From NCBI GenBank assembly GCA_009103225.1, contig RHPI01000277.1, positions 642,074 through 706,073 of the forward strand: a stretch of DNA of 64,000 nt, given 5' to 3'. The notes beneath the pieces were generated by a model. The model did no database searches. It was given only the letters and a program-made list of their open reading frames with translations, and was not told where the DNA came from. The DNA is from Chlorokybus atmophyticus (Eukaryota; Plantae; Mesostigma and Chlorokybus algae). Within the stretch, counting starts at the first letter, position 1. Each line of letters starts with the position of its first letter. This document shows, piece after piece, positions 1 through 64,000 of this stretch. Position numbers and translations under genes: made by a program.

Positions 1-12
1 ACTGCCTGCCTG

Positions 13-1945
13 GTGAGTTCTGCAAGTTTCGCAGGTGACTATTGCCACGCAGTTCAGCAACTCAGTGACTCATCACCAGCAACGTACTGGATGATGCGCA
101 GGGGCTCAAGCTTCAACAAGGTGGAGAGTTACCTGGACCTGAGCAACTACCTGCTGGCGGCTTCATGGGGATATGACTGGCTGTACAGTGACCTGACCAG
201 TACGCAGCGCACGGCCGTGTGGAATGCGGTGCTCAACAACGCCTTCCTTCCCGCCCTCAACGCGTCCATGCTGCCCACCGTCGCAGCCCTGGTGAGTGCT
301 GCTTGCCACTGCACACATGTTTTGCTAAACCAAAGAAAAGTTAACTCACTCGTGGTGTTGGCATGCAGGACACAAATGTAGCCGTCAACTCGCTCACGGG
401 CTACGTTGTAGCGACCATAGTATTTGCGGAACGCAATATGACAATGTGCTAGCAGATTTTAGCAATGGCACTGCCGGGCATCGAGCGGCAGCTGCGCAAC
501 CTCAACCCGAGCGGTGCGTTCTTTGAGGGACCAATGTACGGAAGCTACATCGGATACAACCTGCCTTTCGCCCTCAGCACTTTGAAGACTGCTCTCAACA
601 ACGACTTTGGCTGGAGCTCCTTACCCGCGCTGATGGTATGGACAAGGTGATAGTGTGAGCTTCCGCACATGCACAGCTGCCTAACGCTACAATCATGTGC
701 CGGCTGCTGCGTACTTCCGCATTCAATGCTTGAGCCCCGGTGGCAGCGTCACATCGTTTCAACTTTGCGGACGGAGGCGACGACATCAACTCGATGCAGC
801 TGAACTACTATGCTGCGGCCCAAGTGAACGACACCTTCGTGCCCTCACGAATACAACCTCCTTGTCACAGGCCTGTTCTTCCGCGTATTCTGGACAAACC
901 CCAACACGTTCAATTCAACGGTGCAGCCGAATCCACTACCCATGGATGTGCGCCATCTCGGGATTGATGCAGACACCGCGTTTATGCGCACGACATGGAA
1001 CAGCAACCGTACCGCATATGTTGCCGTGAAGGCTGGGTGGAATCCTGCATCAAATGAGAGCAACCATGCGCATCTTGACTTGGGGGATCGTTCGTGTTTG
1101 ACAATGATGGCCAACGCTGGTTCATCGACCTCGGCTCTGACAGCTACAGCCTGCCAAATTACTTCACGCCTGGATACAAGTACCGTTACAGGTAAGAGAC
1201 ACCGTAACTTGCTTACTAACTGCAGAGCGTCGAGTCTGCTGCCATGCTTACTGTCATACTCAACAATCTATCGCACTTGCAGTTACTACCGCACACGCAC
1301 GGAGTCTCACACAACACGCTGGCGGTGAGCAACACGACGCAGAGCGCCCTGCTGTGTGCAAACCAGTTGCTGGGCGTACCAGCGTCGCTGTCGGTGCCAT
1401 ACTCCACCTCGAGTCGCTCACACACCATTGTTAACCTCACAGAGGCATACAGCAACGCCACGAGCGTCAGGCGCGGCATCGCACTCCTCAAAGACGTACC
1501 TTTCCCGTACGCTAGGCTTCTTGTGCAAGACGAGGTGAGCATCCGCATGACAAAACTGCACTGCGCGCAGACTCTACAAGGAGATGTGTGGCAATGACTT
1601 TGTCTTGGCTGCACATAGGTGTCCTTCAAGACTCCCATGGATGTCATAAGCATGTTCCACACGCGCGCCACTGTTGTGGTGAGTGGCACAGACGCCACCC
1701 TTACACAGGGGAGTTCACAGCTGCAGGGGCGGATTCTCCGTCCCGCCAACGCGTATTCCACCACCTTCTCTACAGACCCCGGCACGATGAGCCCCGCCCG
1801 GCCGCAGGAAAACAACAACGCGGGCGTCACCAACCTGGTTGTACGCATGCCAGTCTCCACCAACACAACGATTGTAGTGCTCTGGTCCAAGAGCCTTACG
1901 GATGCGCCAGTGCCTCAAGTACAGCCGCTGTCCAAGTGGCAGTAG
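13..1945 (+). pseudogene. Heparinase II/III-like polysaccharide lyase, spliced, disrupted (5' part outside the window)
   Basis: Joined frames give GAFFEGPMYGSY, RFNFADG, FMRTTWNS..YVAVKAG, NHAHLDLG/SFVFDNDGQRWFIDLGSDSYSLPNYF and YYRTRTESHNTL, typical of heparinase II/III-family proteins. There is an in-frame TAG at 450-452 and several frameshifts (~750, ~840, ~1085, ~1310). GT-AG introns are present. Confidence 0.75.
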
Positions 1946-2294
1946 TGTGTGCCAGCTGGTAGCCACAAGCAAACAGAGACTTTGCCAGAGATTTAACTGT
2001 AATTGATGCACCATGTACCAACAGCACCATGGTTGTGATTGACAGTTTGCTGAGGAATAAAGATGCAAGCGCACACTTTGTGCGCTTGTTACCGCTTAGC
2101 TGCTGTCCTGCATAGCATGCGCTTGCTTCTTACACACGCACCTGCCCATGGTTGACGCATTGCAATGTGGCCGCAGCGACTTGTGATGAGTCAGTCTTCT
2201 ACAATAACAGCAGTCTGGGATCACACCGACACTGATCGCAGTCACAGTTTTAACGGGCAGGTAGCAATTGTGCCGCACTGACGCGCGCGCGCAC

Positions 2295-2296
<2 letters not shown>

Positions 2297-2381
<85 letters not shown>

Positions 2382-2549
2382 NNNNNNNNNNNNNNNNNNN
2401 NNNNNNNNNNNNNNNNNNNNNNNNNNNNNNNNNNNNNNNNNNNNNNNNNNNNNNNNNNNNNNNNNNNNNNNNNNNNNNNNNNNNNNNNNNNNNNNNNNNN
2501 NNNNNNNNNNNNNNNNNNNNNNNNNNNNNNNNNNNNNNNNNNNNNNNNN

Positions 2550-2599
<50 letters not shown>
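2297..2599. repeat. (AG)n microsatellite spanning an assembly gap (N 2382-2549)
   Basis: Directly visible; true length unknown. Confidence 0.98.
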
Positions 2600-2601
<2 letters not shown>

Positions 2602-3566
2602 CGTGTTGGAAGGCACTGAGCACTTACCCGCGCCGTTTGCCCGACTTGCCCGACTCACATAATCTATAATCCTTATACTGATCACTGTCAATATACAGCT
2701 CACACCGTCCATCAGACTTTTCGCCTTCAAAATTTCAATGCCGGTGGATGTAACCTACCTTCGTGTGCGTAGAACTCATTAGCGTAAAGCACTGATTTAT
2801 GAAGCTGCGTTGAACTTGTTCTGTTCATCATGATGGTGTCCGCCGTTTTACAGTGTTACAAGCCGTGCATTTGCCTTGGGCATTGTTGTACCTATGTATC
2901 GGCTTCAAACAACTCCTGACTTGCTTCGCATGTGGATGTTACACAAAACTCCAACATATGTTCAGATACGTCACAAGGCACAACGACTCTGCCTTTCAAA
3001 ACTGTAAACTGATCAGATGTATGCCTGTGCACACGTTTGCACAAAAGAACAGCGTGGGAATTCACTGCGTGCAACACATACCAGACAGCATGCACAACAC
3101 AGCACCGCCAGCAGCTGCATGCCACTGGCCTGCGCCATATGCAACATGACACACACACATACGCACCTTGAACACAACCACCGGGCTGAACTATGTTCAC
3201 CATCTACTTCTACATCTACTACTACAACTACCCCACCCTGTCATGCATGCATGCAATCCTCAGAGGCAGTCACCTGCACATGGCCGTTGTGCGTGCGCGC
3301 CTGACCATGTGTGCACGTGCATGTGTGCTCGTGCGCGCGCACGTGCGGCTCTGGTTTGTTGCGGCTTTTGACACAGGTGAACTGGAAGCTACTTGACGGG
3401 CTGGTGCTTGTATGCATCTTTACATCATGTACGGGCACCCAGTAGTTGGGTGTATGTGCCACATTGGCAACTAAGGTCATACACTGACGAGCACAGGGCC
3501 CATATCTAAAAATCAGATAATTCAGTCATAGTCATCCTCTACTAATGTAACGCATCTGTTGTTACG

Positions 3567-6500
3567 TTATCTCAAAACAACGCGCTCCGAAGCTTCCAGG
3601 TACTCCGCAATGAAGCGACCAATATCGGAAGAATACGTTACAACCGCGCTATGCACAAAACCCTACAACATGGCCAAAAAGTTGTCATTAAACCACTGCT
3701 TCTGTCCTGCGCTGACGCTTAGATGACCGCCTGCAGCCTCCAGCTCAGTCCTGTTCAGCAGCGTGTTGTACACCGAAGCCACATTTTCGCGCAGGTTGTG
3801 CTCTTCAGGATGGCTCGTGATGTCCGCAGTGGCTGTCTCGCTGTCGGACACAAGCAGAACTGTATTGCACTGCACATGTCGTTACCGCTCGAGGGCTAAC
3901 ACTACAACCATATACTCAACACTTGGGCAGTATTTGTCGTCCCAAGCTTTGTCGGTCTGGCATATAAGAATGCCAGCTACATTCTTGGAGGGCTCCAAGT
4001 GGCCTTCAAACTGCGCCAAAAGCCGATCCACTAGCCTTAACATCCTCTCATGAGGAACGAACAGTTGCTGTGTAAGAATACTGTACAGCATGAACAATCT
4101 ATCTAGCTCATGGGCCAGGTCAACATCAGCCTCCGAGTCCATGTAGACAGCCTTTGCAACTTTGAGCTCTCAGCACCCAAAGCCTGTCTGAGAAAGCTAA
4201 ACGAGGGATAGGGAAAGTGGGATCAACACTATGTAGTTGGGTAGTCATTGAGGCGGCTCAGCTGCTGCAGAAAATTGTGAACTGGCGCCCTCCTGACTAC
4301 GTGGATGTGCGAGATGGTGTCCTCAAGCTGCTGCTCTCTGTCGGGATGCTGTGACAGCTCGCAGCCAGTCAGGTTGGGTACATAGCAACGGAAGTTGGCG
4401 GGGACACATCCTTCGAACATACGCTTCTGCTCGGGATCAGGCCACAACACCACAGTGCGGCCTGTGTGGTAGCCAGCGAGCAGCAAGCGCAACCAATAGA
4501 GCATGTTGGACAGCAGGCCTCCTCGCCACGGGCGCACGACAAACCATCTCACTGCTGTGCACTTTGAGGGGTACTGCTGAAGGCGAAAGGCATCCGCTGA
4601 TGTTGTCAGTGTTGGCGGTCCATTGCAAATGCGTTGTCGGGAATGGGTGTGCTTCTCATTACGCAGCAATGCAACCTTGATGGGAAGAATGGCAGCTCAT
4701 GCATGCAGCCTGTCCGTCTGCAGCTGATAGCACATTCTATCGGCATGAACGGCAACCTGATGGGTGAGGGAATGCTTGCGACTGATGGCGATTGCACAAA
4801 TAGTGCACGCGCTCAAACTCTAAGTGCAGCACGCGTGCAACTTGTACCTACACCGCTGGGTACTTACAAGCGTTGGTTTGTGCGGGGCGTTTCAGTGTGG
4901 GAATGGCAGGTTGCGGGGCTAGTGGCCGCCTGCTCAACAACTCACCCAGGTTTACGCATCGTAGGCAGCCTGCACACAGAAAGCCTGCAAGAAGCGCGTG
5001 ATTGCGCGTGAAGGACAACAACTGCAACGATGAAGCAGACCCCGGGCAAAAGAGTTACGCATAGCAGTAGCACACAGCCAGTATAGAATTGAATTGTCAC
5101 CCATCAACAACGCGGCAGTTGATCTTCCTACAACCTGCCACCTTACTGCTCAGCGTGGCAGCTATGGTAAATGCTAGTACGGCTGACAGGCTTAGCACAA
5201 GATACGCCCGCCGAGGCAGTCGTTCAAAAGACTGAGCAACACCTTGAAAAGCCCCTTAACCTAGCAACATGTATTCGGTCGGCGTATTAGTGTGGGGTAC
5301 ATGTGGCCCTACAAACAAGGAGAAATCACATGTTACACATTATATACTACGATAGCATCACTCGGTGCCGCTTCACGGGGAGCGTCCGATCATCGAGCAG
5401 CGCTGCGAAAGGTGTGCCGAGAATGCAGGAGACGCCTTGCAGCCTATCCGTCTGCAGCTGATAGCACAGTTGTAAGAATTGGAATCGCGATTGAGGGAGG
5501 TAGGGAATGCTTACGAACGATGCGACACTGAGTGCATGCGTGAGATCAATCTCTGTGAGCAGCATGCATGAAAACTATCTACACTGCGGATACTTACATG
5601 TGTTGGTTTGTGCAGAGATTTTCTATCTGGGATTGGCAGGTTGCGGGGCTATTGGCCGCCTGCTCAACAACTCACCCAAGTTCACGCATCGTATGCAGCC
5701 TGCACACAACGAGCATGTAAGCAGCGCAATGCGTGGTAACCATAACAAGGTAACAACAACTGCGACGTTGGAGCAGACCCCGGGCGAAAGAGCGTCGCGT
5801 AGCAGAACGTAGAACGGCAAAGCATTGGGTTGCTGCTCATCAACAGTGCCGAACATAACTATAATATGCCATCTTGCTGTCAGCATGGCAGCTATGGTAC
5901 GTGGAAGTAAGGCATACCAGAAACAGCCAGGCAGCATGCACTGATTCACACAGAACGACATTCACGGCCTGTCCACTTGACAATCACCTTGCTATGCTAC
6001 GAACTAACATCAAGCAGCATGCAGATGCATGTGTGTGTTTAACCATTGGTGAGGTGGCTCCGTGCATGTTACAACTTGGCGGTTTGCATTTCCAGCAACA
6101 GCTCGTTATACGTTAGCAACACAGCAGCGCAAGCCTGGCGCTGAAAAACGTGTTGATGAACAAGACTCTAGTACTTTGACATTTTTTTTACATGTTTCCA
6201 TGATCAGCACTTATATGGAGGTTACACTGTGATCCAAGCAAGCAAGCAAGCAGCATGCTGGGAATTGCGTGCATCAAGCCACCTGCTACGCAACAAGTAC
6301 GGGGCAACCAACCGGGCCAGCAAGCAAGCAAACATGTTAACTATCGATCACACCAGCTACAAACCTTTGATACTGGCCTGCTGCTGGTAGATCTGCAGGT
6401 CGTGATAGCTGGGTAGCTGCCCCTGCGCAGCTGCGGCCGCCACCCACCTGTACGGCCCAGCACCCAGCAGCGTCGCCCCTACCACCGCCAGCAACGCAAT

Positions 6501-6581
6501 GCCTCCCAGCAGTGCGGCAACCAGCGCAAGACGCCTCATTCTGACGCTGCTGCTGCTGCTTGGCCTGGTGGCCGGGCGCAT
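3567..6581 (-). pseudogene. Alpha-1,6-fucosyltransferase (FUT8/GT23)-like glycosyltransferase, disrupted
   Basis: N-terminal type II anchor (MRRLALVAALLGGIALLAVVG), then QQYPSKCTAVRWFVVRPWRGGLLSNMLY, a degenerate HIRRTDK motif (ILICQTDK...VEYM), VLLVSDSE and VVTYSSDIGRFIAEY, collinear with GT23 motifs. In-frame TAG at 3663-3665 and a frameshift near 4200. Confidence 0.6.
4860..6000 (+). repeat. Degenerate direct duplication (period ~730 bp) inside the large intron of the GT23-like gene
   Basis: GCAGGTTGCGGGGCTA.TGGCCGCCTGCTCAACAACTCACCCA.GTT.ACGCATCGTA.GCAGCCTGCACACA occurs at ~4906 and ~5636, with further matching blocks downstream of each copy. Confidence 0.75.
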
Positions 6582-7978
6582 TGCCGGTTCAGAGTGACGT
6601 GAGAGTGAGAAGCCTGGCGTGGTCACCAGGCCAACACCAGGCCCTGGTGTGCAATGACACTTACGATCCGAGTAAGCATATTGAGTACATGTTGTACACC
6701 AGTAAGCATACCGAGTAAGCATACCGCGTAACAAGCAGCACAGTCGTACATGCATCATGATCATCTAAATGCCGCCATACATGAATATTTATAGATGCGC
6801 GCGCTGTACAGTGAGTCCACGTCGCATGTTCATACAATCATGCCTTAGCAATCAACACATGTATTAGTTATGAAATTGCAATGGGCCTATACTAATGCAC
6901 ACAAGCACACCAGGGATTGCTCAGCAGACCACAACAAGGTATGACATGAGCTGTCACACTCGGTCGTATCTCACCTACGCTAAGTACTCTATCTAAAAAC
7001 TTGACGATGCTTATCGCCCGGGGGCATCAAGTTGGCATCGTGTGCACACGATACCTCCCTCTTGTTAGGGATGATGTCAACATGGGCTAAGTAGCGCCCT
7101 GGTGAGACTCCTATCATGCATTCCTAAAAGGGTCTTTCAATGAGATTGTGAAGCGTTCAGAAGTCTTGTGTTGCTTGAGATCATTGGGTGCTATCATCAC
7201 CATATTCCAATATCTTTCAGGCATATCTTCCGCATAGCTGATGATGTCATGCATCAAACACTCCCGCGACATTTGCCACGCTTGTGCTGTAATTGCCGGT
7301 GGACGAGGCACTTGACATACACTAGCAGCCACCACAAATTCCTCCACGGCACGTGCGTCTCATTATAAATCAGTGCTTGGATCGCTACCGTTACCACCTG
7401 CCAACGTACATACTTTTGTTGTCGCGTGCCACATTATATTCGCGTGAACGAGAAGCGTGAGCAGCATGGCATCGAGTAGCTTCTTGTGCTACATTGTACA
7501 CGGGCGCTTGTGAGAAGCTGAAAAAAGTGTGAGCTGGTAGATGCTTAATGCAAACTTGTGCGCGACCCTGACGTTTTGGTAACGGCGGTTGGTTGGCACA
7601 TAGAATACGCGGAAGAAGAAGTCATGAAGCTCAATATAAAAGCTCTGTGTGTCTCGTAGTCGTGGTGCGGGACTCTGCAGCAGCAGTGATACGATGGCCC
7701 TTGAGTGGGGGCTTGAATGACTATAATTTCTACGAAAACCTCAACATGTAAGCGCCTTTTGCTTACATGGCCTTGTGGAAATGCTTGACGTAACAAGCGG
7801 AGTCCCGCACCACAACTGCGACACACACAGGTAATGATGAGCGTCAGGTGTCGCACAGTGTCATTGTTGAACAGCATACAGAGGACTGACTCATGCATGC
7901 ACACACACATGATATTGCATGCAAGCAGACGTGTGTTGAATGTGTTGATGTGAGAAGCACATGTTTAGTGTTGCTTGA

Positions 7979-9124
7979 CTACAACGAAGGCAACTTGCTC
8001 TTGAAGAGCAGAGCATGACTTCTCGGGGAGACGAGGTAGCGTCTGCGTGCAAGGACAGCATTGACCATTCGCTTGGCGCAGTCATTTGCCTCGACCATGG
8101 GCATCCACACCTCGCTGTGCTCCTGTTTGTGGACGGACACACAACAACATGAGAAAGGGTGTACTGCTACGTCAACCAATGCAAAGATGCTTATTGACAT
8201 TCCCCGCACCTTTGCTCTCTCGCGCAACTCTTCCATGCATTTGTGCCCGTCAGTGATCTCCGTCTTGACTCACCCGGGGCACGCCACAGTGACGCCCACC
8301 ATGCCAGACAGCTCGATGCGCAAGGTGTCGAAGAAGTTGATGAAGGCGGCTTGTGATGCGTGTACAGCGATTGGTGCAGGAACGGGATGAACGCGGCCAC
8401 GGAGGCCGTAATGAGGATCTGTCCTTGCGTGCGCTTGAGGGCTTTCGGGGCACGGTGGGTTGAGTACACAGCTCCCAAGAAGTCCACGTCCAGGATGTCC
8501 TTGAAGCCCTTGGTGGAGTTGGCCTCCTCGAACAGGAAGGAGTGATCAGCACCCGCGTTGAGGCAATGGAAGTCGACGCCACCGAAACGCTCCATACACT
8601 CGCACACCATCGCCTTGCACTCATCCTCACGTTTCACATCTGTCACGCGCACAGCCACGTTGGGACTACCAGGCGTGCAGCCTCACGCGCCACCTCTCAC
8701 ATGATGCAATGCACACGCGTGTGCATGTTGTGTCTCAAATTGCTGCGACACCCACCCCCACACTCACTCACTCACACACTTGCAGCATGCTCTCGTAACG
8801 TGCGCACACGAATACCTTGAGCCTGCGCCGCGCAAACTTCTTGGCCAACTCTTGACACTCACATACATATCAACACGCAAACCCACCAACAACGGTTGCA
8901 AGGCCACACATGCATGCAAGGGGAGAGAGACAGCTTGCCTTGCCGATGCCTGATGATGCGTCTATGTTAAGTGCGACGCGAGTGCGCGGATCGATGCCAA
9001 CAAGAGCGGCCACGAAGGCAGAGTGCGTGAGCCACTGCCACACGTACAGCGGGATGAGGCACAGCAAAGCCGCAGACCACAGGATGTAGCTCAGCAGCGT
9101 GTCAACCAGCATCACCGGCGCCAT
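7979..9124 (-). pseudogene. Short-chain dehydrogenase/reductase (11-beta-HSD/steroleosin-like), disrupted
   Basis: Hydrophobic N-terminus, degenerate VAL..DASSGIG, DVKREDECK..FGGVD..LNAG, DVDFLGAVY, GQILITASVA, and after a frameshift AAFINFFDTLRIEL..VTVACPG*VKTEIT. One frameshift near the YxxxK motif and one TGA stop. Confidence 0.8.
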
Positions 9125-9316
9125 CATTAAACAGTTTGAGGAAGCACAGCACAGGTACAAGGAGGGCAACAGCAAGGGTGTGCTGGACTACTACAGCAAC
9201 ACGACCGCGTTGTCTCTAAGCGACTACTGATGCTGCAAGCATACATATATGGGCAATTCTGTGAGGGGGTTGAAAAGCAAGCTATCCGAAGGTCAAGACA
9301 TGGAGAACAGTGCCGC

Positions 9317-9381
9317 ACATGTTGACCTCCTCCTTCCTTGTCCAACGCGGCGTTGGACAAGGAAGGAGGAGGTCAACATGT
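9317..9381. repeat. Perfect inverted repeat, 32-bp arms with a 1-nt spacer
   Basis: ACATGTTGACCTCCTCCTTCCTTGTCCAACGC-G-GCGTTGGACAAGGAAGGAGGAGGTCAACATGT. Confidence 0.97.
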
Positions 9382-10346
9382 TCACTTGTTCACAACGCCG
9401 TCGATGTCGGAGTGTGTCATCGTGTCATTGCGCCAGGCATTGAAACACACAAATCGAGAATTGTTGTCGCTTGTACAAGAAGGTCTTGTCTTGACCGAAT
9501 GGCTTTTGTATGATGATGGCCATCATACATGACAAAAGAGTACAAACCTTTTTAAGTGACGGGGCAGGCTGACAAGTGGTTATCATCACCGCGCGCCTCT
9601 TTCCTGTGCGCGCATAACAAGACATGGTTCTCTGTCAAAAGCTGTTAAGCATCGCCGATTGTGCCACAATGACTACATGACAACAGCGTGCGCTACAACA
9701 CTACCTCTCTAAGCTTTGTTAGGGCTCGACTGCTGACACGGAGAGTCTGCATGAGGGGCGGTGGTCTTGGCCTGGGCTAGGATAAGATTAGAGAGCAGCG
9801 GCGTTGGTGATCACTACTGCCTCGTGCTGCTGCTGGTGTCGAAGGTTGTGAGGATGCGCAAAGCTGTATACCGCTTCACCCCCCCCTCCTCCTCCGCCTT
9901 GTTGGTGATGCCCTTGTCGTAACGACGGTGGTCGCTAGCCATCCGCTCCGCGCTATACCGTGACACGCACTTCATCGCCTCCATCAGGCGTGCTTGATGT
10001 GTGTGTCTGATGCAACTTGCAGCATTGCATGGCTAGCATCGGCGTTGCCTTGTGTGGTCGTCCATAAGGCATCTCAACGGAATGGAAATGCAGGCATGCA
10101 TGCATTCCTATTCCGTTGGCATACACGTTGGCGCATTCAGTGTGCCAACAAGGCAGCTGGGGCTGGATCTTGTCCCTTGCGCGCAACACGGTTGGTGTGC
10201 TCTGTTGTTTGCATGTAAGGCCCTGCGCATGTTGAGCCCCCTTCAGCTCCTAGAGATGAGCGTGGTTGTCATGATAGTGGTGTTATCAATGCCCAAATGC
10301 TTAGGTACCAGCAACGTCCGGGAGAAGTGAAGATTTCGGGGGCGAT

Positions 10347-11099
10347 CGCCGCAAAATGTTTCCCCTGCCGGCCGACTGAATGTTGGCAACGGCCGTGCAC
10401 CTGAGAATACTTATTTAGACTGTCGACCTTCAGTCTACTGGCGATTTCGATACAAGGACCAAAGCATAACGGCCGTCACCATTAATTGGCGGCCGTCTGC
10501 ATAAAGGGACTGGTCCTAATTAATACGTACCTGTCAGGTACTCAACGGTTAAGCAAAGGGGACTTGACCTAACTAACAGGTAACTAGCCGGTACCTATCA
10601 GTTAGGTACCAGCGACTGTACGCTAAATGAGCGAAATTGTCAGGTACCCCAAGGTACCTACCGTTAATGATGTGTACCTTTAAAGGTACATGCTAGTACC
10701 GCTCAGTCATGATTAGGTGTTACACGTGATTGTCGTCATTTGCTGTGCGAGAATGCGTGCCAAATAATAAAAATAAATAAGTAAATTACAATGTAATACA
10801 CTGAGCTACTACTACTACCGCTAGTACAACTAGACTACCACTACTGCTACCATTACCACTACTGCTACTACTACCTTAGGTACTACTGCTAGTACTACCC
10901 TTGTATTGAGCTGCGGCTCCTGCACCGCCCGCTCAAGCTCCGCCGCCGCCATTCCTTCTCTGCCGCCGCGGCCGCCGCCTCGCCTGGTCTGGCCTAGCCT
11001 GGTCTGGCCTGGCCGCTCTAAGGCAAGGAAGGTGGTTAGATGGCATGCGGTGTTGCGCGTAGTACAACGTCAGACAGCAACCAAGCTCACCTACTGTTA

Positions 11100-11132
<33 letters not shown>

Positions 11133-11925
11133 CACAACGCTCTATTCAACTTGAAGCCGTTGAGCATTTGAATAACTTGGGCAGCCCAAGTTATTTTCAA
11201 ATGCGTTGTCGAAACGTGACTCGTAACGGCATTATCATATTATTATAATAATACAAAAGTACCATTGTCGAGATGGCACTATCGTACCATTAGTACTAAT
11301 GGTACGATAGCCTATAATGAGTGCCATTGCGACAATGGCACTGTTCGTACCTTTGACATGGTACGGCGGCTGCATTATACCAGCGTCTCGACTTGCCGGC
11401 CGGTACCACCGTCCCGACTTGCCGACCTTTAGGGACCGGCGGTCACTTGCTTATCATACTTGACACACAATAAGTGCGTCGCCGCCACATTAAGTGCACG
11501 ACCGGCGATCGGCCATCAAATAATAAACGCGGTAAGGTCACCTGATAGGGACTAACGATGACTGGCTTGCCAAAGTAGGCAGGCCGTCGCGCGTACTTTG
11601 CGACGATCAGGGTACGACCGATGGTGGGCCGTTTCTGTATGTGACCAAAACGTGACTTATCTGCTATACGATAGGTCGCCATCGCGCAAATGGGACGACC
11701 GGCAATCGGCCGTCACCTTAAAGTGCGGTGTTGCCGTCACAGGCAGGCCGCCGTCGATTGTACTTATCGGTCGATCGCTTGCCATCGGTATATGTTGCTT
11801 GATAGTTACGGCCGTCCTAAAAAGTCCCTTTATGGACCAATCCGTTACGTCAGGTAGGGTTAGGCAGGGTCAGGCACCCGTCAGTCCCTCAGTCCCTTGT
11901 CAGTCACCGTGTAAAATTTGCGATG
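10347..11925. mobile_element. Non-autonomous TIR element (MITE-like, family A, copy 1), putative 2-bp AT target-site duplication
   Basis: Ends CGCCGCAAAATGTTT... and ...TAAAATTTGCGATG form an imperfect TIR, flanked by AT on both sides. No ORF of note. Collinear homology with 37588-38857. Internal hairpins and CTA/GCC tracts. Confidence 0.75.
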
Positions 11926-13190
11926 ATGTCCTTGATCAAGTGTGTTTGCTCTGCCTGTGCGTGCGTGCGAAGTTTGTGCGGTGGAGGGGAGTGCATTGTC
12001 TACTGAATGCAAAGATGAGCGAGTGAGTAGGTCTTCCTTGCATGCATGCAACGGGTTGGTTGTCTCAGCAGATGCATTACGCGCACGCACACATGCAGCC
12101 TGATCTTTACGTGCTTGCTGGTGGCCTCCCGCTCAATATTCGCTGTGACTCGCAATCATCTTGATAAGAGACTTACTGTGGCAACAGGCATTTGCCACGT
12201 TGTCTACCTCCTGAATCCTCCAAACTGCAATGCAAGCGCAATCGGGATCCTGCCCAGATAGCACACCATCATCACAATGCGCACATGCCCACTCTCCGCA
12301 ACCAGGGGGCGTTTAAGGTGCCGCACGGCGTGCGCCGTAAATCGGTGCACGGGGAAGGCCCTCGCCATCAGCAAACAAGCCATGCGCATGCGGTAAGACA
12401 ACACATGTGTGGTCCACACCACACGCACAAGCGCACGCGCACATACAGACTACACACGCACGCGAGCGCCCACAAATACTCATTCACTCATTGCTGGCGT
12501 GTGCAGGGGTAAAGACTTGGTGTTCTTGCAGAAGGAGGTATAGTTTCCGTCACATTTTGCTGGTTGCAACAGCGTGGTGAGGATGCACGGGGCTCACGAG
12601 AATGCCAATTACATCTACATTGTCACGGAACTCTTCAGCCGCATCGCCTCCACATAGAGGCTGATTCGCGCATTGCCACTTTCCTGATGTCCATCGTCCG
12701 CGCACCAAACCCCTGGGTCTATTGGGTGTGTATCAAGATGCCATGCAATGTTGCCCGCATGCACGTGGTGTGTGTGAGATTGCAAGGTGAGACGGAGAGC
12801 AAAGTGCTGGTCACATGTGCACCTTTCATCAACCCCTTGCACCAAGTATTGAGAGACTGCTATGTTGCGCCTTCTCTTGGTCTGCTCAAACAAGACGTTG
12901 GCAAGTGTTCGTGACCTGTCGACAAGAAGTCAATAGGTACATGGGTTAAGTTACACTGCCTTCGTCGTTTGACGCAACGCAAGAAGACTTGGAGTCACAA
13001 AGGTGGCTGCTGCGTACAATTGCAACGGTGTACATCACGGCAAGCACACGGCTTGACGACCAAGGACCAGATATAGTCCTTTCACGGACCCCGCTGACCA
13101 TACATGGTCCGTACTCCGCGGGCCAGAACTGCCTGGTCCGCGGGGGACGGACCGTTCCTGGTCCGTTCGGAGCCCAATTCCTGGTGCGTA

Positions 13191-16100
13191 CAGTCTACCC
13201 TCGTTAAAGGAATTCGCTTTAAGGGAATATCCCCGCTAAGATCATAGATTATCAAAAGACCAATGGTTTTACAGGCAAATATCTTCACTTAGTGGAATAG
13301 TCTTGTACGTAATAAGACTAATGTTACCGCATGCAAATCCCAGTGGTGATATGCTCTTATCGGGGTAGCAGTGCTGTGCGCAAGGGCACAAGCAAGCACT
13401 TAATCTTGTGCCCTTGTGCCCATGCAAGTGCTTCTGTGCCTTAAGCCGCCACGTCAGTTGCAGAGGCACTGGTTATGCCCTAGAGGCGCGGCAAGATGCG
13501 GCGGCGGCGGCAGCGCGAGGGTTGGCGGCGGCGGGGGCAAAGGTGTAGATAGGTAGTAGTAGACCTTGACGGTGGGAACAGCTGCTTCAAGCTTTGGAGG
13601 GCTTGTGCTAAGGTGTGTGTTGTGCACATGCACGTGTGTATGTGTGCATTGTTGTGACTGCACGTGAACACTAAGGCCATTCTGTGCGTTTTGTAGGTCA
13701 TCATGTCTGCACCACAGCCTGCTAAGCATAGCAACATCACTCTCAAGGACAAGAAGCGCATATTAGAGTTGTATGTTGAGTTGCGCGAGAACACCAACGT
13801 TAGGCAAGCGGACTTCATTGCTATTGTTACATCCAAGTTGAAATTGGATATCAAACAGAGTGCATTGTCCAAGTTGCTGACTGGCCGTGATAAGATAGTT
13901 GAGACGCTAGCTCAGGGTGGTAATTTCGCTGCAAGTACCAAGCGCATGCGGCTTGCAACACATCCCAAGTTGGAGGATGCATTGTATGCATGGTTTGTAC
14001 ATTGTACAGCTCGGGTTCGCAATGCCACCATCACAGATGTAATATTGATAGAGAAGGGCAAGGACTTTGCTAGCAAGTTGAACATAGAGGACTTCAATGC
14101 ATCACACGGGTGGGTGAATCGGTTCAAGAAGCGTCATGGCATCTCCGCTAAACCATTGTACGGGGAAGCCAACGATGCAGATGAAGAAGGGGTCGACATG
14201 GCCCAAGCTGACTTGCCAGAGGTTCTTGAGGACCACGGCGCTACCAACACCTACAACATGGCTGAGAGCGGGGTGTTCTACCGGGCTCGTCCACGCCGCA
14301 CATTGGTCACTTCAAGTGAAGAAGCGAGAGGGGGGAAGAGAGAGAAGGATAGGTTCACAATAGCATTGTGTGTGAATGCCGACGGCTCCGAGAAGTATCC
14401 CCTTTTGCTGATTGGTACGTCAAAAAGACCTAGGTTTTTTGGGAGCACATGGACTCCCATCCGCATCGATGTGGAATACGAGAACAACAAGAAGGCTTGG
14501 ATGAATGCAGAGGTAAGGTGTTTGACACTATTGCTGGCAAGTCTGTTAGTGCAAACGGCAAGTCCATATGTGTGATTGTAAGTTCGTGTGTATGACCAGA
14601 CGTTGTCTCATGCAGATCTTCAGTCACTGGCTCTGCAACTTCGCTTTTCAGATGAAGCTGCAGAAGCGCAATGTATTGTTGTTGCTCGAGAGATGTCGAG
14701 CAACAACACTTCCACCCACGCCTGCAAGTACGGGGTCGCGGGCATGGAGAAAGGGTTTAAGACGCTGCAGGTGGACACTGTGAAGTGTCTGTTCCTGCCT
14801 CCAAACACAACCAGCAAGGTTCAACCTCTTGACGCTGGCATTATTGCTGCGTTCAAGGGCAGGTACGCTGCTGCGTTACTCTGGTTACAAACTGAGTCCG
14901 AATTTAGAAAACTTGTAATAACATTTGGGCTGGAGGGGGGGAAGTCCCCCCCTCCCCCCCCCCGGACCCCCCTTGTTCGTCAGAGTTTGTAATGCTTTCT
15001 CACTTTGGTCGTGGCAGGTACAAGCGCAAGCTTGTTGCGTACTTGCTGCAGCAATATAATGCCGACCCAACAACCGACTTGCGCACGGTGAAGGTGCAGT
15101 TGAGGGAGGCAATCATATGGTGTCGCGAGGCGTACGGGGAGCTCACCGCAATCACTATCTCGAATTGCTGGAGGAAGAGCGGCATCACCCCCTCTGCTTG
15201 GCACGCGCCAACTCCCGACACTGACGCACGCGAGCAGGCTGTTGTACAGGAGATCGGGGACATCATGCAGCGTCTCCCCATTTCACGTGCGGAGATGCTC
15301 TCCCCAGCTGAGTTCGTTCACGTCGATGACACCCTCCCAACCGAAGCCGGGCAGAGCAATGATGACATCCTGCAAAGCGTCGGAGGCGTTGAGGGGGCCA
15401 CCGCTGAGCCTGATGAGGCTGACGGTGAGGGATCTCATTTCAATACGTGTGCGTGTATGTGCATGAGTGGGCACTTACAATGCCTTGTGTTGTAGATGAT
15501 GATGAGGAGGAGGAATCACCCCCACGCATCACAGTGGCAGAGTGCATGAGGTTCTTGGATGGTGTGGAGGCCTTCATCGCCACCAATGACTGCCCCATCT
15601 CAGAGCATCATCAGCTCACCTTACGGCAGCTGCGCAACGTGGTCATCAAGCATCAGCTGTTTGACGCTGGCCGTTAGACCACCATACAGGACTTTTTCAC
15701 TGCGGGTGCTTCTGGACATGATGCTAGCACTAGTGGCACTTGTGGCACAATCCATGAGCCAGTCGAGTTAGAGTAGCGTGCATACCATGCATGCACGAGT
15801 GCACACTGTAATGCTTGTATTGGTGGTGATGGCCTCGCAGATGCATGCTGCTTGCTCTTGCACACACGCGCAAAGCAATATGCTCATGTACACATTCAAG
15901 CAGATTCATTACATATTTTACGCATGCGTGCGCGCCATTGTACATGCACATAAACACTTGTTGTATCATAACTTCAAGCATGCATGCTGTCACACAAAAC
16001 CAGGTTACATTGCGTGTTATTCAATTGCTTGATGTACGTAAAACCACTATACTGATTATATACATGTGAAATAGACACACTTCGTTAATAGCATAATTAT

Positions 16101-16264
16101 TCTTATAAACGCTCATGCGCTTTTCTGGCAGGACCCCCACTAAAAGAATATATATTCTCTTATCGTTAACAGAGTGTATATTCCCTTAAACGCTAAAAGC
16201 ATAACCCCGTTAATGGCATGAAAAGCTCCAGGATAAACATGATTCTTATAACGGGGGTAGACTG
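13191..16264 (+). mobile_element. pogo/Tigger-type Tc1-mariner DNA transposon, 3074 bp
   Basis: TIRs CAGTCTACCCTCGTTAAAGGAAT / reverse complement CAGTCTACCCCCGTTATAAGAAT. TA flanks at 13189-13190 and 16265-16266. Internal transposase. Confidence 0.93.
13703..15776 (+). pseudogene. pogo/Tigger transposase (CENP-B-type HTHs + DDE_1), spliced, inactivated
   Basis: LEDALYAWF, FNASHGWVNRFKKRHGI, LYGEA, KDRFTIALCVNADGSEK, NKKAWMN, FLPPNTTSKVQPLDAGIIAAFK, and C-terminal GR*TTIQDFF. First catalytic motif reads NMAESG instead of NxDETG. Frameshift near 14690 and a TAG at 15675. Confidence 0.9.
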
Positions 16265-17189
16265 TAGTGGTCGCGCAGCAGACATGATCCGTGCCGCACC
16301 AGACATGGTGCGGCACGGACCAGTCAGGCGCGCTGGTCCTTCCCTGCGAGCCAGGCACGGTCCCGCGGCTGTCGCTTACCGTATCCAGTCCGTCCCGAAC
16401 CATAACTGGCGCGGCACGGACCAGTGACAGTACTAGTCCGTGTATTGGCCAATACTCGACGGCCGACGTCACTGGCTGACAGCAAGTGACGTCGGTCGTC
16501 AGTAAATCCTCCACCGCAGAGGATGCAGGTGGGCGCCGAACGCGCCCCTCAGCCTGCACCCTCTGCTAACTTAATCATAATCAAGTTACGCAATCGGTAG
16601 CTTGCGAAGCTTACCTTGCAGAGCCCTGTGAGCCTGCACGCCGTAGTTGTTGTCGTTGTTGTTGTACTTGAGCAACAGCGACGGCGGTGGCGCTGAGCTT
16701 GTTGTTGACCCTCCTGCCACACCCTGACTTACGATGTGTGCAATACAGTGTGATTGCGCTTACGCGCGTTGTGTTGTCTCAATCGCACGACTTCAGATGA
16801 TCGCTACCATTTAATTGCGTCTGATGCGAGTCGCATCGCACGAAGGTGAGCATTTGACTTTAATAGCGCTTCCAGCGTACGATATGCCTGATCACAAGCT
16901 TACGCGCGACGCGTTGTTTGCTTATAACGAGGTTTTCGTGCCGTCGGTACGCCCTTCACAGGCAATACAAACGCAGACGATTGCTACACTTATTACCACT
17001 CCTGTCATTGCAGGGGACAGATCGTAGTGTCATAGTACATGCCCGACTTTGCACATTAGTGTAAGATTATAGTTGGAAACTGTTGTAATCTAAACCTTGC
17101 ATCGCGTGAGAGCTCATACTCTACATACAACAGTACGCCGCACCATAACCGCGGCCCGTCCATGCCGCTACCATGAGTACCTACATAAA

Positions 17190-17830
17190 ACATAGAATAA
17201 TAATTGTGCAAATATATATAGCTCAAAACTTATTGACAGGCCGCCCCAACTGTCGGACAATGCTCCCCGACAGGTGAACAGCCGCAGTTAATCGGTGGCC
17301 AACCGATAGCCGGGCTGTACATAAGCTGTAAGGGGCTGTCTGTGCAATGAACATAATTATCATTATTGCATGTGCACGAAGTTGCGAATATGTATCATAT
17401 GAATGTGCTTTAGACATGCATTGATGTACAAACATTAATGCAGACATACGTATATATAAATACATGAATGCATGCATGCATTGATGCATATATGTTGTGG
17501 TATAATGCGATAATTTTAAATGTAACTTTTGGCACGCATCATCAAATGGACCCATGGCGGTAGTGAATGTTACAATATTATAGCAATAATATATTAGTGT
17601 TTTGCGCAAGTGTTGTACATTCACGTTATACGTATACGTATTACATATGTTATATAGTACTACAAGTCTCATAAAATTGTACATGCACACATATATACAT
17701 ATGTAATTGTGATTTATATATGTATATATGTATATACACATTTATATATACATATATATATATCAACATTCATATATGTATACCTTTATGTGATTTATAT
17801 TGTGATCATCTGTGTATGGATACATTTTTT
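17190..17830. repeat. AT-rich low-complexity tract (TA/ATGT/ATAC microsatellite-like)
   Basis: Sharp drop in GC with TATATA/ATGTAT/ATACAT runs. Confidence 0.7.
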
Positions 17831-18116
17831 AATCAAAAATGGGCTGTCATTGATAGCCCTAACAAGATTACCGGCACATTTCATTCAGCCCCGGGCTGAG
17901 CCCCCTTGACCAAATGTTGTATTCACATTACCCCGGCAGCCGCCGAGTTGCGACTGTCCATTCATTTTTGAAATTGCTTAAAGTGATACTGGTACAGCTT
18001 ATGCATGTTTACAGCATGCACTGCATGGGCTTAGGCCTGTGGGCGTATCAATCGACAAGCGGCCGTCGGCACGTTGCAAACTATATGCAACTATTTCGCC
18101 GTCCCTACCAGTACAT

Positions 18117-18189
18117 GCACTTGTAGCTTAGTGGTTAGGGCGTCGTGTTTGTTAACTGAAGGCACTGGGTTCGATTCTTAGTGGACGCA
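18117..18189 (+). ncRNA. Degenerate tRNA-like sequence (Pol III A/B boxes), probably a SINE head or tRNA pseudogene
   Basis: 73 nt, with A-box TAGCTTAGTGG and B-box GGTTCGATTC at tRNA spacing. Acceptor and anticodon stems pair poorly, mostly through transition mismatches. Confidence 0.6.
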
Positions 18190-18202
18190 GGTATTCTTGG
18201 CT

Positions 18203-18730
18203 AATCATTTCAGCAACGCCGTGGCCTCATGCGCAAAAAGGCGGGTGTGGCCGGTGCCGTCGGCTCAAGATCAAGCCACTTTTGGTGCATTCACTCTCAG
18301 TTCTGATTATAATATATAAATGTTTCGGTTCATCCGTCCACTGGCCGGAGCAGTAATCATTTCAGCAACGCCGTGGCCTCATGCGCAAAAAGGCGGGTGT
18401 GGCCGGTGCCGTCGGCTCAAGATCAAGCCACTTTTGGTGCATTCACTCTCAGTTCTGATTATATTATATGAATGTTTCGGTTCATCCGTCCACTGGCCGG
18501 AGCAGTGATGACTGAATTTCACAATCTAGTGATTGGGTCCTTGGTCCGCTGTCAGTGGATGCATGTGTTCTTGGCTAATCCTTTCAGTAACGCCGCGGCC
18601 TCATGCGCCAAAAGGCGGGTGTGGCTGGTGCCGTCGGCTCGAGGATCAAGCCACTTTTTGTGCATTTACTCTCAGTTCCAATAATAATGTATAAATGTTT
18701 CGGTTCATCCGTCACCTGGCCGGATCAGTG
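18203..18730 (+). repeat. Tandem repeat with a 152-bp unit: two near-identical copies plus a diverged third after a ~60-bp spacer
   Basis: AATCATTTCAGCAACGCCGTGGCCTCATGCGC...CCACTGGCCGGAGCAGT starts at 18203 and 18355; a third copy starts at ~18576. Confidence 0.95.
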
Positions 18731-18822
18731 GTGATTGAAACTTTACAATGCAACGATTTGGTCCTTGGTTCGCTGCCCGGACGGTACCTGGTCCTGACGC
18801 GATTAAAGTTGACGGGGCCATA

Positions 18823-19284
18823 CAGTCTACCCCCTTTAAGAGCATACGTTTTATTCTCCGCTATGCGCTTGGCGGGGTAATTCTCTTGACGTCCAAGAGC
18901 ATGTTATGCTCTTGGGTGTCAAGAGCATAAACATGCTTTAAGCGCGGGTTTATCATGCCCATCATGCCCATTACGTCACGCACATCACGTCACGCCCATC
19001 TTGTCGTCACGTTGATTACGCTGGTTGCGCGTCATACCTCGCCTCACGCCATAATCGTCACGATCATTACGCCTTATGCCACACCTGTCACGTGTCATCC
19101 CTCGATGTTAGCAATATACACACTAAAACTTGCAAGAATTTCATGAAAATAAAATATGCTCTTCGCGGTTAGTGATATTCTCTTAAGCACCAACATTTGC
19201 CTGTAAAACCATTGGTAATCTCACATTCTATGCTGTTAGCGGGGTTATTCTCTTGGGGCAAAGTCTCTTAGCGGGGGTAGACTG
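18823..19284. mobile_element. 462-bp MITE of the same pogo/Tigger family
   Basis: TIRs CAGTCTACCCCCTTTAAGAG / reverse complement CAGTCTACCCCCGCTAAGAG, TA on both flanks, no ORF. Confidence 0.9.
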
Positions 19285-20979
19285 TACATGGTGCGACCCC
19301 AAAAAAACATGGGACCGTTCACGTGAGGTTTGGACTATGCATTGTCCGACTATCAATGACGGACCGACCATATATGGTCCGCTAATCTGATTTAGCAGAA
19401 GAAAATCCCGATCCAGAGGTACGGACCATTCATGGTCCGTAGACGTCAATCGGTTTGAAGTGCTTGGTGTTGTCCTGCCCAACATGCATCGCGCTGTTGT
19501 GTACAGCAATTAAACGGCACATGTGAGGCAAGCAATTAGGGACAGCATAGTCTTTGCCCAATAAAGCATACGCGGCATCATGGCAAAAGTATTGATTGAC
19601 AGGGGGGCTACACGGCCAGGCTGTCGGTGACGATCCCAGGAATGCTACATGGCATGACACAATAAAATGCTGCACCTCATGCTTAAGGTACGAGTCATAT
19701 TCACAAACATGCATTCAGTCCGTGCACACACACACGAACAACCAAAGCAAACCAACACAGCGCCACACTAACATTACACCCGGCATGCATGTGGCAAGAC
19801 CAAACGTACATGATTGCGTTGCAGGCAATAGACAACACCGCATGCACGTCTTCTGCCAACCAAGGAAGCAAGCTAAGCCTGCAAACCTAGCATCACAAGA
19901 GCTGTCGAATCAGTAGCAACATAAATGCAAGCCCTTGGCTATGTTGTTGCTTGCTTGGTTTAGCAAGGTCATACATTTATAACTTGTGTTTTAAGTGCTA
20001 AGCCCCGTGTGCTACCGTGTAGTTTTTTGCTTAAGGAATAAGCTATTGCGCGAAATTGCTCCATTCACTCTTAGCATGATCCACCTGCTTGCTGCAAAAT
20101 CCGCAGCCAGCTTCTTGCTCTCCGGCACACGCCGTAAAATGGTTGCTACTCCCTGTTACCCATAGCATAACTTGATGTCTCCTCCTCCTCCTCCGCCACC
20201 GCCGCCGCGCACCTTGAACGTGCACAAGCACACTCTTCACACCGGTATCAATGCAGGTAGGGCTGTATTTGCTCGCTACCAGCGGCGGCGGGCGTTGGTG
20301 CACTGTATCTTAATGAGGCAAGGAGAGGAGTAAAGCACAGTGGACAGCGAGGAGAGCTGAGGTACAGCCACCGGCTTGGTCAGCACTGGCAAGTTTGGCG
20401 CTCATGCTAAACTTGGACTACGCTGGCTGCTATGCTTGCAGAAGACCTGCTTACCGGTGAAAACGTTAGCTTGTAATTCGTTGTTGAGTAGCCTTGTGCG
20501 AAGGGATCAACATGCGAGCAGCATGGCGCTCGCGTTTTGCCCTGCCATGCTTGACGAGTTGCCGGAAGCGGACGGCGTAGTGGTTATGGTTGCCGGCATG
20601 GGCTTAAGCCAAGCTTGTGAAAGGTTGGCGCATACAACATGTATGTGTGACATAAACAGTCGCCTTCATGACACATCCTCCTGCGTTGCTTTTAACCGCG
20701 GGCCCGACCCTCGCATAGCCTTGCTTGATGGCGGGATGCTTGCACCCAGCATTCGTGGCAAGCGTTTAACAGCTGCTCTGCTTTTAGCTCAACCGGTGGC
20801 TGTGCTGTCATGTGTGCACTCTAGGACCACTTGCTGGCTTCCGCTCTGTTGTGCCATTACCTTGTTCAATTTAAGGAGCAGGCATACGTTATTGTAGTCC
20901 TCGTCTTATGTGTTTCAATTGCGTGAATGAGACTTGAGCTTGGCAATGTTAGGTGCCAGTGGCTTTGGTACATCTCAAT

Positions 20980-22400
20980 CCTTCCAGCAAGGCGTGTTGG
21001 TGCAGGTGAACATAAGCAAAGCTCGCCAAGTTGCGTTGTGGAGGTAAAAAGCGCTTGCCTCTTGTCATTTCACCAGGTCGGACGCGTGATGATGAGCACG
21101 TCAGGCGACCTTGTCGTGGACTTGCTTATCAAGCACATAGCACTGGCATGGCTTTGTCAAAAGCTTACAGGGTATGCGTGTGTGCGCATGCCTGACTGTG
21201 CAGGTTCTACAGTTTATGGCTTTTACTTAATTGCGTGTTTTGTGTTGTCAATCGGTAAATGACACGAGCTCTGTATCTGTATAGGCTCTACAAAGCTGGC
21301 AAGCCCCTCGTGTTGTACGTGTGAACTCACCGCATGCTAATGTTGGGTTCAACACGGTATGCTGTGCTGCAGTGTATGTCTTATCGGCTTTTGCGTGTGT
21401 GCTATTTAATTGCATGTTGGTTCATAATGGGTTGGTTACACGCATTCTACGCAATATGTGCTTATGACTTCTATGCTTGTGGCCTTCATGCAAGTGTAGG
21501 CAAGCCCTGAGGTTGACGCTGCTCTTGTTGAACCTCCATAACTTGCATGTCGGTGCATGTGTCGAGCCAACTGAAGCACGTGTTATTCTGCAGGTCAATG
21601 ACGTGTTGGACTGTGGTGCCCGCCAAGAGTGCTTTGTAGCTCCCCACCCCATGTAAGTAGGTGCGTATGTGAGGGACAGACACTGTGTCAATTTGCGTCA
21701 TTAAGTGAAAGCATGTATGATTCATACGCAGGTCTACTATGCATAACTATTCAGCGAACAAATTGACATTTGCGTGGTAGGTGCCAACAGCTGCGGTTCG
21801 ACTTTCGGCTTTCAGCAAGCAGCAAGGCGTGTTGCTGCTAGTGAACATAAGCAAAGCTCAGCGAGTTGCTCTGTGGAGTAAGCAACACACAACCATTACG
21901 CTCGCATCACCTTCGTGGTGTCACTGAGTGATTGCAAACGTATGCAAGGGCTCCACAACCAATCATGCATGCTGCATGTATGTGTGCAGGAGAGCTTGTG
22001 CACGGCATCGACATCGTGCAGCGGGACTTGTGCACGGCATTAGACATGAGTTCTTAAAGAGCGCTTGTCATGCTACCAGACTATCCGCGTGATTATGGGC
22101 ACGTCACACATCCTTGTTGTGGATGTGCTTAATGAGCATATATATAGCACTGACACCATTGGTGCAACGCCCACAGGGTATGCGTGCTTGGCTTCGCAGG
22201 TTCTACAGCTTTATGGTCTTCACTCGAGTGATTATTCTTGTGTGCTACACCAAGCAAATGACATGAGCTTTACATGATTAATGCTTCGGGCCTACAAAGC
22301 TAGCAAGCTGCTCCATGGTATGCCTGCTGCGATACAGTGTCTCCTTGGCTTTGCAGGTATATGCATTTCAGTACATGTGTATGTTGAGACATTAAAAGCA
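20980..22400 (+). repeat. Degenerate direct duplication (period ~0.85-1.0 kb)
   Basis: AGCAAGGCGTGTTG.TGC..GTGAACATAAGCAAAGCTC at ~20986 and ~21821; ACAGGGTATGCGTG and GCAGGTTCTACAG at ~21170 and ~22175; CTACAAAGCT.GCAAGC at ~21288 and ~22291. Confidence 0.7.
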
Positions 22401-22430
22401 CATGTTCTGCACATCCAGGATGTTAACTAG

Positions 22431-22496
22431 CCCCCCCCCCCCCCCCCCCNNNNNNNNNNNNNNNNNNNNNNNNNNNNNNNNNNNNNNNNNNCCCCC
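22431..22496. other. Poly-C tract spanning an assembly gap (N 22450-22491)
   Basis: Directly visible. Confidence 0.95.
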
Positions 22497-23096
22497 TTGC
22501 AAGAGACAGCCAGTTTTTAGCAAATGTTTACTGCATTATTCAGCTGTTGTCAATGAGTAAAGGCATGCATTTGTGGCTTTGCACCATCTGCATGCTGGGA
22601 AAGGGGCGTCTCATTGCGTTTATTATTATGTAAAGAACTACTTACGAATCAATGCCACCTGCTGCCTGTGGCTGAGGGCAACGTTGCCATGCATGCATGG
22701 CCCTCTTCCTCTTCGCATGCGTGTGTGTTCTTGTGCACGACTAATGTCCTCACGTTGCTTTGGAGAACTCAGCAGCACAGCGCAATTAAGATACAAAAGC
22801 ATGATTCTGCACTATATAAGAAAGCTGAGACCGCTGTCTATTCCCACATGTTTAAGAAGGTGATATTGCAAATGGCAAAAATGAATGTCAGCACTTTATA
22901 TTAAGTTGTATATGAATGCCCTTGTGCATTATTGCATTTGGTAAGCACAAGCGCATACAACTTGACGGTAAAAGTAGTGCAACTTGCCACTCACATATAT
23001 ATAAATATATATGCATATATGCATTCATGTATTAGCGCCAAGTACAATGCAACAACCGCATTCACTAAATGTAAACAGGACGTACCCTAAAGTACT

Positions 23097-24311
23097 TTAA
23101 GCAAACAATAGATGCAAGCTACCTCCTGGAGGCAGCAAGTTGGCGCGCTTTGCATGCGTCACTTTCTTATATACGCAAGTGCTTATATACGTTAAAACCA
23201 AATATGGTAAAACTTCCTCCATGCACGCTTGCATATACAGATCATCTTGTAACAGTGTGAAACACTGAATGATGCACGAAGCTTGTGCGACAGAATTCAG
23301 CAGTATCAACACCGCCTCGTAATGTCCGCCAGACACGTCCTCCACATGCTCGATGATGCTTTGTATCAGCCATGCTGATGACATCTGTCCAGCAAGTGCC
23401 GTTAGCTATGATGGAGGAGGTAGCTTGCAAAGTTGTGCAGCGGCTACGAACTCCTCCACAGCCTTTCGCTCCCAGTCCACTAGGATAGCTGGGTTGTCCA
23501 CCCCAACCCCGCAGCCAAGCAAGTAATTTTTCAGCTTAGCAGCAATCTCTGCACTTGCGTATATCACGCTCGCTGACTGAAAGCTCATTTAACAGTAGCA
23601 ACAGATAACATCAATTGTCATGTGAACGATTGCGCAATGAGTATAGAATTCAATATAGTGTGCAAGCTTCGTTTTTTGCATACATTGTGACAAGCGATTA
23701 AAAAGGTGCGTGCAACGCATGATGCATGCAGACTTGTGCGCACCTTGGGCAGCGGCTTGGTTACGGCAAATGGTTGACATGTAGCATGCACGGAAGATGA
23801 AGAAGTCCCGAAGCTCAAGTGCTAGAAGCGAGACTACCACAGCAATATCACTTTTCGTACTTGTAAGGCACCTCAGGCGGCGTCGCCGGTGTTGGCAACC
23901 GTCTGCTGCTGCCAGTGCCTTTGGACAGACGGCCTTAACGGATTGCAGGCCTAACAGATAACGGCCGCCTGGTACCAGCGATGACTCATCGCGCGTGACG
24001 AGTCATCACGCTCCACGCACAAGGATGAGTTCACAGTATGCGGCGAGCCGTTTTCCATCCAAGTCAGCTCGCTCCCAATTCAAGCATCAAACTCCCCGCG
24101 CACAGCATGTCTGGCTGTCCTTCGCGGCATTGTTGGCGTCATCATCGTCGGCCGCCGCGTCCTCGTCGCCGTTGGCATTGCAGGCGGCAGCTCTTTTCGG
24201 GCATACCGGATTGGCATCACCAAGCCCATTGGCCGAGTTGCTAGTGTTGTAGATGTCCGCATTGGTGTAAGGCGGAGAGTGAGCTTGGCGCTGCTGCGAC
24301 CCGCTTGGCAT
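23097..24311 (-). pseudogene. Orphan spliced coding remnant, head-to-head with the GOLD gene
   Basis: ORFs 23406-23588 and 23097-23384 are in one frame separated by a single TAG. A low-complexity candidate first exon lies at 24087-24311. No family recognised. Confidence 0.3.
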
Positions 24312-24402
24312 GCCATCCGCTTAGGGTATTTGGAGGCCAGGGGGCGGAGGACGGGGAGAAGGTCAAGCAGGAGGAGCAAGGGGTTCTTGTCTTGGCTTGA
24401 AA

Positions 24403-27135
24403 ATGGCATCTACGCAGGGGCTGGTGCCCATCACAAGGGAATTCCTGCGCAAGTTCTACGAGGGGTTTCCTTACGATCCAGCCCCGGCCAAGCTCGGCGA
24501 GCTTGTCGCCACCCTTGACGGGCATGTCGACGCCTTTGTTGGCAATATCGCTGATGGAGCTGCCTTGAAGAAGTCCCTTGTCCTGGAGGTGTGCAGCGCA
24601 AGTCTGACATACTGTGTTGATGCTTTGGCGCTATGCTATTTGCAAGCGCATCATTGCCGCCCCTTGCGCACAATCCATGGTCAGAGTTCAATTCGTGGAA
24701 GGTCAGCATCGTTCATTTGGTCATATGTCGGAATAAATGGCAGCCCCAGCATTGGCTCCTTTCTGGTTGACATGGCACTTCCAAGCTTCTTGCAAGCAGC
24801 TTCTAAAAAAGTTGCATACTATTTGTGAACTGAACATTATTGATTGTGAGTGACTGAGCGCGTGCGGCTGGCTGTAGCATTTGTATTCAGCCTGGGTGTT
24901 TTGCAGGCTCCACACAAGATTGATGAAAATCTGTTCCGCAACCGTGAGCAATGCGAGGAGCTAATTGACTTGCTCAAAGATGCGAAGCGCCCCGCTTTCA
25001 TTGCAGCTGCTCCCGCTGCAGAAGCTAGAAAACTTGTTGAGGTAGCCATTTTGACGCTTGCTCTTTAGTTCTAGTGTTTGCTGTCCACAATCCCCAGTGC
25101 CTCTTACATTGAATGCTGGCGGCACATAACAGGAAACACAGAAGGCTATTGAGGACTTTCAGCGCAATAGTGCGGAGAAGATTGCGGCCATGGTGACGAC
25201 GTACATGCCTCAGGTCAGCCAACAGTCCTGCATTGTTAGCTTGTGCATCGCCAATGTTGGCTTGATTGTCAGCCACTGTTGAGTGGTGTCAAGATTTTGT
25301 TTCATTGCAACAAGTGATCAGGGCGGTGCTGATACATTATCAAGAACAGATATATGAGTCTTTGCGTGGAATTCAGCAGAGGTGGTTTCACCAGCAGTCG
25401 TTACAGCTGGCAGCCTTCATCATATTGTGCAGCTACAGAAAGCATACATCTTGCCGCTGAGTTAGTCTATTGACCAGCTGAGCCCAATTGCAAGAAACAT
25501 GCCATAGTCACAAGCATGTACTTACTGGTCACTTATGGATTGTCACAGCAAAATACTAGTGTCATATTTTTTTGCAACTACAGAAGCATACAGTGAAGCG
25601 TCACAGCATGCAGTGCCATGCTAGTACATTGCAGCGTGGCACAGCTAGCCCTGCAAGCCCAGCTAGAATTCGCTCGCATGTGCTCATTGAGAGCTGCAAT
25701 GAGCACACTGTTGTTCAGGTCGTATGTAAGTTGTTGGGGTAATGAACTGCTCGAAACATAAGCTGTGTTTATAAGAGCATCGGCAGCGCCATGAGTTGAC
25801 AATATACTTTTTCTTCTTTCGTCTTCGACAGGATTTTCGGGGCACGCTGATTCGTCAACAGAAGGAACGCTCAGAGCGCAAGCGTCAACTTGAAGTGGAG
25901 GCTTTAACGGCACAGGTACTTCTTGTTGGGGTGCAATTTGCTGCAGCTTGAACCCGGCCCCTGACTGAGGTGTATCTCACAGGGCTGCACAATCAAGCAA
26001 AAGTATGAAGTGTTGTGGCGCCAACAAATGGAGCGGAGAAAGACGCTGGCATCACTCGGCTCAGCCACGGGTGTTTTCAAGGTAGGGAGATGCATTATCC
26101 TTCTATGCATTTTGGCTTGCATGCATTCGTGCCAACTGCATGTACGCAACAGTAACACTAACAGTGCATGTACAGGTGCTTGTCAAGTATCTTGCAGGCG
26201 TTCCGCAAGTGTTGCTGGACTTTACTCGGCAAATCAATGATCACCACGGGCCTATGGAGGAGCAGCGCAATAAATACGGCCCTCCGCTGTACCAGCTGAC
26301 ACAGTGTATCAATACCATCCACCTGTACACCGCTCTATGGGGGAAAGCCTCTCCTACTGAACCAAACGAGGTATGATACTGCTTGCTGTGCCATCGGTCA
26401 TGTGCTTTGTGCTATGAATGCTGCGCCTGATAGTTTGTTGAAGGCGTTGGCGACCTTGCTCAAGGATACAGCTGCGATGTACGCTTCAGAAATGCAGCGT
26501 TACCTCAAATTCCTGTGGAACCTGTTTGATAAGAGCCCCTTCCTAATAAGTGCAGAGGAGGCGATGAAGTTTGGTCCCAAGGCAGCGGCTGAGGATGAGT
26601 TCAAGAAGGTTGACAACTTGTCAAGAGCTGCATCTATTTGCTCTTGCAATGGCAGTAGCAGTGCCTGAATGCTTTGTTTTTCCAACAGGTCGTGGTATCT
26701 ACATCGCATGAGATGCGCTTAGATGTTGAAGGGGAAGGCAGTTTGGTGGCGTGGGACTTCAAGATTGATCAAGGCATGGACATTGGCTTCAGTGTATCGT
26801 TCCTTGATAACTCAAACGCTGAGCAGCCACTCCTTCCCTACAGGCGATGCATGGCACATCAGGTCGGCACTAGACTCAAGTCCACTATATGCACTGTAAT
26901 GCATACTGCACGCATGCACTTTCTGGCTGCATTCCCTGTTGCTCTGCCTTGATGCTTCCTTGCGGTGCAGGGTCACTTCTTTTCCACTGGAACTGGTGTG
27001 TACGTGTTGAAGTGGGACAACTCTTACTCAATGCTGTACAAGAAAACCATGCACTACAAGGCTGCAGCCGTGCCGCCTGTGGCGATTAATGCTGACAAGG
27101 ATGCAGACAAGGAGGCTGGGGCTGATGACAGCTGA
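24403..27135 (+). CDS. Plant-type GOLD-domain protein (At5g01010-like), multi-exon, intact
   Basis: Exons splice with GT-AG to MASTQGLVPITREFLRKFY..., APHKIDENLFRNREQCEE, DFRGTLIRQQKERSER, LWRQQMERR..LGSATGVFK, VLVKYLAGVPQVLLDF..GPMEEQR.KYGPPLY, GSLVAWDF..DIGFSV, and GVYVLKWDNSYS; ends in TGA at 27133-27135. Confidence 0.88.
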
Positions 27136-27720
27136 GCGCACCCCTCATTGCAAGTGTACGCTTTCATGAGTACGCTTTCATGAGCATTGCTATTGCTCCA
27201 CAGACTCTGCAGCTAGTCGTGTGGAGCACAGAGATGCAGTGGTGTCACAAACTTTGGCTGAGACAGCTTCACAGTTGGTTTAGGTACGTAGTCGGAGCAG
27301 GGCAGAGAAATGGTTTACCTAATTGTTAAACACACTGCCTTGCACATGTAGTTTGGGCCTGTTGATTGGTGCACGTGTAGTTTCTGTTTAAGTAGTGCTT
27401 AGCCTGCGCTGCAGGCTGCTGCAATTCATGCGCATTGTAGACTTGTAGTCTGTCGTGACTCATTCTTATTCTTGAGCTGTCAACTGCAGTGCTATGAATG
27501 TGTCTGTTTGTATATACTGCTCCGTTAGGGTCCCTTGTCACAAGCGAGCTGAATGTACTCTACACTAGTGGCTAAGGCGCGGGTAGGGTCGACCAAGTTG
27601 CCCTACCTAGGTTGCAGACATAAGGCGCTTCATCACATATGCACGTCACTGTTGATGGCCATAGGTGAACAGGGGGGTCATGTTTCACCCCTGTAGTCGT
27701 TGCACTGCGGGTTGTGCGGT

Positions 27721-27895
27721 AGGTAACCCAAACAAAGCGGAGTATAAAAGAGGAGTAGTAGAATGAAGGCGGCCACATCGTCAAGTTGCTTTACGGCAAC
27801 TTGACGGTAGGTAACCCAAACAAAGCGGAGTATAAAAGAGGAGTAAGGTTGAAGGCGGCCAAATCGTCATGTTGCGCTACGGCAACTTGCTTACC
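27721..27895 (+). repeat. Two tandem 88-bp units; unit 1 ends in an 11-bp-stem hairpin
   Basis: AGGTAACCCAAACAAAGCGGAGTATAAAAGAGGAGTA at 27721 and 27809. CGTCAAGTTGC-TTTACG-GCAACTTGACG hairpin. Confidence 0.9.
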
Positions 27896-28588
27896 GTGGT
27901 AGTTGTGTGTGGGTCAGCATCGGTTTCTAGTAGAACTGTTCTACCCATTTCTGCTTATTGACGTTGCATGAGCTGAGGGGCCTGGCGTCATCACTGTTTA
28001 CTCTTTTACTGCTATTCTGCTACTGACTTGCTTTGCTATACCCATTTCGTACCATTGCCAGAGAGTGCTGAGCTGTGTGAGCAGTATGTATGTGCTTTGC
28101 CTGCATTGTTGGTGATGTTAGCAAGTTAGTTACTACAGTACCTCTAATCTCATTGACATACAACCGTCCGCTGTCAGTGCTGCCACCATACCTAACAGCC
28201 ACCATTATGCCCAACCGGACACAACAAACACATAACCCTCAACGCACCCCGTCAAGCTAAACAAGCGCTGCATCTACCTCAGTAGTCGGAGGGTCTTCAG
28301 GCACAGGACCCACCCCGCGGCTGCCGCAGCTCCTCGCTTCAAAATCGCCATCGCATGTGCTTGATGCAAGGCGCATGCCACGCATTGACGGTAATGTGAT
28401 GTGCGGTTGGGCATGATGCAAGACTGACAGCCAACACTTGCATGTCAATTATACTAGAGTTTAAGAGCTGACGGCAGGGTAGTTGTGTAGGCGTGCTCGC
28501 ATGCCGCTGACATGCGTGTGAGTATGCTTGTGCAATGATAGGCAGGGATGACAGTGCATAGCTTGGTGTGACGATTTTGCCATTAGTT

Positions 28589-29095
28589 TCAGATATGACG
28601 GCAGACACGGATGAAGCCCTCCAAATGCCGTGGCTCCGCCCCGCGCACTTTGGCAATGTGGCATGCACACAATTGCAGCACGTGCTGGAAGTCCTCTCCC
28701 AGCGTCCCATGTGTCTCCATCGCGAGCGGGTAGCAGGTGCCTCCCACCGGGTGGTCACCAAACTTGAAAAGCTTCGCCGCTTCTGGCATCCATACGGCTG
28801 CACCATCTCCACACGCCGTGACGGTGATGTCCAGCAGCATCTTCCTGGCGCAGCCCGGCTCGGATGCAGCAAGGTCCAGCCGTCCGCCATGCACCTCCCC
28901 CTCGCGGATGGGCATGAAACTCGACTGCTCGCGGCTGACGGCGAAACCAACCTCCATCTGTAGGGCCAACATATCGTCACGCACTGCGTTGTGTGTTGCG
29001 GTACGCGCTGGGCCAACGCCAGAAAGTTCGAGAGTACTCATAGGCATGTCGTTGCCTGTGCACAAGCAGACCTGCACATGGTCAAAACATAGCAC
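28589..29095 (-). mobile_element. 3' remnant of a non-LTR retrotransposon (restriction-like endonuclease domain)
   Basis: H..VC..G...RTATHNAVRD...REQ...RLDL...LLDITVT...EAAKLFKF...YPLAMETHGTLG matches the CCHC + PD-(D/E)xK RLE tail of RLE-type LINEs. No RT seen upstream. Confidence 0.7.
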
Positions 29096-29925
29096 TTTTC
29101 AAATTTCAAATCAAGTTGTCTTGAAGACCATGTTTGATGCAGCTATACTCTTGCACTTAGCTTGCAACAACCCCTACCTAGTTAGCCCTTGAGTGTATGT
29201 AAGTAACAAACTGCTGCTTGTGGAATGCCCTGGCTAGAGTGGTTGCATCCGCATGTTTGTGCATGCGTAGCACAGCTTATTGAATAGAATTGTTGTGGCT
29301 GCACCGACCAGTTGTTACACACATAGCCGCGGTGCAGGTGATTGCTAGACACCATGTATGCTGTCTGACTAGTGGAGCAGGGGCTTAGCGCGTTAGGTAG
29401 AGTAGGCAGCCCGGTGGTGAACTGCTGGTGTAGAGTGTAAGCAAGGTATGTGCCCACTGCTGCATGTTGTGCTGCTGTTGTGTTTCACACCTTCCATGCC
29501 AATAATCTAGCACACCATCACATTGTACACAATTGAGACCGGTCAAGCTGCGGACACTGAGGATGCATCTTTACGGACGCTACAACTTTGCACAATTGGA
29601 TCGACCATGCTATAATATGGCAACATCGGCACATACACTATCCCGTAAGCACTATGCCGACATCAAAGTCGGCCAATTGCCAGCTACAGCCTCCGCACCG
29701 CAAAGGCCACAACTGTGCAGCGCAGTCCATCAAAGCCTGCAGCTAGCTGGCAAGAATCCCAGTTATGGCAAGCAACCAGCAGACGGCTGTGACTGTAGAA
29801 ACCTTGCTGATTTCTTCAGCCAGAGGGCCTTGATGTCCTCTCCTGGAAACGACCAGGGAGACACGCTCCTCACAACATCCGCAACAGCGCGCAATATAAG
29901 TGGCGTTACCTGCTATCCCTAGCAT

Positions 29926-32293
29926 TCATGACGGTCTGCGCCTTGGCAACAGATCTGCTGGCGATACCAGGGTGCCTGCAGCCGCCGAGGTTGACACATT
30001 GCAGTTAGAGTCAGGGTTACTATCTATGACAAGCGGACGCGACCACGTCCGTTCCAGGTACTCTGCGCCATAGGCACCCGTCGACATCACGGTTGTCGCC
30101 GCCACCAAGGCACTGATATCACAGACATGACAACGGCGTTGCTTTTTGTTACATCAATGCATTTACGCCCCTTCGGCTTTATGTACACATCAGCGCGCAC
30201 AGAGCTATGCTGTGTCCAGACATAGCCTTACCTTAGAGCGGGCAGGGCTGCTGCGGTGGTGTGGGGGAAGCTGGCGGCATCGTGGGCAAGGACGGCTGCC
30301 ACTAGGGCCAATTGCAACGCTGTGTTTGCCTGAAAGGCGTAAGCACGCCACAACAGTCATGTCAAGTGTTACACGCTTTGCTTTGAAAACATTGACATCA
30401 ATAATCTGGGCATCTGCGTAATGCAATGGGTTGCTTGTTCCATGCGAACAAGCCCGCACGCAAGCACGTGCTATTAGGTGTGTGGCGCCCCTGCGCGTGT
30501 GCGCGTGTGTGCGTGCATGCATAGTGCCTGCGTGCTTCCGTGGGGGCACACGTGTGTGCATGCCTGCATGTGTGCGCTAACTGCAGCAGCAGTGCCTACC
30601 TTGCTGATCATCAACGGCTGCATTTGCTCTGCTCCGCCACTTGAAAGCCGAAAGAACTCTGCCCATCCCCGCCACTGCAGACAACACGCACGATGACTAC
30701 TCTCTGCAGCATGTTCATCACCCATAACGCACACAGTCTTGCAGTCCCTCAATCACACCACAGCAACAATGTGTCGTACTCGCCATGAAAGCGACGCTGC
30801 TCGCGAGTAGAACCCGCCGAGGATAAGCGCGGCGTCTCTCGCCACAATCATGCCAACCAATGCGCCTGTTGTCAACAACAACAAACACATTAAGTCAACC
30901 ACACACACAAACCACATGGCAGCTTGCTGGGAGTAAGTCATAGTGTTCTTCTTCACCTGGCAGAAGGTCTCTTGCAGCCATGGCGAGGGCAACACACCCC
31001 ATCACCACCTTGTCTGCGTTTGGGACGCATGCTTACAAATGCGTTCGCCAACATGTAGAGTGTTTGTACTTGACATCATGCTATGATGCTGACTCTGCAT
31101 GCATGCACATGTGTGCGTGTGCGCGTTGCTGTATGTATGTTCCCGTCAGTCTGTGTGCGTGTGTGCTTGCATGGGCATGCATTGATGGGTGAGTACCTGC
31201 AAGGGGGTCAAGGTAGGAGCCCAGGACAGACGACTGGCGTCCTGCTGATGTGTTCTTTGCAATGTAGCCGTCCAACTGCGTGCGCACGTGTGCATCTGTC
31301 AGTGTGCACTGATTAACCACAGCAACAAACCCACATGCAATGTTTATGCGCCTTGACCAACAAACGACAAATGCAAGCTGTGAAAGCTCACCCAGTCACT
31401 AACACCCGCTGCTGCTACGCCTCCAAGAGCTGTAAGAGAGTGGCCCTGCATGATGAGCCTGGCAGCAGCATATCACAACCAATTAATGAACAGCACATAT
31501 GTGTAAGTAGACACATGTATGTTCGCGCACACACGCGCGCTAGATGTTCAAGTTGAGCATGATGATTTACTGGTGCAACGGGTTCGGAGAAAGTCAATCG
31601 AGTAACTGCAAGGCTTATGCATACTACGACATTCATGGATAACATGTATTGTGCAGAGACACCCGCAATTAGTAGTAGAGAAGGTTACAGCATGCAAGAC
31701 ATGACCCTACTGTAGAGTGCCCAAAGCAACCTGAGAAGGCATTCTAACTACACAATACGCAATCAATAAGTCCCCAACTGCCGTTCTGCACCGTTGGCTG
31801 GTTGCTTCCCAATCGACGTCAACACTGTGATTGGCGTTGACTGAAAGCTACTGTGGTTTTGTTATCTGTGTACAGTCTCAGATCTACATATGCCCACACA
31901 ACAGACAACCGTTCAACCAACTGAACGCATGCCTTACATCGCGAGCAGCGGTCCGGAGGCCAGCCTAGCGGCGGAAATCCCGTTGGGAAGGGTGGCCACC
32001 TGGCCAAGGGTCCACCCGGCCTCGGCAGCGGCGGTGGCTCCATGCCTCTGGTCCCTGCTCTCCTCCTGGTACTCTTTGCCCTCCTCCTTGTTCTCATTGT
32101 CGTCCCTGCGGCTGGTGGACGACGAGGTAGGCAGCCCCGCAGCTAGGCCTCTCGTCCAGGGCTGCTCTATGCGCAGATGGGCATAAGGGGATGAGGCGCT
32201 CAGCTTGCTCCCGCCCTGCGTCCAGCTCCCGGAGCCGGAAGCTCGCCTACTGCTGGAGATCGCCCACCGCCGCAACACCGCCGCCGCCGCCAT
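29926..32293 (-). CDS. CLS: Cardiolipin synthase (CDP-alcohol phosphatidyltransferase), multi-exon, intact
   Basis: Spliced exons give [91 protein letters not shown], and LVAATTVMSTGAYG; ends in TGA. Confidence 0.88.
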
Positions 32294-32906
32294 AACGGCC
32301 TGGCACTGCCAACTTCAAGGCATGCGCACGTGTGTAAAACTTGAAGCAGCTTTCGTTGTTGTAAGCTGCTTGTTGTCTGTTTTCAAAGGCAATCAATTTA
32401 CAGTAAATGCTACCGGTGCCCAGTAGCAAACAAGATGACAATTGCACACACTGGGTAGCTGTGCTACCAAGTACACACGCACACAGTTGCGCTTGTTAGT
32501 ATTGCACACAGCAGTATTGCCACTGGGTTGTCACTCGGCATGGGACTTGGCACCGGTGCAGCTTGATCGGTGAGTGCGTTTCAATTGATTCGTATCGAGT
32601 GTTGCTGTTGATGCATGCGCCTGAGCGCATGCGGCAAGATAAACTTGTTGCAACGGCAATTCTTATGCGGCAAGTCGCACACAGTAGTTGCAATGTGCAT
32701 AGGATGTGAACAAATGTGCATGCGCCAGCAGCAAAGAGCTTTGTGCCCAACAGATGTACTTGTTCCAACATGTTGCAGCGTGACCTTAACAACAACTTGA
32801 CATAACATCGTCGCGCTTATCCTGTATACAATGAGCAGCAGCAACTTGGCCGCCACACTACAGCTAAGCTGACAACCTACACCTAGTATGTAGCTTCCAT
32901 GCCTCC

Positions 32907-35900
32907 TCACTCCCGGTAGTCAATATCCACAAAGATGAAATGCTGCTCAAACTTGTACAGCGCGACGCTTGCTGCCACAGCGGCAACAGATACCCCAGCC
33001 AGCGGCCAAGAGCCTGCAAACAAAGTAACTTCAATGCACACATCACTGTTACACACGCACACATGCCCTGTGGGCAGGCAATTGAGTGATGACTACACAT
33101 GCATGCTCGTCGAAAGGGGTGTACGGGCAGTAGTAGTGAGCGTAGAGTAGTAGCAGTGTATGCGCAGCCCGGTGCTGAATGCAACCGCTGCTCTTGGCTA
33201 TTTGCTACTGTGTAATTGCTTGCCATGCATGTCTCATGTAGCATACACCTCATTGCATGTTCTGTGTACACACACTTACGCATACGCATACCCCTTTAAC
33301 GCACTCACCGCCAGATGCAGCAGCCACAGCGACGGCCGCGACAGTGACGGCCAAGCAGGCGTAGCGCGCATTGCGGGCATTTTGTAGAGCTGTGCGGCAG
33401 CTGGAGCACTGCTTTGTATGCTGCACGTGTAGAAGGAGACAGAACGATGAGACTGACAGATTGAAGAAAGGGTAGCTCATGAGCAAATGAGATGGATGTG
33501 CATTACAATACGCACCGAGTTATAACGCTCCATTGCTTCATAGCGTGTGACGTCCGGTAGAGTGAGAGAGGTGCCCGCAGCGTAGGGAGAGCCTGCACAT
33601 GCACACGCGCATGCGTATGCGTGTGCATGTCATACATGTGCGAGGGCTTATGTGAACGTAAGCTGCGCATTCGCTATTCACAGTGTACCTGCGGTGCGCA
33701 GCCACTGCCACAACTGGCAGGACAAAATGCAACAAAAGTTAGCAAGTTAAGTGGGGACAGCAACATAGCTACTCAATCTGCCATCAGGGTTTTGGCAAAC
33801 ACACCCGAGCGCTGAGCCGATCGGACTGCGCTGGCACGAAACACTCGGACCAGTACTTGTTTTTCAGCGGCGCAGCCTCACGCTCCTGTCCAACAGCGGC
33901 AGTACATAAGCGGCAACACAAGGCAGTGCATGGCTCTCTTCTGGTCACGTGTGTCAGCATGTGCGCTGCGCATGCACTTGCAGTATGCATCGATGCCAAG
34001 TGAAGGTGGTGCATGCGCACAAAACCAAGTTGTCTACCTGCTTTGCAATCATGTAGTCATCGCCGTTGAGCAGGGACGATCTTACCATATGGTCCAGCCA
34101 TCGAGGCGTCCACTATTGGCACGTCCACAAGAGGAGTGAGAAGGGGGTACAATCTCAACATTGTCAGTTGCTCACTTCGATCAACATGTTAAACAATGTG
34201 CGCATCTACAATATATAGGAGTGTAGGTCTTGCCTCCATCTTGGACTTTGCCCAGGAGGGCGCATTGGGCAGAGTCGAAAGTGCGAAGACTCGCGAGCGT
34301 CCAGGACTCATTGGCACCGCGTACAATGCCTGTGCAAGCCATGGCGTAACAGTGAGTATAATGACCATTACATCACAACTTATCAAGTCACTGGTGGTAC
34401 CAGTAAGCCGGGGGCATATCTCCCGGGTGTGCCGAAGCGGAACTCCATCAAGCAGGGCGCTTCATAACGCTGGGTAGATGAACGTGGGCCTTGCTTCTAA
34501 ACTCACAGTAAGACATGTAAGGGACCGCGGAGGACAGTATGAAGGTACACAAAGCAACGGTGCGATATGCAGTGACCGAGCTTACTGTTAATCCAAGAAA
34601 GCCATTCGCTTCAGTCTCCACCACATTGATCTCAATGGGTGTCGCCATCGCCCGCTGCATGCCTGCAGAGGAGAGTACATGCTACAGTTGTACGCGCGCT
34701 AACGCACACATACACACAAGCGCACAGCATATCCATGCGCACATACAACCGCATGCAAAATGAGCTACTGTGTGCAAGTTGCACTACACAAGCGCACACC
34801 TATCACTCCATGGTGAGCGAACGGCAGGTGGGATATGTCCAAAACATTCTCAAGCAAATAGTGGAACCTGCAGCAAGGAGGTTGTGAAGCTTGCACACAG
34901 GGATCAGCTACATCAACATTAAAGTATTGCCATGGTGAAACTGTCAGAAGCATAGCTGTACCGGAACAAGAAAGCCTTATCACTCACCCGTAACAAATCT
35001 CTCGCATGTACCAGTAGTTGACCTTTGCAGCACCCTCGCGTACAGCTCTTGGCAGGGGCAAAGGCGTGCTCTCTGCCTGCTGCTTGCTGCTGGCATCAGG
35101 CCACAGCCATAACAAACCCTGTGTCAACCACAGTGAGCGTTGTAACTGCGCAGCACCAATGTACACACCCAATGCGCAGGAAATGTTAACTGCAGGTACC
35201 AGCTCTTCCTTTGTGGGCAGAGAAATTGCGCACGCCCTTGGTGATGAAAGAACTGCCGGGGACGGCTGCGCCAGCTGCGGGATCTTCCTGCCGTTTGTGG
35301 TTTGATACAGTTTCCTGCAATGGTAGAGTACACCAGCGCAATGCATGCATGCTTACGCGCACGAGCCGTCGCCTTCAAACTCCCACCCTGCCGAATTTGC
35401 ATCTTATCACAATATTGGCATGTTGAACACGCAGAAAGCTTTGTTGCAGCGCATTAATCAAAACCTTAACGAGATGACTGCATACCATGATATGCGCACT
35501 GCAAACGCCCGTTTGCATCGATGCGCCCTTCTGACAACCGTGCCAAGCGATGCGGGCACCTGCAAGCAGTGGCAATGCGATAGTTGCATTGATGAGCAAT
35601 GGGACGATGCTTGTTTCATCATGCACTTGACGGGTGCTGGCCAATGTGCGCTGCAACAATAGCACTCATAGAAACACAGTGAGTTTGCACCTCGCTCTGA
35701 CCTGTCTTTGAATGCACGCCACACTCCTTCCTTGTCCCGCCACACCACAATGGGTTCACCCAGGATGGTGACTGCGTTGGGCTTGCTGGGATCCAAGTCC
35801 ATCACAATGCCAGCTGGGTACCTGCATGCAGTAAATCACTGTCAGCAAACACGTTCCAAGTACTTGCATGCAAACCACAGCTTCGCTATACTTGTTGCTT

Positions 35901-36169
35901 TACCATTGCTTCGTCCACGAGAACTTCTCCGTTGAACCGCTGGTTTCAGGCTGCTCTTCAGCCAGCTGCTGCTGCAGCGGGGCCACAGCCTGCATGACAA
36001 TGCGGCAGCTTGCAAGCTTTCCATGCTGGCTATTGCTGCGGCGAGTAAGCTTGCTTGTGTATGCACGATGGCGTTGGCTTGATGACAGCTGCCTCCGGAC
36101 CGGGTGACGGAAGCTGCTTATGATGGGACAGGCAGACAGAAGCAGCACTGTTGCTGCTGTTGAAGCCAT
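32907..36169 (-). CDS. Pheophorbide a oxygenase-like (PAO/ACD1-like/PTC52 family) Rieske non-heme iron oxygenase with a transit-peptide-like N-terminus
   Basis: [30 protein letters not shown], Rieske [34 protein letters not shown], mononuclear-iron [25 protein letters not shown]-terminal [12 protein letters not shown], and [16 protein letters not shown]. Not every exon junction was verified. Confidence 0.85.
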
Positions 36170-37587
36170 ACCTGATAAAATGAAGCAAAGCGTCAGCTAC
36201 TGGTGTTGGGTTGTTACAACCCAGCTTACACATCTCAGTAGTACTGCTGCCATGCATGTGATGGGGCCATGGACTGTGCAGCAAGCATCGCAGCACCAGA
36301 AGCTATGTACGCAACGGACGACAGCTGTCATCAAGCACTTTGCTTGCAAGCATGAGCGACTATTCAAGCCAAGAAAGCGAGCAGACCAACAAGCAAGCTC
36401 ACAAGCTAAGAAGCACGCAACCAAGCAAGGCGGCGAAGCTGGCTCCCGCAGTGCACCTGCTACGCTCGCGGAGACGCGTCTGGGTCCTAAGCGGTGGTGT
36501 TGTGCGGTGGATCCACGCTACTCTCACGCCACAGTTTGACTGCCGGCGGTGGAGGCGGGCAGCGGTGGAGGCAGGCCTTGGCGGCGTCGCCAAGGTGGGC
36601 CGCTGCTTGCCTTGTCAGCTGCTGCTAGCTCTACGGGGACTTTCCTCTAGACACCGACAAGCCTTGTCAGCCATCAGCCAGGTTTGGCTGCCGTTACCGT
36701 TGCCGACTGACCGGACGGCGAGGCAGCGGGCTAGGCTCAGCGCGTGCGACTATGCCGTTTGCGTAGTCATGGTCACGCATGTTTAACGCGGCGTGTAGCC
36801 TTAGCCCGTCTTTTATTTTTATGCTTTGGTTGAACGGGGCGTGGAGCCCTTGCCACATGGTTAGGTTACCCTGTCGCCAGGATGGGGTGCATTAAGCTGG
36901 AGACAAAAAAACACAAAAAGACAAGCCTTGTCGGCTGTCGGCTCCGGTTCAGCGCATTCCACTGACAGTCGGCGCAAAGGGAAGCCTAAGTGCGACAGTC
37001 GACAGGCGGCCGTTTCCGTCGCCGGGTAGCATGTGGCACACGCACCAATTGAAAGGGGTGGAAGGCGGGTACAATGTGCGACCACACCATCCCTTTTTTT
37101 TATTTCAGTCATCAGATTGGGGGAAGGACAGGTACGATTGGCTAAAGCGTTGTCAATTGCATGTGTAAACCATCTTCAGTGACTATAGACGAACCTTCGA
37201 ATTATGTGTGTTGCTCACCCATGCTGTTGGACGTGACATGCAAGTGCATGCACGAGCTCTTATGTAGACACAGGCCATCAATGTGGGTGAAGCAGCGGTA
37301 GGCTTTCAAGATAAGTGGGGAGGAGTCAGTGGCTGTTGAAGTCACCTCGAAGTTGAGGTTGTGAGCGAGCTCACCATGTGTATGAGGACAAGACCACTGT
37401 CGTTCAACCAGCTTACAAAAAAAGAGAAAATGTGCAAACCAAAGTGGCTTGATTATGTTGAAGAGACATAACGCATGGGTCTCCATGCCTCTCCTTCCGC
37501 TCCTCCTTATCGTCCCTACGGCTTGTGGTAGACAGCCCCGCCGTCAAGCCTCTCGTGCATGGCTACTTTATGTGCAGATGGGAGTAA

Positions 37588-38857
37588 CATCGCAATATTT
37601 TTCCCCTGCCGGTCGATTAAATATTGGCAACGGCTATGCACCTGAAGATACGTCTTTAGACTGTCGTTGCTCAGTCCACCTGTACTCTCGATACACGTGC
37701 TTGAGTATAACGGCCGTCCCCGGCCGTTTACACAAAGGGACTGACTTGGACGGACAGGTACCTGTCAGTTACATACCCGTTATGCAAAAGGGACTTACCT
37801 AACCAACCGGTACCTGTTAGTTAAATACAGTTAGTGTACCGGTGACTGTACACTAACTCAGTGTGACTAACAGGTACCTCATAGTACCTTTTCCCTACCG
37901 GCCGTTATTGATAGGTACGTTTAAAGGTACCTGTTAGTACCGTCAAGATCATGATTAGATACTCAAGTGCGTGACAAAGAACGGCGACTGAAATAAAAAA
38001 TACAATATATATTGTAAACTATAAAAATACTACAATGTATGCACAATCTGAACTACCTATTGTGAGCTACTACCATTACTACTACCCTAGTCTAAGGCCT
38101 TAATAGAAAGTGGCGCTCCTGCACCGCGCTCTACCTCCGCCGTCGCTCCTTATCCACCGCCGCTCCTGTAAAGCACAAGGCAATTATTCAAGCGCAGTCA
38201 ACATCAACATACACAACCTTCACACTTGCATGCTGTCGCTTACCATGCCGCCGCCGCCGCCGCCGCCGCCTGGCCTGGCTTGACCTGGCATGGCCTGGTT
38301 TGGCTAGGCCTGGCCTAATTTGATATGGCTCGGGTTGCCATGAGACAAGAACGGCAATTAGCTTGCATGCGCATAACAACGTCAGCATACAAGCTCACTT
38401 CCTGAAGGACGTCGCCGCCGCCGCCTCCTCCAAGCGCTCACCTGTTCAACATTTCAAGCCGTTAAGCCTTGGGCTGCCCAAGTCATTCAAACGCTCAACG
38501 CTACAAAAGCACCATCGTACCATTCAAATGGTTATGTCATTACTATTAGTATAGCAATGAAAATTTTGTACCATAAATATGGTACGAATTAATTGCAATG
38601 TACCACCGTCCCGACTTACCGACATTACTCGCCGACACATAGGGACGGGCGGTAACTTGCTTGCATAACGGTTAGGTCGCCGCCGCGTTAAGTGCACGAC
38701 CGGCGATCGGCCTTCACTTAATGTACGCGGTAAGGTCACCGATCGGGATTAAAGGTGACTAGCTTGCCATAGTAGGCAGGCCGTCGCGCATATTTTCCGA
38801 CGGTCAGGGTACGACCGACGGTCGGCCGTCACTGTATGTGACCAAAACGTGGCTTAT
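37588..38857. mobile_element. MITE family A copy 2, interrupted at 38857/38858
   Basis: Starts CATCGCAATATTTTTCCCCTGCCGG and is collinear with 10347-11660. Homology stops at GTGACCAAAACGTG(G/A)CTTAT, equivalent to 11660 of copy 1. Confidence 0.8.
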
Positions 38858-39453
38858 CGTCGCAAGTTTTACACGGTGACTGATTAAGGACTGAGGGACT
38901 GACTGGTGCCTGAGCCTGCCTGAGCCTGCCTGTCGCTGCCTGAAATGTTACTTTTGGACCTCTGGGTTTGCCGTTGGCTTGAGTGGACTGACGCAGATGG
39001 CCGCGGGCCGAATGTGGTTGTCAGCGGCACCAACCGGCCGAGAGTTGTCAACCGGTTACCCTTTGGTCGATGTGCACACACGGCCGTTAGCCGGTAGTTA
39101 CGGGCAGCTAACAGCAATAGCCGGCAGTTTCTTTGCCGTTACACTGCTGTTAATATGTGACCCTTGTCATTTAACAAAAGTTGGCAATTCTTGCCGTAAG
39201 CCAACACCAACATGCCATGCAGCTTGTACAAACCTTGGAGTGATTGTTTGGCTTGCACCTATAAGCCCACAATATATACAATGTACCGGCAGTGGTGAGA
39301 GTATGTCCACTTGCAACTGAGCAGCCGACTTGCGCATGAAATACTACCCTACCCTATAACATTGAGTCTAGCTGTCGCGCTCATGCGCAGCTTGTCAACG
39401 CGTGGTGCCTGCCTCTGAACTGCTCCTCAAACCCCCTCCTCCTGTTCCTCCTC

Positions 39454-40299
39454 CTACAAGTCTTCTGCTTCAACATCGGAGTCATCTTCATCCGCTGCCT
39501 CGCTCGCTGACAGTACAGCGGCTACTTCGTCCTTCAGCTTGAATGTCAGCGCCTTGCCGTGCACGCGCATGCGCTTGATGGTCGCTTTGAGAGTGACCAC
39601 CTGCATTTGGTAATGCTGTAAGAGTGGCGTGCTGCCAGAGGACGAGCTTATCAGCATACACATGCTGACCTCGTCTTCCGCTTTGTTGCACTCCGCCAGG
39701 CAGACAGTCAGCCTGCCGCGCTGCTCTCGGTTCACTCTGACAAACATGGCAATCTGCAAGCGTACTGCTTAATTGCAACGGGAAACATTGAGAAAATTAT
39801 GGATTACCCGTTCGGGGTAGACCGCAGCTTCTCTTTTGCGACTTGTGAGCTCCCGCAAGTAGAAATAGGCTGTGCATTTGTGAGATTGGTCATGATGTTC
39901 ATGTGCATGACACTGGAGGCTGTGCATGAGGGCGTGCACGTGGTATTGACAATATATGTCATGTGCAAGATACTTGAGGCTGTTCATGTGCAAGATAAAA
40001 GAACCCTAGCATGTGGCACTGACAGTGCATCGTAACCCACCTTGGTTATGCCAGTCTTGTTTGGTCCCTTCAATCATGTCGTCGTGGTCGCAGTTGCTGG
40101 TGAGTCGGATGTATTTGAAGGCAGTATTGTGGTGTGCCTTTGCCCACTCGGAGGGGGAGCCCTGTAAGATATCGCCCGAGTTACTGTTGTCATTGGCTGT
40201 GCCCTTAGTAGGCATGGTGGGGTTTGACACCATGGACACCCCACCGGCACCTTGCCCGCCCTGTGCGAACATGAAATTCATCCCGGACCTCGACCACAA
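39454..40299 (-). CDS. Orphan spliced gene of the large element, divergent from the transposase
   Basis: ORFs 40006-40299 (PSEWAKAHHNTAFKYIRL...) and 39454-39759 (coiled-coil-like, acidic tail) have plausible coding composition. No family recognised. Confidence 0.35.
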
Positions 40300-40735
40300 C
40301 GCCCACTACGCCCCTGGCAGCGCCGCCAATGATCCACCAAACGCCACATACCCTCGTTATCACCGCCCTGTAAGGGCAGCTTGGCGGAGCCATTGATGGT
40401 ATTTTCATGCGCAGGGACTGGCATTGCCAGCACCTGTCAATGGTACGAACGGCCATTGCCACTGTACAAAGGTGTCATTGAAGTGGTACCTTTTGGCAAA
40501 GGCATCTTCGTACTATTGAAATGGTTCAATTAGGATATTTGTGCAAACTCACCCCACCCTGGACGTGCAATGACTCGATCATACCATAGCAGTGGTACGA
40601 CGGAGCCGTCACGCCAGTGATTGGCGGCCAAGTTTCCCGCCTATTGCATGCAAGGGTAGCGGCGGCGGTGCGTGTTGCTGGATATGATGATGCAGGTTAC
40701 ATTGGCGACACCTGTATTGATGTCAGTAGTGAGCT

Positions 40736-43700
40736 ATGGGAGTCCTTTGTCCGTATTGCCACATTCGCTTCGCCACACGCTGCTCGGTCTACATGCACAT
40801 TGTTAGCAGCAGAGTGTGCAAGCAAATCAAGTTGTATGTCGGCCAGCGTCCATTACAGTACAATGCGGGTCGTGTTGAACCGGGGAGTTCAATCCAGGAT
40901 GCGCACATGCTTGATGCTGAAGGACCCCTCGAGGAAACACACGCACAGCAGCAACAGGAGAAGGAGGAAGTGAATGAGGGCTTTCGATGTGTGCGTGTGC
41001 CTGAGGAACCTGTGGCACGCCAGCATGAAAGTGGAGGCGTCCCTTTGCACGCATTGGAATCCAGGTGGTATGGCTCAGAGCATGCTCTTGTAGTAGCATT
41101 CATGCAGTGCAACAACGGCCAAGGCCTGTCGGAAGAGCTTCAGTGGGAGACCGGTGTGCATGTGGCTAGCTACCTCCAGAGCACAATTGCTTTCTCCATG
41201 TCTAAGGTGTGTTCACGGTGTGCGGTGCATGTGCTTCAACCATCAGAGCAATGTCACATATGCACATGCGAGTGTGCTGCCGTATCAGAACTACGTGACG
41301 GCTGACATGCGCAAGCCTGGAGACCCTGAGGATCAGGACATCAGCATCACATATATGCCGGCCAAGGTCTGTGAAAAGCAGTATCTAATGCAGTATCTAT
41401 GCAGTATCTAATCTGAGGCCAGCATGCCTATTAATGCTTTGGGTCGGAGCAGGTATGAATTGCGCGGTTGTATGGCAATCCACATGCCGCTAATGGCTTC
41501 AATCTTTAGAATGGTGGTGACGAGCACAGCTTTGGCATCCTTCCACGGGCAAATGGTGGAAGGATGTGGAGGTGGATTTGAGGAGAGAGGTGGGGGAAGC
41601 GTCCTACTTGGCGCCTGCCATCCTGTACAGTGACAAGACCACGCTGGACAGCGCGGGCAAGCGCTCTGGCTACCCTTCAATGGCATCGCTTGCCAACTAC
41701 GGTTGGGACATGTATGCTAGCAACATGGGGGTTTTTATATATGATAGCGCTTCTGCCGTGGTGGTTCACGCAGTGGTCGGGCATCCCACCTGGGCGCAGG
41801 GCAAGGAATCGTTCTCCATTCGAAAACGTGAGATTTTTTAGGACGCTTTGATTGTAGTGTTAGGGGATGTGAAGCGGGCGAGTTGGAAGGTCTGCAGCTC
41901 ATCGACCCGAATGGCATCGAGCGTCGTGTGTTTCCCGCGCTTGTCAACTACATCAGCGACTTGCAGGTAGTGGGCATGCGTGGTTGTAACCGGATGCAGC
42001 CTGCCAGCAAACAGTGCATGGAGGATGTTGTCAGTAGAGCATGTTGTCAGTTAAGTATCTAAGTTTGTCGTGTTGTAGGAGACTGCCACACTCGCACGCA
42101 CTGTGTCGCGCAACCATGCACGACATCCTTGCGATGTTTGTCTCGTCATACAAATCAGATCTGTTGGAGATGGATGAGGACCGGGAATTGAGAACCGAGG
42201 CTTTCTACACACCAGCAATACGTCAGCTGCGGGCGGGCCTGCATAGCGGTGTTCGAAATGCACGCCAGACAGCCAAGGCTTTCAAAGAGCAGCACTCCAT
42301 GCATGTCGAGGAGATAATGGTCAAATTACTGGCATTCGTGAGGATCAATGGCTTTCCATGAAACCAGGCAATGTGGTTTGGCAACAGAATGCATTGTGGG
42401 GTTGGCGACAATCGCGGGTGCCGGGAGCTGACTGCTACTCTCGTCTTGCCCCTGACGCCATGCATGTGCTGGGAGGCATCATTGACCACCTGCTTGCTGA
42501 TGTGTACGACGCTGCAAAAAAACAAATGCGTCAATCCATGAGACAGATTTTGCAGGCCAGGCACGTCTTTGGTGTTGCCTTTGTGTTGAACACAAAAGCC
42601 AACGACACGTACTCACAAGTAGGTGTGCACATGCTGAATGCATGCAAGGTAACTTTACGGGTTTCGCACTTCAAGGCACCCACAAGCATAGTAGACTTCT
42701 TCCTGTCCAACCACTCCTTTCAGGTGGTGGAAAAAGTGGCGGTGCTGCAGCTGCTGCCGGTCCTTGCAGACGGTTTGCTGCTCGACAGTAAGGGCAACGA
42801 TTTCATTAACATTGCTGCCGCATCGCTTGCCCAGTAGAACAAGAAGTTGCTCAAGGCGCATGAACACACAAGCGAGACCCTGACCACAGCCGACAACGAG
42901 CTGGCTGCCTTCAAAGCTGCAGTGTTGCATCCGCTACTGTCGTCATATTCTGCATAAAAGTTAGGTTGGAAGATCGAGAAGATGCATCAGCTCACTCATT
43001 TTGGGCCGGCAATTGTCAGCAGTGGACACCCAAATTGGTTTAGCGCCAACCGCATGGAGCAGACGCACGCCCAAAATATCAAACGGTGGGCGCGTGGTGG
43101 CAACAACCATGACTACTAGGCACGTATCCAAAGGCATGGAGCTGTGGAATATGTGAGGGAGGATGGCATGGTCGTGGATCCCGAGATGCGCTCGGTCATG
43201 GCGCAGGCGCGGCAGGAGTGCTATAATGTAATGGAGAAGACGGACAAGTTGCTACGGATGGATGTGCTGACAAGGAGGGAGTCCCGCCCGTTTTGGAGCG
43301 GATCTGCGCGTAGCCGCCAAGTCGCCCTGAAAACTCCATTTGCCGACAAGCTGCCTGCCACCCGAGACAGCTGGTTGAGGAGGGAACAACTGGAGTTGGC
43401 CGACGGGTGGCGTGCTGTTCGCATGGTGAACGGAGGCACAGCGGTGTATATGACATCAGGAGTCAGCATGGCGCGCGCAACTGGGGTGTTCCATGGGCGG
43501 CCTTGGTTCTCTACACTTGAGTTGGAAGGTGATGAGGGCGGTGTGAACGTGACGTGGTGGGCTCAGGCACTCTTTTTTTGCGCGTGGTGGTGTTGGGTGG
43601 TAGCGGCGAGCGCGTGTGGAAGGAGGTCGTGTTTGTTCGCTGGCACACGAAGCTGGATGTGACGAGCGACACAAAGTGCATTGATCTCGAATGGGAAAAG

Positions 43701-43865
43701 CGTCGAGGGGGTCCACATCTCGATGTCGTGACTCTGGAGCAAGTAAAAGGCATTGTCCAGCTGCTCCCCACGTTTGACAAGAACAGCGCCCGTGTACAAG
43801 AGGGCAAGTTGGGTGAACGTTCACTGCCCTTCCACGTGACACATGTACTTGTCTCACTACTTTGA
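40736..43865 (+). pseudogene. Plavaka-type transposase, spliced and decayed
   Basis: N-terminal CPYC..H..C finger, then STGKWWKDVE..LAPAILYSDKTTLDSAGKRSGYPSMASLANY, LIDPNGIERRVFPALVNYISD, APDAMHVLGGIIDHLL, KIEKMHQLTHFGPAIVSSG..FSANRMEQTH, and C-terminal AQALFF..VFVRW..VKGIVQLLP. Several stops (e.g. 41839, 42835) and frameshifts. Confidence 0.82.
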
Positions 43866-44042
43866 GTTTGGAGCATATCAGTCAGTTAAGCATTGCTAAT
43901 CGTATGCTAAGACTTTTGCATGTGGACGTGTACAATACCGGGCAGCTGTCACTGCACAACTATCACCACGATCGAATGTGCCATGCAACATTCAACAATC
44001 AGTTCGCCGTGTGGCATTAAGCATCAATACAGTGCACCACAC

Positions 44043-45179
44043 TCATGCCTCATAGTTCCATGACACAGGAGGGTAGTCACAGCGCATATTCATTGTTTCA
44101 AGCATGAGACGCCCTATGCACTCCGCCATTGCGGGAGAAACCGCATTCGCTATGGTAACGGCCGAGGTCATCCATGGCACCAGCGCTGTTTGCCACACAG
44201 CAATGCGCCGCCCCTGGTGCTAGACCTGGTACATTTCCTGTGGCGCGTTTGATGTCACGATTGTCTTTTTCGCGCTAGCGGACAGGTGCGGTGATAGCAG
44301 TCCAACTGCCTTGCCCGCGTGCGAGCAGCGTGCTGGAGGGGTAGCTACCACTGGTTGTGTCTTGAACAGACGGTGTCGGAACGCTGATAGGCTAAACATC
44401 GTGCCACAAAGGGACAGATTGGGTCTGAGTGAGGAAGCTGCTCCTGGCACATTCTCAATCATAAACTTGACCTGGCTTGCAAGCAACAGACGTCGGATGA
44501 GCGGTATCATATCCTGGTGTCTCCAGGATGTGCCATGTGCCGCCCGGTGAGGTGCCGGGATAGCACCTGAATAGGCCTGGCATGGTGCACTGGCCCAAAT
44601 GAGCTCGTACTTGCTCAGCTTTCCTGTACTCAGGATGCATACATCGCGGTGTATGAAGGGCAGCGGGTACTCAGAGGAGGGACTTATGTCCATCCCGGTC
44701 ACGTCAACTTAAAAGCCTGCATGGCATAGACCGACACTGGCACCGCCACCGCCGCAGACCAGGTCGAGTGCCCTTGTTCTGCGTGTGCGTCCAAGCTTGT
44801 TGTTAAATGGCGTGTTTGTGGTCAAGGCTGGCCGTGGTGCTGGCCAGGGACTAGCAATGCTGCCGTCTGGGCTTACTTTGCGACTGACGTTCTCCCCTCC
44901 GGCGCGCAGAACATGGCGTGCCTCGTCAACTGATGTGTACGCGAATACGTTGTGCCCTTTGAAGTTGATGGTTTGTGGTCGATCACCGTCATCGAATACT
45001 ATACGGTGCTGGCCTGCAAAGACATTTTCCATTGCACCATGCACATACGATGCGTCCTCACTCTCGCACGCCACGAAACGATGCTGACCTAACGCTTGCT
45101 TGAATGATTCCACAACGCCCGCATACCATTCCCCATCCAGCGGCCAATGCACCATGACACTCGCACCGATCAGCTGCTC
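44043..45179 (-). pseudogene. Tudor domain + C5 cytosine DNA methyltransferase (prokaryote/phage-type), two in-frame stops
   Basis: One reading frame: LIGASVMVHWPLDGEWYAGVVESF..QHRIVFDDGD (Tudor, after removing a 75-nt intron at 45014-45088), motif I RALDLVCGGGGASVG, IV IWASAPCQAYS, VI FMIENVPG, VIII LCGTMFSL..RHRLF, and end WMT..IANAVSPAMAECIGR. TAA at 44709 and TAG at 44220. Confidence 0.85.
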
Positions 45180-45468
45180 GCCAACTTAACTGCGTTCTGT
45201 TGGTATACACACGTGCAAGTGAAACGCCAACAACATCAACACAAGAGCATGACTGCTACTGCCGCCATAGCATCCGCACACATGCTACATCGTGACCTCT
45301 TATCTTCATTGCAACAAGTCTGGGCTTTATACCCCGCCAGTCTCTACACACGTCTACATTGGCAAGCACCGCGTGCGCTACACTCAGCCGATTGCTGTTC
45401 TGTAAGCTACGCTGTCTAGCTCACAACCAGAGCTTTTCAACAAGCTAAGCCACGCCTGCTAAGCTTAC

Positions 45469-46223
45469 GTATCCACGAAGCTACACGATTTCTCCCAAGG
45501 CTCTACCAAGCAGCCTGGTCCGGAGTCCGTCATGACTCGACCGTCATGCTAAGTCTGGAGCCCACGCGCTTCTTCCTGGTACCTTCGACCCTCGACTCCT
45601 GTATGAAGGGCAAGCTGACCGGATACAAGCATCACCCATGTAATACCTTCAACAAGTTCCGCAGCCGATGCAGTGCGCTGTCCAACGGTCGATGGTCTGC
45701 CTCCTCTACAGCGGCCAAGGGATGGAACTGCCCATGCCCACACCGTGGAAGACTGCTCTTAATGCGACAACAGCTTCAACATGCATGAAATAAGCATACG
45801 CCCAACATAGCATGCAATGATACTTCGCGGTCCACTCTGCCAAATTACCTCCACAGCATCCACCACCTGTCCACTAACCACATGTCCCGTTGTTGTCCAT
45901 GTGAAGAAGCGCATGGGTTCCCCTCGCCACTCGAAGCATAAGTGCGAGCACGATTCGCACACGCACTGCACGCAATGGAAAGACTCGTGTTCTTTGCACA
46001 GCACTTGGCCGAGGCGGCAGCCAAACACGTCGACATTGTGTGTGGTGTGATGCCAGCAAGCAGCACTAAAACCGTCGCACACTGACTGCACTCGCTGGCA
46101 TTCAGTCAAGTGTGCTCGCATCTGCTGCCTACGGCCATTGGCACATACGTACACATTGCATTGTGGGCACACCAAGCATGGTCTCTTAGGTGAGGGAGAT
46201 TCAACTGCTGCCGCCGACATCAT
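45469..46223 (-). pseudogene. Cys/His-rich upstream exons, probable 5' part of the Tudor-MTase gene
   Basis: ATG at 46223, CPQC..MRAHLTEC finger, CKEH..HCVQCVCESC cluster, and a GTAAG donor at 45468. Linkage to the Tudor exon is inferred. Confidence 0.4.
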
Positions 46224-46354
46224 GCAAAATAGGGATCGGCACGGCTGCCCACAAACTGAGCAAGACTTTAGGGTATGGGCATTAACTTAGGGTTGCCTGC
46301 TTACGAACCCTAAATGGGTCAAACTTCAAGTGAAGCACGACTGTACCATGGACG

Positions 46355-47720
46355 CTATTGCAAACCCATGCATGGTACTGCATCAACATGAATGGTACTC
46401 CATCTATTGATGGTACTACAGTACAAGGATACTCGCATACTACCACGATCGTAGAGTAATGCTGTGCTGTCTTTCCTATGGAACCCAGAGCGCTGTCCGA
46501 GTTTGTTGCTGTCAACCATGCTCTGCACCAGCGAGGTATGCAAGCCATGCACTGACTCATGCGCCGGGCAGTCATCATACACATGTACAGCCAATGCTTC
46601 TGACAACAGCAGATCTCGGGTGCACCATGCACCATGCTGCAACCATACATGTACCTACATGGTTCACAGGAAGCCAACACAAAACTGCAATACATGCACA
46701 ATTGTCATCAAGGCGGGGGCCAAATCACCGCCGACACGTTGGCGTCTTGCATCAGGCATGGCGACCAAAACGGGTGAGGTTGCTTGCAGAAGGACACGCT
46801 TGTAGATTTGTTGATTTATTTGCCACGGTCTTCTAATGTGCTATAATGCAGACATGGCACATCGCTTTCTTGCAACAGGGCGTCTCCCCATCTGCTTTGG
46901 GGGGGGTGGCTCTTCAATGCAACAAATCAGCACACATGGTGCAAGCGGGTGTGCAAGCTGCCTCTGCCACCAAACTCTGTTATTGCGTTGCAGGCGTAGC
47001 GACTCCCATCTGAATGGCGCAGCATAACGCTCCACTGCCTGCTCGATCACCTATTGCCCATCTGCCGCCATACACCACCTGCTGGTCTTGGTGGTCTCGT
47101 CCAGCATGCGTGCATCCAGGCCCTCGACATGGCTATCGTCACCCGTGTACTCCCCCGCATCGCCATTTTCTTCGAGCTTCCACAGAATCAGCTCAACGTG
47201 CCGTATGACATACAGCCACTGCCAGCCAAAGCATGCCAAGTACAGCTCGAATGGTTTTACTTGCCACCCAGTATGTTCGCTCAGGTAGTAGGCACACATC
47301 TCGACCAGCATCAGTCGACATCAGCAGGTACATATACTGCAGCAGGTCGAAGTTCTGATCCGCGGATAGCTCAGGCACATTGCCAGGTTGCTGCGGCAGC
47401 AACAACACCATCATATCGAGGACGGCGAGGGGCCACAACGTAGTACGGATGGCCAAATCGTGTATGGGTTCCAACCATGGCCAATCCCCAGAGGTCTGTT
47501 TAGACCGCACTCTCCACGTTTGCTCCCACTTATTGCATGCTTTCGTCACCCACCTCGAGGCATGCCGCATGCGGTGATGCAGCGCGTGTTGGGCGTATTG
47601 TAGGGCGATCAACTCTTGTGCACTACGAGTCAGCCTCTCAAAGCGTCTGCGCGTCGGTGCTTTGAGCTTAGGCAGCTCGTGCCGCACCGACTGTCTCTCT
47701 GGACGATGCTGAGCAGCCAC
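46355..47720 (-). pseudogene. IS630/Tc1-like transposase remnant
   Basis: HTH-like ASRWVTKACNKWEQTWR and LSADQNFDLLQY..MLVEM..YLSEHTGWQV, first-Asp-like MLDETTKTSRW..ADGQ, and second-Asp-like VHVYDDCPAH. Frameshifts and stops; no TIRs found. Confidence 0.5.
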
Positions 47721-47816
47721 TTGACGCTGTAAACCCGCCTGTGCCTACTCAGGACACACAGTCAGCCCCAGTGAGGCTTCAAGGCGATGTGCTTCTTCTA
47801 ACGTTATAACGATGCC

Positions 47817-50720
47817 TCACTTTTCCTTTTTTGTCATGTCAGCATCCTTTGTTCCAACAACCTTCTTCTTCTTTTTTTTGTCAACCTGCACATCCTGACA
47901 GGCGCTCTCTGTGGCACTGTCACTCAGAGGAGGTAAGGCATTATCTTCTTGCTCCACAGCCTTGCGCTTATTGGTTGCCTCCCGTTCCTCCACGACCTCA
48001 TGTTGCTTCATGAGGTCGAGCATGAAGCCTTTGTCTTTCAGCGCAGCTCTCATAACATCTCAATCAATCTCTTTACCAACAAGACAGGCTGGGATCAATG
48101 TGGCAAGCTTTGAGGGAGAGGGCGAGCTACAGCTGCTTCTTGATGGAGATGCCTCCGGATGGTCAGAGTGCGGTGGCAAGTGAGTCTCCGCGGCAGGAGG
48201 GAGGGTGCTGAATTGTTATTGCGAGCATGTGGCTATGGTTGAGGGGAGGCAGGATGTGCAGAACACTCGGCTACTTGTTGCCTAGCACAAAAGGTGAGGC
48301 CTGAGGCGTTGGCGCAGCACTCTGGGTCACAGCCGGTGGTAGCGGGGAATTGGCAACGCCATTCCGCCACTCTCCGATCAGGTGTGTTACCTCCGGTGGC
48401 ACTTCATGCATAGGCCACGACCACTGTTTGGTGCTTGCAGGCTTGAGGAGCTCAAAGTGTGCTTCTGGCTCATCAGGAGCAGTATTGCCCACCACCAGGA
48501 ATAAGTTGGGGGCTTCTTTATTTCCAACCCAAACTGCGCTGTCGGGCCGTGGCACCCACTCCCCATGCTCGCGCTGAACGGTCACGCAGCCAATCAACAA
48601 GCCCAGTTTGTTGGCAAACATGGTCATGTACAGGTGCTCGACGTACACATCTTTTCTCCGCACGATTTGTCGCACCTTGGCCATGGCTATGTTAATGTTG
48701 CAATTGACATCATCCAACATGGTCGCAGGCAGTTTGTCGTAATACTGCGCCATCTCTCCCGCGGCACCAGTGGCTCTGTAGAAGTCTAGGATTTTCTCGC
48801 CACGCCTGCATCAACAGCCTTGGCGGTGATTTTGCGGAGAGTGTCCCCCCTGCCGTCGTCGTCCATGGTGTCCAGCATGGCCCAAAATCAGCTCGAGCTG
48901 TGGTACTTGTGATTATCCAGGACACTTTGCGCTATAGATGGCCTGGCGCGAAATACACAATGGTAGAAGCAATCATCATCCGTTGGGGCATTGAAGTGGT
49001 CCCATGAGGCGAGCTGGCCACCTAGCATGACTGATGGCCGTATGCGGGTTGCGGCCAGCTCCTCTGATGACTCGCTGGCAGGTGGTGACCCCTGCTGCAT
49101 GCGCATATAGCACTCAAATGGTGTGTCCAACTGTGGACGGCAAGAGTCATAGTGACCGATAAAGTACCTGAATTTGGGGCAGACTGCCGGCTTCAACTTT
49201 GTTCGGGTGGAGTAAGGTAGGTGCAGAAACCACATCGGTTGTTGCATTTTGCTGTGGTTTCGCTGGTGGCGGCAAGAAGGATTGTTGCCCCGCAATCACC
49301 GTTGCTGCTTGTGGAGGAGATGGCACTGCATAAAGGACTGGTGCCGCGGAAGGTGGTTGCGCTCTGGCTGCGAGGAGAGCAGGAGCGGCAGGTGAGACCA
49401 CTTGTGCATGCAGCAAGGGGGGTTGTATACAGGACCCAGCATAAGATGGCTCACAATGTTGCAAAGGACAAATAAAAGCTTATGCAGTGTCTAACGCATT
49501 GTTACCAAGGCACGAGCATAAACGACAGCGACTTACCTCAATGGCCCATGGGCTGCATGGAGCAGGGGAAGCCATGGGGGCTGACAAGGTGGTATTGGGT
49601 GCACTCTCCCCGCCACCCTCGATCGCAGACTCGTCACGGAGCTCGTGAGCCATGGGCACATCATGCGCCACTGCCCCAATGGACATGTCGGGATTCAATA
49701 GGCCAACATGCATGTTAAACGGATGCCGCATTGCCGCCGCGCCCATCAGCAAATGGGATTGAAGAACCAGTTGATGGGATTGAATCCAGGCTTGCATAGC
49801 AGCTCCTAGTGCACTGTGGTGCTGTCAACTAATCACATGTGGGTTAGCTGCATGCTTGCGACACTGCAATTGCAATAGTCAACTGCGTCACACCGTCATC
49901 AGTTGGTTGCTTCGAACAGTCACCTGCGGCATTACTGGTTGATGCACGAATGATTGCATAGACTACGAGATTGCTGGTTGATGCATTGGTTAAATGCCGG
50001 ACAAATGGCCACGCGCTCCTGTGCTCAAACCCAGCCTACTTCGTTCGGCACGCGCGCGCGATATCGCACGCTCACGCACATCCTAGCATGCAAAGGTAGG
50101 CATGCATTGGAGGTGCATGCGGTCAACATGCACAGCGAGATTGGCAACAACATACCGCCGCCCAACTCTGTCTATCCGCTCTGGGTTCCGCAATGTTGGC
50201 TTGACTGTAGGGTGAGTATGGGTGAATAGTGGAGGCCTGCAGCCACGCTACATGTATCACTTGGACTGCGCTAAAAAACAAATTGCTCTTGCAAGGAAAT
50301 GCATGAGACTGTTGCGAGCGTACCTCTGCATTCTTGTGTGCTTGTTCCCACAGCCGCAATTGGTCCCGCATGGTTCTGACCAGGGGCTCCAAGGACTGCA
50401 GCTCCTAATCCACTCTTGTTGCAGAAAGCGAGCCACCAAGCAGCTCTCTGTGTGAAGATGGTCCTTAATGGCTTGCCTGCTGGTTTGTCCAATGTTGGTG
50501 ATGCATGTTTGACAGCCCCATTGCTGACGCCTGCCATGATCCATGACATGGCGCCCGGTAGTAGCTGGCTTCGCTGCTTGAACTCTTACGACCACAACTT
50601 CTTGCAAGATGCGCCACGCCGCCGCGGCCGCCGCCGCCTCCTCCGACTCCTGGTCCTCCGCCTCGTAGTCGAACTCAGGCCCACTATGCCTGACATTCGA
50701 CCCGTCATCGACCTGGTGCC
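47817..50720 (-). pseudogene. Multi-exon gene with an N-terminal C2HC-like finger and an OTU-like cysteine protease domain
   Basis: WGCQTC..IKDHLHTESC; HFNAPTDDDCFYHCV (Cys 48969-48971), LRKITAKAV, DVYVEHLYMTMFANKLGLLIG, NLFLVV..AHFELL (His 48457-48459). One TGA and one frameshift within the domain. Confidence 0.55.
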
Positions 50721-50802
50721 CCTGCGTGCCATCATCCGGCCATCAATGAAGCGTGTTTGCGTGAGTGCACGCTAACTCCCATTTGGGCTCATCGAGCAAT
50801 GC

Positions 50803-50832
50803 CTCTGTCGTACCATGAATGGTACGACAGAG
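50803..50832. promoter_or_regulatory. Palindromic CGTACCAT/ATGGTACG site between divergent genes
   Basis: CTCTGTCGTACCAT-GA-ATGGTACGACAGAG has 14-bp perfect arms; a near-copy lies at ~50870. Regulatory role is inferred. Confidence 0.45.
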
Positions 50833-51134
50833 CCATTGTACGGCAATGGTTGGGGTTGGACGAGAGATGCCTCTGTCGTACCATAAATGTTACGACACAA
50901 TCATTGGTAACAATGGTTGTACGAAGCATGGATGCAACGAATGCATAAGTCGTACCATCAACCATCGGAGCAAGGACGCACTACAAGTGCGACTTTAGTG
51001 CGGGACACTAGACGTTCAAAACCGTGTCATTTTCGTTTTCGCACTTCGTACACGGCCCAACCGGCGGCGGCAGTGTTGGAGGCGGCAGCGCCACTATCAG
51101 CTAAACAGGCGGCACCCGACTATCAGTTGGAGAG

Positions 51135-52940
51135 ATGCTTCGTGGTCCATCCGTAGGTGCACCTCGTCGTGGAGGTCGGCGCCAGTTGTCCACATTGCCC
51201 CCAGTGTTCAACCAGGCAACCGTCGCCAACCAATCGCAGCAAGACCCCGCGCTAACGCCCAGCACATCACAACAACTCCACCTGACACCGCAGTCGCAAG
51301 GGCAAGCTAGACTGCATGCGTTCTTGATGCACTGTGCACGTTGCTTCTTGCTCAACTTCTAACTTGGATGCTTGCTTCTTTCGTGACTGGCACGGCGACT
51401 CACTGCATGCGTTCTGGATACACTGTGCACGTTGTTCTTCTTTTGCAACTGTGAGGGTTGCATTTTTCATGGCTGGCAGCATGACTCATGTGGTTGTGCT
51501 TGCAGAGGGTTGATTCGAACCCCAACCCAAACGCTTTTGGCCGTGACGTGGCAACCTCGGCAGTCAGCAACCCTTCCCCAAGCAAGTGGAAGATTGGCAA
51601 CGAGGTAAGCACTGTGTGACACTGTGACACTGTGTGTAAGTGTGTAACGGATTGTTCTTCTGTGGACAGCATTTGTGAGATGCCGTCGTTGAAATCATAA
51701 ACGGCCACATTTGTCCCAAGGAGAACACTAATCGTAACGTCACGTGTCAGGTGCTGTGAATGCTTCAGACCGCACTGCACCGTGACACTGACCAACGTGC
51801 CCGTGATAGGTAGTTGGCTTCAACCATAACGACGAGGCCAATGCGGCCAAGTTCTATGAGGTGTACTGGACTCCCAAGGAGTGCCCCTTCCACTGGAGTG
51901 TTGCCTTGAAGAAAGCTATGCAGGTTCGCTCCGAGAACGTCACAAAGATCAAGCATGTCCTTGAGAAGGAGTACAAGTGGACACTGTTTAACAGCAACAA
52001 CCGCAAGTGAGTTGGGTCCCTTACCACCATGTCTGCTATGCAACACTGCCTTCTTACTCAGCCTCCACACACACGTACACATCTCGCCTATTGTAACGGA
52101 TTCAGGCACATCGACGCCCTAATGGACCCCGAGACCCAAAAAGCCCAGATGCGCAACGCGCTCCAAAGTAAGTCGCAGGCACTATTCTAGCCTGGTGCAG
52201 GCTCAACTTGAACTACCTGTATCGTAACTAATGCCTTGTTGGTATGATTGTCGCAGACAAGTCATAGCGGAGATTTATGGTGACCGATAATGCAGACTCG
52301 AGCGGAGGAGATACATCCATGAATGGGGCAATCCCATAATCTGCCAAATGATCGTGCAATGCTGGTCTTACGCCGTCACTACACCTGGTCGCCGGCAGCT
52401 GACAGTCAACCACCTCGCATACCTGTTGCTTACGGTGAGCACTCTGAACTCCATCATTAGCAATTCAGGAATGCTGTAGCCCCAAACTGCGGGCTTGCAG
52501 ACGCGTTGCAGTGAATAGTGGCTTTCAATGCCACTAAGACATGCCCATAAACTACGCAGGTGGAGCGCATCCTAAAGGGCAAGGATGGAGACCCTCTCCT
52601 AGCTGCCAGCATCAACACACACGAAGAGTACCTCAGCGAAATCAACACCATGATCATGTCAAAGAAGCGGGAGATGAGGCAACGGTACGCAGCCCTCCAG
52701 CTATTCACCCTTGTGAAACGCCGCACTGCATCTTGTGTCAAATACCTAAGAGATCCTAATCGGCGCCGACCGCAAGAGACAGCAGCTCGTGACCCGCTCA
52801 CTGAGGCAGAAGCGGCATTAGATTGGCTGGCACAACCGTTTGAGGAGGAAGAGCAAGCTCCGGCGTCTCCTCCACAGGCCCCAGCGCGTGGTGCTTTGTT
52901 CCATGATGACGAGCAAAGCGATGATGGAGAGGAGCTGTAG
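51135..52940 (+). pseudogene. Orphan spliced accessory gene of the large element
   Basis: Exon-like blocks FYEVYWTPKECPFHWSVALKKAMQVR..EYKWTLFN, YIHEWGNPIICQMIVQCWSY..HLAYLLLT, and VERILKGKDGDPLL..EEYLSEIN.. with an acidic tail ending at 52940. Contains stops; 5' structure uncertain. Confidence 0.45.
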
Positions 52941-53673
52941 CGCAATTGGTAGTCCGTTTAGCTGGTAGTGTACATAGCTGCAAGGCTCTTGTGACTGAGT
53001 GTTGTGCATCTTAAACCAGCTTAGTCAATCGTTGTTATGCTCATGTATGTCAATACTTGCATCCCTATGATATACAACAGACCTGCATTCGAGTCACATA
53101 ATCGAACTACAAGCCTTGGCAAGTGCCTGAGAGACACTGTACACATCTCAGGTACATGTACACAGCACGGGCACACAACAATGCTGGCAGTCAGTGACAG
53201 TCGCGTGTAGTCAAGCTATGCAAATACATATGACGACAGTTAGGCATCAGTCATCTTCAGTATTTAAAGAATGCCTTATTTTGTCGATAATTACCTAGTT
53301 GGTGCTTGTAGATTAGGCTTTGTCGCCTGCGCTGGACTAGTGTGTAACCTGCAGGTGCCTGTCACACAGGCTGAGTTACCTAAGTAAGTGTCGTGCCTGC
53401 CATGGTCGAGGGCAACCTTGTCTCGGACAGGCTGCGGAGGAGTGCTAGTGCTGCACGCATGCTAGTGCCGTGCACTGCATTGCAGTCATGCAAACAAAAG
53501 ACACCCCCCCAATCGTGGGCATAGGCTTGAAGATGGGCCTACGCGATGTTTAGTGCAGTGGACGAGCCGATGCCGCTCGCCACCTTTGTGTACAGACTGT
53601 GTCGTAGTGCACACAGTCAACAAGCCACCCCCCCTGAGATTCTGGGGTAGCCCTCTGCTCAAGAACTCAGTGC

Positions 53674-53907
53674 CTACCGACTGTGTGGGGGACCGTTGAT
53701 GCGGCAGTCATCGCACCAGTACTCCCACAAGGGTACTGCGTCCAGTGGAGGGTCAAGGCAGTAGCAGTGCATGCCTTGAGTACAGCCGTCGCATAACATC
53801 ATCAATGGGTCGTCGTCGGCGCTGCCACACTTCTCGCTTCGGGTGCTGCGCAGCGGACGCGGGTGCTGGATCTTGGTGAAGCCAGCAATGTAGGGGAGAT
53901 GACAGGG
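53674..53907 (-). pseudogene. PHD finger at the integrase C-terminus (shifted frame, not in the ORF track)
   Basis: PCHLPYIAG...SEKCGSADDDPLMMLCDGCTQGMHCYCLDPPLDAVPLWEYWCDDC; the first Cys reads Ser (AGC). Confidence 0.85.
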
Positions 53908-55078
53908 CGCAGTTGTTGACCATGTTGTCTTTCATGCGCTCGCCTCGTTGTCCCAACAGGTCCAGTACCCCTGTGGGGTGCACCTTCAATACCTTGTAGA
54001 CAGCACGCCCGACGGAGGTATCGAGGGTGTCGCGTGTAGACGCCATACGGTAGACGAAGTCTCCTGACTCGAAGCGGCGTTCCCGCTCCTTGTAAAAACC
54101 ACTGCGCACACGCTCGTAGCGCAGCGTGTCGCGGTGCTGCGCGATGCGCAGGTTGTCGAAGGCCATGGGGACGGTGTGTTCGAACAGCGCACTGCGCACT
54201 GTCAGATCATACAACATCTCGTCAGGGTTGTCGAGATTGTCCACCACTCTGTCGACCTCCTGCTGTGCGCGGAAAGGGAGCAATGGCTGCCTTCCGAACA
54301 GTAGATAGTATGGGCTGTACTCTCGCAGGGCTGCCTGCTTGGACAGCCGGTAGCCCATTGCTACCCATGGGAGGTGATCATCCCAGGTATTCTTCTCGTA
54401 GGCGAGGACGTACTTGCGCAGTGCCTTCTTGATGGTCTGCACGGTACGCTCGGCGAGGCCGTCGGCATGTGGGTGGTCGCGTGAGGTGCGACGGTGGTCG
54501 ATGAAGCATCTGTCGATAAGCTTGTCGAAGGCTCCTCTGAACTCCGTGCCCTGGTCGGTGATGACTTCAGCACAGCTGTCGAAGCGTCCGAGTACATGGG
54601 AGAGGAAAGCCTGGGCTACTCCCTCACTGCTCTTGTCGGGCAGGGGCACCAGCTCCACCCACTTGGAGAAGTGCTCGATCATGACGAGGATGTAGCGGTT
54701 GCCTCGCGCTGAGGGCGCTAGGTCTCCGAGGATGTCCAGTCCCCAGCGGTAGAACAACCCGGAAATGGGAAGGGGATGCAAGGTGGCATTGCGCGTATTG
54801 AGGCTGGCGCGAACCATGTCACACTGCTGACAGTTGCTGACGAACTCCCGCACCTGTCTGTGCACCCCATACCACCAGTACTGGGTCCTGACCAGGCTGA
54901 CCGTGCGCTTGACACCGAAGTGCCCGAGCTCGGTGTGAAGGGAGGAGATGATGCCTTCACGTGCAGCTGGTGTGGGGACCTCCTGATCTGCATCTTGTAT
55001 CCGTCGATACAGCCTGTCGTTGGCCCAGCGGTAACGCTGAGTGCGTTGTCGGACGCGGTCCTTCTCGCGTGCGCTCAT
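53753..55078 (-). CDS. Gypsy integrase (HHCC + DDE)
   Basis: HTELGHFG..YWW..CQQC, RWGLDILG, IEHFSKW, ITDQGTEF, HPHADGLAERTVQTIK. Confidence 0.95.
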   Translation of the reverse strand: MSAREKDRVRQRTQRYRWANDRLYRRIQDADQEVPTPAAREGIISSLHTELGHFGVKRTVSLVRTQYWWYGVHRQVREFVSNCQQCDMVRASLNTRNATLHPLPISGLFYRWGLDILGDLAPSARGNRYILVMIEHFSKWVELVPLPDKSSEGVAQAFLSHVLGRFDSCAEVITDQGTEFRGAFDKLIDRCFIDHRRTSRDHPHADGLAERTVQTIKKALRKYVLAYEKNTWDDHLPWVAMGYRLSKQAALREYSPYYLLFGRQPLLPFRAQQEVDRVVDNLDNPDEMLYDLTVRSALFEHTVPMAFDNLRIAQHRDTLRYERVRSGFYKERERRFESGDFVYRMASTRDTLDTSVGRAVYKVLKVHPTGVLDLLGQRGERMKDNMVNNCALSSPLHCWLHQDPAPASAAQHPKREVWQRRRRPIDDVMRRLYSRHALLLP

Positions 55079-55129
55079 GCCTGCTGGAAGTTGTCCAGTC
55101 TGAAGCAGTGCGAGGGATGGCTCGTCCAG

Positions 55130-57247
55130 CTAGATGTCTTGTCGTGTGTCGGTGGGTGCCAACTCCTCATCATCTACCTTAGGGTCGGCCGCGATTGCTT
55201 CTTCTGATAAAGGATCGGTGGTGGTGATGGCGGGCTCGAGAGCGGGCATGTCCCCGTCTGCTGCTGCCTCAGCGATCTGAGTCCTGCGTCCTGAGCGTAG
55301 CGCAGCGACAGCGAACATGGTGGCCACACCTGCAGGTGCAGCTGTAGGACCCAACTCATGTCGGGCGCCTGTGGCGTCGTTGGTGCTGAGGTGGGGGTTA
55401 CGGCTGAGGCCATCCGCATCCTGGTTGGCAAGGCCTGCGCGGTGTTCCACCTCGAAGTCGTACTCCTGGAGCAGCAGCGCCCATCGTGCTAACTTTCCTG
55501 TCAAGTGCTGGTTGTTCATTAGCCACTTGAGGGGTTGATGGTCAGTGACCAGTTGGAACTGCCGTCCAAACAGAAAGGGTCGGAAGAAGGAGATGGCCCA
55601 CACTGCGGCGAGACACTCCCCTTCGTAACTGCTGTAGTTGGCCTGAGCATTGTTGTTGCTGCGGCTGGCGTACGACACTACGCGCTCCTTCTTGTTGTTG
55701 TCGTGCTGTACGAGCACGACCCCCATGCCGAGCTTGCTCCAGTCTGTGTGCAGGATGAACGACCTGGTGTAGTCAGGGCGCTGCAGAATGGGAGCTGTGG
55801 TGAGGCGGAGCTTCAGTTCCTGAAAGGCCTCCTGTTGTGCCTCCTTCCACAAGAACTCGGTATCCTTCTTCAGTAGTTCGTTGAGAGGCCTTGCGATCTT
55901 GGCAAAGTCTTTGACAAACCGTCGGTAATAGTTGCCAAGGCCAAGGAAGGCCCGCAGCCGCGTGAGGTCTGTGGGGGCAGGGATAGCCACCAGTGCCTCC
56001 ACTTTGGCCTGCTGTACGTACACACCATGGGGCACAATCATGTGTCCTAGGTAGGGTACCTTGTGGGTGAAGAAGGTGCACTTGTCAGGGTGCACCGTCA
56101 TCCCGACTTCCTTCAGCCTCTGTAGCACCTCTTCGATGTGCTGGAGATGCTCCTCATTGCTGTGACTGAAGATGAGGATGTCGTCGATGTAGCAGCGTGC
56201 GAAGTCCAACCCCTTGAGGGCTTTGTCCATGACGCGCTGGAACTTGGCCGGAGCGTTCTTCAGCCCGAAGGGCATGACCTTCCACTGGTACAGCTGCCGG
56301 TTTCCCCAGAAGGAAGTCTTGTGCTTGTCCTCCTCCTTGATGGCGATCTGGTTGTACCCTTGGCGCATATCCAGGATACTAAAGACCGTGCAGTCTCCTA
56401 CATCGTCAAAGATGCCTTCTGCGGTAGGCATTGGATACCTGTCCTGCTTGGTCTTGTTGTTGAGGGGGCGATAGTCGCCACACATGCGCCGGTCTGTCCA
56501 GTTGCCTGCTGAATCTTTCTTTTGGGGCATGACGGTCGCGGCCGCAAAGTCCGATGTGGACTCCTCGATCAGGCCTGCATCTAGCAGCGCCTTACACCTC
56601 TGTTCCACCAAGTCTTCTTCTAGCTTGGAGAGGCGGTACTGTCTTCTGAACACCGGTTCGGCGTTCATTAGTTCAATGTCCATCTGGTATGCTGAGCAGA
56701 TGCCCAGCTCCTTCACACTGAAGCTGAATTGGCTCCTCCACTTGTTGAGGAGAGCCTCGAGTTGCTCTCGAGTCTGACTTGTGGCCAGCGCTCCAATGGC
56801 GTGGGACCACGAGATAGCGTTGGCGACCACTGGAATGTCTTCCACAGTGACTGCTGCCTGCTCCTCCATGTGGGCGGTCTCGAGGGCGGTGTGTGCTGCT
56901 TTGGTCTCTGAAAAGCGAGCAATCCACCCCCCAACCAGGTGTTCGAGCTCCTGGAAGGACACATGGCGGTCCTGGAGAGCAAAGCACATTTCCAAGTACC
57001 ACACCATGCTGTTCTGATCCATGGCGCGTCCTAACAACTGACATTGTTGACTGGTTGTCAGCGTGGAGCATGTGATGCTGCCTGGAAAGAATCCCATAGC
57101 ACGCTCGCGCTCACGAGCGTTGGTTCTTCCAGCTGTCCAGTGTTGGAGTTTAACACCATGCCGTCGCCTGCATTGCGGAACGCGTAGGAGCCTGGATAGG
57201 ATACAAGTGTGGGTAGCGCGCGGCGCGGCTGACCAGGCTGGTTGCAC
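55130..57247 (-). CDS. Gypsy reverse transcriptase + RNase H (N-terminus carries the tail of the MTase)
   Basis: RMCGDYRPLN, YPMP, LDMRQGYNQI, MPFGLKNAP, CYIDDILIFS, FLGLGNYYRRF, LHTDWS..GVVL, EGECLAAVWA, TDHQPLKW. Confidence 0.97.
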   Translation of the reverse strand: MQPAWSAAPRATHTCILSRLLRVPQCRRRHGVKLQHWTAGRTNARERERAMGFFPGSITCSTLTTSQQCQLLGRAMDQNSMVWYLEMCFALQDRHVSFQELEHLVGGWIARFSETKAAHTALETAHMEEQAAVTVEDIPVVANAISWSHAIGALATSQTREQLEALLNKWRSQFSFSVKELGICSAYQMDIELMNAEPVFRRQYRLSKLEEDLVEQRCKALLDAGLIEESTSDFAAATVMPQKKDSAGNWTDRRMCGDYRPLNNKTKQDRYPMPTAEGIFDDVGDCTVFSILDMRQGYNQIAIKEEDKHKTSFWGNRQLYQWKVMPFGLKNAPAKFQRVMDKALKGLDFARCYIDDILIFSHSNEEHLQHIEEVLQRLKEVGMTVHPDKCTFFTHKVPYLGHMIVPHGVYVQQAKVEALVAIPAPTDLTRLRAFLGLGNYYRRFVKDFAKIARPLNELLKKDTEFLWKEAQQEAFQELKLRLTTAPILQRPDYTRSFILHTDWSKLGMGVVLVQHDNNKKERVVSYASRSNNNAQANYSSYEGECLAAVWAISFFRPFLFGRQFQLVTDHQPLKWLMNNQHLTGKLARWALLLQEYDFEVEHRAGLANQDADGLSRNPHLSTNDATGARHELGPTAAPAGVATMFAVAALRSGRRTQIAEAAADGDMPALEPAITTTDPLSEEAIAADPKVDDEELAPTDTRQDI

Positions 57248-58305
57248 TGGTAGAAGTGGTGGTGGTCAAGGCGTGTGACTGGTTGCGCTGTGCGTCCAGG
57301 GTCCAGGATGTCATCGACGACGAGATTTCGTGGCCGATTGCTGTATAGGTACTCTGCCAGAAACAGGTCTTCCACAATGGCCAGGTTGGTCCACTTGGCG
57401 CGGACGCGGTGTGCACGAGATCCATGACGCGCGGCGTTGATTTTGAGAGGATGCCCCAGCAAGGAGCATACTTGCCGATAGGCCTTGGCGACGTGATGCC
57501 GCTTGTCATCCTCGGAGTGCACATTCTCGATGATGTACCCCAAGGGCCTAGCGATCTGACTGGTCTGCAGGAGTTTGATGACTCTCATTAGCTCCCAGAA
57601 CAGCTGTGAGCGAGGATCAGAGAGCCCTTGGCCTCTGCCTGCCCTGGAGTGCCCTTGACACTCCCATCCTGCTATCAGCAGGTCAATGTTGCCGACTGCC
57701 TGCAGGTGATCCTTGGTAATCCAGCGGATGTCCTGCGGTAGAGCCTTCTGGCTCCCTTGCAGTGCCGACAGTGGTAGCTGCTGCGGGTAGCGCTGGTGCA
57801 GCTGTCGTAAATGATGGCTCAGAGCCTCCTGTGCATGAGGGTCAGGGTCACAGTAGAGGTACTTGGTGACTGTTGTTCCTGTGTTGAGGACAGCCGCAAG
57901 CCCACTGCCTATGCCTCCGAACAGCTCCAGCACGGTGATGCCTTGTTGTCGGCGGAACATGTGGAACTCCACAACTCCCGTAGCTATGTGGTACTGCTCC
58001 TGCACTGTAGCCTGGTCTTTGTAGACAGGGAAGTGTGCAGTGAGCTGAGGCCTGGTCAACAGCATGTGTGCTGCTACTTGTGCGCTCCAGCGACGCTCGG
58101 ATGGCACCTGAAAGGCCACTTCTTTGGTGACAGTCTCCTGAGACTCATCGTACGGTGTAGTAGAGTCCTCTTCAGCGTTTAGGCTCGGGCTCGAGCTCGT
58201 TGCAGTTGTCCTCGGCTGCGTTCGGACACGAGGCACACGTGGGCTTTTTGTAAGACTGTAGGTGGCTGCTGCAGCCGATCTTCGTTGCGAGCGGGCCTTG
58301 GCCAC
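57058..58305 (-). CDS. C5 DNA methyltransferase domain of the Gypsy polyprotein (DNMT3/Dcm-like fold)
   Basis: VLELFGGIGSG (I), LLIAGWECQGHSRAG (IV), YIIENV (VI), RAHRVRAKWTN (VIII). After a frameshift near 57120 the frame continues ERERAMGF..QCQLLGRAMD (IX-X). Confidence 0.9.
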   Translation of the reverse strand: MAKARSQRRSAAAATYSLTKSPRVPRVRTQPRTTATSSSPSLNAEEDSTTPYDESQETVTKEVAFQVPSERRWSAQVAAHMLLTRPQLTAHFPVYKDQATVQEQYHIATGVVEFHMFRRQQGITVLELFGGIGSGLAAVLNTGTTVTKYLYCDPDPHAQEALSHHLRQLHQRYPQQLPLSALQGSQKALPQDIRWITKDHLQAVGNIDLLIAGWECQGHSRAGRGQGLSDPRSQLFWELMRVIKLLQTSQIARPLGYIIENVHSEDDKRHHVAKAYRQVCSLLGHPLKINAARHGSRAHRVRAKWTNLAIVEDLFLAEYLYSNRPRNLVVDDILDPGRTAQPVTRLDHHHFYQCNQPGQPRRALPTLVSYPGSYAFRNAGDGMVLNSNTGQLEEPTLVSASVLWDSFQAASHAPR

Positions 58306-61025
58306 CAGTTCGAGAGGTAGGAATCCCTGCTCCTCTCCATCATCCTCATCCCAATGTGGTCGAAACCATGCCTGCTCAGTCTAGCAGTCCAGCCCCATGC
58401 CGACAGGGAAGTTGCAGTCCTGTCCCAACAGTAGGTCAAAGGACCCGGCATCGGTGACCACACACACCTTTGTACAATCTCGGTGCTGTGGGAAGGGTTT
58501 AGTCCGGTGAGGCGGATGCTCACAGCCTGCTTGGTAAGGCCGAGTACCTTGTCGCGGTTGCCGGTTGCGGTGTCCAGCTGACAGGGACAGGGAAGCAGCT
58601 CAGCGCTGGTGATGCCGAGATCTCGTGCGAGATAGCGCCCAATGATGACAGGCTGTGCTCCAGTGTCCAGCATCACGCGTTTGGGTGCCCGCCCATTGAC
58701 GGTCACGTGCTTGCCTTGGTTGGCGATCATGGCTGCATTGGCGTTGATGCGCAGCCTCCTGAAGCGACGAAACCTCTTGCGTGGAGAGACTGTTGCTTTA
58801 CTCTCATCTGCGGGGCCTGACCGTAGGGCAGCCAGGGCTCCTCTACCTGCTGGATCTTGTGGGCCTCCTTGTCCTCGGCTTTGTCCAAACCGTCCTTGTC
58901 GCGGTTGCTGGTACACGCGTGGTGGCCTAGGCACTGGAGGTGCTGCTGCAACCTGTCCAAATGGAGGTGCAGGAGGGTTGACCCTCTGTGCAGCTGTTGT
59001 CATGCCAGGAGGAGTGGCCAGTGGCTGTGGCGGGAACCCTGGAGGACCTGGTGTTTGCGGGACTGCCTCTCGTGCAGCCTGCTCCTCTGCATAGGTCCAT
59101 CGCACAGCATGGGCTGCCTCTCTGACTAGTGTACCTTCCCATGTCGCCGTCGCATTGTTGTCCACATCTATATAGCGATGGTTCTGAGGCATGGGCTGCA
59201 GGTACACTGCGCGTAGGAGCCGCGCTCTCATGTCGTGGGTGATGATGGGCACCCTGAGGATTACTGCCATGTAAGCATCCCATCTGCCGTTGACCACTCC
59301 CACTTCCAGCACTGTTATTGCTCGTGTGCGTACAGTGAGGCGGGTCTCTGGCTGTTGGACATGCTGCTCGTAAGCAGCGGCGATGCGCCTGCGCTGACGT
59401 CCTGCTTCCACTCCTGGCAAACTCAATATCGCCTGCAGAGCTCCCTCCAGAGTGTCGGTGGCGGCGGAAGCCACTTCATCATAGGCTTGCCGTATGGAGC
59501 GAAGGAATGCGTCCACCCACGCTATTCTGGCGCCGAAAGCGAACAACGGGACTGCGGGATGGTTGGTGACCAGCCACGTCACTAACCGTGCGCGTGCCGC
59601 GTTGCCATTGTCTCGCATCCCAAGCATCTGCCGGAGTCCGATGCCTTCTTGACGATGCAGCATGGTTGCTTGTTGCAACAGAGCAGTGCGTAGTTGTTGC
59701 TCTCCAACCAGTCCTGCTCCATCTCTTTGTGTACACCCTTGTGGTGTAAGGTAGCCCCTCCCTGGCTCCCTTTGGTCCTCAGGTAGATCCTCCACCAGCG
59801 CAGGCAGCAACGGGGCGATCACCCCCCTGGTTTGTTGAGCCAACGCCCTCGCTTGGTCAGAGTTGATCTCGACGAGGAGCGGAGTGGTGCTGGAGGATGG
59901 ACCAGCAGTTGGTGACTGATGTATTGGTGCACGTGTAGCTTCAAGAGCTTGCTCACGTACAGCAATGGCGGCAGCTTGATCTTGTCGCCAATGATATGCT
60001 TGTTCCAGTGCGTGGTAGCGCTGATGAAGACGAGCGGTTGTAGGAGGTCCGAGTGCTTCATCAGTGCCCAAAGGCAGGTCGGCTGCGTCGGCGATGCGCT
60101 GCTGGACGGCGTCTCGGCGGTCCCGATACGTGTCCAACGGGCTGGGTTCAAAGGTGGTGGTTGGCATGCGTGCAGGCTGGCGCGGGGCGGTCTGCATGTT
60201 GTTGTGCAACGCCCAGAACAGCTGCAGAGCCAACTCCAACACTACAGGTGGGCTGTAGCTGATCAAAAACACCCTGTCACGCATCGGAGGTGCAGTGCCA
60301 GCAAGGATCTCATCTTCTAACTGGTGTTGAGTGAGTGCTGGAAGGGTGTGAACCTCTGGTAGCGGGAAGACGCGATCATCGCGGGCGACACGCGTGGTGC
60401 GCTCTCCCCCCCGACCGAAGGCGATGGTAGTGGGGTCTGCTCCGCGCAGGATGGTTTCCCATGCTCGTTCAGCTTGCTGACCAGTTGGGACAGCCTGAGT
60501 GACGTCGAGAGCGGGCAGAGTGGCTGCGCGCGTCGCTGCAGAGACAGCGGGCTCGACGATGGCCATTGTGGCAGTTGCGACGGTATCGGTCGGTGGTGCG
60601 AGAGTTGTCTCAACGCCTACGGACAAAGGCACTGCTGCAGTGGGAAGTGCACCGCCCACTGGTGCAGATTCGGTAGAGATGGCTGCTGCTGCCAGTGTGC
60701 TCACCAGCGTCGGCGTCACGGTGCCCACCGGTGTACCAGGTTGTGGTGCAACTGGAGTGGGTACTGCTGACGTTGGTGGAGTCGACATTGTAGCCGGTGT
60801 GGCTGTCGCTGCGGAGGCAGCACCACTGGTGGCTTCGAAGGAGGTGCCTGCTAATGTTGTTGCAGCTTCCCCTCGTGCTCGTCGTGATGGTTGCACGCGG
60901 GACGGAGTGTTCCTGTCTCTCTCGCGTTTTGCAGCCATCAGCGCCCATCGGGCCGTGTAGCAGGCGCGGTAGTCCTGCTCCTTGCCTTCCTCCAAGCGTG
61001 CCATACGTGCCATGAGGGCTGCCAT
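58179..61025 (-). CDS. Gypsy gag-like protein + aspartic protease (frameshifted near 58500)
   Basis: Long Ala/Pro/Thr-rich gag-like ORF followed by RVMLDTGAQPVIIG. The shifted frame continues SFDLLLGQD with a TAG at 58381-58383. Confidence 0.85.
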   Translation of the reverse strand: MAALMARMARLEEGKEQDYRACYTARWALMAAKRERDRNTPSRVQPSRRARGEAATTLAGTSFEATSGAASAATATPATMSTPPTSAVPTPVAPQPGTPVGTVTPTLVSTLAAAAISTESAPVGGALPTAAVPLSVGVETTLAPPTDTVATATMAIVEPAVSAATRAATLPALDVTQAVPTGQQAERAWETILRGADPTTIAFGRGGERTTRVARDDRVFPLPEVHTLPALTQHQLEDEILAGTAPPMRDRVFLISYSPPVVLELALQLFWALHNNMQTAPRQPARMPTTTFEPSPLDTYRDRRDAVQQRIADAADLPLGTDEALGPPTTARLHQRYHALEQAYHWRQDQAAAIAVREQALEATRAPIHQSPTAGPSSSTTPLLVEINSDQARALAQQTRGVIAPLLPALVEDLPEDQREPGRGYLTPQGCTQRDGAGLVGEQQLRTALLQQATMLHRQEGIGLRQMLGMRDNGNAARARLVTWLVTNHPAVPLFAFGARIAWVDAFLRSIRQAYDEVASAATDTLEGALQAILSLPGVEAGRQRRRIAAAYEQHVQQPETRLTVRTRAITVLEVGVVNGRWDAYMAVILRVPIITHDMRARLLRAVYLQPMPQNHRYIDVDNNATATWEGTLVREAAHAVRWTYAEEQAAREAVPQTPGPPGFPPQPLATPPGMTTAAQRVNPPAPPFGQVAAAPPVPRPPRVYQQPRQGRFGQSRGQGGPQDPAGRGALAALRSGPADESKATVSPRKRFRRFRRLRINANAAMIANQGKHVTVNGRAPKRVMLDTGAQPVIIGRYLARDLGITSAELLPCPCQLDTATGNRDKVLGLTKQAVSIRLTGLNPSHSTEIVQRCVWSPMPGPLTYCWDRTATSLSAWGWTARLSRHGFDHIGMRMMERSRDSYLSNWWPRPARNEDRLQQPPTVLQKAHVCLVSERSRGQLQRARARA

Positions 61026-61383
61026 ATGGTCATCAGCTGGTGGGTTGGCTGAAGCCTTGGCGGCAACAGCAGCAGCGCGCGGACGTGTCTCTGGTCCCTT
61101 ACGCTGAGGAGGTCTGTTCTTCCCCCTGTAGCCTTGCTCTTCCTTGCGAACACTGGCTTTGTTGTTGTTGTTGTTGTTGCCACCAGCGTTGTTGCTGTTG
61201 TGTGTTGAAGATATTCCTACATCCGGTCAGCCTGCCTTGCATACAAGAGAGAAGAGAAGGGACCTCGATGGGAGGACCTCGAAGACTCCGGACATAAAGG
61301 TCCTGGCGCGGACTGCAGAGAAGGGTCCTAGGAGAATCGTCATATCTCCCAGAATACTCAGTCATTTGGGACGTGGCATAGCT

Positions 61384-61604
61384 TGTTGGAAAGCTTATTA
61401 AGTTAGCTACGTGGCACATCTTACAGCGTAGGATTCGGTTCAGTAGATCGGACGCTGTTGCGTGTAGACCAGCAGTGTGTACAAACTGTGTACTGACTGG
61501 CGGGTATATAACCCCGCGGTTTGTTGGTAATAAATCGGGAAGTGTGTTGCCTTCTCCTGTGTGTCATTGCTTGCCCTCTTCACTTGCATGCTTGCTTCTC
61601 AACA
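61384..61604 (+). repeat. Ty1/Copia 5' LTR (221 bp)
   Basis: TGTTGG...CTCAACA termini with a TATA-like GTATATAA near 61503; directly followed by the PBS. Confidence 0.88.
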
Positions 61605-61617
61605 GGTTATGGGCCCA
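61605..61617 (+). promoter_or_regulatory. Primer-binding site, internal/half-tRNAi-Met type
   Basis: GGTTATGGGCCCA directly after the LTR CA; this PBS type is known from Drosophila copia and Volvox Osser-like elements. Confidence 0.85.
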
Positions 61618-61689
61618 CACTACGCGTGAAGAGTGTGAGAAAGAGAAAGAAAGCGAAGTGAAGAAAAGTGACAAAGTGCACTGAAGTGA

Positions 61690-61900
61690 AGATCGAAGTC
61701 ACTCAAGACTGAAGAGTGAAGAAAAGACCGAAGTCACTCAAGACTGAAGGCGCTGAAGAGTGAAGTGAAGACCGAAGTCACTCAAGACTGAAGGCGCTAA
61801 AGAGTGAAGTGAAGACCGAAGTCATTCAAGACCGAAGTCATTGAAGTCACTCAAGAGTGAAGTGTAGATTAAAGATACTGAAGTCAACAAAGTCACTCAA
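61690..61900 (+). repeat. Tandem ~35-44-bp repeats in the Copia leader
   Basis: GAAGTCACTCAAGACTGAAG(GCGCT)..GAGTGAAGTGAAGACC repeated about four times, then degenerating. Confidence 0.85.
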
Positions 61901-61971
61901 GTCACAACACGTGAAGATTATCAAAGCAAGTCTCAAGTGCTAACTGCAAGAAGAAAGCAGGCGCGGCAAAG

Positions 61972-64000
61972 ATGGAGGCAAGCTACGATAAAGGGCTGAT
62001 CACAAAGCTGGACACAAACAACTACAGCACTTGGTGCGTAGAGATGAAGGCACTACTTATCCACAAGAAGATGTGGAAGTATGTTGACCCGAAGGCATCT
62101 GCACCAAGAGCAGGAGAAGAAAGCATCTGGCTTGAACACTCAGCTGAAGCACATTCATTGATGGTGCTTAACTGCAAGCCACATCACTTTCCCATGCTCA
62201 CAGCATGTGAAGATGGCAGACAAGCTTGGGAGAAGCTTGCAGCCGTATTTCAAGCCAAGAACAACGCCAGAAAGATACAATTACGCAAGCAGCTAAGTGC
62301 GCTTCATAAAGAGACGGCCGAGCCGGTAACAAAATATGTTGCACGTGCGAGAGAGCTGTGGGCGGACCTCATCAACGTCGGCCACAAGATGGAAGAGACG
62401 GAGGTCGTATTGGCGATTGTTGCAGGACTGCCATTAGAGTACGAAGTTGTCGCTACTCTGCTCGAGACATCGTCATCGGAGCTAACCCTAGACGATGTGC
62501 TACCCAAGTTGCTCACTGTGGAGCAACGCGTCTTAAAGAAGGAAGAGCAAGCGGACTCTGTGGCCTTCTACACACGAGACAAATACAAGAAATTAAGCAA
62601 CTATGAAGACAAGAACAAGGCGAAAGGCAGCAACTCAAAGTTCAAGAATCTCACATGCCACTATTGTGGTATTAAAGGACATATCTCAAAGGATTGTCGT
62701 AAGCGCCAACGAGAGCAATCTGAAGCAGGCACCAGTAGCAACGCTCAACGCAAAGAAAAGGGTGTTGCATTTATTGCCTCAAGGAAGTTTAATACAACTT
62801 CATGGGCAATTGATTCAGGCTGTGACCAGCATCTCACACCGCACAAGGAGGTGATGGAGAACTACAGGAAGATGTCAACCACAAGGAAGGTGGAAGGCTT
62901 TAGTGGTCACGAGTTGGAAGCAATAGGAGTTGGTGAAGTGAGGCTTCAATGCAAAATTGGTGATGGTGAGAGAGAGGTGGTACTGCGTGAAGTATTGCAC
63001 GTACCTGGAGCTGCTGCAAGCTTGTTTTCTGTGAGAGTTGCTGAGCGCGTGGGAGCTGAGATAGTGATCCGGGAGGGACGCTGCTCCGTACGCATGGATG
63101 GGGTCGAGTACATGGTCGGCACCCAACGAGGAGGGCTCTACATTGTGGAGCAGACTCATGGCAGCAAGGCCATGATTGTGAAGAAGAAGGAGACGGCTGA
63201 GCTTTGGCATCGAAGGTTCGGGCATTTGGGCTACAGCAACCTCACACGCCTGGTCGCTGAAAACATGGTGAAGGGCATTACTGGGAGCAAGGAAGATTTT
63301 CAAGCGTCTTCAACTACGCTCTGTGAACCCTGTGTGTTGGCCAAGCAGCATCGCATGCCGTTCTCATCATCTTCTTCAAGTAGCAAACATCCCTGCGAGC
63401 TTGTGCACATGGACGTTTGCGGGCCTATGCGCATTGTGGCGAAAGGAGGGGTAAGGTACTTTGCAACATTCCTCGACGACTACAGCAAGCTTTCCATCGT
63501 CTTCCCTTTGATTCAAAAGTCAGAAGTCGCTGGAGCTGTGCGTACAGTCATTGCATTGCTTGAGATTCAATCGGGCAAGAAGATGAAAGCAATGAGAAGT
63601 GATCGAGGAGGGGAGTACATCAACGCCCAGCTCAAAGAGTTCTTCGCCAGCAAAGGCATACGGCATGAGACAACAGCACCATACACTCCGCAGCAGAATG
63701 GAGCAGCTGAACGTCTCAACCGAACGTTGTTGGAGCGTGTTCGAGCCATGCTCAATGACACCAAGTTGGAGGACAGTCTGTGGAAAGAGGCCGTTCTCAC
63801 TGCCAACTACATCCGCAACCGTTCACCGATAAGCTCTGAGCAAAAGACTCCGTGGGAGCTCTTTTACGGTGAAGCGCCAGATGTGAGTGGCATGCGTGTG
63901 TTCGGATGTGTGGCATATGCACTTGTGCCAAGTCAATTGCGACACAAGTTGGAGCCGGTCAGCAAGAAGGGCATCTTCGTTGGCTACGAACCAGGCTCAA
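61972..64000 (+). CDS. Ty1/Copia gag-pol polyprotein, uninterrupted to the window edge
   Basis: MEASYDKG..LDTNNYSTWCVEMKALL, CHYCGIKGHISKDC, WAIDSGCDQH, LWHRRFGHLG..CEPCVLAK, LVHMDVCGP, DDYSK, SDRGGEY, PQQNGAAERLNRTL, VFGCVAYA. No stop found by manual reading of 676 codons. Confidence 0.95.
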   Translation, partial: MEASYDKGLITKLDTNNYSTWCVEMKALLIHKKMWKYVDPKASAPRAGEESIWLEHSAEAHSLMVLNCKPHHFPMLTACEDGRQAWEKLAAVFQAKNNARKIQLRKQLSALHKETAEPVTKYVARARELWADLINVGHKMEETEVVLAIVAGLPLEYEVVATLLETSSSELTLDDVLPKLLTVEQRVLKKEEQADSVAFYTRDKYKKLSNYEDKNKAKGSNSKFKNLTCHYCGIKGHISKDCRKRQREQSEAGTSSNAQRKEKGVAFIASRKFNTTSWAIDSGCDQHLTPHKEVMENYRKMSTTRKVEGFSGHELEAIGVGEVRLQCKIGDGEREVVLREVLHVPGAAASLFSVRVAERVGAEIVIREGRCSVRMDGVEYMVGTQRGGLYIVEQTHGSKAMIVKKKETAELWHRRFGHLGYSNLTRLVAENMVKGITGSKEDFQASSTTLCEPCVLAKQHRMPFSSSSSSSKHPCELVHMDVCGPMRIVAKGGVRYFATFLDDYSKLSIVFPLIQKSEVAGAVRTVIALLEIQSGKKMKAMRSDRGGEYINAQLKEFFASKGIRHETTAPYTPQQNGAAERLNRTLLERVRAMLNDTKLEDSLWKEAVLTANYIRNRSPISSEQKTPWELFYGEAPDVSGMRVFGCVAYALVPSQLRHKLEPVSKKGIFVGYEPGS

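Follow-up and report, generated by a model that had tools for sequence, protein, structure and literature searches.

The segment at 38858-53388 of the window, by which we mean the whole 64,000-nucleotide stretch analysed, is probably a single old and inactivated copy, at least 14.5 kb long, of a multi-gene cut-and-paste DNA transposon of the Plavaka lineage, which is related to CACTA/EnSpm. The first-pass annotation had placed at least six gene units between 38858 and 52940 in one such element. The core of that proposal (Plavaka transposase, Tudor-C5 methyltransferase and OTU-like gene in one unit) is supported; an IS630/Tc1-like component and closure by paired termini are not. The reading as one unit is based on (i) a terminus held in common with a miniature element; (ii) the distribution of one family of palindromes; (iii) related contigs, in multiple variants, that are collinear over 48.0-53.4 kb.

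The left end of the large element is an inverted-repeat terminus (CGTCGCAA...) whose first base is 38858, as had been proposed. Two observations establish this position. The terminal inverted repeat (38858-38935, plus strand, CGTCGCAAGTTTTACACGGTGAC...) is 86% complementary to the right end of a miniature element, with 38856-38935 matching the reverse complement of 11848-11927 over 80 nt. This miniature element, a complete non-autonomous member of the same family, occupies 10347-11925 (plus strand, 1.6 kb), has the termini CGCCGCAA...TTGCGATG and served as the terminus reference. It is flanked by AT at 10345-10346 and AT at 11926-11927, a 2-bp target duplication that would arise by accident in 1 case in 16. 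The second observation comes from another copy of the miniature element, of which only the left 1.27 kb is present (37588-38857, plus strand). Collinearity between 37591-38858 and 10350-11661 breaks off at the point where the large element interrupts this copy, and the AT at 38856-38857 is the visible (left) flank of the large element.

The four ends of the family within the window (CGCCGCAA, CATCGCAA, CATCGCAA and CGTCGCAA) align without gaps as CRYCGCAA, and two of the four start with CATC. A PlavakaB-like CATCA terminus was our first reading and was dropped, CRYCGCAA with a 2-bp target duplication being suited to all four ends without gaps. The published termini, TGT..ACA for PlavakaA and CATCA..TGATG for PlavakaB (PMC12730594), are not matched, and the likeness to PlavakaB is confined to the first four bases at two ends. 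The family would thus represent a distinct sub-lineage.

The transposase gene (40733-43659, plus strand) begins with an N-terminal C2H2-like finger, and its assignment to the Plavaka type, made initially from the letters, is upheld by the profile comparison. The piece at 41521-41838 matches PF18759 at 27.0 bits against a gathering cut-off of 26.3 (E 3.3e-6, profile positions 90-143), and the piece at 41832-42059 adds a collinear sub-threshold match of 11.3 bits (profile positions 197-228). The margin over the threshold is small because the gene is no longer intact: five or more frame changes divide it, due to introns and probably to frameshifts as well. The strings LYSDKT, YISD, RCSKC and DAMHVLGGIIDH are visible in the correct order, as read directly from the translation and not from a homologue alignment. 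Word-indexed protein searches found no relatives of the pieces at 42247-42834 and 43120-43659, and metagenome scans gave no match to the core. Between the terminus and this gene lie open reading frame (ORF) fragments at 38979-40396 (plus strand, from the ORF scan). These had been called an orphan gene, as had the ORFs of the right-hand part; both are ORFs without match, and their status as genes is not confirmed.

Palindromes of the form CGTACCAT..ATGGTACG are nearly confined to the miniature elements and to the regions upstream of three gene units, in agreement with the suggestion that the units share upstream motifs. The first cluster (ATGGTACGA, CGTACTATTGAAATGGTT and GGTACGACGGA, with half-sites, 40425-40615) lies upstream of the transposase gene, the second (four copies of ATGGTAC, 46330-46425) on the 5' side of the minus-strand Tudor-methylase gene and the third (GTCGTACCATGAATGGTACGAC and variants, 50795-50965) upstream of the minus-strand OTU gene. 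The motif ATGGTAC, chosen after inspection of the sequence, occurs 18 times against 6.8 ± 2.5 expected by chance, and 16 of these occurrences fall in the two miniature elements or in the clusters at 40.4, 46.3-46.4 and 50.8-50.95 kb. All six exact matches to GGTACGACNGA are likewise at miniature elements and gene-upstream clusters, and the palindrome family is almost missing from the remaining 46.6 kb of the window. The palindromes are most likely binding sites for a protein encoded by the element, either the transposase or a regulator. Enrichment of k-mers also returned several further motifs, which lie inside coding sequence and are without meaning.

Contigs from related genomes were compared over 48.0-53.9 kb. 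They align in collinear order with 48000-53388 at an identity of about 95%, each site being represented by 2-11 distinct variants or contigs, and this similarity carries the element beyond 52940, the end originally proposed, to 53388. The right-hand part (51403-53388), whose ORFs are without match, is collinear with the related copies as far as this point. At 53388 the related contigs part from the window, and contigs about 99% identical to a Ty3/Gypsy retrotransposon start there. The retrotransposon (minus strand, 53389 to approximately 62000) begins with TG and carries a C5 methylase domain between protease and reverse transcriptase, the layout of KnitGypsy-Dnmt3 (PMC5890265), which may point to Klebsormidium or a near relative as the host; an exact-product look-up of its gag ORF gave no match. 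It sits in or beside the large element. The 30-nt continuation of the related contigs past 53388 is absent after the Gypsy, and the similarity of 52-53.4 kb to the left part of the miniature element is not significant. Searches by pattern, BLAST and Smith-Waterman found neither a right terminus of the large element nor the remainder of the broken miniature element in 39-64 kb, so that paired ends do not close the unit here. As the Gypsy cuts the element at 53388/53389, the right end lies outside the window, and the status as one element is therefore still unproven by paired termini.

This lack of closure speaks for a different arrangement, in which a shorter Plavaka element, comprising the transposase with or without the Tudor-methylase gene placed tail to tail, adjoins one or more unrelated repeats or captured host genes (the OTU gene and the right-hand ORFs), as neighbours only, in the window and at some further sites. 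One related contig also skips 51358-53100. Against such a composite, a single palindrome family marks 40.4, 46.3-46.4 and 50.8-50.95 kb as well as the miniature elements that share the terminus, and is rare elsewhere; in addition the related contigs run collinearly across the entire 48.0-53.4 kb. We regard the composite as unlikely, and the single multi-gene element as the better description of these data.

The Tudor-C5 methyltransferase gene, proposed from the sequence, is substantiated. Its exon (minus strand, 45185 to 44046) encodes a PDS5C-type Tudor followed by a small C5 cytosine methyltransferase of the phage/giant-virus type, and a Cys/His-rich upstream ORF without family match (45762-46286, minus strand) is a putative zinc-finger exon belonging to this gene. 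Methylase motifs I (DLVCGGGGAS), IV (PCQ), VI (ENV), VIII (RHR) and X (NAVSPAMAE) are all there, in order. A phmmer search gave 1941 relatives, the best 42-49% identical; the 510 at E ≤ 1e-10 carry PF00145, the profile expected, and the window piece itself reached only 15.9 bits against Pfam. Among 1.84 billion representative proteins there is no annotated homologue more than 49% identical. The contexts of five relatives (P0001-P0004 and P0009) contain no Plavaka, Tudor or OTU neighbour, and a viral-contig scan with the methylase piece found no other copy. The Tudor part matches chain A of PDB 7DE9 (E 6.5e-6, 40 aligned residues), which is the Tudor of A. thaliana PDS5C bound to H3K4me1. It gave no Pfam match and no relatives in metagenome scans, and a single-sequence AlphaFold (AF2) model was too poor to use (pLDDT 42). 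By similarity the Tudor is of the PDS5C/RDM15 type and is a predicted reader of H3K4me1.

The gene described as ZnF-OTU is probable on its motifs. Its domain (48274-49295, minus strand) would be an OTU cysteine protease, deubiquitinase-like, and is preceded by upstream ORFs at 49483-50742 (minus strand) with a Cys/His patch and a Pro/Ala-rich linker, without family match. An Asp/Cys loop (D-x-x-C-aromatic) and a His loop are present at OTU-like spacing: from the Cys box DDDCFYHC to the His box AHFELL there are 140 aa once an inferred, frame-keeping GT-AG intron at 48806-48906 is taken out. Further support comes from an atlas of feature matches, in which 41 of 100 neighbours of the OTU piece belong to the OTU set, and from sub-threshold PDB matches at the Cys loop of nairovirus OTU domains. 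On the other side, there was no match to the Pfam profile PF02338 at E ≤ 5, a weak test since single exon pieces were used, and the AF2 model, also of a single exon piece, had a pLDDT of 48 and gave only noise in Foldseek. A word-indexed protein search found no relatives of 48274-48810. The neighbouring ORFs at 47196-48059 (minus strand), previously labelled an IS630/Tc1-like remnant, have no family match; no ORF at 46.7-48.3 kb gave a Pfam match, and neither the pogo/Tc5 transposase at 13.7 kb nor any other part of the window resembles this interval. The label is not supported.

The methylase and the OTU gene raise the question of a viral origin for the region, as an endogenised fragment of a giant virus or similar virus into which the Plavaka transposase and miniature elements were inserted later. 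The nearest methylase relatives are on a phage contig (L001, with terminase and Mu-F) and on a giant-virus-like contig (L002, with topoisomerase II and the small subunit of RNR); the nearest with context (P0002, 47-49% identical) is on a giant-virus-like contig, and most of the atlas clusters near the OTU piece belong to Nucleocytoviricota. However, the viral and phage contigs compared have nothing but the methylase in common with the window. The ORFs scanned include no viral hallmark gene, the intron inferred in the OTU gene would be spliceosomal, the Tudor is of a plant type, and the region is linked to a transposon family by its terminus, miniature elements and palindromes. A viral fragment is thus very improbable. 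Least probable of all is that ordinary host genes for a chromatin methylase and a deubiquitinase lie by chance between transposon insertions. The introns and plant-type Tudor favour this notion; against it stand the two methylase stop codons, the multiple variants found at each site across related genomes, the motifs common to miniature elements and the want of any close annotated homologue.

The transposon copy in the window is not functional, since the methylase has two in-frame stop codons (TAA at 44709-44711, TAG at 44220-44222), so that its frame could not yield an enzyme, and the reading frame of the transposase is disrupted. Window A/T opposite G/C in the related contigs is 2.4 times commoner than the reverse, an excess consistent with C>T decay in a silenced repeat. 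The decay of the gene units noted earlier is borne out by these features; CpG depletion shows no contrast between the region and its flanks.

We propose that the target of the large element was a 1.6-kb miniature element from the same family and that the Gypsy-Dnmt3 retrotransposon inserted afterwards at 53388/53389. The right terminus, with the few hundred bases before it, would then lie past the Gypsy, outside the window, where a terminus ...TTGCGACG, then AT, then the rest of the miniature element (CTGCTATACGATAGG...) would be expected. By analogy with the Plavaka/CMCT family, the DDE transposase would recognise the inverted CRYCGCAA termini, move the whole unit and leave 2-bp duplications. 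The first cargo gene would encode a Cys/His-Tudor-C5 methyltransferase, joining a reader of the plant PDS5C, H3K4me1 type to a small methylase with relatives on phage and giant-virus-like contigs; the second would be the probable OTU deubiquitinase, and the third the ORFs without match. Such cargo may write or edit chromatin marks at or near the element and so bias silencing by the host.

Plavaka elements are already known from streptophyte, green and red algae (PMC13519894), and the red alga Bostrychia moritziana has giant Plavaka elements of 17-19 kb with accessory genes PAG1-3 (bioRxiv 10.1101/2025.02.11.637652). Earlier EnSpm families of 16-20 kb in Chondrus crispus are cited in PMC6431247. 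The element described here resembles the red-algal giants in that a single algal element longer than 14 kb unites a Plavaka-lineage transposase with several accessory genes. In both, modification of DNA or chromatin is the predicted role of the accessory genes, inverted-repeat arrays adjoin them, and the copy here is degenerate, as are most red-algal copies. The cargo differs: an N6-adenine methylase with SET, and ParB with a 2OG-oxygenase, in red algae; a Cys/His-Tudor-C5-cytosine methylase and a probable OTU protease in this streptophyte-alga-like host. Neither PAG2 (N6-adenine methylase PF01555 with SET) nor PAG3 (ParB with 2OG oxygenase) was matched in 30 ORF pieces from 38.9-53 kb. The red-algal accessory cassette also occurs with other transposon superfamilies (bioRxiv 10.1101/2025.02.11.637652).

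In fungi, PlavakaB and KDZ transposons carry TET/JBP genes (Kojima 2025, PMC12730594, which cites Iyer et al. 2014). They share with the present element a DNA-modification enzyme as passenger, a 2-bp target duplication and, at two of the four ends here, the CATC start. The fungal passenger is a dioxygenase that removes methylation, whereas this one would add it; the fungal termini are CATCA..TGATG or TGT..ACA in place of CRYCGCAA, and a reader domain and a probable OTU gene are additional here.

Retrotransposons with their own C5 cytosine methyltransferase are known as SymbioLINE-Dnmt and DIRS-Dnmt and as KnitGypsy-Dnmt3 of Klebsormidium nitens (PMC5890265), and a Gypsy of exactly the last layout adjoins the present element. 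In those retrotransposons a eukaryotic Dnmt3-type domain sits within the Pol polyprotein; in the present case a small phage/virus-type methylase with a Tudor is encoded by a spliced gene of its own on a DNA transposon, and the two methylases in the window have no detectable similarity. Algal DNA transposons with ParB-DNA methyltransferase accessory proteins and the Tudor-carrying Gypsy-10_Ec32 of Ectocarpus have also been reported (PMC12477816). The former likewise encode a DNA methyltransferase and the transposase on opposite strands, but their ParB-fused methylases are of the N4C/N6A type and not C5; in the latter the Tudor reader is on a retrotransposon integrase, whereas here its fusion partner is the C5 methylase of a DNA transposon.

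The remark that such an element was not known to have been described holds only in part. Algal Plavaka, TET/JBP Plavaka and, in red algae, giant Plavaka with DNA-modifying accessory genes are published; the novelty is the combination of C5 methylase, Tudor and OTU as cargo, which we did not find described.

Transposons with enzymes for marks on DNA or chromatin illustrate the interference of genomic parasites with silencing by the host; the known cases are fungal TET/JBP demethylases, algal N6/N4 methylases with ParB or SET, and Dnmt3 inside retrotransposons. The host lineage is close to land plants and has a plant-like methylation system. A Plavaka element carrying a C5 methylase fused to an H3K4me1-type reader, together with a deubiquitinase, would extend this list by a case of writer plus reader on a DNA transposon, and the cargo suggests gene flow into the transposon, of the methylase from viruses and of the Tudor from the host. 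Even dead and truncated, the copy extends the set of dated family members and links terminus, miniature elements and gene-upstream palindromes within one window. A more tentative idea, which we hold to be possible but somewhat short of an even chance, is that the family is a still-mobile streptophyte-alga Plavaka of 14-16 kb, carrying a host-derived, H3K4me1-reading Tudor fused to a virus- or phage-derived C5 methylase, with an OTU deubiquitinase, in a cassette that moves between transposon superfamilies. If so, cytosine methylation would be written by a DNA transposon under the guidance of a histone mark, the mirror image of the TET-carrying Plavaka of fungi.

We consider it likely that the sequence beginning at 38858 belongs to one decayed multi-gene element of the Plavaka family; the copy under study is dead and truncated. 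The first-pass annotation had described a giant Plavaka transposon with chromatin-modifying cargo, made up of at least six gene units across 38858-52940. This outline is right and most of the observations behind it are real, but one unit (the IS630/Tc1-like remnant) and the right boundary did not hold and the novelty was overstated. The window itself is eukaryotic, with about 52% G+C and short, intron-broken ORFs.

Comparison of the window with itself defines the left end. A collinear match (71-79% identity) pairs 37591-38858 with 10350-11661 and ends at 38858, and the 80 bases at 38856-38935 match 11848-11927 in reverse-complement orientation (86%). These two matches identify 10347-11925 as a complete, non-coding element of 1.58 kb. 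We read the copy from 37588 as a second miniature element, broken by a sequence with a terminus of this type at its start; 38858, proposed earlier as a defined terminus, is exactly the first base of it. The four family ends in the window align without gaps on CRYCGCAA (CGCCGCAA, CATCGCAA, CATCGCAA and CGTCGCAA). AT flanks both sides of the complete miniature element as a 2-bp target duplication, and the left flank of the large element is also AT. Elsewhere in the window, 13188-19287 probably represents another, independent DNA transposon of 6 kb, in which a pogo/Tc5-type transposase (13703-14572, plus strand; HTH_Tnp_Tc5 and DDE_1) lies between 112-nt inverted repeats (13188-13299 and 19176-19287, 75% complementary). 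A 152-nt tandem repeat occupies 18202-18728, two of its three copies matching at 99% and the remaining one at 64%.

The large element carries a Plavaka-type transposase gene, as had been claimed. The Plavaka profile PF18759 matches 41521-41838 (plus strand) over profile positions 90-143 with 27.0 bits, just over the gathering score of 26.3, and 41832-42059 matches positions 197-228 below threshold. Upstream of these matches is a C2H2-like finger piece and downstream are pieces with CSKC and DAMH strings, the gene of about 2.9 kb being spread over several frames. Since the spacing of the two profile matches is close to the length the profile requires, at least one frame change between them is more suggestive of a frameshift than of an intron.

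Three of the gene units are linked by a palindrome. The window contains 18 copies of the 7-mer ATGGTAC, compared with 6.8 ± 2.5 in shuffles. Seven copies fall within the two miniature elements and nine in three tight clusters (40440, 46343-46410 and 50810-50952), leaving only 2 of the 18 for the other 46.6 kb of the window. All clusters consist of a single type of palindrome, represented by CGTACCATTAGTACTAATGGTACG in the miniature element, by GTCGTACCATGAATGGTACGAC at 50.8 kb and by CGTACTATTGAAATGGTT at 40.5 kb, the last comparing with CGTACCATTCAAATGGTT in the second miniature element. A longer motif, GGTACGACNGA, has six exact matches, all within the miniature elements or palindrome clusters. 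The clusters sit upstream of the transposase, the minus-strand Tudor-methylase gene and the minus-strand OTU gene, and this palindrome family accounts for the 'shared upstream motif' noted previously. The palindromes connect these three units with the terminus-bearing family.

The Tudor-C5 methyltransferase gene is well founded. It runs from 45185 to 44046 on the minus strand in a single frame, with two in-frame stops. A Tudor-like segment comes first, and behind it lies a complete small C5 methyltransferase in which motifs I, IV, VI, VIII and X are all found. The Tudor part (44850-45185, minus strand) matches PDB 7DE9, the Arabidopsis PDS5C Tudor domain with H3K4me1 bound (E 6.5e-6; GEQLIGASVMVHWPLDGEWYAGVVESF against GESLVGSRIKVWWPMDQAYYKGVVESY). 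The likeness is specific to the plant PDS5C/RDM15 Tudor, an H3K4me1 reader, rather than to Tudor domains in general. A library of 1.84 billion proteins yielded 1941 relatives of the methylase piece, mostly enzymes of 200-230 amino acids and at best 42-49% identical; none of the 150 best carries a Tudor or Cys/His part. Among relatives with readable context, one lies on a phage contig (terminase, Mu-F) and another on a giant-virus-like contig (topoisomerase II, ribonucleotide reductase, U-box), while others, on short contigs, have an MBD domain joined to the methylase. Such fusions to a methyl-CpG-binding domain, on contigs L004 (protein P0004) and L005 (P0009), are among the closest relatives and constitute another writer-reader fusion. 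Given the PDS5C match and the viral and phage settings of the methylase relatives, the gene appears chimeric, with a reader of plant type and a writer of virus/phage type. The specific likeness to PDS5C/RDM15 suggests that the element took its reader domain from a host.

The OTU identity of the next gene is probable. Its Cys box (DDDCFYHC) and His box (AHFELL) are on two separate ORFs, which a predicted 101-nt GT-AG intron (48806-48906) connects in frame, placing the boxes 140 amino acids apart. In a protein atlas its neighbours come largely from giant-virus OTU clusters (scores 0.88-0.91), and the sole near-matches in the PDB are nairovirus OTU domains (E ~0.5). The ORFs have no Pfam match, and structure models were unusable. 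Nothing in the analysis supports the IS630/Tc1-like remnant placed at 46.7-48.3 kb, and the two 'orphan' genes are simply unmatched ORFs.

Contigs from three public sequencing runs of related genomes (X1, X2 and X3) were compared over 48000-53900. They are collinear with the window over 48000-53388 at about 95% identity; pieces of 961, 1291 and 1443 bases, for example, are among X3 records 17-23. In X1 and X2, 1-11 distinct contigs cross each listed site, so this right half is a multi-copy repeat family rather than a cluster of single-copy genes. The window carries A/T against G/C in the contigs at 117 sites and the reverse at 49, an excess that fits a silenced copy decaying through C-to-T change. 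One low-depth X1 contig skips 51358-53100 (1743 bases), one side resting on only 22 letters; this contig may come from a copy of the element that suffered a deletion.

This collinearity carries the element past 52940, its supposed end, as far as 53388, beyond which the related contigs run on for at least 186 bases with sequence absent from the window. From 53389 (starting TG) a different set of contigs matches, at about 99% identity versus about 95% on the Plavaka part. Here a minus-strand Ty3/Gypsy element extends to about 62000, with integrase, RNase H, RT, a PF00145 methylase, protease and gag. Its C5 methylase domain (57061-58305) lies between protease and RT, the layout of KnitGypsy-Dnmt3 in Klebsormidium nitens (PMC5890265). 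No LTR pair was seen within the window; a tandem array of a 44-nt unit (about 3-4 copies, 61674-61846) lies upstream of the gag ORF. The most economical interpretation places the Gypsy insertion within the Plavaka element, close to the right end of the latter. For most of the span, membership in one element is favoured by the palindromes and by the collinear, multi-contig 48000-53388. The right terminus, its AT duplication and the remainder of the broken miniature element were not found in 39-64 kb, so no paired ends close the element within the window. Beyond Gypsy we would predict a few hundred bases of the element ending in TTGCGACG, then AT, then CTGCTATACGATAGG and the missing part of the broken miniature element, corresponding by homology to 11662-11925.

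Plavaka elements, previously said to be mainly fungal, are no longer fungus-only: red, green and streptophyte algae as well as moss have been reported to carry them (PMC13519894). A third of the Bostrychia genome consists of giant 17-19 kb Plavaka families with three accessory genes (N6-adenine methylase with SET, ParB with 2OG-oxygenase, and one unknown); inverted-repeat arrays adjoin one of these, and the cassette is also carried by other transposon superfamilies (bioRxiv 10.1101/2025.02.11.637652). TET/JBP genes are carried by fungal Plavaka and other DNA transposons (PMC12730594), and ParB-N4/N6 methylases by algal DNA transposons (PMC12477816). C5 methylases were already known within retrotransposons (PMC5890265), and an Ectocarpus Gypsy element has been described as the first Tudor-bearing mobile element (PMC12477816). 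Our full-text literature search found no description of a C5 methylase, Tudor reader and OTU gene on a DNA transposon. The claim that such an element was undescribed therefore stands for this cargo but not for giant algal Plavaka with accessory genes, and what we report is a new cargo on a known kind of element.

By analogy with the CMCT/Plavaka family (PMC12730594), the element would move by cut-and-paste through a DDE transposase that binds its termini. The CGTACCAT..ATGGTACG palindromes are putative binding sites for an element-encoded protein, or shared promoters. We propose that the Tudor domain would steer the methylase to H3K4me1 chromatin and that the OTU protein would strip ubiquitin from a chromatin factor or a silencing factor. 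Together, the two may bias host silencing in favour of the element.
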